From Mobula hypostoma (taxonomy: Eukaryota): a stretch of DNA of 64,000 bases. The notes below the pieces were generated by a model. The model was given only the letters and a program-made list of their open reading frames with translations, was not told where the DNA came from and ran no database searches. The stretch is taken from positions 8,122,001 to 8,186,000 of the forward strand of contig NC_086108.1 in assembly GCF_963921235.1 (NCBI RefSeq). Reading direction: 5' to 3'. The translations under genes and the position numbers were made by a program. Positions 1 through 64,000 of this stretch are shown piece by piece. The stretch's first letter is position 1, and every line of letters starts with the position of its first letter.

Positions 1-587
1 TGAGAGATATAATAAATCAGCTCTGATGGAATGGTGGAGCAGACTCGATGGGACGAATGGCCTAATTCTGCTCCTGTAACTTATGATCCTATGGCCCCAA
101 ACTGGTCATGGTGTTACCCGTGCCTTCTCCCGCAATCCTTTTCTCCTGTAGGATATCCCAACACTCACTGTGATGTCTTTCACCCAGCACCAGACAGACA
201 TTCAGGACTGGGCCCAGGGACTTTCTGTTTGAACTTAATTATGACTGGCAAGGGTTTCTTGCATTCTTGAATGACTTACAGGGGACTTTCACTGTGCTCT
301 GTAAACAGAGTCCTACTGTGTGTTTGTGGAGAATGATTGGTCTCGCTGTGTCGCTCGGTTGTTCCTCTGATGCCAAGTAGTGTTCCAATGCCTAACCCCT
401 TGTTCCATCTCTTCATGGGGAGCTTGCTGTTCCTCCGCTCCTGTCCCGAGTCATTGCCAGTGCTTACCATGACCGAGGCTGCCGTCTGCCACACCTGGAT
501 TGAGTTGGTGCCAGTGACCACCATGACAGTTCCCCCGCACTTGGGCCCAGTGCTGTGTGCCCACACCCCAGAACACCTACTTCAATG

Positions 588-942
588 GGCGGGCTAAACC
601 AGGTGAGGGTAGCTGGCGGTCTCATACCCCGGTGAGCTGGGGATATGCCTGACCCAGCATGCGGTCACCTCCAGTGGACTGGGCAGATGAGATCGACAGT
701 GAGATCCAACAGCCAGGGAGGTGGTACCGGAACGCTCCACGGGGAGCGAAGGAACGGAAGATGTCCTGGTCATCCATTGCAAACAGGGAAGACCCCGGTT
801 TGTGACGCTTGTTCATACCACTGGACCCAGACTTCCGAGGTCGAGAGAGTGGAACTGATCCAGTGCAGAGGCTTTTCCACTTTAAAAACTCTCCTGCCCA
901 GGTTTCCTGTCATCGTCAGACCTGATGGACAACCACTACCAT
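588..942 (+). mobile_element. Short non-coding retroelement, possibly Vingi/Ingi-derived; second copy at 35683-35953
   Basis: Two homologous copies in window, 3' stem-loop and (ACC)n tail; family assignment is inference. Confidence 0.6.
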
Positions 943-1814
943 TTAAGGTTTGAAGTTCAAAGTAAATTTTATTATCAGAGTACATATATGTCACCGCATA
1001 CAATCGTGGGATTCATTTTCCTGTGGGCATACTCAGCAAATCTATAGAGTAGTAACTATAACAGGATCAATGAAAGATCAACCAGAGTGCAGAAGACAAC
1101 AAACTCTGCAAATATAAATAAATAGCAATAAATAATGAGAACATGAGATAGTGAGATAAAGAGTCCTTAAAGAGAGATCATTGGTTGTGGGAACATCTCA
1201 ATGGATGGGCAAGTGCGAGCAGTTATCCCCCTTGTTCAAGAGCCTGATGGTTGAGGGGTAGTAACTGTTCCTGAACCTGGTGGTGTGGGACCTAAGCCTC
1301 CTGTACCTTGTAGCTGATGGCAGCAGCAAGAAGAGAGCATGTCGTGAGTGGGGCTCTCTGATGATAAATGTTGCTTTCCTATGATAGCATCTCATATAGA
1401 TGCGATCAGTGGTTGGGAGGGCTTTACCCGTGATGTACTGGGTCAAATCCACTACTTTTGTGAGATTTTCTGTTCAAAGCTATCAGAGTTCCCGTGCCAG
1501 GCCATGATGCAGCCAGTCAGTACACTCTCTACTACAGATCCATAGAAGGTTATCAAAATTTTAGAGATGGTTTCGGGATGTGGATTGCAGTCTTGTGGTA
1601 ACAGACTAAAGTAGAGACATGGAATGTGGCAGAAACTTCACTAATTGTTTTACACCGTGCACCAATTGTTGTAATAGAAAACTATCTAATTTGTGGATGA
1701 TCAATCTATCCTATAGGACTTAGTCCAGAGCCAAAATGTGTAGGTTTACTCATAATCTCAGTAAATGAGAATGTAAAATCTCAGGCAGATCATAGTTATA
1801 TCCTTGTGCATGAA

Positions 1815-2290
1815 AGTCCGTGACCTTCTCTTGTGCCAAGATGAGGCCACCCTCAGGCTGGAGGAGCAACACCTTGTATTCCATTTGGGCAGCCTCCAAC
1901 CTGATGGCATGAATATCGATTTCTCCTCTGGCTATAAAATATATTCCCTCCCCCTCCCCTCTTCCTCTATTCCCCACTCTGGCCTCTTACCTCTTCTCAC
2001 CTGCCTATCGCCTCCCCCTGGTGCCCCCTCCTCCTATGATCCACTCTCCTTTCCTATCAGATTCCTTCCTCTCCCACCCGCCTGCCTTCACCCATCTCCT
2101 TCCAGCTATGCTCCTTCCCCTCACCTGACCTTTTTTATTCTGGCATCTTCCCCCTTCCTTCTCAGTCCTGAAGAGGGGTCTGGGCATGAATCGTCGACTG
2201 TTTATTTCCATACACGCTGCCTGGCCTGCTGAGTTCCTCCAGCATTCTGTGTGTGCTGCTCTGGGATTCCAGCATCTGCAGAGTCTCTCA
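1815..2290 (+). mobile_element. Penelope-like element 3' fragment
   Basis: LRLEEQHLVFHLGSLQPDGMNIDFS followed by pyrimidine-rich UTR and degenerate hammerhead at 2164-2199. Confidence 0.8.
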
Positions 2291-3297
2291 ACCTCAGGGA
2301 AATCAGCTTTGGCTGGTCTCCTGGTGCATGCCATTTTTTAATAAACTGCACATTAATTTAAACACCTGCTCCGCGTGGCCTTTCAGCTCGCTTCTGCAAA
2401 AAGAAGGGAGGTAGTCTGCGTGATGGCGTAAATGAGGAACAAACTGCAATTGACCAACTGATCCTTCTGACAAAAGGTCTCTGACCTGACATGTTACTCT
2501 TCTCTGTCTCTGTCTCTCTCTCTCCTCACCACCCCCACCAGGTGCTACCTGACCCGCTATCACTGTGGGGTGGGCGCACACAAAATGCTGGGGGGAGCTC
2601 AGCAGGTCGGGCAGCGTCTGTGGAGATGAGTAAGCACAAGAGACTGTTCAGATGCTGGAAATGGATCCACACACACTCAAAGTGCTGGTGGAACTCAGCA
2701 GACCACCAGGCCAGCAGAGAACCAGGAGTCAGGGTTTTGGGCTGGGTCCTGACGAAGGATCTCTGCCCAAGACATTGACTGTTCATTCCCGTCCGCTGTG
2801 TTCCTCCTGCGTTTGTGTGTGGATCCTATCATGCTGAATTAATTCTGAATGATTGAGCCTGAGGGGCAGAGAAGAACAATGAATATCCTGTTAGTGAGCT
2901 CACTGTATTAGTCATGTACTTGATGCACTGATGAGATGTTAATTGAAATTCACAGCTGCATGCTCATTATGCAAATACCCCATGAGATGAAACAACTGTA
3001 ATTGCACTTTCAAGTTCACCTACAAAGTCTGGGTTGTGGGCCCAGCTGATTCTGTATTAAAGGTCAAGGAGTTACTAGCAGAGCCAACAAGGTGCTTAAG
3101 CAGAGTAGATTCTCTCCGAAGTCATGGACAGGAGTCAGTGCGTCTACTCAGCATTCAGACACCTCCGATCATAGGCACAATGGTGTAGTGGTTAGCACTG
3201 CACGTTACAGTACCAGTGACCTGGGTTCAATTCCCACCACCGCCTGTAAAGAGTCAATGGCACCAGCCTCCCAAGCATGAAGGACATCTTCAAAAGG

Positions 3298-4077
3298 TCA
3301 ACACAAAATAATCTGCAGATGCTGGGGTCAAAGCAACACTCACAACACGCTGGAGGAACTCAGCAGGTCGGGCAGCATCCGTGGAAGCGATCAGTCAACA
3401 TTTCGGGCCGGAATCCTTCGTCAGGACTGTAGAGGGAGGGGGCAGAGGCCCTGTAAAGAAGGTGGAGGGAGGGTGGGAAGGAGAAGGCTGGTAGGTTCCA
3501 GGTGAAAAACCAGTAAGGGGAAAGATAAAGGGGTGGGGGAGGGGAAGCAGGGAGGTGACAGGCAGGAAAGGTGAAGAAGGAATAGGGGAAAACACAATGG
3601 GTAGTAGAAGGAGGCGGAACCATGAGGGAGGTGATAGGCAGCTGAGGGAGGGGGCAGAGTGACATAGGTATAGGGGAAGGGAGGGGGTGGGGGAGGGAAT
3701 TACCGGAAGTTGGAGAATTCTATGTTCATACCAAGGGGCTGGAGACTACCTAGACGGTATATGAGGTGTTGCTCCTCCAACCTGAGTTTAGCCTCATCAT
3801 GGCAGTAGAGGAGGCCATGCATGGACATATCTGAATGGGAATGGGAAGCAGAGTTGAAGTGGGTGGCTGCCGGGAGATCCTGTCTGTTATGGCGGACAGA
3901 GCGGAGGTGCTCGACGAAGCGGTCCCCCAATCTGTGTCAGGTTTCACCGATGTAGAGGAGGCCGCACCGGGAGCACCGGATGCAATAGATGACCCCAACA
4001 GACTCACAAGTGAAGTGTTGCCTCACCTGGAAGGACTGTTTGAGGCCCTGAATGGTGGCAAGAGAGGAGGTGTAGGG
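3298..4077 (-). mobile_element. Penelope-like element 3' fragment with GIY-YIG endonuclease, nested in a Rex-type remnant
   Basis: Translates VIYCIRCSRCGLLYIGET*HRLGDRFVEH...RLEEQHLIYRLGSLQPLGMNIEF; degenerate hammerhead motif in 3' UTR at about 3393-3428. Confidence 0.85.
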
Positions 4078-4237
4078 AATGCCTCAAAAGTGAGGCATTC
4101 GTCATTAAGGACTGCCACCACTGAGGACATGACCCATTGCTACCACCAGGTAGGAGATACAGGAGTGTGAAGGCACACAGTCAGTGATTCGAGAACAGCT
4201 CATTCCCCCTGCCATCCAATTTCTGAATGGACAATCT

Positions 4238-4495
4238 GGGGTGGCACAATAGCACAGCACTTTACAGTACCAGCAACCCAGGTTCAATCTCTGCTGCTGT
4301 CTCTAAGGAGTTCCCAACGTGACCGCATGGGTTTCCTCCGGGTGCCCAAAGACGTACCAGTTGGTAGGTTACTTGGTCATTGTAAATTGTCCTGTGATTA
4401 GGTTAGGGTTAAATCAAGGGAATTGCTGGGCAGCACAGCCGGAGGGGCCTGTTCCATGTTGTATCACAAAAAACAAACAAACAAACAAATAAATA
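4238..4495 (+). mobile_element. V-SINE-like element (relatives near 3174, 11590, 21525, 22030, 50000, 57640, 59400)
   Basis: tRNA-like head, GGTTCAAT B box, central GGGTTTCCTCCGGGTGC motif, A-rich tail. Confidence 0.7.
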
Positions 4496-5689
4496 AGTTA
4501 GAAAGATGTTGAAGTCAACAAAAATCTCACCCTGAAATGTGTTACCAAAGCATCAACACGTCACCAGATACTGTCTGGAGATTCATTCTCTTGCAGTGTT
4601 TCCAGGAAAATAAAGAAATACATAGAATTTATGAAAAACTAGAATACACAAAGACTGACAAACATCTGATATGCAAAAGACAAATGGTGCAAATAAAAAT
4701 GAAATATTTAGAACAGGGGTTGTGACCAGTCCTTGAGATTGTGGAATCAGTTCAGTGTTGAGGTGAGTGAAGTTACCACACTGGTTCAGGAGCCTGATGG
4801 TTGTGGGGTAATAACTGTTCCTGAACCTGGTGGTGTGGGACCTGAGGCTCATTGTGGTGAGTGAAGTTATCCACACTGGTTCAGGAGCCTGATGGTTGAG
4901 GGGTAATAACTGTTCCTGAACCTGACTCTATTTGACAGCAAGGGCTCCATAGCCTCGTATCCTTGCTGAGACCGGGGAGGGAGGGTTGCACTGCCATCTC
5001 TTCGCTGAGAGGTTCATTTAAGGCTACTTTGTGCCCTCACATGGCTGTGGGAGAAACCTCTGTTGTTGAAATCATAGAGCACTACAGCACAGGAACAGGT
5101 CCTCTGGCCCATCTAACTGAACTATTATTCTGCCTAGTCCTACTGACCCGCACCAGGACCATACCCCTCCCCTCCACATACCCCTCCAAACTTCTCTTCG
5201 ATGCTGAAATTGAGCTCGCATCCACCACTTTCACTGGCAACTCATTCCACGCACTCACGACCCTCCAAACGAAGAAATTTCTCCTCATGTTCCCCCTAAA
5301 CTTTTCACCTTTCATCCTTAACCCATGACCTCCAGCTGTAATCCTAATCAACCTCAGTGGAAAAAGCCTGCTTGTATTTACTCTCTCTATACCCCTCATA
5401 ATTTTGTATGCCTCTATCAAATCTCCCCTCAATCTTCTACCTCCCAAGGAATAAACTCCTAACTCTCACCTCCTGTCCAGGGAACATCTTTGGAAATTTT
5501 CTGTGTATTCTTTCAATCTTATTGATATCTTGTGAGGGAGATCGGGGGAAGATAGATATCTCTCAAAGTCACGCAGGCAGATTATCCAGGCTTGTTGTTG
5601 TTTGCGGGAGCTTGCTGCACGTGTCGGATGGTGTGCACCCTGGAGGAGAACCAGCACGTTTCCGGCTGGTGGAGGAAGGTGTGATGCTT

Positions 5690-6512
5690 AGGCAGAGAAA
5701 GGGAGAGAGGGGGAGAGAGGGAGGGATGGGAAAGAGGGAAAGGGAGGAGGAGAGAAGGGGAGGGGAGAGAGGGACAGGGAGTGGGAAGAGGGGGAGAGAA
5801 AGGGAGGAGGAAGGAGGGGAGTTGGGGAGACGGTGAGAGAGTGGGAGAGGGAGGAGAGGGAGATGGGCGAGGGAGAGGGAGTTGGAGTTGGAAGAGGGGG
5901 AGAAACGGGAAGGCAGAAGGGATAAGGAGGGAGTGAGAGGGAGAGGGGAGAGGGGAGAGCAGGAGGAGAGAGGGAGAGGGGGAGGGCATTGGAGGGAGGG
6001 AGAGGGGAGACAGGGAGAAGGGGAGAGGAAGGGGAGGGGGAGTAGGTGAGCGGGGAAGAGGGAGTGGGAGAGAAGGGGAAGGGAGAGGGAGGGGAGAGAG
6101 GGAGAGGGGAGATGGGAGAGGAAAGCGGAGGGAGAGGGGAGAGGAAAGGGGAAGGGAGAGGGGAGAGGAAAGGGGAAGGGAGAGGGAGGGGAGAAGGGAA
6201 GGGAGAGGGAGGGGAGTGAGAAGGGGAGAGAGGGAGAGGGGAGATGGGAGAGGAAAGGGGCAGGGAGAGGGGAGATGGGAGAGGAAAGGGGAAGGGAGAG
6301 GGAGGGGAGGGAGAGGGGAGAGGGGAAGGGAGAGGGAGGGGAGTGAGAAGGGGAGAGAGGGAGAGGGGAGATGGGACAGGAAAGGGGAGGGAGGGGGAGA
6401 GGAAAGGGGAGGGAGGGAAGAGGGGAAGGGAGAGGGAGGGGAGTGGGAGAGGGGAGAGGAAAGGGTAGGGGGAGAGGTGAGAGAGGGAGGATGAGAAAAG
6501 GAGGGAAAAGGG
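5690..6512. repeat. Polypurine (G/A) low-complexity tract of about 820 bp
   Basis: Almost exclusively G and A on the + strand. Confidence 0.95.
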
Positions 6513-8177
6513 AACCACACTTTATCATGCTGTTTACCTTGTAAATACATGCTGGTATTGATGTATTTCTGGATTTTATTACATATCTGTACTTTAACCT
6601 CTGATTTTAATTTTTATATATGTTTGCTCTTTATAATTGAATAGTGCTTGTGTTCGTTGCATGTCACACCCTGACCAAGACACCTCAGCAAATTCCTTAT
6701 ACAAGTACGTGTGTATGGCAGATAAAGTTAATCCTTGACTATGCTGGAAGTCACGATCCAGCCTGGGACTGGGGAGGAGTGGATGAGTGGAGGAGCCCGT
6801 CTATCTAAAACGGGGGGGGGGGGGGCGAGGTTGGGTTGATCAATGGGCCGATTTGGAAAGGCTGGGTATGGGTTGGAACATGGTGGCGAGGTCCAGGCCA
6901 AGGCTGTATCGCTGTGCCTGGCCCTGGGTCCTAGTGCCGGAAGGAGACAACCCAGTGTTTGGACAAATGGACTGAAAAGGCAGGGTATTGTGACCGGAGG
7001 TGAGGGTCGGGCCAATTCTGCTCGCTGCATCACGACGTTTACCTCACTCTCTGGCACTGAGGCTGAGGCTGTGGGCCTGCTCAAGCTGCTCTGGGCTTTG
7101 TGTCCGCGAGTTCCCCGATGATTTGCCCTGCTGTGTGCTGAACTGAGTCTGAGGCTGTGGCCTGCACCAGGCTTCATGTCTATAGACTCACTTTCGTTCT
7201 GAATGCAAATGAGAAGATTTGCAGATGCCGGAAATCCGAGCAACACACACAAAATGCTGGAGGGTCCCTGCCAAAGGGTTTCACCCCGAAATCTTGACTG
7301 AACTCTTTTCTGTAGATGCTGCCTGGCCTGCTGAGTTCCTCCAGCATTTTGTGTGGGTTGCTCGTTCTGAATGTTGTTTGCACGATTTGTGTTTTCCCCC
7401 CCTCTCTCTCTGCACATTGTAGGTCTTTTATTTAATTGCGTTCTTTCGGGTTTCTTGTTTTCTGGCTGCCTGTAAGGAGACGAATCTCAAGGCTATAATC
7501 TTTACAAACTTTGACAATAAATGCACTTCGAACTTTGGGTCTCTGCCACTGCCAGGCAGCAGCTTTGCCCACTGGACCACTTTGCCACCCATCATAGGTC
7601 CGTGCCAGCTGCCATTGCGATTCTGTGATTGCATTCACCCACGCACTCATCAGCGGAGACAGAATCACTTACAAAACAGCAGGCAGTGGGAGACTGGGAG
7701 GCTGGAATGAAGGCAGAGTCAGACACCAGGTTTCGGAGGAAGAGAATTTAAAGCAGCATGAATCACATCTCAAGGTGCTGGAGGAAATCAGCAGGTCAGG
7801 CAGCATCCACGGAAGGGAATAAACAGTTGACGTTTCAGGCTGTGACCCTTCATTAGCCCTCATCTCCTTCATAGATGCTGCCTGACCTGCTGAGTTAAAA
7901 CTTAGATTAGATCAGCACTGTACAAGCTCTTCAGTCCACGACATGGTGCCAACCTTTTAACCTACTCTTAAGATCAATCTAAAGCTTCTCTCCTACATCG
8001 CCCTCCATTTTCCTATCATCCATGTGCCTAAGAGTCTCTTAAATGTTTCTGTGTATCTGCCTCTACCACCACCCCTGGCAGTGTGTTCCACACACCCACC
8101 ACTCCGTAAAAAGCCTATCTCTGACATCCCCCCGCCCACCAAACTTTCCTCCGGTTACCTTAAAACCATACTGCCTT

Positions 8178-8630
8178 AGGTTCGCGAGAATGATTCTGGG
8201 AATGAAAGGGTTATCACGTGAGCAGCTCTGGGCTTGGATTCGCTGGAATTTGATGAATTAGGGGAGATCTCATTGAAGATTGAAAGGCCTTGATAGTGGA
8301 TGTGGAGAGGATGTTTCCTTTGGTGGGGGAGTCGAGGATCAAAGGACACAGCCTCAAGATAGAGGGAATATCAGTTAGAACGGAGATGAGGAAGAATTTC
8401 TTTAGCCAGAGAGTGGCAAATCTGTGGAATTCATTGCCACAGGCGGCTTTGGAGGCCAGTTCATTGGGTGTGTTTAAGGAAGAGGTTGATAGATTCTTCA
8501 TTAGTCAGGGAGTGAAAAGTTAAGGGGAAAAGGCAGGAAAATGGGGCTGAGAGGGAAATGAACCAGTCATGATGAAATGCGGAACAGGTTCGATGGGCTG
8601 AATGGCCTGACTCTGCTCCTATGTCTTATC
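8178..8630 (+). mobile_element. CR1 3' fragment (further short CR1 remnants near 5070-5525, 24110-24660, 32880-33220, 51135-51535, 51745-52040)
   Basis: GHSLKI...NFFSQRVANLWNSLP. Confidence 0.8.
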
Positions 8631-9099
8631 TTATTGAATTGGCTATTTTCATCCTGCAAAAAGCCCCCTGGCATAGATCCACTTGATCTACGCTTCATCA
8701 TCTTGTACGCCTCTATCAAGTCGCTTCTCATCCTCCTTTGATCCAAAGGGAAAAGCCCGAGCTCACTCAACCTTTCCTCATAATTCGTACCCTTTAATCC
8801 AGTTAGCATCCTCTCCTCTGCACCCTCTCTAAAGCCTCCACATCCTTCCTACAATGAGGAGACCAGAACTGAACACAGAAGACAGTCCAGTATTTTGTGT
8901 ATGTTGCTACAGATTTCCAGCATCTGCAGAATCTCCTGTTTTATGAATCGAGCTTTTAAAACCGTAAGACCATAAGATATAGGAGCAGAATTAGACCATT
9001 CGGCCCATCGAGTCTCCTCCTCCATTCCATCATGGCTGATCCATTTCCTTCCCAACTGCATTCTCCCAGTAATATTCTGATGCCCTAATCAAGAACCTA

Positions 9100-9313
9100 G
9101 CCGGCTGCTGGTGTAGTGGCATCAGCGTCAGACTTCAGAGCGAAGGCACCCGAGTTCGAATCCAGCCGGCTCCCTTGCACGCTTTCCATCCATGCTGGGT
9201 TGAGCATCGAGCTCGCAACTTGGCTTCATAAAAATAAAGAAGCCTGCTAAAAAAAACTCCGTCATGACAGCGTCCCAATGACTGCACCGGGAGTCAAGGG
9301 CTTTCTTCTTCTT
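9100..9313 (+). mobile_element. tRNA-derived SINE with (CTT)n tail
   Basis: A box TGGTGTAGTGG, B box GTTCGAATCC; 15-bp TSD CTAATCAAGAACCTA (9085-99, 9314-28). Confidence 0.85.
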
Positions 9314-9604
9314 CTAATCAAGAACCTATCAAACTCTGCTTTAAATATACCCAATGACTTGGCTTCCATGGCCACCTGTGGTGAGGAATTCCACACATTC
9401 ACCACCCTCTGCTAAAGAAATTCCGCCTCATCTCCATTCTAAATGGACGTCCCTCAATTCTGAGGCTGTGTCCTTTGGTCCTAGACTCCCCATCAAAAGA
9501 AACATACTCTCCATATCCACTCTATCTCGGCCTTTCGATATTCGATCGGTTTCAATGAGATCCCCCACGCACCACCCTCATTCTTCTAAACTCTAGCAAG
9601 TACA

Positions 9605-9949
9605 GGCCTGATGGTTGTGGGGTAATAACTGTTCCTGAACCTGGTGGTGTGGGACCTGAGGCTCATTGTGGTGAGTGAAGTTATCCGCACTGGTTCAGGA
9701 GCCTGATGGTTGTGGGGTAATAACTGTCCCTGAACCTGGTGGTGTGGGACCTGAGGCTCATTGTGGTGAGTGAAGTTATCCACACTGGTTCAGGAGCCTG
9801 ATGGTTGTGGGGTAATAACTGTCCCTGAACCTGGTGGTGTGGGACCTGAGGCTCATTGTGGTGAGTGAAGTTATCCACACTGGTTCAGGAGCCTGATGGT
9901 TGTGGGGTAATAACTGTTCCTGAACCTGGTGGTGTGGGACCTGAGGCTC
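9605..9949. repeat. 95-bp tandem repeat, about 3.6 units, derived from a Rex-type 3' end
   Basis: Repeated ORFs offset by 95 nt. Confidence 0.92.
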
Positions 9950-9954
9950 CTGTA

Positions 9955-11575
9955 CATTGGCATGCAAAGGATTGGACACCCCTGGTCAAAATTTCTGTTA
10001 CTGTGAATAGTTGAGTGAGTAGAAGATGAACTGATCTCCAAAAGTCATAAAGTTAAAGATGAAACATTCTTTTCAACATTTTAAGCAAGATAAGTGTATT
10101 ATTTTGGTTTTGTACAATTTTAGAATGGAAAAAAAGGAAAGGAGCACCATGCAAAAGTTTGAGCACCCCAAGAGATTTGAGCTCTCAGATAACTTCTACC
10201 AAGGTCTCAGACCTTAATTAGCTTGTTAGGGCTATGGCTTGTTCACAGTCATCGTTAGGAAAGGCCAGGTGATGCAAATTTCAAAGCATTATAAATACCC
10301 TGACTCCTCAAACCTTGTCCCAACAATCAACAGCCATGAGCTCCTCTAAGCAGCTGCCTAGCACTCTGAAAATTAAAATAAATGATGCCCACAAAGCAGG
10401 AGAAGGCTGTAACAAGATAGCAAAGCATTTTCAGGTAGCCGTTTCCTCAGTTTGTAATGTAATTAAGAAACGGCAGTTAGCAGGAACGGTGGAGGTCAAG
10501 TTGAAGTCTGAAAGACCAAGAAAACTTTCCCAGAGAACTGCTCGTAGGATTGCTAGAAAGGCAAATCAAAACCCCCATTTGACTGCAAAAGACCTTCAGG
10601 AAGATTTAGCAGACTCTGGAGTGGTGGTGCACTGTTCTACTGTGCAGCGACACCTGCACAAATATGACCTTCATGGAAGAGTCATCAGAAGAAAACCTTT
10701 CCTGCGTCCTCACCACAAAATTCAGCATCAGAAGTTTGCAAAGGAACATCTAATCAAGCCTGATGCATTTTGGAAACAAGTCCTGTGGACTGAAGTTAAA
10801 ACAGAACATTTTGGCCGCAATGAGTTAAGGTATCTTTGGAGAAAAAAGGGTGCAGAATTTCATGAAAAGAACACCTCTCCAACTGTTAAGCACGGGGGTG
10901 GATCGATCATGCTTTGGGCTTGTGTTGCAGCCAGTGGCACGGGGAACATTTCACTGGTAGAGGGAAGAACGAATTCAATTAAATACCAGCAGATTCTAGA
11001 AGCAAACATCACACCGTCTGTAAAAAAGCTGAAGATGAAAAGAGGATGGCTTCTACAACAGGATAATGATCCTAAACACACCTCAAAATCCACAATGGAC
11101 TACCTCAAGAGGCACAAGCTGAGGGTTTTGCCATGGCCCTCACAGTCCCCTGACCTAAACATCATCGAAAATCTGTGGATAGACTTCAAAAGAGCAGTGC
11201 ATGCAAGACGGCCCAAGAATCTCACGGAACTAGAAGCCTTTTGCAAGGGAAAATGGGCGATAGTCCCCCAAACAAGAATTGAAAGACTCTTAGCTGGTTA
11301 TAGAAGGCGTTTACAAGCTGTGATACTTGCCAAAAGGGGTCTTACTAAGTACTGACCGTGAAGGGTGCCCAAACTTTTGCTTCAGGCCCTTTTCCTTTTT
11401 TTGTTATTTTGAAACTGTAAAAGATGGAAATAAAAAAGTAATCTTGCTTAAAATATTAAAGAAATGTGTCACCTTTAACATTATGCCTTTTGGAAATCAG
11501 GTCATCTTTTACTCACTTAGCTATTCACAGTAACAGAAATTTTAACCGGGGTGCCCAAACTTTTGCATGCGACTG
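9955..11575 (+). mobile_element. Full-length Tc1-family DNA transposon (IR/DR type)
   Basis: TA at 9953-54 and 11576-77; long imperfect TIRs CATTGGCATGCAAA.../...TTTGCATGCGACTG with inner direct repeats; inserted into ctcctgTAcctcctgcctgat of a Rex-type repeat. Confidence 0.93.
10336..11355 (+). CDS. Tc1 transposase, open 339-aa ORF with first catalytic Asp missing
   Basis: Paired HTH region, KHGGG, QQDNDPKH and SPDLNIIE with 34 residues between D and E; VLWTEVK instead of VLWTDE.K. Confidence 0.88.
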   Translation: MSSSKQLPSTLKIKINDAHKAGEGCNKIAKHFQVAVSSVCNVIKKRQLAGTVEVKLKSERPRKLSQRTARRIARKANQNPHLTAKDLQEDLADSGVVVHCSTVQRHLHKYDLHGRVIRRKPFLRPHHKIQHQKFAKEHLIKPDAFWKQVLWTEVKTEHFGRNELRYLWRKKGAEFHEKNTSPTVKHGGGSIMLWACVAASGTGNISLVEGRTNSIKYQQILEANITPSVKKLKMKRGWLLQQDNDPKHTSKSTMDYLKRHKLRVLPWPSQSPDLNIIENLWIDFKRAVHARRPKNLTELEAFCKGKWAIVPQTRIERLLAGYRRRLQAVILAKRGLTKY

Positions 11576-11804
11576 TACCTCCTGCCTGATCGTAGGTTCA
11601 ATTCCCATCGCTGCCTGCAAGGAGTTTGTACCTTCTCCCTGTGACCGCGAAAGTTTCCTCCAGCTTCTTCACACTCAAAATACATTCTGGTTAAGCGATT
11701 ACTTGGTCACATGGGTGTAACTGGGCGGTGCAGGATCATTGGGTCGAAGGGATCTGTTATCATGCTGTATCCCTAAATAAAATCATTACTTATCTATTAT
11801 CTCT

Positions 11805-12287
11805 GGAGCAGAAGGCCCCGAATCCTCGGCTTTGCTTGTTTCGGTGGCTGGGGCTAGGTTGAGGGCGCTCAGCAGAGGATGGCGCTCAGGAGGCTGTATC
11901 GGAGGGGCTGGTCGGAGGTTCGAAGTTTTCGGACGGACGGACTCGGTGTCAGCTGCTTCCAAGGCATCGGCAAGTTGACGGTGCCTGGAGGTTTATGGCA
12001 GGGAGCTTCTCTCTTTTGCCGCCTGCTATCGGGGACTCGGGAGTCGATCGGGACTTGAGACTTTTTTTTACCGTGCCCATGTTCTGCTCTTCATCAAATT
12101 AATGGTATTGCTTTGCACTGCTGTAACTATATGTTATAATTATGTGTTTCTGTCAGTGTCAGTCTTTGGTTTGTCCTGTTTTTCTGTGGTATCACTCCGG
12201 AGAAACATTGTATAATTTCTTAATGCATATATGCATTTCTAAATGACAATAAAAGAGGACTGAGTGTTCTCATAATCTAATCTAATC
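11805..12287 (+). mobile_element. SINE-like retroelement with (AATCT)n tail
   Basis: Similar to 47413-48037 over about 250 bp of 3' end. Confidence 0.68.
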
Positions 12288-12981
12288 CCCAGCAACCCCA
12301 TCCTCCTGCCCTCTCCCCTATACCAGATGGATTCATGGGGGGGTCTCTCCAGAACAACATGGAAGAGCAGAGTTCTCCCCAGGGAAAGGGCTGCAGCCGC
12401 TCAAATCAAGTAAAAACAACAAAGTGGGCATAAATCAGTCAGCCTATGTGGAGAGAATGAAAGCTTCTCTCCTGAGGTGTCGCCTGGCTTTCTACCACGT
12501 CCACAGCCCACTCTTCACTCTATTTCCAGCATTTTGCAAAATAATTCGAAAGGTGTGTAGCTCGGGTGGTTGAGGGTTGGGCTGAGTTGTTTTCTGATCT
12601 TGGGGATTAACTCGCAAACGTCTCGTCACCATTCGAGGAGACGTCATTAGTGCGCTACTGATTGTGGTGGGCGCTCTGAATGCTTGGCGTTTATAAACTA
12701 ATCAATCAGCTGATTGGCTGTCATTTTGGAAACTGAGTTGTGATGTAGGGAGGAAATCTCATTGCTGACAAACTACGTGTGTTGTCTGGAATTTTGTCCC
12801 ATCGGCTCATAAATAGGACCAAGGACTACATGTCTGTTTGCAGAAGATGTGGTTGTGCACGAACAATTCTGTCAAAACGTTTCTAGAAACTGTGCAGCCC
12901 CTCTCAATTAGCATCATCAAAGCAGACCATCTAGGCATCTTGCTGTTTGTGGGAGCTTTCTGTGCAAAACTTAGGACAGAG

Positions 12982-13032
12982 CAGGGGTTCCCAACCTGGG
13001 GTTCGTGGCATTAAAACGGTTGTGAACCCTTG
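12982..13032. mobile_element. 51-bp hAT/Charlie-like micro-MITE
   Basis: CAGGGGTTCCCAACC...GGTTGTGAACCCTTG; 8-bp flanks GGACAGAG/GGGCAGAG. Confidence 0.65.
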
Positions 13033-13175
13033 GGGCAGAGACTGTTCTATGAAAAGATCTCATCAGTTGCAAAGCAGTTTGAGTGCAAAAGATTGAAAAT
13101 TCCTCACAGAAATAGAGTTACGGATTTTTAGCTCAGTGCAGGGAAGTTTGCCAGTATGATTAGAATAGGGTTTTC

Positions 13176-13181
13176 TTTATT
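13176..13181 (-). terminator. Candidate polyadenylation signal AATAAA of the PLEKHG2-like 3' UTR
   Basis: AATAAA on the minus strand about 1.1 kb after the stop, at the end of an AU-rich non-repeat segment. Confidence 0.45.
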
Positions 13182-13734
13182 TTCAAAAAAGTTTCATAAA
13201 AATTGGAAAGGAGAGATTATCACAATCCACGTCAGGGCGGCGATGTAGTTAGATGTTATCCAACTGAGATATTTACAAAAGTCTGATCCCGTCTCTCTGA
13301 ATGTTCAAGACAAATAATAACTGATACCATAGGCATTTCACAAAAATATAGAAACCAGGACTCTCGTAGCTATGGTAAAAAATAACTCTCCCCAGTGCAG
13401 TGTGAAGCTTCTCGTTGGCCTTTGCGGTGTGCTGTGCAAGTGATGAAGAGAAACACTTCCCCCTGGTCCGGTGCACCCCCACACACTTCATTCTGCAGGT
13501 CCTGGGGGGAGCGAGGGGCAGGTGCTGGTCAGAAGCCCGCCGGCACCCAGTAACGGGGTCACACCGCCAGCGGAAAGGACTTCCATTAACCCCTCCTACG
13601 CTGCATCATCCCTCTCCCCACTGCCGGGAGCTCGACAGATGACCATGCTTTGGGCAGGCACTCCCCCACGGGTGCTGGAGTCCACTCGGGACAATGGGGT
13701 GGGAGGGGTGTCAAACAGTTAGATACTATTCACT

Positions 13735-13942
13735 GGAGGGGGTGAGGAAGGGAATGGGAGAGGAGAGAGTTGAGGGGTAGAGGAGTGGAAGGGATGTAGA
13801 GGGGGAAGAGGAGCAGAAAGAGTAAGAGGTGGGGTGGGGAGAGAGGGGAGGGGAGAGGTCAGAGAGAAAGGTGAGAAGAGCAAGGAGGAGAGGGTGGAGG
13901 AAGGTGGGAAGGAGGAATGAAGGGGAAGGGGAGAGTGAAGAG
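13735..13942. repeat. G/A-rich tract (pyrimidine-rich in the predicted 3' UTR)
   Basis: Direct composition. Confidence 0.85.
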
Positions 13943-14302
13943 TGACTCCAGTTTGCCTGGCCAGTGCAGTGACCCTCAGGTCTCGGCCTCCTGCCCCAAG
14001 CCCTGGACAGCGGGGTTACCGGGTTGAGATCGGGTTCAGGGCCGCCGACTCCCACCTACTTCCCCCTCCGCCTGGACACCTCGAGGTGGCGCACGGCGCG
14101 GCCGTTCAGCCCGTTGCCTGCGTGGCTGCTGCTTTCTGATCCCGTTCTACAGCCTCATCCCGAAGAGTGGGGTGGTGGAGAGGGGGCAGCTTCTAATCAC
14201 ACCTGGACCCGAGGGCTGCTCCAGCTGGTAGGGGCCTTAGGAAGGGGGTGCCCGGTGCGCTGAGGCTGGAAGGGCGAGATGGGGGCGTGGCTGGCTCCAG
14301 GC

Positions 14303-15855
14303 TCACGTCGAGGGGGGGTTGCTGGCGCTGGTCCCGGTGATCCTGCGTGGGCTACGGGCTGCGGCAGCGGGGAAGAACGTTTGGGTCAGGCTGACCTGCG
14401 CCCGGCTAATGGTGGCTGGTCTGCCGCCGCCGCCGATCTGCAGGCTGAGCGTGGTGGAGTAGCTGGTGCGCCCGCCAGCGGAAAGGCGCCGCGCCTTCTC
14501 TGCCTCCCCAGGCTCCGGAGTCCCGCTGCCAGACCGGCTGATGGGCTCCAGCTCCTCGGGCGGGGAGCTGGACGGAGAGGTGGGGGGAGAGGGAGCGAAG
14601 CACGGGCCGGGTGGGGGCAGGGGGGCCACCACCTCTGAATCCGCCGCTTCGGTGGCCCGTCTGCTGCTGCACGGTGACATGACACTTGGGCACGGAGAGG
14701 CGGAGGGCTGGAGCCCAGCGGGCGTACCTGGGGATCGCGGCCCAGGGCTGTGATCGCTGGGACCCGAGACGATCTGGGTCCCATCCGGGTCGGGGTTCGG
14801 GTGGAATGGACTGGCCTGCGGACACCGCACTGGACTCTCGCTGGGCGAGGGATTGCTGCCCAAACCCGGTTCTGAGGGAGGGCGCAACCGGGGACCCAAG
14901 CCGGAGCCCGTGAGAGAGAACCGCGCCGCCCCGCTCTCAGGTCGGGCTCTGCCCCTTCGGGAGTGGGGTCTAAAGCCCACGGGCGCTGGCTCGCTCTCGC
15001 CCGGCAGGGCAGAGCACAACTGGAGGGAGATGGGCCGCTGGCAGCCAGAGGGTTGGGGGGGTTCCGCCCGGTTCTGGCTCCGGAACGGGGAGGGAGACCG
15101 AAGCCGGATAGAGGTGCAGGGCGGAGGCGGCGGCGGGGGTTCCTCCACGCCGGGACTCGGGTGTACTCTGGGCTCACCCTCCGGGTCGCGGCTCTCCCAA
15201 GGCTGGGACGGAGAGGGTGTCCGGGCGTGTGTGCCTGCAGATGGGCAAGGCTGAGTGGTGTGGGTGAACCTTGGCTGCCACATCCACTGTTCCAGCTGTT
15301 TGACAGCGGAGGGGGAGGGAGAACGGCCCCGGAGGCTCACCCAGCTGGGCAGGGGGCAGCACAATTCAGAGGCGGCGCAGGGCAGCGGGAGCCCGGACCT
15401 GGGCGCTGGTTCCTCTGCGGGACCAGGCCCCCCAAGCCTCCCCTCACCTGTAGGGCCCGCTGCACAGGGAGAGGCAAGTCTGGGGGCTGGAGGCGACATG
15501 GGCAAGGGTGACCTGGATCGGGCTGAAGCAAGAGTGGCTGCAGGGGCTTCGTTCTGGGAGTCCGGGTGCGGGCGGGTGGTGGGAAACTCTGGCAGGCGTT
15601 CCGTGCAAATGCCCGGACTGTGCGCACACTCGACCAGCTGCAGGGAGCCCGAGGGCATGGGGCTCAGTGGGGAGGCGCATCCTGACGCTGGATCGCCTGG
15701 CGAGTCTGGGGCATGCTTTGGCGGGCTGGACACCGCAGGATGCACCCTGAGGGCAGCGGGTTGGACGCTGTTCTCCTGGGCGAACAGGACAGGGATGGGT
15801 TCCCGAATGATCAGGTGTCCGAACGCAGCGGGTGGCTCCAAACTCCGAACCGAAT
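14303..15855 (-). CDS. PLEKHG2: PLEKHG2-like last coding exon (FGHLIIREP...Pro/Ser-rich...SYSTTLSLQIGG...NPPST*)
   Basis: Acceptor ctctgtctcgcAG, phase 1; ORF 14303..15910; TGA at 14303-14305. Confidence 0.83.
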
Positions 15856-15994
15856 CTGCGAGACAGAGAGAGGGAGAGAAAGAGAGTACCTGTGTTAAGT
15901 TCAAGTACACAGTCAGAACATATTAACATGAAGCACCATTAAAATTATCTTCCAGCGACGCCGCATTACAAGAGGAGGGCAAACACAGGACAAT

Positions 15995-16482
15995 CTTAAA
16001 CACGGGGAAGTCTGCAGATGCTGGAAATCCAGAGCAACACACACACAAAATGCTGGAAGAACTCAGCAGGTCAGGCAGCATCTGTGGAAACGAATAGAGA
16101 GTGGGCGTTTGGGGCCGAGATCCTTCTTTGGGACTGAAAAGGAAGGGGAAAGACGCCTGAATAAAAAGGTAGGGTGGGGGGGGGGTTGGTTTAGCTGGAA
16201 CGTGATGGGTGACGCCAAGTGGGTGGGAAAGGTCAAGGGCTGATAGGAGACAAGAATGGACAATAGGAGAGAGGAAAGGAAAGGAGCAGGTGAGAAGAGA
16301 AGAGGCCAGAATGGGAACAAGAGGAGAGGGAGGGGAGGGGATTTTTTTTAACTGGAAGGAGAAATCGATATTCATGCCATCAGATTGGAGGCCGCCCAGA
16401 CAAAATACAAGGTGTTGCTCCTCCACCCTGAGGGTGGCCTCATCGTGGTGCAAGAGGTGGCCACAAGCCAGCATGTCAGAAT
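15995..16482 (-). mobile_element. Penelope-like element 3' fragment
   Basis: LRVEEQHLVFCLGGLQSDGMNIDF and same 3' UTR. Confidence 0.78.
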
Positions 16483-16504
16483 GACTGTGTTAATATTACT
16501 TCAC

Positions 16505-16710
16505 GTTGTTGTTCCTTTCTGCAGCTTGTGGCACATCGGGTGGCAACCTTGCCGTTTCTTTAGCGTTTGCCGTTTGTTTTTACTAGGCCGAGTTGCTAGC
16601 TCGACGCCAAATCCAGCACGGATGGAAAGTGCGCAAGGAGTCGGCCAGATAGGAACGTGAGACTGCTCGCCCTGTAGTCTGGTGCTGCGTCACTACACCT
16701 CCAGCCGGCT
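16505..16710 (-). mobile_element. tRNA-derived SINE, same head, (AAC)n tail
   Basis: Reverse complement matches head and middle of the 9100 copy. Confidence 0.68.
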
Positions 16711-17737
16711 GATTATTTTAACGTGCCTTGTGCTGTGTGTGATTCATGTTCTGTGTTTGCACCTTGGTCACAGAGGACTGTGTTTCGTTTAGCTGTATAC
16801 GTGTATCTGGTTGATTGACAATAAACTTGAACTTGAGCATTAACTTAGCACAGACTAGGCAAAGTGTGCAAACTAATCAACAAATTAAAATAACCACACT
16901 GCTGCATGACACACAGTCCAAGTACCACCAGGGCGTAAATCAGTTTGTGTCCTGGTACAATCACAACAACTTGGAGCTGAATGCTGTCAAACCTGAGGCA
17001 GTGGCATGACTTTCGAGGTGAGCCAGCAATGGGGAACCCTGTCAAATGCCTTATGTGACTCCATGTACACCACACCCACATACAGGAGCAGGACAGATCA
17101 GGTGGTGTCGCAACACCAACCTTGCACTCAATGTCAGTAAGACCAAAGAATCGACTGTGGACTTCAGGAAGGGGGAAATCGAGGGAACACACACGGGGCC
17201 AGCTGTGGAAAGGGTGAGCAGTTTCAAGTTCCTGCATGTTAATTTTTCTGAAGATCTATTCTTGGTCCAACATATTCATTGCAAAGAAAGAATGTTGTCA
17301 CCAAAGTCACTGGCAAATTTCTACAGACGTACCGTGGAGAGCATTCTAACTGGCTGGGGGGAGGGAATTGCACAGGACTGGAAAATTCTGCAGAGTTGTG
17401 AACTCAGTCAGTTCCATCATGGGCACTAGTCAGGACATCGTCAAAAGGCAATGCCTCATAAGAGGCACCCTATCATTAAGGGCCTCCATCACCCAGGTCA
17501 TGCCCTCTTCTCAATGCTACCATCAGGGAGGAGGTACAGGAGCCTGAACGCACACACAGGTACAAAGCTTTTCCCTCTGCCATCCGATTTCTGAATGGAC
17601 ATTAAATGCATGAACTCTACCTCGGTACTTTTTTTGCTTTTTCTTTGCTCTCTTTTTGAACTATTTAATTTAATTTATATATGGTATACATTTCTTATTG
17701 TAATTTATAGCTTTTATTATGTATTACGTTTTGACAC

Positions 17738-17998
17738 GGCTGGTGGCGTAGTGGCATCAGTGCTGGACTTCGGGATGAAAGGTCCAGAGTTCGAATCCAG
17801 CCGGCTCCCCTGCACACTTTCCATCCGTGCCGGGTTACGAGCTGGTGATCTCTTTGGAAAGTCACCTGGCAGAAGACAATGGCAAAACTACTGCTGTAAC
17901 TTGCCTCGTACGCGGTTCCCCACTACGTCAGAGAGGCGTGGAGGGAAATCGTCCGCTAACCGGAGAAACTCCGGATGCAACGTACCTTTCCTTTCCTT
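17738..17998 (+). mobile_element. tRNA-derived SINE, same head, different tail
   Basis: TGGCGTAGTGG...GTTCGAATCC; (CCTTT)n tail. Confidence 0.78.
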
Positions 17999-18870
17999 TT
18001 ATGTATTGCAAGGTACTGCTGTCACATAACAACAAATTTCACGACATAGGCCAGTGATATGAAACTTGATTCTGATTGTGATGTGTTCTAGCTTCATTGC
18101 TTTCCTCAAAAAACTGTCAGATTTGTGAGGCATCACCTGCCCCTCCCGAATCCATGCTATCTCAAATGCTTCTCCAGATCTTGTAATTCTTGTCCCTGAG
18201 AATCCACTCTATTAATCTACCCACCACTGACTCACTGGTCTACAATTTCTGAGATTTATCCTGATTACCTTCCTTGAACAATGGAACTTTGCTTACCATC
18301 GTCCGTTTCTCTGGTACTGCCCTTGTAGAGGCACGGCAGTCCGTCTACTTTCTTAGAAGTTTGAAATGATTCAGCATGTCATCTAACATTTTGACAAACT
18401 TCTATGGATGTGTGGTGGAGAGTGTATAGACTGGCTGTATCAGAGCCTGGTGTGGAAACACCAATGCCCTTGAACGGAAAATCCCGGAAAAAGTAGTGGA
18501 TATGGCCCATCGTGAGTCAAGCCATCCCAACTATTGAGCACATCCACATGGAGTGCTGTTGCAGGAGAGCACCACCCAGGACATGCTCTCTTCTCACTGC
18601 TGCCATCAGGAAGGTGGAACAGGAGCCTCAGGACCCACAGCACCAGGTTCAGGAACAGTTACTACCCCCTCAACCTTCAGGCTCTTGAACCAGAGGAGAT
18701 TACTTTCCTCAATTTCACTCTCCCCATCATTGAAATGTTCCCACAGCCAATGGGCTCACTTTCAAGAACTCTTGTTACTGTTATTTATTGCTTATTTATC
18801 TATTATTATTATTTTGGGTTTTTTTTGTGAGTGCCTGCAAAGGGGTGCAAAGCAGTAGTAGTCTTATCCT

Positions 18871-19041
18871 CAAACAACAGGAATTCTGCAGATGCTGGAA
18901 ATTCAAGCAACACACATCAAAGTTGCTGGTGGACGCAGCAGGTCAGGCAGCATCTGTAGGAAGAGGTGCAGTCAACGTTTCAGGCTGAGACCCTCCTGAC
19001 GAAGGGTCTCGGCCTGAAACGTCGACTGCACCTCTTCCTAC
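18871..19041. mobile_element. Short Penelope-derived insertion with internal inversion
   Basis: Direct repeat AGTAGTCTTATCCT at 18857-18870 and 19042-19055; 40-bp inverted arms. Confidence 0.75.
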
Positions 19042-19352
19042 AGTAGTCTTATCCTGACTGCTTCCCTCCATTCCTTTCCAGTTCTGTTGAAGAGCCCTCA
19101 GCCTGAAATGTCGACGGTTTATTCTTCTCCGTAGATGCTGCCTGACCTGCTGAGTTCCTCCAGCGATGTCTGTGTGTGTGTTATGCTGGAGGAATTCAGC
19201 AGGTCGGGTAGCATCTATGAAGAGGAGTAAACAGTCCATGTTCTGAGCCTCGACCCTTCACCAGCATCTACAGAATCTCTTGTTTGTAGGAGTTTCCCCA
19301 GAGTGGTGTTGTACAGGGAGGAGGGGGTGATGACCAGAGGATCGTTACCCAC

Positions 19353-20799
19353 CGTAGTTGTGCTCCTGCTGGCACTCCTGGGCTCGGGACAGGTCTGGAG
19401 CCAGCCTTCTCCTGCGCAGCTTGAGCCCAGGCCTTGCCTCGGGATCTAGCTCCCAGACACGCCGCTGCAACAGGGCTTTCTTCCGGCTGATCCGCTGGCT
19501 GTACATTTTTGCCAGTAGCTGGACTTTGGTCATGATCTTTTCGGAGTTCTGGAGGAGGCATCGGTCAGCGCCTTCACCAAAGCAGCAGAGGCCGGGATCC
19601 CCGGGCCCCTCCGTGCCCCGAGGGTGCTGCTCTTCCCCGGGGCTGCTTGGCGGGTCACTGTGGGTGTCCGCCCTGGATTCCAGGTCCGAGTCCTCGAGGA
19701 TGAGCAGCGGTTCACCGGGACTAGCCTCCGTCGGCCGGGGGGAGGCCCGGGCAGCCCCGCTCCCCTGCGGGCAGTGGCCCCAGAAGTGAGCGGCCCTTTC
19801 CATCTCCCGCCACACCGTGATGATCTCTGCGCACGACCTGAACTCCAGTTCCGACTCACCGCCAGCAGGGCTGCTGTGGCCGTTGACGGGCACTGGGCCC
19901 GGGGAGGGACCCCGGCCTTCCTCCTGCTGTGAGGCCGAGGGCGAGCAAGTCTCGCCACCTCCTTGCGGCAGTCCCATCCCCTGGTTGGGTCCGGAGTCAC
20001 CGGGCTGAAGGGGGCTGTCCCTGGCGCCCGCTTTGTCGTCGTGGAGTTCCTCGATCCGCTCGTGTGCCGTCTTGTAGTTGAAGCGTAAAATAGAATCCCT
20101 CACCACCCCAGTGGGGATAAAGGAGATGCTCTCCCGGCGCTGGACGAGGTGCTGGTCACTGGATGTTTCCGCTGCCTCGTAGTAGTTCTTGATCTTCTCA
20201 ATTAGCAGCCGGTCGTCCTCCATGCGAGAGGACTCCCTCCCGCTCACCTTGTTCTCTGGTACATCAGCAGGACTGGAGCTTGGAGCAGTCTCTGGTGGTA
20301 GCACCTTCTGCACAGCACCGTCCTCCGAGATCACCACAACCTGATGGCTGCCCCCCTGTCTGCCGGCGGTGCAGCCCGCTCCCTCGTCACTGCCAGTATC
20401 GTTACCTTTGGTGCTTGGGTACAAATTCTGGGTGTCACCACCAGCACCCCCGTTTCCATCCCCATCACTAGCGCAAGTACCTTCACCCTCCAGAACCTGG
20501 CTACTGCGGTCTTCCTGATCCGTCCCTCCCAAATCCACTAGGTTCTGCAGCGAGGGAATCCTCTTCCCTTTGTGGAGGTCACTGTCTTCAGAAGACTCAG
20601 TGGTGCAAGGCCCAGTTTCTTCAGCCTGTTCAGCACAGGAAGCATCCACCAGTGGACAGCCTTTGACGTCCGTATCTTCAAAGACATCCAGGGGTTCGTC
20701 AGGCACAGCCCGAGGTCGACACAGGGGCGGGGTCTCCTCCACAATCGCGTGCAGGTCCTCTGGAACCTTCTTCTGCAGATACTCCATCCCAGCAAATAT
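19353..20799 (-). CDS. PLEKHG2: PLEKHG2-like large exon (DRLLIEKIKNYYE, RRESISFIP, FRSCAEI, PLLILEDSDL, KVQLLAKMYSQRI)
   Basis: Acceptor cccaacacAG, donor GTGGGT; 1447 nt, phase 0-1; ORF 19345..20787; motifs typical of PLEKHG2/3 C-terminal regions. Confidence 0.88.
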
Positions 20800-22349
20800 C
20801 TGTGTTGGGAAGGGGAATAATGGAAAGATGAGTTTATTTCACCATTTTCAGATCGACCAAATCTCCATAAATAATGGACAGCACGGTTACTGTAATGGTT
20901 AGTGTAATACCCTGCAGTGCCGGCAGTCAAAGATTCCCACCATTTTAACTCCTATCCCCATCCCCGTTCTAACAAGTCTGTCCTCGGCCTCCTCTCACCT
21001 CATGATGAGGCCACTCTCAGGGTGGAGGAGCAGCACCTCATGTTCCACCTCGGCAGCTTCCAACCTGCCTCTCACAGTCCAATCCTCCATCACTGTTGTG
21101 AGAGACGGGAATGGGTGAGGGTGGCCTCACAGGGCTCTGGTGAAGCTGTACAAGCCAGTCCCCTCTGCAGTGGAAACAATGCACAATGCACTGCAGGAAC
21201 AATGATGAACTCCCGCCGTACCATTCACCTTGGACGATGGAGCCGGGAGGTCATCGATGACCTACGCTCCACTGGGAAGAGGAAGCCCCCAACCTGATGG
21301 TATGAACATCGATTTCTCCTTCTGCTAATTCTTCCCCCTTCTTGCTTCTCCCTTTCCCCACCCTGACCTCTGACCTCTAAGTTCCAGAGCACCAGACACA
21401 AGGTGCTGGAGGAATTCAGCAGGTCCACGTTGCCTTCTGGCTGGCATGTTCCTCCAGCACCTTGTGTGTGTTGCTCTGGATTTCCAGCCTCTGCAGGTTC
21501 TCGTGTTTATGGAAACTCCTAACGCAGTCTGTAAGGAGTTTGTACGTTCTCCCTGTGACCACATGGGTTTCCTCCGGGTGCTCTGGTTTCCTCCCACACT
21601 CCAAAGATGTACAGGTTAGAGTCGGTGAGTTGTGGGCAGTTACGTTGTCAACACTTGCCGGTGGCCCCAGCCCAGTCCTCAGACTGTGTTGGTCATTGAT
21701 GTAAAACGATGCATTTTACTGTATGTTTCGGTGTACAGGTGACAAAGGAAATGGACATAATCTAATCTAATCAATGGCAACTATGTAAAAACAGTGAGGA
21801 GGAAAGGCCTGCATTTGCATATAACCTTTCACATTCCTTTCAGGAGGCCACAGTGCTCTCTACAATCAACAAATTGTTCATAGAAAGTTGTCTGCCTTCA
21901 AGGCCTGACACTAGAGCATCAGTCTGGAGCCTTACTCTGAGTGCTAGACTTCCTACTCAAGAGTTGAGAGAGAAACCCACAAAGCTTGCTTGCTATATTT
22001 ATTGACTGATTGAGATACAGTGCAAAATCGACCCTTCTAGCCATTCCAGCTGCACCACCAGCAATCTCCCTATTTGATTCTAGCCTAATTACAGGACTAT
22101 TTACAATGACCAATTAACCTACCAACAGGTATGTCTTTGGACTGTGGGAAGAAACCAGAGCACCTGGAGGAAAACCACACAGTCAGTGGACGGGACATAC
22201 AAAACTCCTTACAGGCACTGATTGGCTCCAACCTGCTGAGTTTCACCAGTGTTTTGCGTGTGTTGCTCTGGACTTCAAGCATAAGACCATATGATATGGG
22301 AGCATAATTAGGCCAGTTAGCCCATCGAGACTGCTCCATCATTTCATTA

Positions 22350-24110
22350 TATAACCATATAACAATTACAGTATGGAAACAGGCCATCTCGGCCCTTCTA
22401 GTCTGTGTCCCACCGACCTGCACTCAGACCATAACCCTCATTTCCTTTCCTGTCCATATAGCTATCCAATTTAACTTTAAATGACAACATCGAACCTGCC
22501 TCAACCACTTCTGCTGGAAGCTTCTTCCACACTGCTACCACTCTCTGAGTAAAGAGGTTCCCCCTCATGTTACCCCTAAACTTTTGCCCTTTAACTCTCA
22601 ACTCATGTCCTCTTGTTTGAATCTCCCCCACTCTCAATGGAAAAAGCCTATCCATATCAACTCTATCTATCCCCCTCATAATTTTAAATACCTCTATCAA
22701 GTCCCCCCTCAACCTTCTACGCTCCAAAGAATAAAGACCCAACTTGTTCAACCTTTCTCTATAACTTAGGTGATTAAACCCAGATAACATTCTAGTAAAT
22801 CTTCTCTGTACTCTCCCAATTTTGTTGACATTTTTCCTATAATTCAGTGACCAGAACTGTACACAATACTCCAGATTTGGCCTTACCAATGCCTAGTACA
22901 ATTTCAACATTACATCCCAACTCCTATACTCAATGCTCTGATTATAAAGGCCAGCATACCAAAAGCTTTCTTCACCACCCTATCCACAGAAGATTCCACC
23001 TTCAGGGAGCTATGCACCATTATTCCTAGATCCCTCTGTTCTACTGCATTCTTCAATGCCCTACCATTTACCATGTATGTCCTATTTTGATTAGTCCTAC
23101 CAAAATGTAGCACCTCACACTTATCAGCATTAAACTCCATCTGCCATCTTTCAGCCCACTCTTCTAAGTGGCCTAAATCTCTCTGCAAGCTTTGAAAACC
23201 TACTTCATTATCCACAACGCCACCTATCTTAGTATCATCTGCATACTTACTAATCCAATTTACCACCCCATCATCCAGATCATTAATATATATGACAAAC
23301 AACACTGGACCCAGTACAGATCCCTGAGGCACACCACCAGTCACCGGCCTCCAACCTGACAAACAGTTATCCACCACTACTCTCTGGCATCTCCCATCCA
23401 GCCACTGCTGAATTCATTTTACTACTTCAATATTAATACCTAACGATTGAACCTTCCTAACTAATCTTCCATGTGGAACCTTGTCAAAGGCCTTACTGAA
23501 GTCGATATAGACAACATCCACCGCTTTACCCTCGTCAACTTTCCTAGTAACCTCTTCAAAAAATTCAATAAGATTTGTCAAGCATGACCTTCCACACACA
23601 AATCCATGTTGACTGTTCCTAATCAGACCCTGTCTATCCAGATAATTATATATACAATCTCTAAGAATACTTTCCAGCAATTGACCCACCACTGACGTCA
23701 AACTCACAAGCCGATAATTGCTAGGTTTACTCTTAGGACCCTTTTTAAACGATGGAACAACATGAGCAATACGCCAATCCTCCGGCACCATCCCTGTTTC
23801 TAATGACATTTGAAATATTTCTGTCAGAGCCCCTGCTATTTCCACACTAACTTCCCTCAAGGTCCCAGGGAATATCCTGTCTGGACCTGGAGACTTATCC
23901 ACTTTTATATTCCTTAAAAGCACCAGTACTCCCTCTTCTTTAATCATCATAGTTTCCATAACTTGTTTCCCTTACCTTACACTATTCAACATCCTTCTCC
24001 TTAGTGAATACCAAAGAAGAAAAAAAATTGTTCAGAATCTCCCCCATCTCTTTTGGCTCCACACATAGCTATCCACTCTGATTCTCTAAGGGACTAATTT
24101 TATCCCTTAC
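22350..24110 (-). mobile_element. CR1 LINE 3' fragment (RT and 3' UTR), young subfamily
   Basis: ORFs with DFSKAFDKVPH, GVPQGSVLGP, YADD, VRPNLEYCVQFW. Confidence 0.93.
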
Positions 24111-25597
24111 GGCTGATCATGGCTGATCCATTTCCCTCTCAACTCCATTCTCATTCCTTTTCCCCATAATCTTTCACACCCTGACTAATCAAGAGCCTAT
24201 CAGCCTCTGCCTTAAACACACCCAGTGGCCTGACGTCTACAGCCGACTGTGGCAACAGCTTCCAGGGATTCACCTCCCTCCAGCTTAAGAAATTCCTCAG
24301 CTCTGTTTTAAATGGATGTTCCTTTATTCTAAGGTTGTGCCCTCTGGTCCCAGACTTCCCCACCAAAGGAAACAGCTTCTTCACATCCACTCTTTCGGGC
24401 CTTTCAATATTTGATAACTTACAATGAGATCCCCGCACCCCCCCATCATTCTTCTGATTTCCAGTGAGTACAGGCACTGAGATTTCAATTGCTCCTCAGA
24501 TGATCACCCTTTCATTCCCAGAACCGTTCTCGTGAACCTCCTTTCAACCCTCTCCAACGCCAGCACATCCTTTCTTAAACAAGGGGCCCAAAACTGCTCT
24601 CAGTACAAGTGAGGTCTCACCAGCGCCTTATACTGTACAGCCTCAGGATCACATCCTTGCTTTAATCTACGGAATCTCTTGTGTTTATCATGATCGGATC
24701 TCAGAAGCACCAACTGAGGACGGACACTCAAAACACACGCTAGACAAAGGCAGCAGGAGGCACTGAGCAACGGTGCAAGTTCTGGTTTAAGTTGGCGTTG
24801 GAGAATATCCGCGACTTCTGGCTGATAGCCGAAGAAACAAGAGTACTTTGCTAATCGCTCTTTTCCGGGCAAACAATCATCACAAGTAACAGTCTATAAC
24901 TTCCCTTTGATCTTGCAGGCAATTTGATGTGGCAGAGCCGAGGCAACGGGCCTATTGCTGAGAGCAAGGAAGACCCAAGGTTCGGTCAATTTAAGCGCCG
25001 GGCCGAATCAGAAAGGTTGGGTACAGGCTGAATGGTAGTGGCGGGCCCCAGAGCATATTGAAGCCACTGAACTTGATGCTTGGATGATGATTTAAGAACC
25101 GGGTCGAATTGAGAAGGTCAATTTGTTGGGGCATGAGGCGAGGGACAAGCTGATTCGGCTTGCTGCTCCACTCTGCACTAAACTAAGGGTCACAGGAAGG
25201 ACTCTCTGCGGAATTCATTTCTGAACTTTATTTGCTTGCATGACACACAAAGTGCTGGAGGAACTCAGCAGGCCAGGCAGCGTCTATGGAAAAGAGTCGA
25301 GTCGACATTTTGGGCCGAGACCCTTCATCGGGATTGGTCTGATTACACTGCCTGGCCTGCCGCGTTCCTCCAGTATCTTGTATGTGATGCTTGGATTTCC
25401 AGCATCTGCAGACTTTCTCTGGTTTATGTGCATGATCTGTTGGTGGGTTTTTTTTTGTCTCTCTGCATATTGAGTGTATGACGGTTTTTTAAAAATGTGT
25501 TCTTCTGGGTTTTGTGGCTGCCTGTAAGGAGATGAATCTCAGGGTTGTATAATATATACATACTTTGATAATAAATGTCTTTGAACTTTGAAATTAC

Positions 25598-25849
25598 CTG
25601 TTCCATCTCCAGATCAATGCTTCCAATACCACAGAATTCCGGCTCCTCATACTGGTTGGGATCTTGCAGCTCTTTCTCCTCGCTCGGGCCTGCGGGCTCT
25701 GCCATGTCCCCGGGGCTAGGGGTCTCCAGACAGCCCATCTCCACAGGCTCAGCTTCCAGCTCCAGTACACTCGATGCGAGCGTGCTGACGCTGCCCAGTA
25801 GGCTGAGGGTCTCCATGTTGGACAGCAGGTCGTCCTCACTGCCTGTGTA
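25598..25849 (-). CDS. PLEKHG2: PLEKHG2-like exon (YTGSEDDLLSNMETLSLLGSVSTLASSVLELE...IDLEMEQ)
   Basis: Acceptor ttcatcccAG, donor GTAATT; 252 nt, phase 0-0; overlaps ORF 25424..25816. Confidence 0.8.
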
Positions 25850-26611
25850 CTGGGATGAAGGTGGTAGCAGTTACCCTCAGTGCGCTGTGTTGTGTTCGTT
25901 ACTGAGAGAGTGTGCAGGGTACATCAGGATGCTAGCATGCAGGATATTCGAATGAAGTTCATTGACACTGCTTGCACTGCATGTGAACCCCTCCCATGTG
26001 GGAGTCGCTGGTAGTTAACACTATTAACTACCACTGCATCTCCCCTTCTTCAAAAAAAAGAAAAACTTGGTTTGTGTTAATAACCCATAAAGCTGCATTG
26101 AAGTTATCATCACTGAAACTGAGCGATTTGGTTCACTTGACCCATAGCACGTAACTTATGCTCCTTACATAACACAAAAAAGAATTGCCAACATTATAAC
26201 CGTCTCTCCCTTTGTTTTTAAATAGTGTATCTCTTTGTTTTCCTCTTTCCTCACCAATTTCTCTTTTTTTTAAAGAAAGCCTCATTTTGTGAAATGTTTT
26301 CAACATTAGAACTCTTTTTATATAAAAAAAATGCTAAATTTAATGGAGGTCAGGGTAAACTACCTGAACACTCCAGCAAAGTGAGAGGATTATTCTGTCT
26401 CTTTAGTCACTTGCCCTAAGCTGTCAGGCCATGGAGTATATCTCTGTGGGGAGAGTTGTAAAAGAATAACACTATTAATCATCACTACAGGTTGGAGGCC
26501 ACATCAAACACAAAGTTATCAGGCTGTGGAATAATCCCCAGTCGGTCAACATCAGCCCTGTCCCCTGCCCTTCAGTACATCCATCACTACTTATATCTGC
26601 TCCTATGGTAC

Positions 26612-26975
26612 ACGTCCTCCACGAAGACCACAACCTTGTCATTGGGTTTGGAAGCTCACCTACCTCAGTGACCGGGAGATCTATGTTGGCTGGAGTCAGG
26701 GCCTTGTGCTTTGGCTCTTGGTGGGGTCACCCATGCCAAACAGGTCAAAGGGTGGAGGCCAGACTAAGAGTGGTCACCGGTCCTCCAGGTTTTTGGGGGG
26801 GGGGGTGGTGGTGTGGTTCAGCTCAGGACTGACAACCCAGATGGGTCAAAATAAATTGTTACAGAAACAGCAATGAAGAATCCTTCTACATCTGAGTGCG
26901 ATGGTATGGACAGACAGAGATGGAAGACCTTCACTGCTGCCCTAAATGCCAGTGGTGTAACAGGCAGTAAGGTAG
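26612..26975 (+). mobile_element. Non-autonomous RTE-like element (5' UTR joined to 3' end); related partial copy at 27805-28045
   Basis: 5' part resembles Expander/Rex3-type UTR; 3' end ...CAGGCAGTAAG. Confidence 0.55.
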
Positions 26976-27583
26976 TGTTACTGTACTTGTACGCTTCATT
27001 CTACAGGCGCACAGTAGAGAGCACCCTGACATGCACGGTGTGGAAACAGCACTGCGGCAGACAGCAGGGAGTCAAAACTGCCAGTGCACCACTGGTACCA
27101 GCCTACTCCCCAAATCGAGGACACTTATACAGAAAGGTGCCAGAAAAGGGCCAGTAGCATCATGACGGATCCCACCCACCCTGCTCATGGACTGTTTCGT
27201 AGCATCCACGCCAGAACCGCCAGACTCAAAAACAGTTACTTCCCCCAAGCCGTAAGGCCGTGGGGGTAGAGGGTCGTTGGCATGTAATGTTGGCACCGGA
27301 AGTGTGGCAATACTTGCAGGCTGCCCCCAGCACAATCCTTGCTGATTCGATTTAACCCAAATACTGTAGCACATTTCGCTGTATGTGACAAATAAAGGTC
27401 ATCTACCCCTGCACCTTCTTCGCTGCAGGGAAAACATTCCCAGGATACCCGGCCTCTCCCTATAACTCAAGTCCTCCAGCCCTGGTCACATCCTTGCCAA
27501 TCTTCTCAGATGAGAATGAACGCTGGTATCTGCTCAGGGAGGGTTTTCTCTAGTGATTTCCCATCATTATGGCGAGTCCTTAC

Positions 27584-27597
27584 CTTCAGTGGTGATC
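27584..27597 (-). CDS. PLEKHG2: PLEKHG2-like 14-nt microexon (GSPLK)
   Basis: Long polypyrimidine tract then cccAG GATCACCACTGAAG GTAAGG; supplies the phase 1 to 0 change needed by the flanking exons. Confidence 0.68.
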
Positions 27598-29099
27598 CTG
27601 GGAGAGTTGGAGAGAGGCAGCAAGGGAGAAAACAAAAGAGAGAAGGTATTGTTAGCATCTATTGTGTTGAAATATTCAAACTCATTTAGAACATAGAACA
27701 GTACAGCACAGTTCATACCCTTCAGCCCACAGTGTGTGATGACATTTTAACCCACCTAGATCTACTCTAAGATCAATCTAACCCTTCCCTCCCATATAGC
27801 CCTCCGGGTTCGGGGGTTCAACTCAGGACTGACAACCCTGACTGGTAAAACAAAATTGTTCCGGAAACAGCAATGAAGAATCCTTCTACATCTGAGTGTG
27901 ATGGTATTCCTGAGTCTCCACCCGGGATTTGCATGACTGACAGTAGTGAAAACTGAGAGGAAGCTACTGACACGATGAAGGAAGCCCTGAACACTGCCAG
28001 AGATGGAGGACATTCACTGCTGCCCTAAACACCAATGTAAGTAAGTCACAAACACGACAAATTCTGCAGATGCTGGAAATCCAAAGCCACACACACAAAA
28101 TGCCGGAGAACCTCAGCAGGTCAGGCAGCATCTATCGAAATTAATAAACAGCCCACATTTTGAGCCAAGACCCTTCTTCAGGACTGGAAAGGAAGTCCTC
28201 ACCCTCACCCACCCATCCAGCTTCCCCCTCGCATGGTCTCACCTATCACCTGCCAGCTTGTTGTCTTTCTCCTAGCCCCACCTTCTTCCCCGCTGCCTTT
28301 CCAGTCCTGATGAAGAGCCTCATTCCAAAATGTCGACTGCTGCTTCCCCACCTGCCCTGCTGAGTTCTCCGGCATTTTGTGTCTGCACGACTCACGTTCA
28401 CACTTCCAATCCCAAACCTGGCTCCTCTTAGAAAAATTGAAGTTAAGCACATCTCAGCTCGATCCCTTCCCTCAGACAATATTAAAAAGTGAATTTATTT
28501 CGGCAGCTCATTTGCGAAGTTTTACATCAAAGCATTTGACAGCAAAAGCCATCGGCTCTTTAAAGAGACGACAAAACAATCAGAGGTTGGCCAGAGGGCC
28601 ACATCAATAAATAATGATGCATCAGGAAATGAGGAGAGAGAGCCGCCAGTCACAGCTGGCTTTTATCTTCCTCACTGAATTTCTGCTTCCCTAATTCAGT
28701 AAATTATAACAAAAAACATTTACAACTCCTCTCTTGTGGGTCATACAAAGTGCAAATAAACAAGTAACAATCTGAGCTGAAGTGCGGCAGAAGGGTGTTC
28801 TTCTCCTGAATTCCTTCATTAATTTGCCTGTGTCAGGGCAAGTCAAGTCAAGCTTACTGTCATTAAACTCTATAAATGTACACTGTCAGATGAAGCAATG
28901 TTTGTCTGGACCAGGGTGTCCAGCACAGACGTACATATAACGCACAATAACGTAGGAAAGTAAGAATTAAATCGGCAAATGAATTGTGCATAATTAAACA
29001 AAGTAAAGTGCATAAATTAAATATTGCAGGGTACAGTATTGCGAATTAACCAGTGACACTTCAAATGTGATGCGGCAGGGAGCTCAGAAACCTAGTGGC

Positions 29100-29640
29100 C
29101 TGGGGAAAAATCTGTTTCCTACCCTGACCGTTCTTGTTTCTATGCATCGGAGTCTCCTGCCTGATGGTAGAAAGTCAGAGGATGCTGGGTGGGTGGGTGG
29201 GTGGGACCACTGATAATACGAAAGGCCCTGCGTAAGCAGCACTCCTGATAAATGTCCCCGATGGATGGTAGGGAGATCCCTATGATCCTCTCAGCCCTTC
29301 TCACAGACCTTTGTAGGGACTTCCAACTAATGCTTGGATGCTCCCAAGACCAGATGGAGATGCAACTTGTCAGGACGCTGTCAACGGTGCTCTTGTAAAA
29401 TGCAGTTAGGATGGTGGAGGGAGGAGAGCCTCACTTTCCTCAATTTCCTTGGGAAGTGGAGGCACTGCTGTGCCTTCTTGTTCAAGGAGGTGATACTAAG
29501 GGAGCTGGTGAGGTTGTCCGTGATGTGAACTCCTAGGAACTTGATGTACTTAACTCTCTCTACAGAGGAGCCATGTATTCGCAGAGAGGGATGGTACATC
29601 TGCCCCCTCCTGAAGTCCACACTAATTTCCTTGTCTTCTC
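29100..29640 (-). mobile_element. Rex1/Babar-type LINE 3' remnant (many others, e.g. 1220-1560, 17100-17600, 18340-18700, 36900-37260, 40078-40290)
   Basis: DFRR...VERV..IKFLGVHITDNL; other copies encode RYRSLR..TTRFRNSYYP. Confidence 0.72.
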
Positions 29641-30071
29641 TGTGTTCAGACTTAGTCAGTAGCTGCTGTCCTTTGGGTCACAGTGAGAGTGAGGGTGAGA
29701 GAGAGTATTGAGGCAACTGAAAATGACGCCTGTACGTCGAATTAGGAGCTGAGCCAGACTGAAAAGTCAGGGTGTTGGGGGTCCGAGGTGATGGACGAGC
29801 TGGTTCAGCTCACTACTCCGCGACACTTACTCAGCCCTGCGCTGAACTATGGGTCTTGGACCCTCTTTGTGGACGTCAGTTCAGAACACTACTTGCTTGC
29901 GGTTATTGTTTGCATTATGTGTTTTTTATTTTCTCTCTGCACATTGCGGCTGTCTTTTTTAATGTGTTCTTTTGGGTTTCTTTGTCTTGCGTTTGCCTGT
30001 AAGGAGATGAATCTCAAGTTTGTACAATGTATACTGTGCGTACTTTGATAATAAATGTACTTTGAGCTTTG

Positions 30072-30300
30072 TGGTCTGGGTCTGGGTCTGTGGGTATGGG
30101 TGGGGTGTGGGTCTGGGTCTGTGGGTGTAGGTGGGGTCTGGGTCTGTGGGTGTAGGTGGGGTCTGGGTTTGTGGGTGCGGGTGGGGTCTGGGTCTGTGGG
30201 TGTGGGTGGGGTCTGGGTCTGTGGGTGTGGGTGTGGGTCTGTGGGTGTGGGTGGGGTCTGGGTCTGTGGGTGCGGGTGGGGTCTGGGTCTGGGTCTGGTC
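30072..30300. repeat. (GGGTCT/GGGTGT)n G-rich repeat
   Basis: Direct inspection. Confidence 0.92.
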
Positions 30301-30561
30301 TCGGCCTGAAACGTCGACTGCGCCTCTTCCTATAGATGCTGCTTGGCCTGCTGCGTTCACCAGCAACTTTGATGTGTGTTGCTTGAATTTCCAGCATCTG
30401 CAGAATTCCTGTTGTTTGCGTTTAAATTCACTACTGCAAAGCCTCTTCCGGTGATGCCTACACCGAAGAAGTTTAGATCCTCTCTTCGACGGGAGTTCAG
30501 TGAAACCATCTCTCACTGCTCCCCATCTCTTTCAAATCCCTTACTCACTCTTCCTTCAGTT

Positions 30562-30597
30562 AGTCCTGACGAAGGGTCTCGGCCTGAAACGTCGACT
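30562..30597 (+). ncRNA. Minimal type I hammerhead ribozyme motif
   Basis: AGTC-CTGACGA-AGG gtctcgg CCT-GAAA-C-GTC^-GACT; stem I AGTC/GACT, palindromic ACGT stem III; predicted cut after 30593. Confidence 0.8.
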
Positions 30598-30839
30598 GCG
30601 CTTCTTCCTATAGATGCTGCCTGGCCTGCTGCGTTCACCAGCAACTTTGAAGTATGTTGCTTGAATTTCCAGCATCTGCAGAATTCCTGTTGTTTGCGTT
30701 TAAATTCACTACTGCGAAGCCTCTTCCGGTGATGCCTACACCGAAGAAGTTTAGATCCTCTCTTCGACGGGAGTTCAGTGAAACCATCTCTCACTGCTCC
30801 CCATCTCTTTCAAATCCCTTACTCACTCTTCCTTCAGTT

Positions 30840-30875
30840 AGTCCTGACGAAGGGTCTCGGCCTGAAACGTCGACT
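30840..30875 (+). ncRNA. Minimal type I hammerhead ribozyme motif (identical second copy)
   Basis: Same sequence; predicted cut after 30871. Confidence 0.8.
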
Positions 30876-33800
30876 GCGCTTCTTCCTATAGATGCTGCCT
30901 GGCCTGCTGCGTTTACCAGCAACTTTGATGTGTGTTGCTTGAATTTCCAGCATCTGCAGAATTCCTGTTGTTTACTGTCCTTTTCTCCTTGGCCGGTGAG
31001 TGGGCTCTGATCCCAGGGGCTGGTCCCAAGAACACTAAATGAGGAGCTAAAAGATGGTACCAGAGGTTTTTGCAGACCCAGGTGACATCTTCCCCATTCA
31101 TCAGAGATACATCTTATTCTTCTTTTCTCATGTCTCTCTTTTCAAGGTGGCTTGGGTCCTGTCGGGGTTCGTGATCCACAGCGGCAGCTCAAACTATGGT
31201 TCTTCACGGGGAGGTGAGTTCTTGCTCTCAGATGCGCTGTGGGACCTGGCGCTTCAATATTGCCAGGCGCAGCCCGGAAGATGTGCGCCTTGAGGTGTGG
31301 CCCCAGGGTATCCTGATTCCACATGATATTGCTATTCTTTGGGGTTTATTTTCTTGTTTCATGGATGTCTGCATAGAGTAAGAGTTGCAGGTTGTATACT
31401 ATATACATTCTCTGATATTAAATTGAATCATTAATCCTGTCCCGAAGGGCAGGTATGCCAGTACATGGGTGTGCGCGCAAGACAGGTGCTTCATCCTTTT
31501 CAACTCCACTGAGTACATTTCTGATTACAGGTAACCTGAAGAACGTGCTTGCAGCGGCAGATGGATGTAAATGTGATGTCTGAGATAGTGTCGAGTTCAC
31601 AGAAGCCAGTTTTAAACAGTGCGCCTCTTCAGAAACTATCCAACCAATCTCCCTGCCCTACCCTGTCTACAGTTCAGCTAACACGTCCCACAGCACGCAC
31701 AGGGGCACAGTAGGGACAAACTATCTCCATCCCTGAGATTCTGTCTGAAAGGAAGAACAAGAGGTGAGTGTTACGTGGAAATAAGGTCACGGGTTTGGTA
31801 AGTGAGATAGAAAACACTGATTACAAATAAGCACATTAGCCATTTATTTACAAGCAGTAAACCATTCAACCAGGCAGGTTACAGAACAGGTTCGGCAATC
31901 GCACTTGTGAGTTTGCAAGTTCCAGCTAGCTAGTGCTTCGTTATGGTGGTATTTAACTCCCTTCTTTTCATTCTAGTCTTGTCAACACTTGACCAAAAGC
32001 ACAGCAACATTTACTCTCCCTGCTTACTCTTGTCCTTGTCTGAGAAAGAGGACTACCATTTTGAGTAATGATGTAAGGGAATGGTAATCGTTTAGTACTT
32101 AGTTATTGCTTCCAGCTGCGGTATTGGCGTTAACTTTCAGTTTGAGAGTTTTAGTTAATGGCCCTGTTGGCCTAGCGTTATTGTTTTTCTTTTCCTTTTC
32201 CTTTAAGTTCTACAACAGTCTTCATCTGTGAACTGTTGACCCACTTTAGTATTGTTTTCTCTCTCTCTCTCTCTCTCCCTCCCTCCCTCTCTCTCTCCTC
32301 CCACCCACCCACCCACCCACTTGGGCCATATCCATTCATTTTTGGCACTGAGGGTAGATCCAGCCCCGGAATTTTATTTTTATTTAGAGATTGAGAACAG
32401 TCACAGGCCCTTCTGGCTCAGGGAGCCCGCACCACCCAGTTACACCCATGTGACCAATTAACCTGTATGTCTTTGGAATGTGGGAGAAGACAGGGAGAAC
32501 ATACAAACTCCTTACAGACAGTGCTGGAATTGAACCCAGGTTCGATAGGTTTCAATGAGGTCACCTCTCATTCTTCTGAATTCCCGTGAGTACTAGCCTA
32601 GAGCCATCAAACGCTCCTCATATGAAAAGCCTTTCAAACCCAAAATCATTTTTGTGAACTTCCTTTGAACCCTCTCCAATGTCAGCACATCTTTTCTTTA
32701 ATTAGGGGCCCAAAACTGCTCACAAAACTCCAAGTGAGGGCTCCATGTCTCTTTGTGACCAAGTGAGACATGCCCTCTTCACATTGCTACCATCAGGGAG
32801 GAGGTACAGGAACCAGTAGACACTCAACATTTCAGGAACAGTTTCTTCCCCTCTACTATCAGATTTCTGAACAGAGAGGCTTAGATAGAGAAGGCAGGGG
32901 TAGAAATGTCTAACACCAGAGGGCATGCATTGAAGGTGAGGGGGGGAGGTTCAAGGGGGATGTGAGGGGTAAGTTTTTTACTCAGAGAGTGCTGGATGCC
33001 TGGAATGTGCAGCCTGGTATGCTGATAGAGGCAAATACATTAGAAGCTTTTAAGAGACGTTTGTACAGGCACATGGATGTGAGGAAGATGGAGCAATATG
33101 AATACTGTGTAGGTAGGAGGGATTCATGTTTGGGAGTTTTTGATTTGCTTTTTTAGCTGGTTCAGCACAGCTTTGTGGGCCGAATGGCCTGTTCCTGTGC
33201 TGTACTGTTTTGTGTTCTACATTCGTTGCACTAATTATTTAATTTATATGAGTAGTATTGGCATTGCTTATGCCTGGCACTGTACTGCTGCCACAAAACC
33301 ACACACTGCACAACATACAGCACGTCAGTGATAAACAATTCTGATTCTGATTCACAGCTGTCCATGACACTGTGAACAGCAGACACTCTGGCCCGTTCCA
33401 CATTACCCAGAAAGTCAGGTATAAAACTCCCCTGAGTGCTCAAAAAGTTTAGCTTCATAAGTACAAAGAATTTGCAATTCTATAGCTTCCTTCTCATCCT
33501 GAGCCTTTACAACCAAGCAAAGTACTTTGTGAAAACTCGAGAGGTTGGGCATCTGGAGAACACGCAGAGGCACTGCAGGGACTCAGTGGGTTACACACTA
33601 TCTGCAGAGACACGAGTCTACATGAAGGGTCTCGACCCCAAAACCTTTGATCATTGGTTTCCCTCCATGGCCCACTGGGTTCCTCCAGAGGAACGCACAC
33701 AAAACGCCAGAGGAACTCAGAAGGTCAGGCAGCATCTATGAAAATGAATAAACAGTTGATGTTTTGGGCCAAGTCTATAGATGCTGCCTGACCTGCTGAG

Positions 33801-36800
33801 GTCCTACAGTGTTTTGTGTGTGTTATTCTGGTTATCCAGCATCTGCAAAATCTCCTGTGTTTACCTTCCACCTCACCCCCCCCACCCACCCCCAACAGTT
33901 TTTATTCTGGCTTCTTCCCCCTTCCTTTCCAGACCTGGTGAAGGGTCTCACAACAAAATGTTGACCGTTTACTCTTTTCCATAGATGCTGCCTGACCTGC
34001 TGAGTTCCTCCAGCATTTTGTGTGTGTTCCTCTGGACTTCCAGCATCTGCAGAACCTCTTGTGTTTAACTATGTTAGTTGAGATTGCTTCAGGAAGAAGG
34101 TAGGACCAGCGAACATCACCACCAAAGACGACAGCCTCAGAGGGTTCATGGAGCAACTCCTTTCATTTCTTGTACATTTCAGATGTGGTCCTGCTACTGT
34201 TAGACCCTGTCAACTATAATGTGGCCGACTGGGGGACCTGGTGCGTTGCTGTCTCTGAGAACGTTCCGTGAGGCTGCAACCACAGTGTACAGCATGGGGG
34301 CCTGGAAGCCAAGGAGACAGGGTGTGGGCCCATGATTGATTCCATCCCACCTCTCGCTCGCTGCAGCCAGAGGAGGGTCTCTCTCTCTCTCTCTCCTCCC
34401 TCCCTCTCCTCCAGAGGAATGGTCCATGTATTGGAGTGATCTCCCTCTCCCTCGATGCTGTCGGAGGATGGGGCTGGAGCAAGGTTTAATCGACGCGGAT
34501 TGTAGATTTGGACTTTAACTTGGGTTTATGACATGTACTAGTTCAAGCTGCTCTTTTTTTGTTACTACTGTCGGGCAGTTTTTGAATCAGGGCCACCTGC
34601 AAATAATGAACACTGAGCTGAACTGAACTAAAATATGCCTTTTGATTTTATGTTTTATATATCGTGTTTTTCGCTTGTGTTTTTTTTTGATGCTGTGCGC
34701 GATTTTTTTTTGCGTGTGGAGGGAGGGATGTTTGATATTTTTCTTTGAACAGGTTGGTTCCATGGTGTTTCTTTGTTTCGAGATTGTCTGTGGGAAGACA
34801 AATCTCAGGGTTGTATATTGCCTACATACTTTGATAAATAAAGGTACTTTAAATGGAGCTCAAACCACAAAACCACATCCCCTCCCCAGCGCCCCACTAC
34901 CACTCTAAGGTAAACTGGGACGCATTGTGCTGCTGCTAAAAGTCCTACAAACCACAACGATGACAAGTCCCTGTTACCCTGGCAACAAGTAAGTGGCTCA
35001 TCTGCACATTTAAGTTGACTGAGGGAACAGAAACCAATTTAAAGAGAAGAACTTTGCACTCATTATCTGCTGACAAGCTCTGGGATTGGTTGGGGGGGTG
35101 ATTTTGCTTTATAACGTAGCTCAGAGGTAATTGGAAATGAGTTTACTTTAAGTCTCTTCAACAAATATGTGAAAGACAGAATAATTTTGGCTGCCTTCTG
35201 CATTGAAAGTCAATTGGATTTTTAAAAAAATATTGTAGATGGCATCAGGATTCCATTAGAGCCGCTACAGAAAATTACAGGCATTCATGCAGATCCTTGG
35301 AGCTCGGATTCCTGACGGCTGATCAATGAGGCAGACAGACTTGCATCTCCATCTCCTCAGTACTTATAACAGCCTCAGGACACTGTCCCAATGAGGTGCT
35401 TTGGGAGCACAGCTCTCTGCTGTAGGCAGCTAGCTGTGACAAAAAGGATGTTAATAAGGGGGTGGGTGAATCACAACCAGGATTATCATTTATTTAGCAA
35501 TACAGCACGGGACAGGCCCTTCCGACCCACAGAGCCACGCTGCCCTGGCCTGATCACAGGAAAAATTACACTGGCTAATTGACCATAAGATATAGGAGCA
35601 GAGTGAGGCCATTTGGCCATTTCATCATGGCTGATCCATTTTCCCTCTCAGCCCCAATCTCCTGCTTTCTCCCTGTATCCTGTGTGGATGAGATCTACAG
35701 TGAGATCCAATGGCCAGGAAGGTGGTGCAGTAACGCCCCGTGGAGAGCGAAGGGCACGACGAGGCACAGACGACGTCACGGTCATCCACTGCAGTCAGGG
35801 AAGACCCCAGTTTGTGATGCTTGTTCACAACACTGGACCTGGACTTCCGAGGTCGAGAGAGTGAAACTGTCCCAGTGTAACGGCTTTTCTACTTTAAAAA
35901 CTCTCCCGCACAGGTGTCCTGTCATCATCGGACACAGCGGAGAACCACCACCAGCACGTACTGAGCAAAAAGAGAGCAGGAAAAGTGAGGTCGAGTTCAT
36001 GGGCGCAATGGCCGTTCGTTCAGAAATCTGATGGCAGTGGAGAAAAAGCTGTTCCTAAAATATAGAGTGTGTGCCTTCAGGCTCCTGTACCTCCTCCCTG
36101 ATGGTAGCAAAGAGAAGAGGGCATGTCCTGGGTGATGGGGGTCCTTAACGAGGCATCACCTTTTATAGATATCCTCGATGCTAACACAGGACTCAGATTC
36201 AGCCCTATTATCAGTGACAAATGCCACGAAGTTTGTTTTACAGCAGCAGTACAATGCAAGCCATAAAAATAGGTTAGAGTACAAAATATAAGAGATAAAT
36301 AGGTATCAGAAAATAATGAAATAGTGCTCACGGGTTCATACCACTGTGCAAGGTATAAAAATGGCCAAAAGTTACACAGTACTGTATTTGCCAATGTGGA
36401 GCAGAGAGCAGGTTTGTAAATCCGGCAGGAGTCAAGGATGTTGGGACAGGCAAGGGTGGAGTGTTGGGGGATGTGAGACAGGTGGCAGAGAAGGAGTGCC
36501 AGGGATGGGCGGTGTTACGGGTGCAGACACACCCGGCCCTGAGACACCAGGGAAAGTCATCTGATTGCGAACAATTAGTTTATTGATCATTACAGAATGT
36601 CTCTCTGGTGCTTCCCGCTCCCTCCCCTCTCCCTGCCCCTTTTTCCCTGCCTCCTTCCCACTCTCAGTCCACAATAGTTTATCACCACTCACATACATCA
36701 TGAAACATGATTTTTTTGTGGCAGCAGTACAGTGTAATGCATAAAATCACGACAGTACTGTGCATGAGTCTTAGGCATCCTCACTACAGTATACTTGTGC

Positions 36801-38092
36801 ACAAGTTGGTGATAGTAAATGTGACTCTGATATGCCTGTGTCCGTATAAAGTCCTTGGAACAGACATTGGGGGGGGGGGGGATGGATAGTTACCTATATT
36901 GACTTGGTATGTCACCAAAGACTCTCACAAAGGTCTACAGATGTACTGTGGAGAGCATTCTAACTGGTTGCATCACCATCTGGTGTGGAGGGGCCAGTGC
37001 ACAGGATCGGAAAAAGCTGCAGAAAGCTGCAAACTGAGCCAGCTCCATCATGGGCACTGGCCTCCCAGCATCGAGGACATTGTCAAGAGTTAATGGGTCA
37101 AAAAGGCGGCTTCCATCATTAAAGACCCCCACAATCCAGAACATGCCCTCTTCTCATTGCCACCATCAGGAAGGAGGTACAGGAGCCTGAAGGCACATAC
37201 ACAACACTTTAGGAGCAGCTACTTCTCCACCATCAGATTCCTGAATGGACAATGAATCCATGGACACCACCTCACTTTTTTTTGCATTACTTATTTAAAT
37301 TAATTTACACATATATGTCTTATTGCAAGTTCTAGCTTTTTATGTATTACATTGTGCTGCTGCCACAAAACAATAATTTTCACGATGTAGTATATGTCAA
37401 TGATAATCAACCCGATTCTGACAAGTCCTTGTTCATGTAAAGCCCTTTGCCCAGTGCAGACAGTTGCCTGTACCATTTCCAAGGACCTCAGTGCCTGTCG
37501 GGTCAGCGTTATCAATGTTAATTGATTCCGACATGCATTCACAAGGGAATGGCTTTGAACATTTAACACCTCAAAAGCACATCTCCACTTCAACCCTCTC
37601 TCCAACAGCAGTGTCCCAGGATCAAAGGCCTTGCAAAACACAGGGATAAAATAAACAGCTCACGATTAAATTTCAATCTGCGCCCCCGGCCACAGGAGGG
37701 GCAAAAAAATATATATATATCCAAGCAGAGCGAGAAGCTTTTTATCTCCTGCTTCCGTGTAATCTAAATGTTCCTGCTGCTTGTTTAGGGGAGGTGGTGG
37801 TGGTGGTGGTGGGGGGGGGGGGGGGGCGTGGTTGGCTCCAAAAACGCAGGGGAGTGAATTAGGTCTTCGTCAGCTATCAAAGGAAATGGATCTGTTAATC
37901 TCGCCGACGAGAGACAGTCTGACCATCAGACTGGATATTCGGGGCATTTCCAACCATCAGCTTCCTGGGGGCCATCACTGATCAGGCGCTGGGTGTCTGG
38001 CAGAGACAGGCTCAGAACCGGAACCCCAAAATATACATTGACGTAATCTGCTTCTTCAGGAGTTTGAGGAGATTTGGTATGTCACCAAAGAT

Positions 38093-39345
38093 TATCTTAC
38101 TGAATTTTTTGATGAAGTTACTAGGAAAGTTGACGAGGGTAAAGCGGTGGATGTTGTCTATATGGACTTCAGTAAGGCCTTTGACAAGGTTCCACACGGA
38201 AGGTTAGTTAGGAAGGTTCGATCGTTAGGCATTAATATCAAAGTAGTAAAATGAATTCAGCAGTGACTAGATGGGAGACGCCAGAGAGTAGTTGTGGATA
38301 ACTGTGTGTCAGATTGGAGGATGGTGTGTAGCGGTGTGCCTCAGGGATCTGTACTGGGTCCAATGTTGTTTGTCATATATATTAATGATCTGGATGATGG
38401 GGTGGTAAATTGGATGAGTAAGTATGCAGATGATATTAGGAAAGGTGGAGTTGTGGATAATGAAGTAGGTTTTCAAAGCTTGCAGAGAGATTTAGGCCAG
38501 TTAGAAGAGTGGGCTGAAAGATGGCAGATGGAGTTTAATGCTGATAAGTGTGAGGTGCTACATTTTGGTAGGACTAATCAAAACAGGACATACATGGTAA
38601 ATGGTAGGGCATTGAAGAATGCAGTAGAACAGAGGGATCTAGGAATAATGGTGCATAGCTCCCTGAAGGTGGAATCTCATGTGGATAGGGTGGTGAAGAA
38701 AGCTTTTGGTATGCTGGCCTTTATTAATCAGAGCATTGAGTATAGGAATTGGGATGTAATGTTGAAATTGTATAAGGCATTGGTAAGGCCAAATTTGGAG
38801 TATTGTGTACAGTTCTGGTCACCGAATTATAGGAAAGATGTCAATAAAATTGAGAGAGTACAGAGGAGATTTACTAGAATGTTGCCTGGGTTTCATCTCC
38901 TAAGTTACAGAGAAAGGTTGAACAAGTTGGGTCTTTATTCTTTGGAGTGTAGAAGGTTGAGGGGGGACTTGATAGAGGTATTTAAAATTATGAGGGGGAT
39001 AGATAGAGTTGATGTGGATAGGTTTTTTCCATTGAGAGTGGGGGAGATTCAAATAAGAGGACATGAGTTGAGAGTTAAAGGGGAAAAGTTTAGGGGTAAC
39101 ATGAGGGGGAACTTCTTTACTCAGAGAGTGGTAGCTGTGTGGAACGAGCTTCCAGCAGAAGTGGTTGAGGCAGGTTCGATGTTGTCATTTAAAGTTAAAT
39201 TGGATAGCTATATGGACAGGAAAGGAATGGAGGGTTATGGGCTGAGTGCAGGTCGATGGGACTAGGTGAGAGTAAGAGTTCGGCACGGACTAGAAGGGCC
39301 GAGATGGCCTGTTTCCGTGTTGTAATTGTTATATGGCTATGGTTA
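38093..39345 (+). mobile_element. CR1 LINE 3' fragment, same subfamily
   Basis: ORF 38294..39265 RT C-terminal half, nearly identical peptide to the other copies; 5' truncated. Confidence 0.93.
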
Positions 39346-39484
39346 TATTACTAGCACATTGCTACCGAGGTTCTGTGGAGAGCATTCTGATTGGTTGCAT
39401 CACCATCTGGTATGGAGGGTCCAATGCTGAGGAGTGGAAAAAGCTGTAGGAAGTTGCAAACTCAGTCAGCTCCATCATGGGCAC

Positions 39485-40072
39485 TATAATATAATGTTAA
39501 GAAGTTAGCATCTCGCAGGCCTCTTGTGACCTTGGCTATTTTGTAAGGGTCATAGCGGCTAAGACTTTGAAAAAAGCATAGAAGTACAAGTGTTTCTCAC
39601 AAGGTAAGATGAGTGGGTGATACTATACTTGGTATGCGACGCTGTAACTTCAGTCCTTGTTTATGGAACAATTTGTACCATTGTTTGATTAACTGCTGTA
39701 AGAAACATAGCGCTTGCTAGATAAGCTAACGAATGCTTGTTTCAAGGGTGGGAAGCTCTGAGGGGTAAGCCTATGTCTGGCTGTTCCCAGACACAAGGGT
39801 AGTTGAGCTGTTACACGAACAATTTATGGCTGATAAGTTAAACAATACTCATCTGTACAGAAACCAAGGGGGTGAACCCACCTGTTCTATGTACATGACT
39901 GCATATGTATAAAAAGTACTGAATTTGCTTCAGAAACCAGAGACTCCCGGAGCAGCCCAAGAGGGGGATTAAGGAGGGGTCTCTCTGGTAACTTGCTAAT
40001 AAAGAGTAAAAGTTACATTCACCGTAGTACGTGGTATCTTTGCATCGGGTAGATCGAAAGAAGTTTACGACA
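39485..40072 (+). mobile_element. Solo LTR (588 bp)
   Basis: 5-bp TSD GGCAC at 39480-84 and 40073-77 splitting a Rex-type remnant; ends T(A)TAAT...TTACGACA; TATAAAAA 39908, AATAAA 39998. Confidence 0.75.
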
Positions 40073-42116
40073 GGCACTAGCCTCCCCAGCATCCAGGTCA
40101 TCTTCAAAGGCCAGTGCCTCAAAAAGGTGGCATCCATCATTAAGGACCCTCATCACCCAGGACATGCCCTCTTCTCATTACTACCATCAGGAAGGAGGTA
40201 CAGGAACCTGAAGGCACACACTCAATGATTCAGGAACAGCTTCTTCCCCTCTGCCATCAGATTTCTGAATGGACTTTGAACCCATGAACACTACCTCACT
40301 ATTTATTTCCCTCTACTTTTTACACTTTTTCTCTGCCGAAGGGAGGTGGAAGGCACTCCTTCCCTCTGCTAGCCTGCAAGTCATCCTTGGGCAAAGTGTA
40401 TCATCTGCTTAGCCCAACCCACATGATCAGGGTCATGTGAAGCCATGGTTGGAGGTGGTGGATGGTTGTATGTACGGCTGGTGTATATCACAAGTCCTGG
40501 TTATGCGACCACTGACGCCAAGCAGACAATCTCTGAAGAGTTTTGATAATGGCTGAGGTCACCCATCTTGTAAAGACATTGCCCAGAAGAAGGCAATGGC
40601 AAACCAATTCTGTAGAAAAAACACTTGCCAAGAACAATCATGGTCATGGAAAGACCATCACAAACAAGAGAAAATCTGCAGATGCTGGGAAACCCATGAT
40701 AGCCCGGGTCATATAATGATGATGACATACAGTGCCTATAAAAATACTCACCCTGCCCCCAGAAGTTTTCATGTTTTATTGTTTTACAACATTGAATCAC
40801 AGTGGATTTAATTTAGCTTTTTTGACACTGATCAACAGAAAAACACTCTCATGTCAAAGTGAAAAAAGATCTCTACAAAATAATCTAACTTTATTACAAA
40901 TATAAAACACAAAATAATTGATTGCATAATTACTCACCCCCTTCAAATCAAAACTTAGCACCTTTGGGAGCAATTACAGCCTTGAGTCTGTGTGGCTAGG
41001 TCTCGATCAGCTTTGCACATTTAACACTGCAATTTTCTCACCATTCTTTTTTACAAAACTGCTCAAGCTCTGTGTGATTGCATGGGTTTGCGAGAGAACA
41101 GCCCTTTTCAAGTCCACCCACAAAGTCTCAATTGGATTGTGGTCTGGACTCTGAGTTGGCCACCCCAGGTTATTAACATTGTTGTTCTTAAGCTATTCCT
41201 ATGTAGCTTTGGCTTTATGCTTGGGGTCATTGACTTGCTGGAAAACAAATCTTCTCGCACATCACAGTTCTCTTGCAAATTGAGTCAGGTTTTCCTCAAG
41301 CATGTCCCTATATCTTGCTGTGTTCATTTTACCCTCTACCGTAACAAACATTCCAGGGCCTGCAACAGTGAAGCATCCCCACAGCATGATGCAGCCACCA
41401 CCATGCTTCACCATAGGGATGGAGTGCTTTTGATGATGTGTGGTGTTTGATTCACAACAAACATAGCGTTTAGTCTGATGGCCAAAAAGCTCAATTTTGG
41501 TTTCATCGGACGACAGAACCTTCTTCCAGCTGACTTCAGAGTCTCCCACATGCCTTCTGATAAACTCTAGATGAGATTTCATGCGATTTTTTTTTCTCTC
41601 CATAGTTTTGGTTTCATCAGACCATAGAACCTTTTTCCATTTGGCTTCAGAGTCTCCTACGTGCCTTCTGGCAAACTCTAGCTGAGATTCTTGTGAGTTT
41701 TTTTTCAACATTAGCTTTCTCTTTGCCACTCTCCCATAAAGCTGTGACTGGTGAAGCACCCGGGCAACAGTTGTTGTTTGTGCAGTCTCTCCCATCTCAG
41801 CCACTGAAGCTTGTAACTCCTCCAAAGTTGACATAGGTCTCTTGGTTGTCTCCATCACCAGTCCACTTCTTGCACTGTCACTCAGTTTTTGAGGACGGCC
41901 TGCTCTAGGCATACTTACAGCTGTGCCATATTCTTTCCATTTCCTGATGATTGATTTAACTGTACTCCAGGGGATATTCAGTGACTTGGAAATTTTCTTG
42001 TATCCATCTCCTGACTTGTGCTTTTCAATAACCTTTTTCGCAGAGTTGCTTGGAAAGTTCTTTTGTCTTCATGGTGTAGCTTTTGCCAGGAGACTGACTC
42101 ACCAGCAGTTGGACTT

Positions 42117-45100
42117 CTTCTTCTTCTCTGTCTTGTTTTACGGCAGTTGGCACCCAGCTTAATGGTGCATTACCGCCACCTTCTGCTCCGGAGTGTGCAA
42201 TACACTTACATTCGAAATCCCTTCACCAAATCACACACACACACCCACACATACCCTAACCTACACTTTATCCTCCCATCTCTGGCCATCCTAGTACCCT
42301 ATTCCTGTTTATCCATCATATCCTATAAAAAAAACCCTGTACCCCTTAAGAAAGCTAAAAATACCCTGACCTGTGCCCAGCAACCATGCCCAGTGACCTT
42401 TTTAATGTGAATTCCTGTACCCCCAATTCCCTTAGATTGATTATCATCATCTCTCTCTGTATCCCATACTTCCTGCAACTCAGAACTACATGTTCTACTG
42501 ACTCCTCTTCCTGACATTCCTCACACAATCCTGTCTGGTGTTTCCCGATTATTTTCAATGTTTTGTTTAATGCACAGTGCCCCAGCCTTAACCTAGTCCA
42601 CACAGTTTCCTCTCTTCTGTATCCACAACCTACCCTAGTATCTGCAACACTTTTTTGTATTTGATATAAATGCCTCCCTTTCCCTTCCCTGTCCCATCTT
42701 TCTTGCCACATTTGGTTGATTTTTTCCCAGATTACGCACTTAACCTCTGCTTTACTGATACTAATGTGCATTTCTATATTTTCTTTCTTTAACGCCCTCT
42801 TTGCCAACTCATCCACCCTCTCATTCCCCTTCACCTCTACATGTGCTGGAACCCATAGAAATTTTACCCGACCTCCCTGATTTACGATTCTTGTGACTAA
42901 CTGAAGGACTTCATAAAGTACATCTTGCCGACTGTTTGTGTGAAAAGACCTTAAACTTGCTAGAACTGAGGATGAATCTGAGCATATCAACACTTTGACT
43001 TGTCTAGCTTTCTCCACCCATTGCAACGCAACCAACACTGCCAGCATCTCCACTGTATACACCCCTAACTTATTAGATGTTCTTCTGCTGATTCCAATTT
43101 CTTTTGCTGGTGTAGCCACCCCAAACCCTGTCACTCCTGTTTCAGGTTCCTTAGCACCATCCATATAAATCTGAGTATAATCACTATACTTTTCCTTCAC
43201 ATGACAGTTAAATGCACTTACCAAATCAGTTTTATAGTTTCCTTTCCTTTTTACCTCTAACAAATGCCAGTCTATGTCAGGCCACACAAGCTTCCATGGA
43301 GCTACAACCGGATAAACTACTGAAGGACTTATCCTTAGATCAAACACTCCACATTCTTTAGCAATATCAATCCCAACCCGACTAAAGTTATCTCTGAAAC
43401 CTCCCATTTTCCCAGCACTCCTGCAACACTCCTTTAGTAGGGTGAGAATCATTGTGCCCCTGCAAGTTAGCCCAGTAGTTTGCCATCAATTGCATCCTTC
43501 TTAGTTCCAAAGGCATTATTCCCACTTCTACCTGTAGGGCTGACACTGGTGATGTTTTAAAAGCCCCACTGCACACTCTCAAAGCCCGAGCCTGAATCAC
43601 ATCCAGTTTCCTTATAAGAGACCTTGCTGTTGATCCATAAACTATATTTCCATAGTCCAGCACAGACCTTACTAAAGCCACATACATTCTCTTCAACGCT
43701 GAACAACTTGCTCCCCATTCCCTACCAGTCAAACATCTCATCTCATTTATTACTTTTTTACATTTCTCCTCAACTTTCCTGATATGGTCTGCCTGTGATA
43801 ATCATGAATCAAATATAACTCTCAGAAATTTAAATGATCCAACCCTTTCTAATTCAATCCCATATATCCTTAACTTCTTCCCCACCTCAATTCTTTTCCT
43901 GGTGAAAAATACAGTTTGAGTTTTTTCTACTGAAAATCTACATCCCCAATCATAACCCCACTCCACCACTTGCTCCTTGTAGTTTCCTGATTATATGGTC
44001 CATGTTCCTGCCTCTTTTCCACAAGGCCATCCGCAAACAGTGACCTACCTATATCCACTGGTACCTTTGTGAAGACATCATTGATAATAATGATGAAAAG
44101 TAACGGGCTAATCACACTACCTTGAGGTGTGCCATTTCCCACTATGTACTGTTTTAATAATTCTGATCCAATCCGAACTTGAATTTTTCTACCAAACAAA
44201 AAATCTTTAATCCAATTAAAAACTCTCCTACTAACCCCCATCTTGTGCAGTTTAATTAACAATCCTTCCTTCCACATCGTATCATAGGCTTTTTCTATGT
44301 CAAAAAACACTGCAACTACTGATTCTATATTTGCCTGGGCCTTTCTTATTTCAGTCACTAACCTTATCACTGAGTCCATGGAATTCCTTTCCTTCCTAAA
44401 ACTACTCTGGTAACTTGCCAACATTCCTCTCTTCTCAAGCTCATACAACAACCTTTCTGTTATCATCCTTTCCATTGTCTTGCATATATTTGATATTAAT
44501 GCTATTGGTCTGTAGCTAGTGGGTTTTGACGGATCCTTGCCAGGTTTCCTTATTAGAATTACTACTGCTTCTTTCCATGCATTTGGTAATCTTCCCTCCT
44601 CCCACACTCTGTTATAAAAATGCAGCAATTTCAGGAGCGCTCCTTCTCCTAGATTTTTTAGCATAACGGAGCATATCAGATCTTTCCCTGGGGATGTTGG
44701 TCTCGATCTCTTTATTGTTCTCACCATTTCTGCCAACGTAAATGGATCATCAATTATATCATCTGTTCCTTCCCTCCTGCTTAACACACCTGGGTGTTGG
44801 CTCATTGTTCTTTCCCTTCTCCTTCTCCCTTCTTCAGACAAATTTTCTGAACTGTGTATCTGTACAAATGACTTGACCACGATCTCAGCCATATCCCTAC
44901 TGGAGACTGCTGTTTCCTCCTCCGATATCACTTCTGGATATTTCCAGTCCCTTCTATCTCCCCCCATCCTCTTAATCATTCCCCATACCTCTCACACAGG
45001 TGTTGCTTTCCTATTTTATTTCAAAAACTCCTCCAACTTGCCCTTTTAGTTTGACGTATAGTTCTTCTCACCACTGCCTGTGCTTTCTTATATTGAATCA

Positions 45101-47385
45101 AATACTGCATATTATAGGTTCTTTTAACTAGCCTGAATGCTCTATTTCTGTTTTTTACAGCCTGACAACATTCCTCTGTCCACCATGGTACCAGTTTTCT
45201 ATTCATCCTATTTTTACTCCTGGGTATAGATCCTTCTGCTGCCATGATAATTGCTGAAGTCACCTGACAGTTTAATTCATCTACATTTCCAGAAATATCA
45301 ATCTTTGTCAACCCTTCTTCACTCAACTTCTGGAACTTACCCCAATCTGCTTTTCCAAACACCCACTTTGGGATTCCACCACCTGGTTTTACTTCAACTC
45401 TTTCACCCACTGAACATAAAACTGGGGAGTGATCACTGCCTACTATTGAAACAATCCAAACTCCCCAGTTACTAACTCCAGCCAAGTTATGACACTAACG
45501 TAATATCTAATACTGACTCAGTTCCTGTTGTATCCTTGTGCCGCTACCATCATTCATACACACCAAATACCTTTCTTCTATCAAATCTTCAATTACCTTT
45601 CCATTTGAAGCTGTAATCGGATCCCCCCCCCCCATATTGTGCTGTGAGCATTGAAATCTGCACACCACACTACTTTATGTCTCTTTTGTCCTTGTATCCT
45701 TAATAGACTGTCTGAATCCAACCTTTTACATGGATTGTAGTAGTTAATTATAACCACTCCCTCTCCTCTCCCACACTTCCACCACTATGTATTCCTGATC
45801 ATCTCCTTTTTCCAGTACCCTATATGGTATACCTTGCTTGATTAACATAGTACAACCCCCTCCTCCCCCTAGATTTCTATCTTTCCTTATCATTGTATAC
45901 CCATATACCACAAAGTTTAAATTTAGTTTCAACCAAGTTTCCTGAATACACACTATATCCGGTTTTACAACAATTTCTTTAATAAAGTGCTTGAATTCCT
46001 GGCTATTGGCCAGTAAGCTCCTTGCATTCCATTGTAAAAGAATCACCATAATTAGTATCAACCAACATATGACACTTCCTGGCTTGACTGATTACTGAGG
46101 TTCTCCCTCACTTCCTCCCATGTCAGTCCTACTAACTCTAAATGGTTCACTGCTGCTTTGACCACCAGCTGAATTTTGTCACTTTTTGACTTTACCTCAG
46201 CAGTACTATTAATCACTCCTGCAATGAATGTTACTAGAGCCTTTTTTCTACATAAATCCTGTCATTTGTTCTTTGTTGCATCTCTCATATCCCTATTGCT
46301 CCCTGTTCATTAGGAGCATTATTCTGTTCTCTTGACATTTTTACAGCTTCTGCATAAGTGGTCTTTCTTTTCTCTCTTATTTCTTGAACTTTAGTCTCCC
46401 GTCTCATAACCTCACACCCACTATATGCAACATTATGAGCTCCTCCACAATTGCAGCATTTTGGTTGAACTCCTGTTCCGTACTTTCCATATTCATGATC
46501 ACCCCCACATCTAGCACATCTCCTCTGCCTTTTACAGTTTTTAGCTTGTGTCCAAACCCTTGACAATTATAGCACCTCAGTGGCTTTGGCACATACACCC
46601 TTACTGGGTAACTCATGAAACCCAGGAACACCTTCCTTGTCACTCTTTCTTCTTCAAGTTCAATCAATACTGATTCACTTTCCTTTGTCATTCCCCCCTT
46701 TGTTGTTTTCAGTCTTTGAACATTCATTACTTTTCCTCCTTTGACATTCCTCTTTAACTCCTCCATATTTATACTCATTGGTACCCCCGAGATCACTCCT
46801 TTACAACCACTATTTTGTGCTCCCACCCTCCCTGTGTATTCCACCTTGCATTTTCCTATCTCTTTTAGCTTGAGTGCTTTCTCAAGTTGTTCCTCGTTCG
46901 CACATCTCACCAATAGGTTGCCATCATCTTTTGCAAATACTATTTCCCCTATCTTATTAGCCAGAGTTGTGTTAGCACAAACGGGTTAATTTTCTTCATG
47001 CTTCCTTGAGCCTTCTCATTAAACCTAATTATGACAACACCTTCTCACTGAACTTGTTCTTCTTCCTCACTTTCAGAGCTCTCTCCACTGTATTTTCTTA
47101 TTCTTTTGTTCCCTTTGTCTCGGTTTTCATTCATCCGTCCCCTCACTATGTCCTCATTCCCTTTATTTCTCCCTTCACAATAATCCATTTCTCCTCAGCT
47201 GCCTACCTCTGATCCCAAATCCCTATCCCACTCCTTCCCCACCCTCTTTCCCTCAACCCCTCTTTCACCTTGTTCGCCATTACCGGACCCGCGCGACCCC
47301 CTCCCAGCAATTCCCGCTCCTTCCCCACTCTCTTTCCCTCAACAAGTTCCGCAACCACATTCACACCACGTTCAGCTCCCGCCAA
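42117..47385 (-). mobile_element. Near full-length I-group (Nimb-like) LINE: CCHC ORF1, APE, RT, RNase H; frameshifted
   Basis: TSD CAGTTGGACTT at 42106-42116 and 47386-47396; (GAA)n 3' tail; motifs RCYNCQGFGH, QWNARSL, CIQETWL, GSDH, PQGSVISPLLF, WVPAHVEVKGNERVDELAK. Confidence 0.9.
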
Positions 47386-47412
47386 CAGTTGGACTTTCCA
47401 GATACAGGTGAA

Positions 47413-48037
47413 TTTGGCGGGAGGAGAAGATGGCGACGCGCCTGCGTGTGTGCAGCCCTCCGGTGAAAAATGATATCGTATCTGTTAAATAGGGGCCGTG
47501 GACAATTCTGATTTGATGGAGAATGGACATGAAAGCACAGAGGAACATCTGGAGAGATTTCTGAAACGCCCGTTCGCTGCTGTCGTTACTGTGTGGTCGG
47601 GAATCTTTCAGAGGGTAGGTCTCAAAATCCCCGGCCTTGCCTGCTTTTGGCGACCAAGAAGGAGGTCGAATTGTTCAGAAAAAAATGGCACTCGGTACTC
47701 AGTGTTGGAGAGCTGATCAGAGCTCGAAGTTTTCGGATGACTCAGAGTCGGATTGTGGTCGGCATGGCAGGGAGAGTTTTTCTTCCTTCTCACGTCTGCG
47801 TGAGATGTGGGACATTTGAGAGACTTTGAACTTTACTGTGCTCATGGACTTCTTCATCAAGTTATGGTATTGTTGCACTGTTGTAACTGTATGTTATAAT
47901 TATGTGGTTTTGTCAAGTTTTTTCAGTCTTGGTCTGTCTTGTGTTTTGTGATATCACACCGGAGGAAATAATGTATCATTTCTTAATGCATGCATTACTA
48001 AATGACAATAAAAGAGGACTACATGTCTTCATAATCA
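47413..48037 (+). mobile_element. Non-autonomous SINE-like retroelement inserted in the Tc1
   Basis: 3' part (aaatgacaataaaagaggact...ataatc) shared with copy at 11805-12287; Tc1 sequence resumes after it. Confidence 0.7.
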
Positions 48038-48649
48038 TATTTTTATTACAATCAATTGAAACACCCTGACTGCACACCGTGATCTCCATTTAACTAATTA
48101 TGTGACTTCTGAAACCAATTGGCTGCACCAGTGATGATTTGGTTGTCATATTAAAGAGGGTGAATACTTATGCAATCAATTATTTTGTGTTTTACATCTA
48201 TAATTAATTTAGATCACTTTGTAGAGAACTATTTTCAATTTGACACAAAGGAGTCTTTTTTTCTGTTGATCGGTGTCAAAACAAAAGCCAAATTAAATCC
48301 AATGTGATTCAATGTTGTAAAACAATAAAACATGAAAACTTCCAAGGGGGAGAGGTGAATACTTTTTATAGCCACTGTATATACTGCCCATATGACAAAT
48401 TTCACAATATATGCCAGTGATATTAAACCTCACTCGGATTCTGAAGAGCACAATTTACTGACTCATGGACAGTGTGTGAATGGGCACAGGCCACACAGGG
48501 ACAGGGCAGGGAACTGGAGGTGGTTAGACTCTCGACTCCATAGAGCCACTGGTGGGCGGGAAGGGGAGGCAAATATGCGATTGACAGCATGCCAGTGATC
48601 AGTCTGGTCAGATCTTTCTGACAGGGAAAGTTAGCCCATTACATCGGGG

Positions 48650-48945
48650 GAGTGTGTGTATGTGTGTGTGTGTTTATATACACACACACATCAATTCATC
48701 AAGTTAGTTATCAACTTGATATAATGTTACAACGCAGTATATGTGTGCACGTTACGTGCAAGTGCGCATGTGGGTGTGTGTGGGTATGTGTGAGTGTGTG
48801 CATGTGCATCTGGCTGTGTGTGCATGTGGGTGCATGGGTGTGTGAGAGTGAGTCTGAGTGTGCGCGGGTACGTGAGTATATGTTTTTGTGTGTGGGTGTT
48901 GCTGTGTGAACACACAGACCCAAGATACAGTCAGTGTGTGTTTGC
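48650..48945. repeat. Imperfect (TG)n-rich microsatellite
   Basis: Direct inspection. Confidence 0.85.
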
Positions 48946-49034
48946 GCACAAAATCGTCAATATGACACAACGGGGTTCCCCAAACAAAGATCACAAATTT
49001 TGAGGAGACACAGATGAAAAAGAGGATCACCTAC

Positions 49035-49073
49035 CAGTCTGCTCAATCACTGCCTGAATCTGTTTGCTCGGCT
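49035..49073 (-). CDS. PLEKHG2: PLEKHG2-like exon (EPSKQIQAVIEQT)
   Basis: Acceptor tttctcattccAG, donor GTAGGT; 39 nt, phase 1-1; completes RRQSEP motif. Confidence 0.72.
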
Positions 49074-49459
49074 CTGGAATGAGAAAGAAACTTTAGTTTG
49101 GTTGTTATTGAGATATAAAGTCAGACAACACAGGAACAGACCCTTTGGCCCAACTCATCCATGGGATCCACCAAACCAGACCCATTGCCTGCATTTGGTC
49201 TAAGCAGCTCCAGAACCCTCTTATCTGTCCAAATGTATCTAAATATTATTGTACCAGCCTTTACCACTTCCTCTGGCAGCTTGCTCTACACCCTCACCAT
49301 CCTCTGTGTGAAGAAAGTTGTCCCACCGGTCTCTTTTAAGTCTTTCCCCTTGAACATCTGACTTCTAGATTTTAGATTGGTTTCACTGGGATCCAATATT
49401 GTGTGTACTCACCCTGTCTATGCAGTTATGACTTTATGCAACCTCTATGAGGTCACCCC

Positions 49460-49985
49460 TCCGACAGCGATCCCAGCAGAAAGCGGAGAGTGGGGTGGGG
49501 GGAGGTAAAGTTGTGTTTGGTGGTAGGATTCCCTTGGAGATGGCGGAAGTTGCCGAGTGTGATGTGTGGGGTGCGAGGTTGGGACAAGAGAAACTCTATC
49601 CCTGTTAAAGCAGTGGGAAGATGAGGTGAGTGCAGCTGTCCAGGAAATGGATGCAATGCGGATCAGGGCAGCATCAATGGTGGAAGGAGAGGAACCGTGT
49701 TCTCTGAAGGAGGAGGACCTCTCTGATTGTCCTGGGAAGGAAAGCCTCCTCCTGGAATCGGATGTGGTGGAGATGATGGAACTGAGAAAAGGGATTAGGA
49801 TCTTTACAGGAGACAAGGTGGGAAGAGGTCTAGCCAAGGTGGCCATGGGAATCGGTGGGTTTATCAAAGATATCGGTAGGTGGACAGTCTGTCTCCAGAG
49901 ACGGAGACAGAGAGATCGAGAAAGGGGAGAGAGGTGTCAGAAATGGACCAAGGGAGGAAGTTGGAGGCAAGGTTAGTGAAACTGA
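49460..49985 (-). mobile_element. Penelope-like RT/thumb remnant
   Basis: TDIFDKPTDSH and IPF-like segments in broken frames. Confidence 0.6.
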
Positions 49986-50248
49986 TGAGTTCAGCATGAG
50001 TGTATGAAGTTGCACCCAGAAGAAACCAACCTGTTCACGGGAGAATGTACAAACTCTTTCCAGACAATGTTGGAATTGACCTCTGAGCTCCGACACACCT
50101 AGCTGTAATAGCATCGCGCTAACCGCTACACTACCCAGGTGCTATCGTCGGGATGATATCTGACATCGATGGGAATAATGAAGACCTTCAAATAAACTCC
50201 AAGCAGACCCCAGCTGAGTTAGAAACAGCTTATGAGACTCGGACTCAC

Positions 50249-50350
50249 CAGACTGCCTTCTTCCCCGCCAGAATGGCAATGAATTCTCTGCATTTAACAG
50301 GGGAAATATCTTCTTCGATCTTTCTGGGGTGTAGCTGAACACTGGAGGTT
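50249..50350 (-). CDS. PLEKHG2: PLEKHG2-like exon (EPPVFSYTPERSKKIFPLLNAENSLPFWRGRRQS)
   Basis: Acceptor tttattgcAG, donor GTGAGT; 102 nt, phase 1-1; overlaps ORF 50142..50342. Confidence 0.8.
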
Positions 50351-52044
50351 CTGCAATAAAGGACAGTGGAATTGAAATAATCCTTTGCCTTTCCAGGTGC
50401 TTCCAGTGGATAGACTTTCATTTCTGGTTTGGATTATTGCTGGAATGTTCTTCGCAATGACAACCTAACCACATCGCTCCACAGGTGCACCGTGCAGACC
50501 CATCTTACTGGTTGCATCATTTGAGGGGCCACTGCACGGGACCGGAAACGATGCAAAAGGTTGTAAACTCAACCAGCTCCATCATGGGCGCTAACCTCCC
50601 CGGTACTGAGGTCATCTTGAAAAGGCGATGGTTCAGAACAGGCAGCACCATCACCCAGCACGTGCCCTCTTCTCATTGCCACCATCAGGGAGGAGGTACA
50701 GGAGCCTGAAGACAGCTCCTTTACCCTGCCTCTCAAAGTCCAACCCTATGATCCTGTCCTGAGAGGTGGAAACAGGCAAGGCCGGCCATCAGGGCTCTGG
50801 TGAAGCCGTAGAGGCTAATCTCCTGTACAGTGGGAACAATAGATGGCAGAAGTTTGATGAAGAACCCTAACCATACCATCGACCTGAACATGATGGAGAT
50901 GGGAGGTCATTGATGGCCTGTGCTCTGGTAGATAAGGGCCCAACAAGGTAAGTTCTTCCCCTCCACCATCCAATTTCTGAATGGACAATGAACCCATGAA
51001 TACCAGCTCACTTTTTGTACTATTAATTCAATTATATCTCATTAAATTATATATATTTCTTATAGTAATTTATAGTTTTTTTTTACTATGTATTGCAATG
51101 TACTGCTGTCGCAAAATGACAAATTTCTTGGCTTTTTCCTTGAACTTTATTCCTTGGAACGTACAAGGCTGAGGGGAGGTTTGAGAAAGGTATGTAACAT
51201 TATGAGGTGTATCGAAAGGGTAAATGCAAGCAGGCTTTTTTCACTGAGTTTGGGTGGGACTACAACCAAAGGTCATGGGTTAGGGGTGAAAGATGAAAAG
51301 TTTAAGGGGAACATGAGGTGAAACTTCTTCACTCAGAGTGCCACGAGAGTGTGGAACGAGCTGCCAGCACAAGTTGTGAATGCGAGCTTGATTTCAATGT
51401 TTAAGAGAAGTTTGGATAGGTACATGGATGGGAGGGCTATGGTCCCAATGCAGGTCAATGGGACTAGGTAGATTAAATGGTTTGGCATGGACTAGATGGG
51501 CTGAAGGGCTTGTTTCTGTGCTGTACTTTTCTACGACTCCATATGCCAGTGATATTAAACCTGATTCTGATCCTACATATCAAGAGGCATCTCACTCAGT
51601 TAGATAGCGTTAATCGCTCAGTTCCGCTATAAACAATCCATGGAGGGTGCATGATGAGAGTTACCTGTGGCTTCTCTTCCCTGTAAAACAAGTCCCAGAG
51701 CGATGGTATGCAAGCAGGGCCTTTGGCCTACTTGATCTGATCGCAGGGATGAAAGGGTTAACATTCAGTATGCGGAGTGTTTGATGGTTCTGGGACTGCA
51801 CTTGCGCATTGTCGAAGACTCAAGACAATGAACTCAATGAAACCTTCTGAACATTGAAAAGCCTGGATAGAGTGGGTGTGAACAGGATGTTTCCTGAAGT
51901 GAGAGAGTCCAGGAAAAGAGGGCACATCCTCAGAGTTGAGGGAAGTCCTTTTACAACGGCTATTAGGAGAAATCTCTTTATCTGGAGGATGGTGAATTTG
52001 TGGAATTCATTGCCACAGGCAGCTGAGGAGGCCAAGTCATCGGA

Positions 52045-52310
52045 CTTTTACTGGACCCTCACAGGACAGTCTCAACACTCGGTGTGTTGTCCAGATCCTC
52101 GCCAGACAGTCTGGAATTTCACTTGACTGTCCAGACCCACACTGGACAGTCTGGAATTTCACTGACTGTCTGGACTCTCAGCAAACAGTCTGGACACTCA
52201 CCAGACTATCTGAGATCTCACCAAACTGTCTAGGCCCTCACCAGTCTGTCTAGGATCTCACTAGACTGTCTAGAGTCTTACCAGACTATCTGGACACTCA
52301 CCCGACTGTC
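52045..52310. repeat. Degenerate 20-bp minisatellite overlapping an exon donor site
   Basis: Unit approximately ccagactgtctggacactca. Confidence 0.85.
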
Positions 52311-52403
52311 TTCGCCCTCGTGAACATCCTCGGGAATCGTCTAGGTGGGGTGAGGAGACAACTTTCTTCAAGGGCTCTGGACTGTAACAATTCACTGGCG
52401 AGT
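52302..52403 (-). CDS. PLEKHG2: PLEKHG2-like exon (YSPVNCYSPEPLKKVVSSPHLDDSRGCSRGRRQS)
   Basis: Acceptor ccctttcAG, donor GTGAGT; 102 nt, phase 1-1, open and in frame. Confidence 0.8.
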
Positions 52404-52665
52404 CTGAAAGGGAACGGGCAAGCGCTTGTGAAAACTCACCGAGGTTGTGAGGAGCATCTGTGTGAACGGTAGGTGACTCAATACCACGGCAAAAAGGACA
52501 AACATCTTGGTCAAGTGTGGTGACAGTAACAATGGGAATTACTTCATGGAGTCGCGAGGGGTGGGCAGCAACAAGATCCAGCGGTCAGAAAGGAACGGTT
52601 TAGACCATAAGCCATAAGAATAGAATCAGACTATTTGGCCCGTTGAATCTGCTGTGTTTACTTAC

Positions 52666-52699
52666 AATGAGAGTGGTTTTCCAGCAACACCTGCTTCGC
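52666..52699 (-). CDS. PLEKHG2: PLEKHG2-like exon (AKQVLLENHSH)
   Basis: Acceptor ttacAG, donor GTAAGT; 34 nt, phase 0-1; AKQVLLEN follows the PH domain in PLEKHG2. Confidence 0.85.
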
Positions 52700-52755
52700 C
52701 TGTAAGTACAAAAACACAATCAGTCAACTCCAGGCCAAGGTACCCATAAGACATA

Positions 52756-53276
52756 CACTCAGTGGCCACTTTATTTGGTACCCAAGCCAAACCTGGTGTT
52801 ACCCATCTACTTTAACGTTCAACATGTTGTCCATTCAGAGATGTTCTTCTGCACACCACATTGTAATGTTTGGTTATTTGAGTTGCTGTCGCCTTCTTGT
52901 TAGCTTGAACCAGTCTGGCCATTCTCCTCTGACCTCTCTCATTGACATGGCATTTTCACCCACAGAACTGCCGCTCACTGGATGTTTTTTGTTTTTCACA
53001 CCGTAAACTCTAGAGACTGTTGTGCATGAAAATCCCAGGAGATCAGCAGTTTCTGAGATACTCAAACCACCCCATCTGACACCAACAATCATTCCACTGT
53101 CAAAGTCACTTAATTCACATTTCTTCCCATTCTGATGTTTGGTCTGAACAACGACTGAACCCCTTGACTATGTCTGAGTGCTTTAATGCATTGATTGCTG
53201 CCACATGATTGGCAGATTAAATATTTACATTAATGAGAATGTGTACAGGTGTACCTAGTAAAGTTGCCATTAAATG
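52756..53276 (-). mobile_element. Non-autonomous Tc1 deletion derivative
   Basis: TIR-like ends CACTCAGTGGCCACTTTATT / TAGTAAAGTTGCCATTAAATG; transposase N-terminal remnant GLSISETADLLGFS. Confidence 0.78.
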
Positions 53277-53374
53277 CAAGACTTTAAGACTTAGGAGTAG
53301 AATTAGGCATTTTGGCCCATAGAGCGAACTCTCCATTGACTCGTCTTCTCTGGTGAGGCAGTCCTGTAGGATTG

Positions 53375-53845
53375 AGGCTGATCACCCCCAGTAGGCTCGG
53401 AGGCCTCAGATCAAGGCTGATCATCCCCACTGGGCTCAGAGGCCTCAGATCAAGGCTGATCATCCCCACTAGGCTCGGAGGCCTCAGATCAAGGCTGATC
53501 ACCCCCAGTAGGCTCGGAGGCCTCAGATCAAGGCTGATCACCCCACTAGGCTCGGAGGCCTCAGATCAAGGCTGATCATCCCCACTAGGCTCGGAGGCCT
53601 CAGATCAAGGCTGATCACCCCCAGTAGGCTCGGAGGCCTCAGATCAAGGCTGATCACCCCACTAGGCTCGGAGGCCTCAGATCAAGGCTGATCATCCCCA
53701 CTAGGCTCGGAGGCCTCAGATCAAGGCTGATCATTCCCACTGGGCTCGGAGGCCTCAAATCAAGGCTGATCATCCCCACTGGGCTCGGAGGCCTCAGATC
53801 AACGCTGATCACCCCCCCACCTCCCCACTGGGCTCCGAGGCCTCT
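53375..53845. repeat. 38-39-bp minisatellite, about 12 copies
   Basis: Unit aggctgatcacccccagtaggctcggaggcctcagatca. Confidence 0.95.
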
Positions 53846-54469
53846 GATGAGGTGGTTGTCACAAGTGAAGACTCTGCAATAGACGGGGAAGGAGATGGAG
53901 GGAGGGGAGGAGGTAGGAGTTCATGAGGGACTGTGTTTTCTTAGCTGCTTCTTACTTCTCCCTCCACCCCACCTCCCGTTGGGCAGCAGATACAAAATCC
54001 TGGGTCAAGGACATCTTCTATCCCACTGAAATCAGGTTCTTGAACAAACATCCTGTACGATACATGGACTCCTAACCTCACAATATACCTCATTGTGGCC
54101 CCTGTCTCATCCTCCTTCGCTCCAAAAAGAAAGACCCCAGTTTGCTCCACCTATCCCCATAACACATGCCCTCTAATCCAGGCAGCATCCTGGTAAATCT
54201 CCTCTGCACTCTCTCTAAAGCTTCCACATCCTTCCTCTAGTGAGATGACCAGGACTGAACACAATACTCCAAGTGTTCTAATTGTAATTACAGTAGTTTT
54301 TACATATTGCACTGTCTTGCTGAACTCTGCCATGAACCGTCCCAGTCCCAGCTGTGAAAGTAAGGGGGTTAGGCAAGGGGCTAGCAACCCCATCCTATAA
54401 AAACCCAGAGCTACAGAAACACAAGAAACTCCAAAGATCTCATTACTGGGACAGGAAGGATCTTCGCCT

Positions 54470-55152
54470 AGAAGACCATAAGACAGAGGAGCAGAATTAG
54501 GCCATTTGGCCCATCGAATCGGCTCTGCCATTCAATCATCGCTGATCCTTCTCTCCCCTCCTCAGCCCCACTCCCCCGGCCTTCTCCCCGTAACCTTTGA
54601 TGCCTTGTCCAATCAAGAACCCATCAAGCTCTGCCTTAAATAGGCCCAATAACCTGGCCTCCACAGCTGCCCGTGGTAATAAATTCCACAAATTCACCAC
54701 CCTCTGGTTAAAGAAATTTCACCATATCCCTGTTTTAAATGGAATCCCCTCTATCCTGAGGCTGTGCCCTCTCATCCTAGACTCTCCCACCAGGAGAAAC
54801 ATCCTTTCAACATCCACTCTGTCTAGGCCTTTCAAAGTTCGAAAGGTTTCAACGAGATCTCCCCCTCATCCTTTTGAATTCCAGCGAATACAGACCCAGA
54901 GCTATCAAACATTCCTCATATGATTCCCCTTTCATTCCTGGAATCATCCTTGTGAACCTCTCCCCAATGCCAGCACATCTTTTCTAAGATGAGGGGCCCA
55001 AAACTGTTCACATTACTCAAGGTGAGGCCTCACCAGTGCCTTATAAAGCCTCAGCATCACATCCCTGTTCTTGTATTCAAGACCTCTTGAAATGAATGCT
55101 AACATTGCATTTGCCTTCCTCACCACTGACTCAACCTGCAAGTTAACCTTTG
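54470..55152 (-). mobile_element. CR1 3' fragment
   Basis: LYKALVRPHLE and CR1-type 3' UTR. Confidence 0.8.
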
Positions 55153-56051
55153 GACGTATAAAGTCGTGTGATGAAAGTGGAAGCTGCAGGCCCAATCAAC
55201 CTTCCTTCTATGGGCCCAGGACTGAGGACTCTGGTGGCTGGCCTCTGCCCCGCTCGGGCTGAGGGGCTTAAGTGAAGAAGACCCCCCCCGCTACCACAAG
55301 GGACCAATTTCACAACCTATGTCAGTGACGGTGAACCTGACTCTGATTCAGTTGTGTCACGTGCTGCTGATCTGGTCTCTCTAACCAAGGACGGAGGGAG
55401 CTTGTCCGGTCGGTACTGAGAATAAACAAATCGGGCTGATACTCAGTAAAACGTAAAATAATGGTATAGGAATTGCTACTGGGGGTAAATGTAACATCGG
55501 CTGAAATGCTTTGAATTAAGGGTCACGCCTTCCAAAGTAGGGGCCAGTCATTTAGGAAGTTCTTAGTTGGAGCTGGTGGGGGTGTCCTTGGAGTTCTCTA
55601 TCACTAGGCCGTGGAGGCTGTTTAATTATGTGTGTACATAATAAAGAACTTCATTTCCCAGTGGGCAATGCGGGCGAGTAACCCGGAACAGGAAGCTTCA
55701 ATAGCGACCTGGTCGCATGAGCTTGGTGTTGTACAGTAACTCAATAATAAAAATGTTCTAGCATTTACCCACACCACTTTATTCAGAACAAACATAAGAG
55801 GCGCTTGGTCTGAAGCGGAATGAATGGGCGTTTGGATATTCAAGAAGCGAAAGGATTCTGGAGATAGTGTAGGAAATTGGCGCTGAGGTCGAAGATCAGC
55901 CATGAACTGTTAATCCTAATGTTCGTAACCAAGGGCTGTACGTATGCACACAGCACAAAAGCATGCGCATACATGAACGCATGCACGTGCTGCACGCACA
56001 CAGGCACACACACACGTACATACACACACACACGACAGCTGAGGCGAGAAC

Positions 56052-56138
56052 CTTCTGTGGGATGGAGGCCGGGTGATTCTCTACGATTAACCGCTTGAGG
56101 TAATGTATCCACAGCCTCTTCTCTTCTTGGTTCTTGGC
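56052..56138 (-). CDS. PLEKHG2: PLEKHG2-like exon (PH C-terminal helix: [29 protein letters not shown])
   Basis: Acceptor tttttcAG, donor GTTCTC (weak); 87 nt, phase 0-0; [10 protein letters not shown]...ENHPASIP motif of PLEKHG1/2/3. Confidence 0.88.
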
Positions 56139-56329
56139 CTGAAAAAAAGAAGGAATCGATCAGCTTCACCTTGGGAAGTGGCCTGTAGCTGACCTCAGTA
56201 ATGTCCTGCGTGGATGAGAGCCACTGAGACTCGCTCATTGCCTGACACAGCCCTGAGCCTTGGCGACTGATCGTAAGTCCTCACTGAGCACATAACAATC
56301 AAAGCCCCACCTCATCAACCACTGACCCT

Positions 56330-57165
56330 GACCAGTGACCAAAGGCTCCGTCTAGGCAACCACAGGCTTGTCTCAGCAATCACAGGACCGGTGTTAGTGA
56401 TAACAGGCCTGCCTTGGCAACCGCAGGACCAGCCTTGGTCACAACTGGCCTGCCTTGTTGACCAGAGGCCTGCTTTGGCAATAACAGGGCTGCCTAGGAC
56501 AGACATCCCACCCTGCAAAAACTCATTTCAGGGAGATAGCACCATCAATTTGCGGGAGACTCCCAGAACTTCCGGGAGAGGTGGGATGTCTGCAATAGAG
56601 TAGCTCCTTAGCAGCTAGCCAGCTAGTTTAAATAATGTTAGCTATGCTAATGAACGAATGACACCTGTTAAACTCACCTCACCATGTCTTTTACAGTCTT
56701 AACTCACCACGGGCAACAGAAAAGTCACTGTTGCAAACAGTGCAGCGAACAACACTGTCATTATTTTTGATCCCTATTAGGCAGGGGTACACTTTAGGGT
56801 AGTCTGGGGTGATGTACATTTTATATTTTCTTTTTTTGGAACACTCTGCCATGGCGCGCTCTCGCTCGTGCTCTCTCTCTCGTGGTCGCTCTCGCTCTCG
56901 TGGTCACTCTCACGCTCGCTCGCTCGCTCTCTCTCAAAAAAGTTGATTTCTGGGACATTGTATATAATTTGCAGGCATCAGGGAGCCACTATTAATATGC
57001 GGGAGACTCCCGGAACTTCTGGGAGAGGTGGGATGTCTGCTAGGAGACAATAGGCCTGCTTGGAGATAACAGGTCTGCTTTGGAGATAACAGGCCTGCTT
57101 TGGTGACAACAGGCCTGCCCTAATAACTACAGGACTGGCCTTGGTAACAACAGGCTGGCCTTAGA
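56330..57165. repeat. Degenerate about 21-bp minisatellite split by the MITE
   Basis: Unit approximately taacaggcctgctttggaga on both sides of 56500-57039. Confidence 0.7.
56500..57039. mobile_element. MITE (hAT-like) with 13-bp TIR and 6-bp TSD
   Basis: CAGACATCCCACC...GGTGGGATGTCTG flanked by CTAGGA on both sides. Confidence 0.78.
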
Positions 57166-57295
57166 GACCACGCTCATGCCCAACCACAGATGAAACCGGA
57201 GGAACCACTGACAGGCAGCCGACCTGCCATAGATCCCCTCCAGCACCGTGGGGTGGGGTGGCTGGAGGCCCGAGCCAACAGCAAGGCTGACTGAC

Positions 57296-57388
57296 CTGGA
57301 GTGTGTGCTGCTGCCTCGGAACCGTCAGGTCAGTCACTCGGAAGCTGAGGGAATCCTTCATGTTCTCCGACAACGTCAGGTTGCAACA
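57296..57388 (-). CDS. PLEKHG2: PLEKHG2-like RhoGEF exon (PH domain: CCNLTLSENMKDSLSFRVTDLTVPRQQHTLQ); first exon in window, upstream exons outside
   Basis: Acceptor cttcccctgcAG, donor GTCAGT; 93 nt, phase 0-0; peptide resembles the PLEKHG2 PH segment (CCNL...F.V.DLT.P...H.LQ) as I recall it. Confidence 0.88.
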
Positions 57389-57829
57389 CTGCAGGGGAAG
57401 AGAGAATCCTTCTGGCTCAGCTTGTTCAAGGCTCCCCACAGATCACACACCGCACGCGAAGGTCAGTCACTGCCAGCCCACCGCTCGAAAGCTGCCAGTG
57501 AGAACCTCATTTGCCCATGACACAGCAGGAGCTGGATGTCATTGGGCCCAATAAATCCCTGCCAGCCCTCTAAACAATCCTACTTTTCACCGTGACACTA
57601 TTCTCCCCACAGTCCCATCAACTTCCCCCTTAGATTGGATCCTTTGCCCACACACCAGGTGAGTTTACAGTGAAAACCTGAGCCTCTTTGGGACATGGGA
57701 GGGAACTGGAGGACCCAGAGGAAACCCGTGCGGTCACAGCCAGAAAGTGCAAACTCCTTAAAGAGACCGTGCCGGAGGCCAGGATCAAACCTGGGATCTC
57801 AGGAATTGTGAGACAGCAGCTCTACCAAT

Positions 57830-59350
57830 CATAAGACTATAAGGAATGGAGCAGAGTTAGGACATTCGGCCCATCGAGTCTGCTCCACCATTTCATCATG
57901 GCTGATCCATTTCCCTCTCAGCCCCATTTCTCCTGCTTTCTCCCTGTAACCTTTCACGCCCTGACTAATCAAGAACCCATCAACCTCTGCATTGAATACA
58001 CCCAATGACTTGGCCTCCACAGCTGCCTGTGGCAACAAATTCCACAGATTCACCACTCTCTGGCTAAAGAAATTCCTCCTCATCTCCATTCTAAAAGGAC
58101 ATCCCTCTACTCTGAGGTAGGTCTCCTGGTCTTAGACTCCCCCACCATAGGAAACATCCGTTCCAATTCCACTCTATCAAGGTCTTTCAATATTCGATAA
58201 GTTTCAATGAGATTCCCCCTCATGCTTCTAAATTCCATGAGTACAGGCCCAAAGCCATCAATCGCTGCTCATATGACAAGCCTTTCAATCCCAGGATCAT
58301 TTTCATGAACCTCCTTCAAACCCTCTCCAATGTCAGCACATCTTTTCTAAGATGAGGCCCAGACCTGGTCACAATACTCCAGGTGAGGCCTCACCAGTTC
58401 TTTGTAAAGCCTCAGCATTTCATCCTTGCCTTTATATTCTAGTCCTCTTGAAATGAATGCTAACATTGCATTTGCCTTCCTTACACTGACTCAACCTGCA
58501 AATTAACCTTTAGCGAATCCTGCACGAGGATTCCCAAATCCCTTGGGACTTTTGAATTTTCTCTCCATTTCGAAAATAGTGTACCCTTTTATTTCTTATA
58601 CCAAAGTGTATGACCGTACACTTCCCGACACTGTATTCCGTCTGCCACTTCTTTGCCCATTCTCCTAATCTGTTTAAGTCCTTCTGCAGCCTCTCTACTT
58701 CCTCAAAACTACCTATCTTCAAATTGTCTGCAAATTGGCAACAAAGCTATCAATTCTGTCATTCAAAACAATGACATATAATGTAAAATGACGCAGCCTC
58801 AATTCCAGTCCCCGTAGTACATCACCAGTCACCAGCAGCCAACCTGAAAAGGCTCCCTTTGTTCCCACTCTTTGCTTCCAGCCAATCAACCTCTGCTTTA
58901 TCCACACTAGTATCTTCCATGGGTTCTTAACTTAAACAGCCTCATGTGTGGCACCTTGTCAAAGGCCTTCTGAAAATCCAAGTATACAACATCAACTGAT
59001 TCTTTGTCTATTCTGCTTCTTACTTCTTCAGAATTGCAACGGGTTTGTCAGGCAAAATTTTCCCTTGAGCAAACCATACTGACGAGAGCTGAATTTTATC
59101 ATGTGCCTTCAAGTACCCTGTGACCTCATCCTTAATAATCGATTCGAACATCTTCCCAACCACTGAGTTGAGACTAACTGGCCTGTAGTTTCTGCTGCCT
59201 CTCTCCCTTCCTGAAGAGTGGAGTGACATTTGCAAGTTTCCAGTCTTCTGCAATCATTCCACATTCTAGCTATTCTTGAAAGATCATTACTAATTCCTCC
59301 GCAATCTCTTCAGCCACATCTTTCAGAACACCATCTGATCCAAATGACTT
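57830..59350 (-). mobile_element. Older degenerate CR1 fragment
   Basis: Broken RT ORFs (NYRPVSL, NFFSQRVVNLWN) and CR1-type 3' UTR. Confidence 0.82.
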
Positions 59351-59759
59351 ATTTCTTCAAATAATTAACATTTAGAACAGAAGATCATAAGATGCTTTAA
59401 GCACCAGCGACCCGGGTTCAATTCCCGCCACTGCCTGTAAGGAGTCTGTACGTTCTCCCCGTCACCACGTGGGTTTTCCCCGGGTGCTCCGGTTTCCTCC
59501 CACAGTCCAAAGTTGGTAGGTTAATTGGTCATTGTAAATTGTCCTGTAATTAGGCTCAGATTAAATCAGTGGTTGCGGGGCGGCATGGCTCGAAGAGCTG
59601 GAAGGACCTATTCAGCACTGTATCTCAATAAATAAAACACTAAAATAAAGATATAGGAGCAGAATTAGACCATTTGCTCATTGAGTCTGCTCTGCCAATC
59701 TTTTGTGGCTGATTTATTATACCTTAGCTGGACGACCGACCTCACAATCCACCTCATTA

Positions 59760-60582
59760 TAGAAACATAGAAACACAGAAAATAGGTGCAGGAGTAGGCC
59801 ATTCGGCCCTTCGAGCCTGCACCGCCATTTATTATGATCATGGCTGATCATCCAACTCAGAACCCCGCCCCAGCCTTCCCTCCATACCCCCTGACCCCTG
59901 TAGCCACAAGGGCCATATCTAACTCCCTCTTAAATATAGCCAATGAACTGGCCTCAACTGTTTCCTGTGGCAGAGAATTCCACAGATTCACCACTCTCTG
60001 TGTGAAGAAGTTTTTCCTAATCTCGGTCCTAAAAGGCTTCCCCTCTATCCTCAAACTGTGACCCCTCGTTCTGGACTTCCCCAACATCGGGAACAATCTT
60101 CCTGCATCTAGCCTGTCCAATCCCTTTAGGATCTTATACGTTTCAATCAGATCCCCCCTCAATCTTCTAAATTCCAACGAGTACAAGCCCAGTTCATCCA
60201 GTCTTTCTTCATATGAAAGTCCTGCCATCCCAGGAATCAATCTGGTGAACCTTCTTTGTACTCCCTCTATGGCAAAGATGTCTTTCCTCAGATTAGGGGA
60301 CCAAAACTGCACACAATACTCCAGGTGTGGTCTCACCAAGGCCTTGTACAACTGCAGTGGTACCTCCCTGCTCCTGTACTCGAATCCTCTCGCTATAAAT
60401 GCCAGCATACCATTCGCCTTTTTCACCGCCTGCTGTACCTGCATGCCCACTTTCAATGACTGGTATATAATGATACCCAGGTCTCGTTGCACCTCCCCTT
60501 TTCCTAATCGGCCACCATTCAGATAATAATCTGTTTTCCTATTTTTGCCACCAAAGTGGATAACTTCACATTTGTCCACGTT
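59760..60582 (-). mobile_element. CR1 LINE 3' fragment (second subfamily)
   Basis: ORF 59857..60642 with KCEVIHFG, VRPHLEYCVQFW, RLRGDLIE. Confidence 0.9.
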
Positions 60583-60799
60583 ATGATCCTGCACCTTACT
60601 GTCTGCCTGCTCTGCACTCTCTCCACAGCTGTTACACTTCATTTTGCAATCTGTTATTGTTTTACTTTGTTTTATCCCAATGCTTTGTGTAATGATTTGA
60701 TCAGTTCAAATAGTACACAAGACAAGCTTTTCACTGTCCCTCAGTTCAGTGGGGTAGAACCAGGTTTCACTTGCAGACAGCCCAGAACAATCCTGAACA

Positions 60800-61235
60800 A
60801 AAGATATTCTGCAGACACTGGAAATCAAAGCAACACACACAAAATGCTGGAGGAACTCAGCAGGCCAGGCAGCATCTATGGAAAAGAGTAAGAAGTCGAT
60901 GTTTCAGGCCGAGACCCTTCATCAGGACCAGAAAAAAAGATGAGAAGTCAGAGTAAGAAGGTGGGGGGAGGGGAGGAAGAAGTACAAGGCGGTAGTTGAT
61001 AGGTGAAACCAGGAGAGGGGGAGGGGGTGAAGGAAAGAACCAGGAAGTCAATTGGTGAAAGATAAAGGGCTGGAGAAGGGGGAATCTGATAGGAGAGGAC
61101 AGGAGACCATGTGAGAAAGGGAAGGGGAGGAGCACCAGGAGGAGGTGATTGGCAGGTAAGGTGATAGAGGGAAACAGGAAAGGGGAATGGTGAAGGAGGG
61201 GGCAATTACTGGAAGTCTGAGAAATCAATGTTCAG
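60800..61235 (-). mobile_element. Penelope-like element 3' end
   Basis: Same 3' UTR; near-intact hammerhead at 60894-60929. Confidence 0.75.
60894..60929 (-). ncRNA. Hammerhead motif with one CpG-type change
   Basis: GGTC-CTGATGA-AGGGTCTCGGCCT-GAAAC-ATC-GACT. Confidence 0.6.
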
Positions 61236-61339
61236 CTCAATCCTTGCTGATTTCATTAGATATGACACAAAGCACTTAACAGTACATTTCGATGTTTCCG
61301 TGTAACAAATAAAGTTAATCTTTATATCTTTGTCACTTA

Positions 61340-64000
61340 TAACCATATAACTATATAACAATTACAGCACGGAAACAGGCCATCTCGGCCCTTCTAGTCC
61401 GTGCCGAACTCTTACTCTCACCTAGTCCCACCGACCTGCACTCAGCCCATAACCCTCCATTCCTTTCCTGTCCATATACCCATCCAATTTTTCATTAAAT
61501 GACGATATCGAACCTGCCTCTACCACTTCTACTGGAGGTTCGATCAACACTTACTTCAAGCTCCCCTGTCCTCCCCTGATAATTGACTTATTGCTATACT
61601 CATGCGAGGAAAATGTGCGCTGTGTGTTTAATATTAAATTCGTTAGATAAACCCTTTTAGAAACGAAATTGAGTGTATTAGCCGCTTATCACCGATATTC
61701 TGGTCGTGATTAACACCCCCTCCCCCGAACAGAATCGCCAAAAACGATTTATAGAAAAAATCGGTACGTACATGCATGCGCAAATCACGCATGCGCACTG
61801 GTGCCCGCGCAAGGCTTCATGGTCATTGTAGTCTCGTGGTAAACAGTGTACTTGACGGCTACTTTTGTCCGTTGGCAACCCTGCTCACACCACCCCGCCC
61901 CCCGCCCCCCCCCCCCCCCCGGTCGGCCGGTCCGCAAGGATATTGTCAATATGAAACCAGTCCACAGTGCAAAAAAGGTTGGGAACCCCTGCTCTTGTTT
62001 GAATCTCCCCCGTTCTCAATGGAAAAAGCCTATCCATGTCAACTCTATCAATCCCCCTCATAATTTTAAACACCTCTATCAAGTCCCCCCTCAACCTTCT
62101 ACGCTCCAAAGAATAAAGACCTAACTCGTTCAACCTTTCTCTGTAACCTAGGAGATGAAACCCAGGTAACATTTTAGTAAACCTCCTCTGTACTCTCTCA
62201 ATTTTATTGACATCTTTCCTATAATTCGGTGACCAGAACTGTACACAATACTCCAAATTTGGCCTTACCAATGCCTTATACAATTTCAACATTACATCCC
62301 AACTCCTATACTCAATGCTCTGATTAATAAAGGCCAGCATACCAAAAGCTTTCTTCACCACCCTATCCACATGAGATTCCACCTTCAGGGAACTATGCAC
62401 CATTATTCCTAGATCCCTTTGTTCTACTGCATTCTTCAATGCCCTACCATTTACCATGTATGTTCTATTTTGATTAGTCCTACCAAAATGTAGCACCTTA
62501 CATTTATCAGCATCAAACTCCATCTGCCATCTTTCAGCCCACTCTTCTAAATGGCCTAAATCTCTCTGCAAGCTTTGCAAACCTATTTCATTATCCACAA
62601 CGCCACCTATCTTAGTATCATCTGCATACTTACTAATCCAATTTACCACCCCATCATCCAGATCATTAATATATATGACAAACAACATTGGACCCAGTAC
62701 AGATCCCTGAGGCACACCGCTACACACCGTCCTCCAATCTGACACATAGTTATCCACCACTACTCTCTGGCGTCTCCCATTTAGCCACTGCTGAATCCAT
62801 TTTACTACTTCGATATTAATGCCTAACCATTGAACCTTCCTAACTAACCTACCATATGGAACCTTGTCAAAGGCCTTACTGAAGTCCATATAGACAACAT
62901 CCACCGCTTTACCCTCGTCAACTTTCTTAGTAACCTCATCAAAAAATTCAATATAATATTTGTCAAACATGACCTTCCACGCACAAATCCATGTTGACTA
63001 TTCCTAATCAGACCCTGTCTATCCAGATAATTATATATAACATCTCTAAGAATACTTTCCATCAATTTACCCACCACTGACGTCAAAATCACAGGCCGAT
63101 AATTGCCAGGTTTACTCTTAGAACCCTTTTTAAACAATGGAACAACATGAGCAATACGCCAATCCTCCGGCACCATTCCCGTTTCTAATGACATTTGAAA
63201 TATTTCTGTCAGTGCCCCTGCTATTTCCACACTAACTTCCCTCAAGTTCCTAGGGAGTATCTTGTCTGGACCCAGAGATTTATCCACTTTTATATTCCTT
63301 AAAAGCGCCAGTACTTCCTCTTCTTTAATCGTCATACTTTCTATAACTACTCTTCTTGTTTCCTTTACCTTACACAATTCAATATCCTTCTCCTTAATGA
63401 ATACTGAAGAAAATAAATTGTTCAAAATCTCCCCCATCTCCTTTGGCTCCGCACATAGCCGTCCACTCTGATTTTCTAAGGGACCAATTTTATCCCTCAC
63501 TATCCTTTTGCTATTTATATAACCGTAGAAACCCTTTGGATTTATTTTCACCTTACTTGCCAAAACAGCCTTGTATCTTCTTTTAGCTTTTCTAATTTCT
63601 TTCTTAAGATTCTTTTTACATTCTTTATATTCCTCGAGCACCTCATTAACTCCAAGTTGCCTATATTTATTGAAGATCCCTCTCTCTTTCCGAACCAAGT
63701 TTCCAATATCCCTTGAAAACCGTAGCTCTCTCAAAATTTTAACCTTCCCTTTCAACCTAACAGGAAAATAAAGATCCTGCCCCCTTAAAATTTCACCTTT
63801 AAATGACCTCCATTTCTCTATTACATCCTTCCCATAAAACAAATTGTCCCAATCCACTCCTTCTAAATCCTTTCGCATCTCCTCAAAGTTAGCCTTTCTC
63901 CAATCAAAAATCTCAACCCTGGGTCCAGTCCTATCCTTCTCCATAATTATATTGAAACTAACGGTATTGTGATCACTGGACCCGAAGTGCTCCTCAACAC
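61340..64000 (-). mobile_element. CR1 LINE (ORF2, frameshifted), runs off window; interrupted by hAT fragment
   Basis: ORFs 62844..63944 and 61885..62970 with RT motifs; same 3' UTR as the other copies. Confidence 0.93.
61543..61991. mobile_element. One-ended hAT/Charlie-like fragment inside CR1
   Basis: Ends ...AAAAAAGGTTGGGAACCCCTG (reverse complement CAGGGGTTCCCAACC); CR1 homology breaks on both sides. Confidence 0.65.

What the first reader, a model, noticed from the sequence alone, without database searches (positions are those of the whole stretch)
30296..30972. 278-bp tandem array with intact minimal hammerhead ribozymes: candidate retrozyme or circRNA unit
Seen: near-identical head-to-tail units with GUC sites at 30315, 30593 and 30871, spaced exactly 278 nt apart. 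Two carry a complete core AGTC-CUGACGA-stemII-GAAAC-GUC-GACU with CpGs preserved, which suggests a young copy. Stem III is only the palindrome ACGU and cannot close within one motif. Known: Penelope-like elements and metazoan non-LTR retrozymes carry such minimal type I hammerheads that cleave as dimers in tandem repeats. Inference: a + strand transcript, antisense to the host intron, could release a 278-nt monomer able to circularise and be mobilised by a Penelope RT.
Basis: partly seen in the sequence, partly recalled or inferred. Interest (0 to 1): 0.8.

Follow-up and report, generated by a model that had tools for sequence, protein, structure and literature searches.

The report
Gutted Penelope element, doubled hammerhead unit
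The 278-base repeat with two small hammerhead-ribozyme motifs is real, but it is built from the ends of a very common Penelope-type jumping gene of rays, likely a copy that lost nearly all its coding part and was likely lengthened later by a local duplication, so it is an ordinary member of a known kind and is predicted to self-cut poorly.

Summary
The array is real: 30297-30973, 2.4 units of 278 nt, 97.5-98.2% alike, with two full minimal hammerhead motifs and cleavage triplets ending at 30315, 30593 and 30871. It lies antisense in an intron of a PLEKHG2/3-like gene of a Mobula-like ray. The unit is a fusion. 30807-30973 is the 3' end (pLTR) of an abundant Penelope-like element (22 other hits in the window). 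30696-30806 follows that pLTR in other copies and runs on into different sequence; it is likely the element's leader and first 25 codons. The unit is therefore a likely internally deleted element, with its deletion joint present twice. 'Intact' is overstated: G10.1-C11.1 is G.U, and the double hammerhead lies 28 kcal/mol above the predicted best fold. I favour a deleted insertion lengthened by local duplication (0.5) over copying round a ribozyme-made circle (0.3). Cleavage, RNA and copy number of the joint are untested. Minimal hammerheads in Penelope ends and Penelope-derived tandems are published, and this scan noted similar gutted arrays elsewhere in this genome. Interest 0.25.

The parts
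30297..30973 (+). Whole array, 2.43 units of 278 nt: truncated pLTR - leader piece - joint - pLTR - leader piece - joint - pLTR
30297..30417 (+). First pLTR, 5'-truncated inside helix II; keeps GAAAC-GUC (site 30315) and the 3' strand of helix I but not CUGANGA; joins the flanking repeat through a shared GGTCT
30418..30528 (+). Leader piece, copy 1: 36 nt after the pLTR end, then ATG 30454 and 25 codons; likely the 5' start of the element's body
   Evidence: role inferred
30529..30695 (+). 3' UTR remnant and pLTR, copy 2, after joint 30528/30529
   Evidence: same position in the unit as 30807-30973
30561..30598 (+). Minimal hammerhead motif 1: helix I 5' strand 30561-30565, CUGACGA 30566-30572, extra A, helix II 30574-30585, GAA, ACGU 30589-30592, site C30593, helix I 3' strand 30594-30598
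30547..30576 (+). Predicted competing hairpin (-10.5 kcal/mol) that buries CUGACGAAGGG; repeated at 30825-30854
30696..30806 (+). Leader piece, copy 2 (ATG 30732); in public contigs it follows the pLTR end and continues past 30806 into unlike sequence
30806..30807 (+). Deletion joint (second copy; first at 30528/30529); no exact microhomology seen against the loose-end letters
   Evidence: loose ends, compared by eye
30807..30973 (+). 3' UTR remnant and last pLTR, ending at the family's usual 3' end, 102 nt after the cleavage site
30839..30876 (+). Minimal hammerhead motif 2 (site C30871)
30073..30296 (+). G-rich minisatellite (25-nt unit x8.5, GGGTCT hexamers) abutting the truncated 5' end
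25853..49000 (-). Host intron (approximate bounds) of a PLEKHG2/3-like RhoGEF gene; the hammerhead strand is antisense to it

Best explanation
The array is made of the hammerhead-bearing end repeat of an abundant ray Penelope-like retrotransposon joined to a 111-base piece that is likely the element's own leader and first codons; it is likely one internally deleted insertion that was likely lengthened afterwards by a local duplication, and it is predicted to be a poor self-cutter. Steps. (1) Shown: 30807-30973 is the family's 3' end, and the array stops where an independent young insertion of the family stops. (2) Inferred: the element's reverse transcriptase started at that end, and the coding middle was lost, by a template jump or a later deletion, leaving pLTR-leader-joint-pLTR (399 nt). 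(3) Inferred: misalignment between the two 121-nt direct repeats duplicated the 278-nt interval, which doubled the joint and left a middle pLTR that is a mosaic of the outer two. (4) Inferred: the two hammerheads are passengers and would cut only as a dimer, probably with help from the element's protein. Confidence is about 0.9 that this is a gutted Penelope element, and 0.5 for this whole route.
For: The pLTR part has 22 further BLAST hits in the window, while the leader piece has none beyond its two array copies (E<1 search; one 12-nt chance hit). Older pLTR copies have GIY-YIG remnants directly upstream at 3703-4074, 1810-1929 and 16358-16537. The 3703-3936 frame matches ray proteins with RT and GIY-YIG parts at 79-91% identity. 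Contigs that match up to 30806 continue into one shared unlike sequence (12 in X1, 10 in X2, 1 in X16). Contigs that start at 30807 are preceded by a different, C-rich sequence (56 in X1, 50 in X2, 2 in X10, 1 in X16). Joints from 30973 back to 30698/30699 in X1, X2 and X13, and loose ends beginning GCGTTT behind 30973, show that pLTR followed by leader is the family's own layout. The copy at 18872-18994 ends at the same 3' base and sits in a 14-bp target duplication. Units 2 and 3 share T at unit position 28 (30602, 30880), while unit 1 has C, the majority letter (90% and 87% of summed contig depth in X1 and X2). The middle copy follows the right copy at positions 28 and 47 and the left copy at 62, the order one crossover would give. 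The double hammerhead is 22-31.5 kcal/mol above the best fold in 4 of 4 windows tried; 2 of 60 shuffled contexts were as unfavourable.
Against: The mosaic argument rests on three sites, and half of all patterns would fit one crossover by chance; one back-mutation in unit 1 would explain position 28 under a circle model. The array ends at the family's 3' end and is 5'-truncated mid-unit, as more-than-unit copying would leave it. No protein hit confirmed the leader piece as the start of the ORF; the support is position plus 10 further stop-free codons read by eye. ViennaRNA ignores tertiary and protein stabilisation, and even shuffled contexts cost 22 kcal/mol, so these energies do not show inactivity. 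The monomer folds somewhat better than shuffles (z -2.3 linear; -1.9 circular). An unchecked scan note (e1-8158177) reports doubled joints at several loci of this genome, which would suit an RNA-level route.
Confidence: 0.5

Rival explanations
1. Rolling-circle copy (nascent retrozyme): a parent deleted copy elsewhere was transcribed, cut at its two hammerheads, closed into a 278-nt circle and copied 2.4 times round by the element's reverse transcriptase into this intron.
For: The unit keeps both cis signals such a circle would need: the hammerhead and the family's 3' start site, 102 nt after the cleavage site. The Anolis element starts 111-118 nt into an ORF that begins at stem II (PMC11167929); here the end lies 122 nt from stem II. 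The joint is identical in both units, the right end is the usual one and the left end is truncated. Size (278 nt) and GC (48.6%) lie in the retrozyme range (PMC7229834 passages). A circle model for PLE tandems is proposed in PMC4209133.
Against: Laps copied from one circle should start identical, yet units 2 and 3 share a minority letter that unit 1 lacks. Helix II is weak and a hairpin buries the core. No target duplication was found (best match 5-6 nt). Hammerhead mutants did not affect insertion in vitro, and no reads ended at the cleavage site, for the Anolis element.
Confidence: 0.3
2. Single insertion event with repeated template jumping: the reverse transcriptase, copying an uncut tandem or circular full-length RNA, skipped the coding region twice at the same place, or re-copied its own product, so the array was born as it is with no short circle and no later duplication.
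For: Partial tandem and inverted structures are typical of PLE insertions (PMC8557442 passages). The 18.9-kb copy shows template switching in this family. Other leader-to-pLTR skips appear in single contigs (table 5). Different source pLTRs would explain the shared T.
Against: Two jumps at the identical base with no exact microhomology (by eye) are unlikely.
Confidence: 0.13
3. Assembly artefact: one unit was written twice in a very high-copy repeat.
For: The best public run held only 0.77 of the sampled words of 30400-30870.
Against: The copies differ at five scattered sites. A contig in X1 matches 30952-31142 with no difference, so the right end of the insertion exists, although it has only 22 letters on the repeat side.
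Confidence: 0.04

Closest known systems
Minimal type I hammerheads (min-HHR) in pLTRs of metazoan Penelope-like elements (Cervera and De la Pena 2014, PMC4209133; parts 1-2 of 4 read)
   Same: Core boxes, 4-5 bp helix I, extra base after A9, no helix III loop with a palindromic 15.2-16.2 pair, position in the pLTR, mostly single truncated copies with some pairs 100-700 bp apart.
   Different: Helix II is only 4 bp and closes with G.U in place of the conserved G10.1-C11.1; here two motifs lie on one strand 278 nt apart, likely because the coding region is deleted.
Metazoan non-LTR retrozymes (Cervera and De la Pena 2020, PMC7229834; passages read)
   Same: Non-coding head-to-tail units of 150-450 bp, one type I hammerhead per unit, GC under 50%.
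   Different: Those carry canonical hammerheads, occur as families and were shown as abundant circular RNAs; this one carries the minimal PLE form, and neither a family nor an RNA is shown.
PLE-derived vertebrate retrozymes (Li, Clavereau, Pollet 2026, bioRxiv 10.64898/2026.07.22.740005; parts 1-3 of 5 read, supplements closed)
   Same: Two consecutive units with a complete motif, derived from a pLTR; reported in one chondrichthyan (mean unit 363 bp); local tandem amplification is one route they discuss.
   Different: They relate units to pLTRs only; here the unit also holds a piece that is likely the leader and ORF start. Only 1 of their 9 tested dimers cleaved. Their closed supplementary tables may list a related family.
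Endonuclease-bearing PLEs with the CX2-5CxxC linker (Neptune/Nematis type) and non-autonomous PLE derivatives such as MRC1 (Craig et al. 2021, PMC8557442; passages read)
   Same: 5' truncation, partial tandems forming pLTRs, inverted 5' pieces, a 30-40-bp tail region, internal deletions, multicopy head-to-tail non-autonomous insertions.
   Different: The array has no RT or endonuclease; the clade call rests on related ray proteins, not on this copy.
Poseidon element PAc of Anolis (Frangieh et al. 2024, PMC11167929; parts 1-2 of 4 read)
   Same: A fixed internal start of reverse transcription about 110-120 nt downstream of hammerhead stem II; a hammerhead in the pLTR.
   Different: In PAc the ORF starts at stem II; here the candidate ATG lies 36 nt beyond the pLTR end. 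Likely a different clade.

Membership tests
PLE minimal hammerhead (min-HHR) | CUGANGA, GAAA and NUH boxes in type I order with a 4-5 bp helix I | tested here: met
   Two copies; 0 of 100 shuffles match; AGUC/GACU plus one U.G pair
PLE minimal hammerhead (min-HHR) | No stable helix III; palindromic 15.2-16.2 allowing a dimer | tested here: met
   ACGU at 30589-30592 and 30867-30870; a nested double hammerhead can be drawn
PLE minimal hammerhead (min-HHR) | Extra base after A9 and conserved G10.1-C11.1 pair | tested here: not met
   Extra A present, but the pair is G.U; C at that place (30863) has 22-28% of summed depth in X1 and X2
PLE minimal hammerhead (min-HHR) | Located in the pLTR of a PLE | tested here: met
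   Homologous window copies follow GIY-YIG remnants
PLE minimal hammerhead (min-HHR) | Self-cleavage as a dimer | not testable with these tools
   Fold prediction unfavourable, which is not an assay
Non-LTR retrozyme | Non-coding tandem units of 150-450 bp with at least two consecutive complete type I motifs | tested here: met
   278 nt, two complete motifs; the published rnabob descriptor was not run
Non-LTR retrozyme | Canonical hammerhead with a helix III loop and loop 1-loop 2 contacts | tested here: not met
   No helix III loop, 4-bp helix II; no Rfam hammerhead match
Non-LTR retrozyme | Low GC and highly self-paired circle | tested here: inconclusive
   GC 48.6%, 55% paired, z -1.9 circular, z -2.3 linear
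Non-LTR retrozyme | Unit spread as a family over many loci | tested here: inconclusive
   No genome held; no second locus in the window; the contig look at the joint cannot decide it
Non-LTR retrozyme | Expressed as linear and circular monomer RNA | not testable with these tools
   Only assembled contigs were laid; they cannot show strand, ends or circles
Non-LTR retrozyme | Target-site duplication when present | tested here: not met
   Best match of the 3' flank in the 500 nt upstream is 5-6 nt; the minisatellite may hide it
Autonomous EN+ Penelope-like element | Single ORF with RT and GIY-YIG endonuclease | tested here: not met
   The array holds 25 codons before the joint; no Pfam hit for the 92-aa frame; no tblastn hit of P0071 in the array
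Neptune/Nematis-type PLE (parent family) | CX2-5CxxC linker before the GIY-YIG motif | tested here: inconclusive
   Present in 5 of 5 related ray proteins examined; not in the window's own remnants; no tree built

The most novel reading that the evidence does not exclude
The array is a snapshot of a retrozyme being born. An internal deletion shrank a Penelope element to a 278-nt unit that keeps its hammerhead and its reverse-transcription start site; the unit was cut out, circularised and copied 2.4 times round. Doubled deletion joints of this kind would be a genomic footprint of the circular RNA intermediate long proposed but not shown for Penelope transposition. The circle would also carry one 92-codon frame whose stop overlaps its own start.
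Probability: 0.27. Interest if true: 0.55.

Novelty: new member of a known kind. Interest (0 to 1): 0.25.

Why it matters
As a locally duplicated deleted copy it matters little: it is one more example of Penelope ends forming short hammerhead tandems, and a warning that tandem-plus-motif screens will count such relics as active retrozymes. If the joint recurs at other loci or the circle exists, it would give a base-resolved case of a retrozyme arising from a Penelope element and a small substrate for testing whether Penelope reverse transcriptase copies ribozyme-made circles.

Tried and rejected
No whole genome is held, so the joint could not be counted. Rfam: 0 matches at gathering score in 64 kb; 9 weak matches at E up to 10 in 27500-31500, none a hammerhead. 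Protein searches for the leader frame found nothing usable: 0 of 5 candidates; 2 unrelated repetitive proteins among 1.84 billion; no Atlas hit; only 6-22-residue chance matches in 29 metagenome loci of distant PLE relatives. Exact DNA patterns gave 0 matches in metagenome and viral contigs. Joint 30806/30807: none of the 32 listed pieces (1,908 more not shown; the longest are kept) from X1, X2, X10 and X16 crosses it. The tool warns that a hole proves nothing, and low-copy links between very high-copy repeats can be dropped, although other low-depth joints do survive; I do not use this as evidence. Summed contig depth in X1 (flank about 10-22 in its lowest bins, leader piece 82,000-159,000, pLTR 7.6-11.6 million) is not a copy number and is used only to say that both halves are repeats. 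The sigma-70 promoter scan does not apply to a vertebrate. Rejected: an independent satellite unrelated to PLEs; capture of host DNA as the spacer (it follows the pLTR in other copies); my first label Poseidon (linker motif). Four paper searches listed no paper on this ray family by title or abstract start; subscription journals and Repbase were not covered.

Full report
Observation. Tandem Repeats Finder reports 30297-30973, period 278, 2.4 copies, 97% matches and no indels. Unit 1 and unit 2 differ at 5 of 278 sites; unit 3 differs from each at 3 of 121. The three cleavage triplets end at 30315, 30593 and 30871. The complete motif occurs twice in the window and in 0 of 100 shuffles; the looser CTGANGA...GAAAC pattern gives 5 matches against 1.24 expected. 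CpG o/e is 0.72 in the array and 0.38 in the window, in line with a fairly young copy. Rfam has no hammerhead match here.

Setting. A 481-residue exon frame is 98% identical to a Mobula birostris protein with RhoGEF and PH domains, and its relatives are named PLEKHG2 or PLEKHG3. Its exons map to the minus strand at 57523-50205 and 25852-14306, with a small exon near 49,050 seen in translation.

The hammerhead half is a Penelope end. The stretch 30807-30973 has 22 further BLAST hits in the window at 75-94% identity (alignment of 14 pieces). Older copies at 2.2, 3.4 and 16.1 kb have GIY-YIG coding remnants just upstream. The remnant at 3703-3936 matches ray proteins at 79-91% identity for the top five hits (12 hits among 88 candidates), and P0071 and P0074 show RT-like sequence and a Pfam GIY-YIG match slightly below the curated cut-off. 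Five of five such proteins examined carry a CX3-4CxxC linker, which PMC8557442 (passages) gives for Neptune and Nematis and not for Penelope/Poseidon. The lead to check this came from scan notes. The clade call is indirect.

The other half is likely the element's own leader. 30696-30806 has no further copy in the window, but it is a repeat in public contigs. Contigs matching it stop at 30806 and continue into one shared unlike sequence in three coded organisms (12, 10 and 1 contigs in X1, X2 and X16). Contigs matching from 30807 are preceded by a different C-rich sequence (56, 50, 2 and 1 in X1, X2, X10 and X16). Joints from 30973 back to 30698/30699 and loose ends starting GCGTTT show that the pLTR is followed by this piece in other copies. 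An ATG lies 36 nt into it, 25 codons precede the joint, and the 30 loose letters beyond carry no stop in that frame (read by eye; weak alone). No protein search confirmed this frame. I infer that the unit is an element with its coding middle deleted, and that the joint occurs twice (30528/30529 and 30806/30807).

Ends. The right end is the family's usual end: an independent young copy at 18872-18994 stops at the same base and sits in a 14-bp target duplication with an inverted 5' piece, a layout described for PLEs. It lies 102 nt after the cleavage site and 122 nt from the start of helix II, close to the internal start sites mapped for the Anolis element (111-118 nt into an ORF that begins at stem II; PMC11167929, parts 1-2 of 4). 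The left end is cut inside helix II and meets a G-rich minisatellite through a shared GGTCT. No target duplication was found.

The ribozyme. The motif fits the minimal hammerhead of PMC4209133 (parts 1-2 of 4): short helix I, extra A after A9, palindromic ACGU in place of helix III. It fails one listed feature: G10.1-C11.1 is G.U, and helix II is worth only -2.0 to -2.5 kcal/mol. U is the majority letter there among similar copies, so this is a subfamily trait, not local decay. A -10.5 kcal/mol hairpin buries the CUGACGA box, and the forced double hammerhead lies 22-31.5 kcal/mol above the best fold in four windows. Shuffled contexts cost 22.0 +/- 2.6 and 2 of 60 reach the real 28.1; most of the penalty is thus inherent to the model, and the natural context adds about 6. 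Published minimal hammerheads cleave weakly as dimers. The Anolis one needs the element's protein and is dispensable for insertion in vitro. One of nine predicted Xenopus retrozyme dimers cleaved (bioRxiv 10.64898/2026.07.22.740005, parts 1-3 of 5; its supplements are closed and may list a related chondrichthyan family). Cleavage here is untested.

How the joint came to be doubled. A deleted insertion, pLTR-leader-joint-pLTR, has two 121-nt direct repeats 278 nt apart; misalignment between them duplicates the interval and makes the middle pLTR a right-then-left mosaic. The data fit: the middle copy follows the right copy at positions 28 and 47 and the left copy at 62, and the T shared by units 2 and 3 is the minority letter. 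This is three sites, half of all patterns would fit by chance, and one back-mutation would rescue the alternative. It fits the ends and the identical joints, and an unchecked scan note (e1-8158177) says that doubled joints recur in this genome. The test that separates them, the copy number of the joint, could not be run, since no genome is held and the contig look cannot decide it (see Tried and rejected). I give local duplication 0.5, circle 0.3, repeated template jumping 0.13, artefact 0.04.

Comparison and verdict. It works like the PLE-derived hammerhead tandems of the 2026 preprint and meets that paper's two-unit criterion in outline. It does not meet the canonical-hammerhead feature of the retrozymes of PMC7229834 (passages), and neither a family nor an RNA is shown, so I do not file it as a retrozyme. 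Four paper searches listed no paper on this ray family by title or abstract start, but the kind is published, and scan notes describe several similar gutted arrays on other DNA of this genome (unchecked, and read after I had stated the same reading). New member of a known kind; interest 0.25.

Noticed in passing
window 18857-19055: Young insertion of the same subfamily: minus-strand pLTR ending at 18872, an inverted 50-nt piece with a full CUGACGA...GUC core but no 5' strand of helix I, all inside a 14-bp target duplication.
   Followed up: partly
window 30073-30301: The minisatellite's hexamer GGGTCT equals the 5' strand of helix II, exactly where the array is truncated: either microhomology joining or a repeat seeded by stuttering at the cDNA end.
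   Followed up: no
window 30454-30732: A 92-codon open frame covers one unit exactly, and its stop overlaps the next unit's ATG (TGATG). No Pfam or homologue hit; may be chance.
   Followed up: partly
table 5, places 30727 to 30835, 30756 to 30931, 30783 to 30910, 30800 to 30888: Other leader-to-pLTR skips appear in single low-depth contigs, the first in both X1 and X2; letters between are not known. Deleted derivatives of this family may be common.
   Followed up: no
window 28049-28385: Two old pLTR copies of opposite orientation with decayed hammerhead cores form an inverted repeat.
   Followed up: partly
window 10273-11355 (+) and 41262-42068 (-): Tc1-like transposase frames, the first open for 360 codons (named by eye from recalled motifs).
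   Followed up: no
window 42355-46985 (-): Broken non-LTR retrotransposon with zinc-knuckle, endonuclease, RT and RNase H-like frames (named by eye from recalled motifs).
   Followed up: no
window 22398-23971, 38267-39265, 59857-60705, 61885-62997: CR1-like RT fragments (named by eye from recalled motifs).
   Followed up: no
window 9606-9949 and 53375-53816: Young-looking tandem arrays: 95 bp x3.6 (98% matches) and 39 bp x11.4 (94%).
   Followed up: no
window 49507-50019 (-): Decayed Penelope RT-region remnant, 37% identical to P0071.
   Followed up: partly
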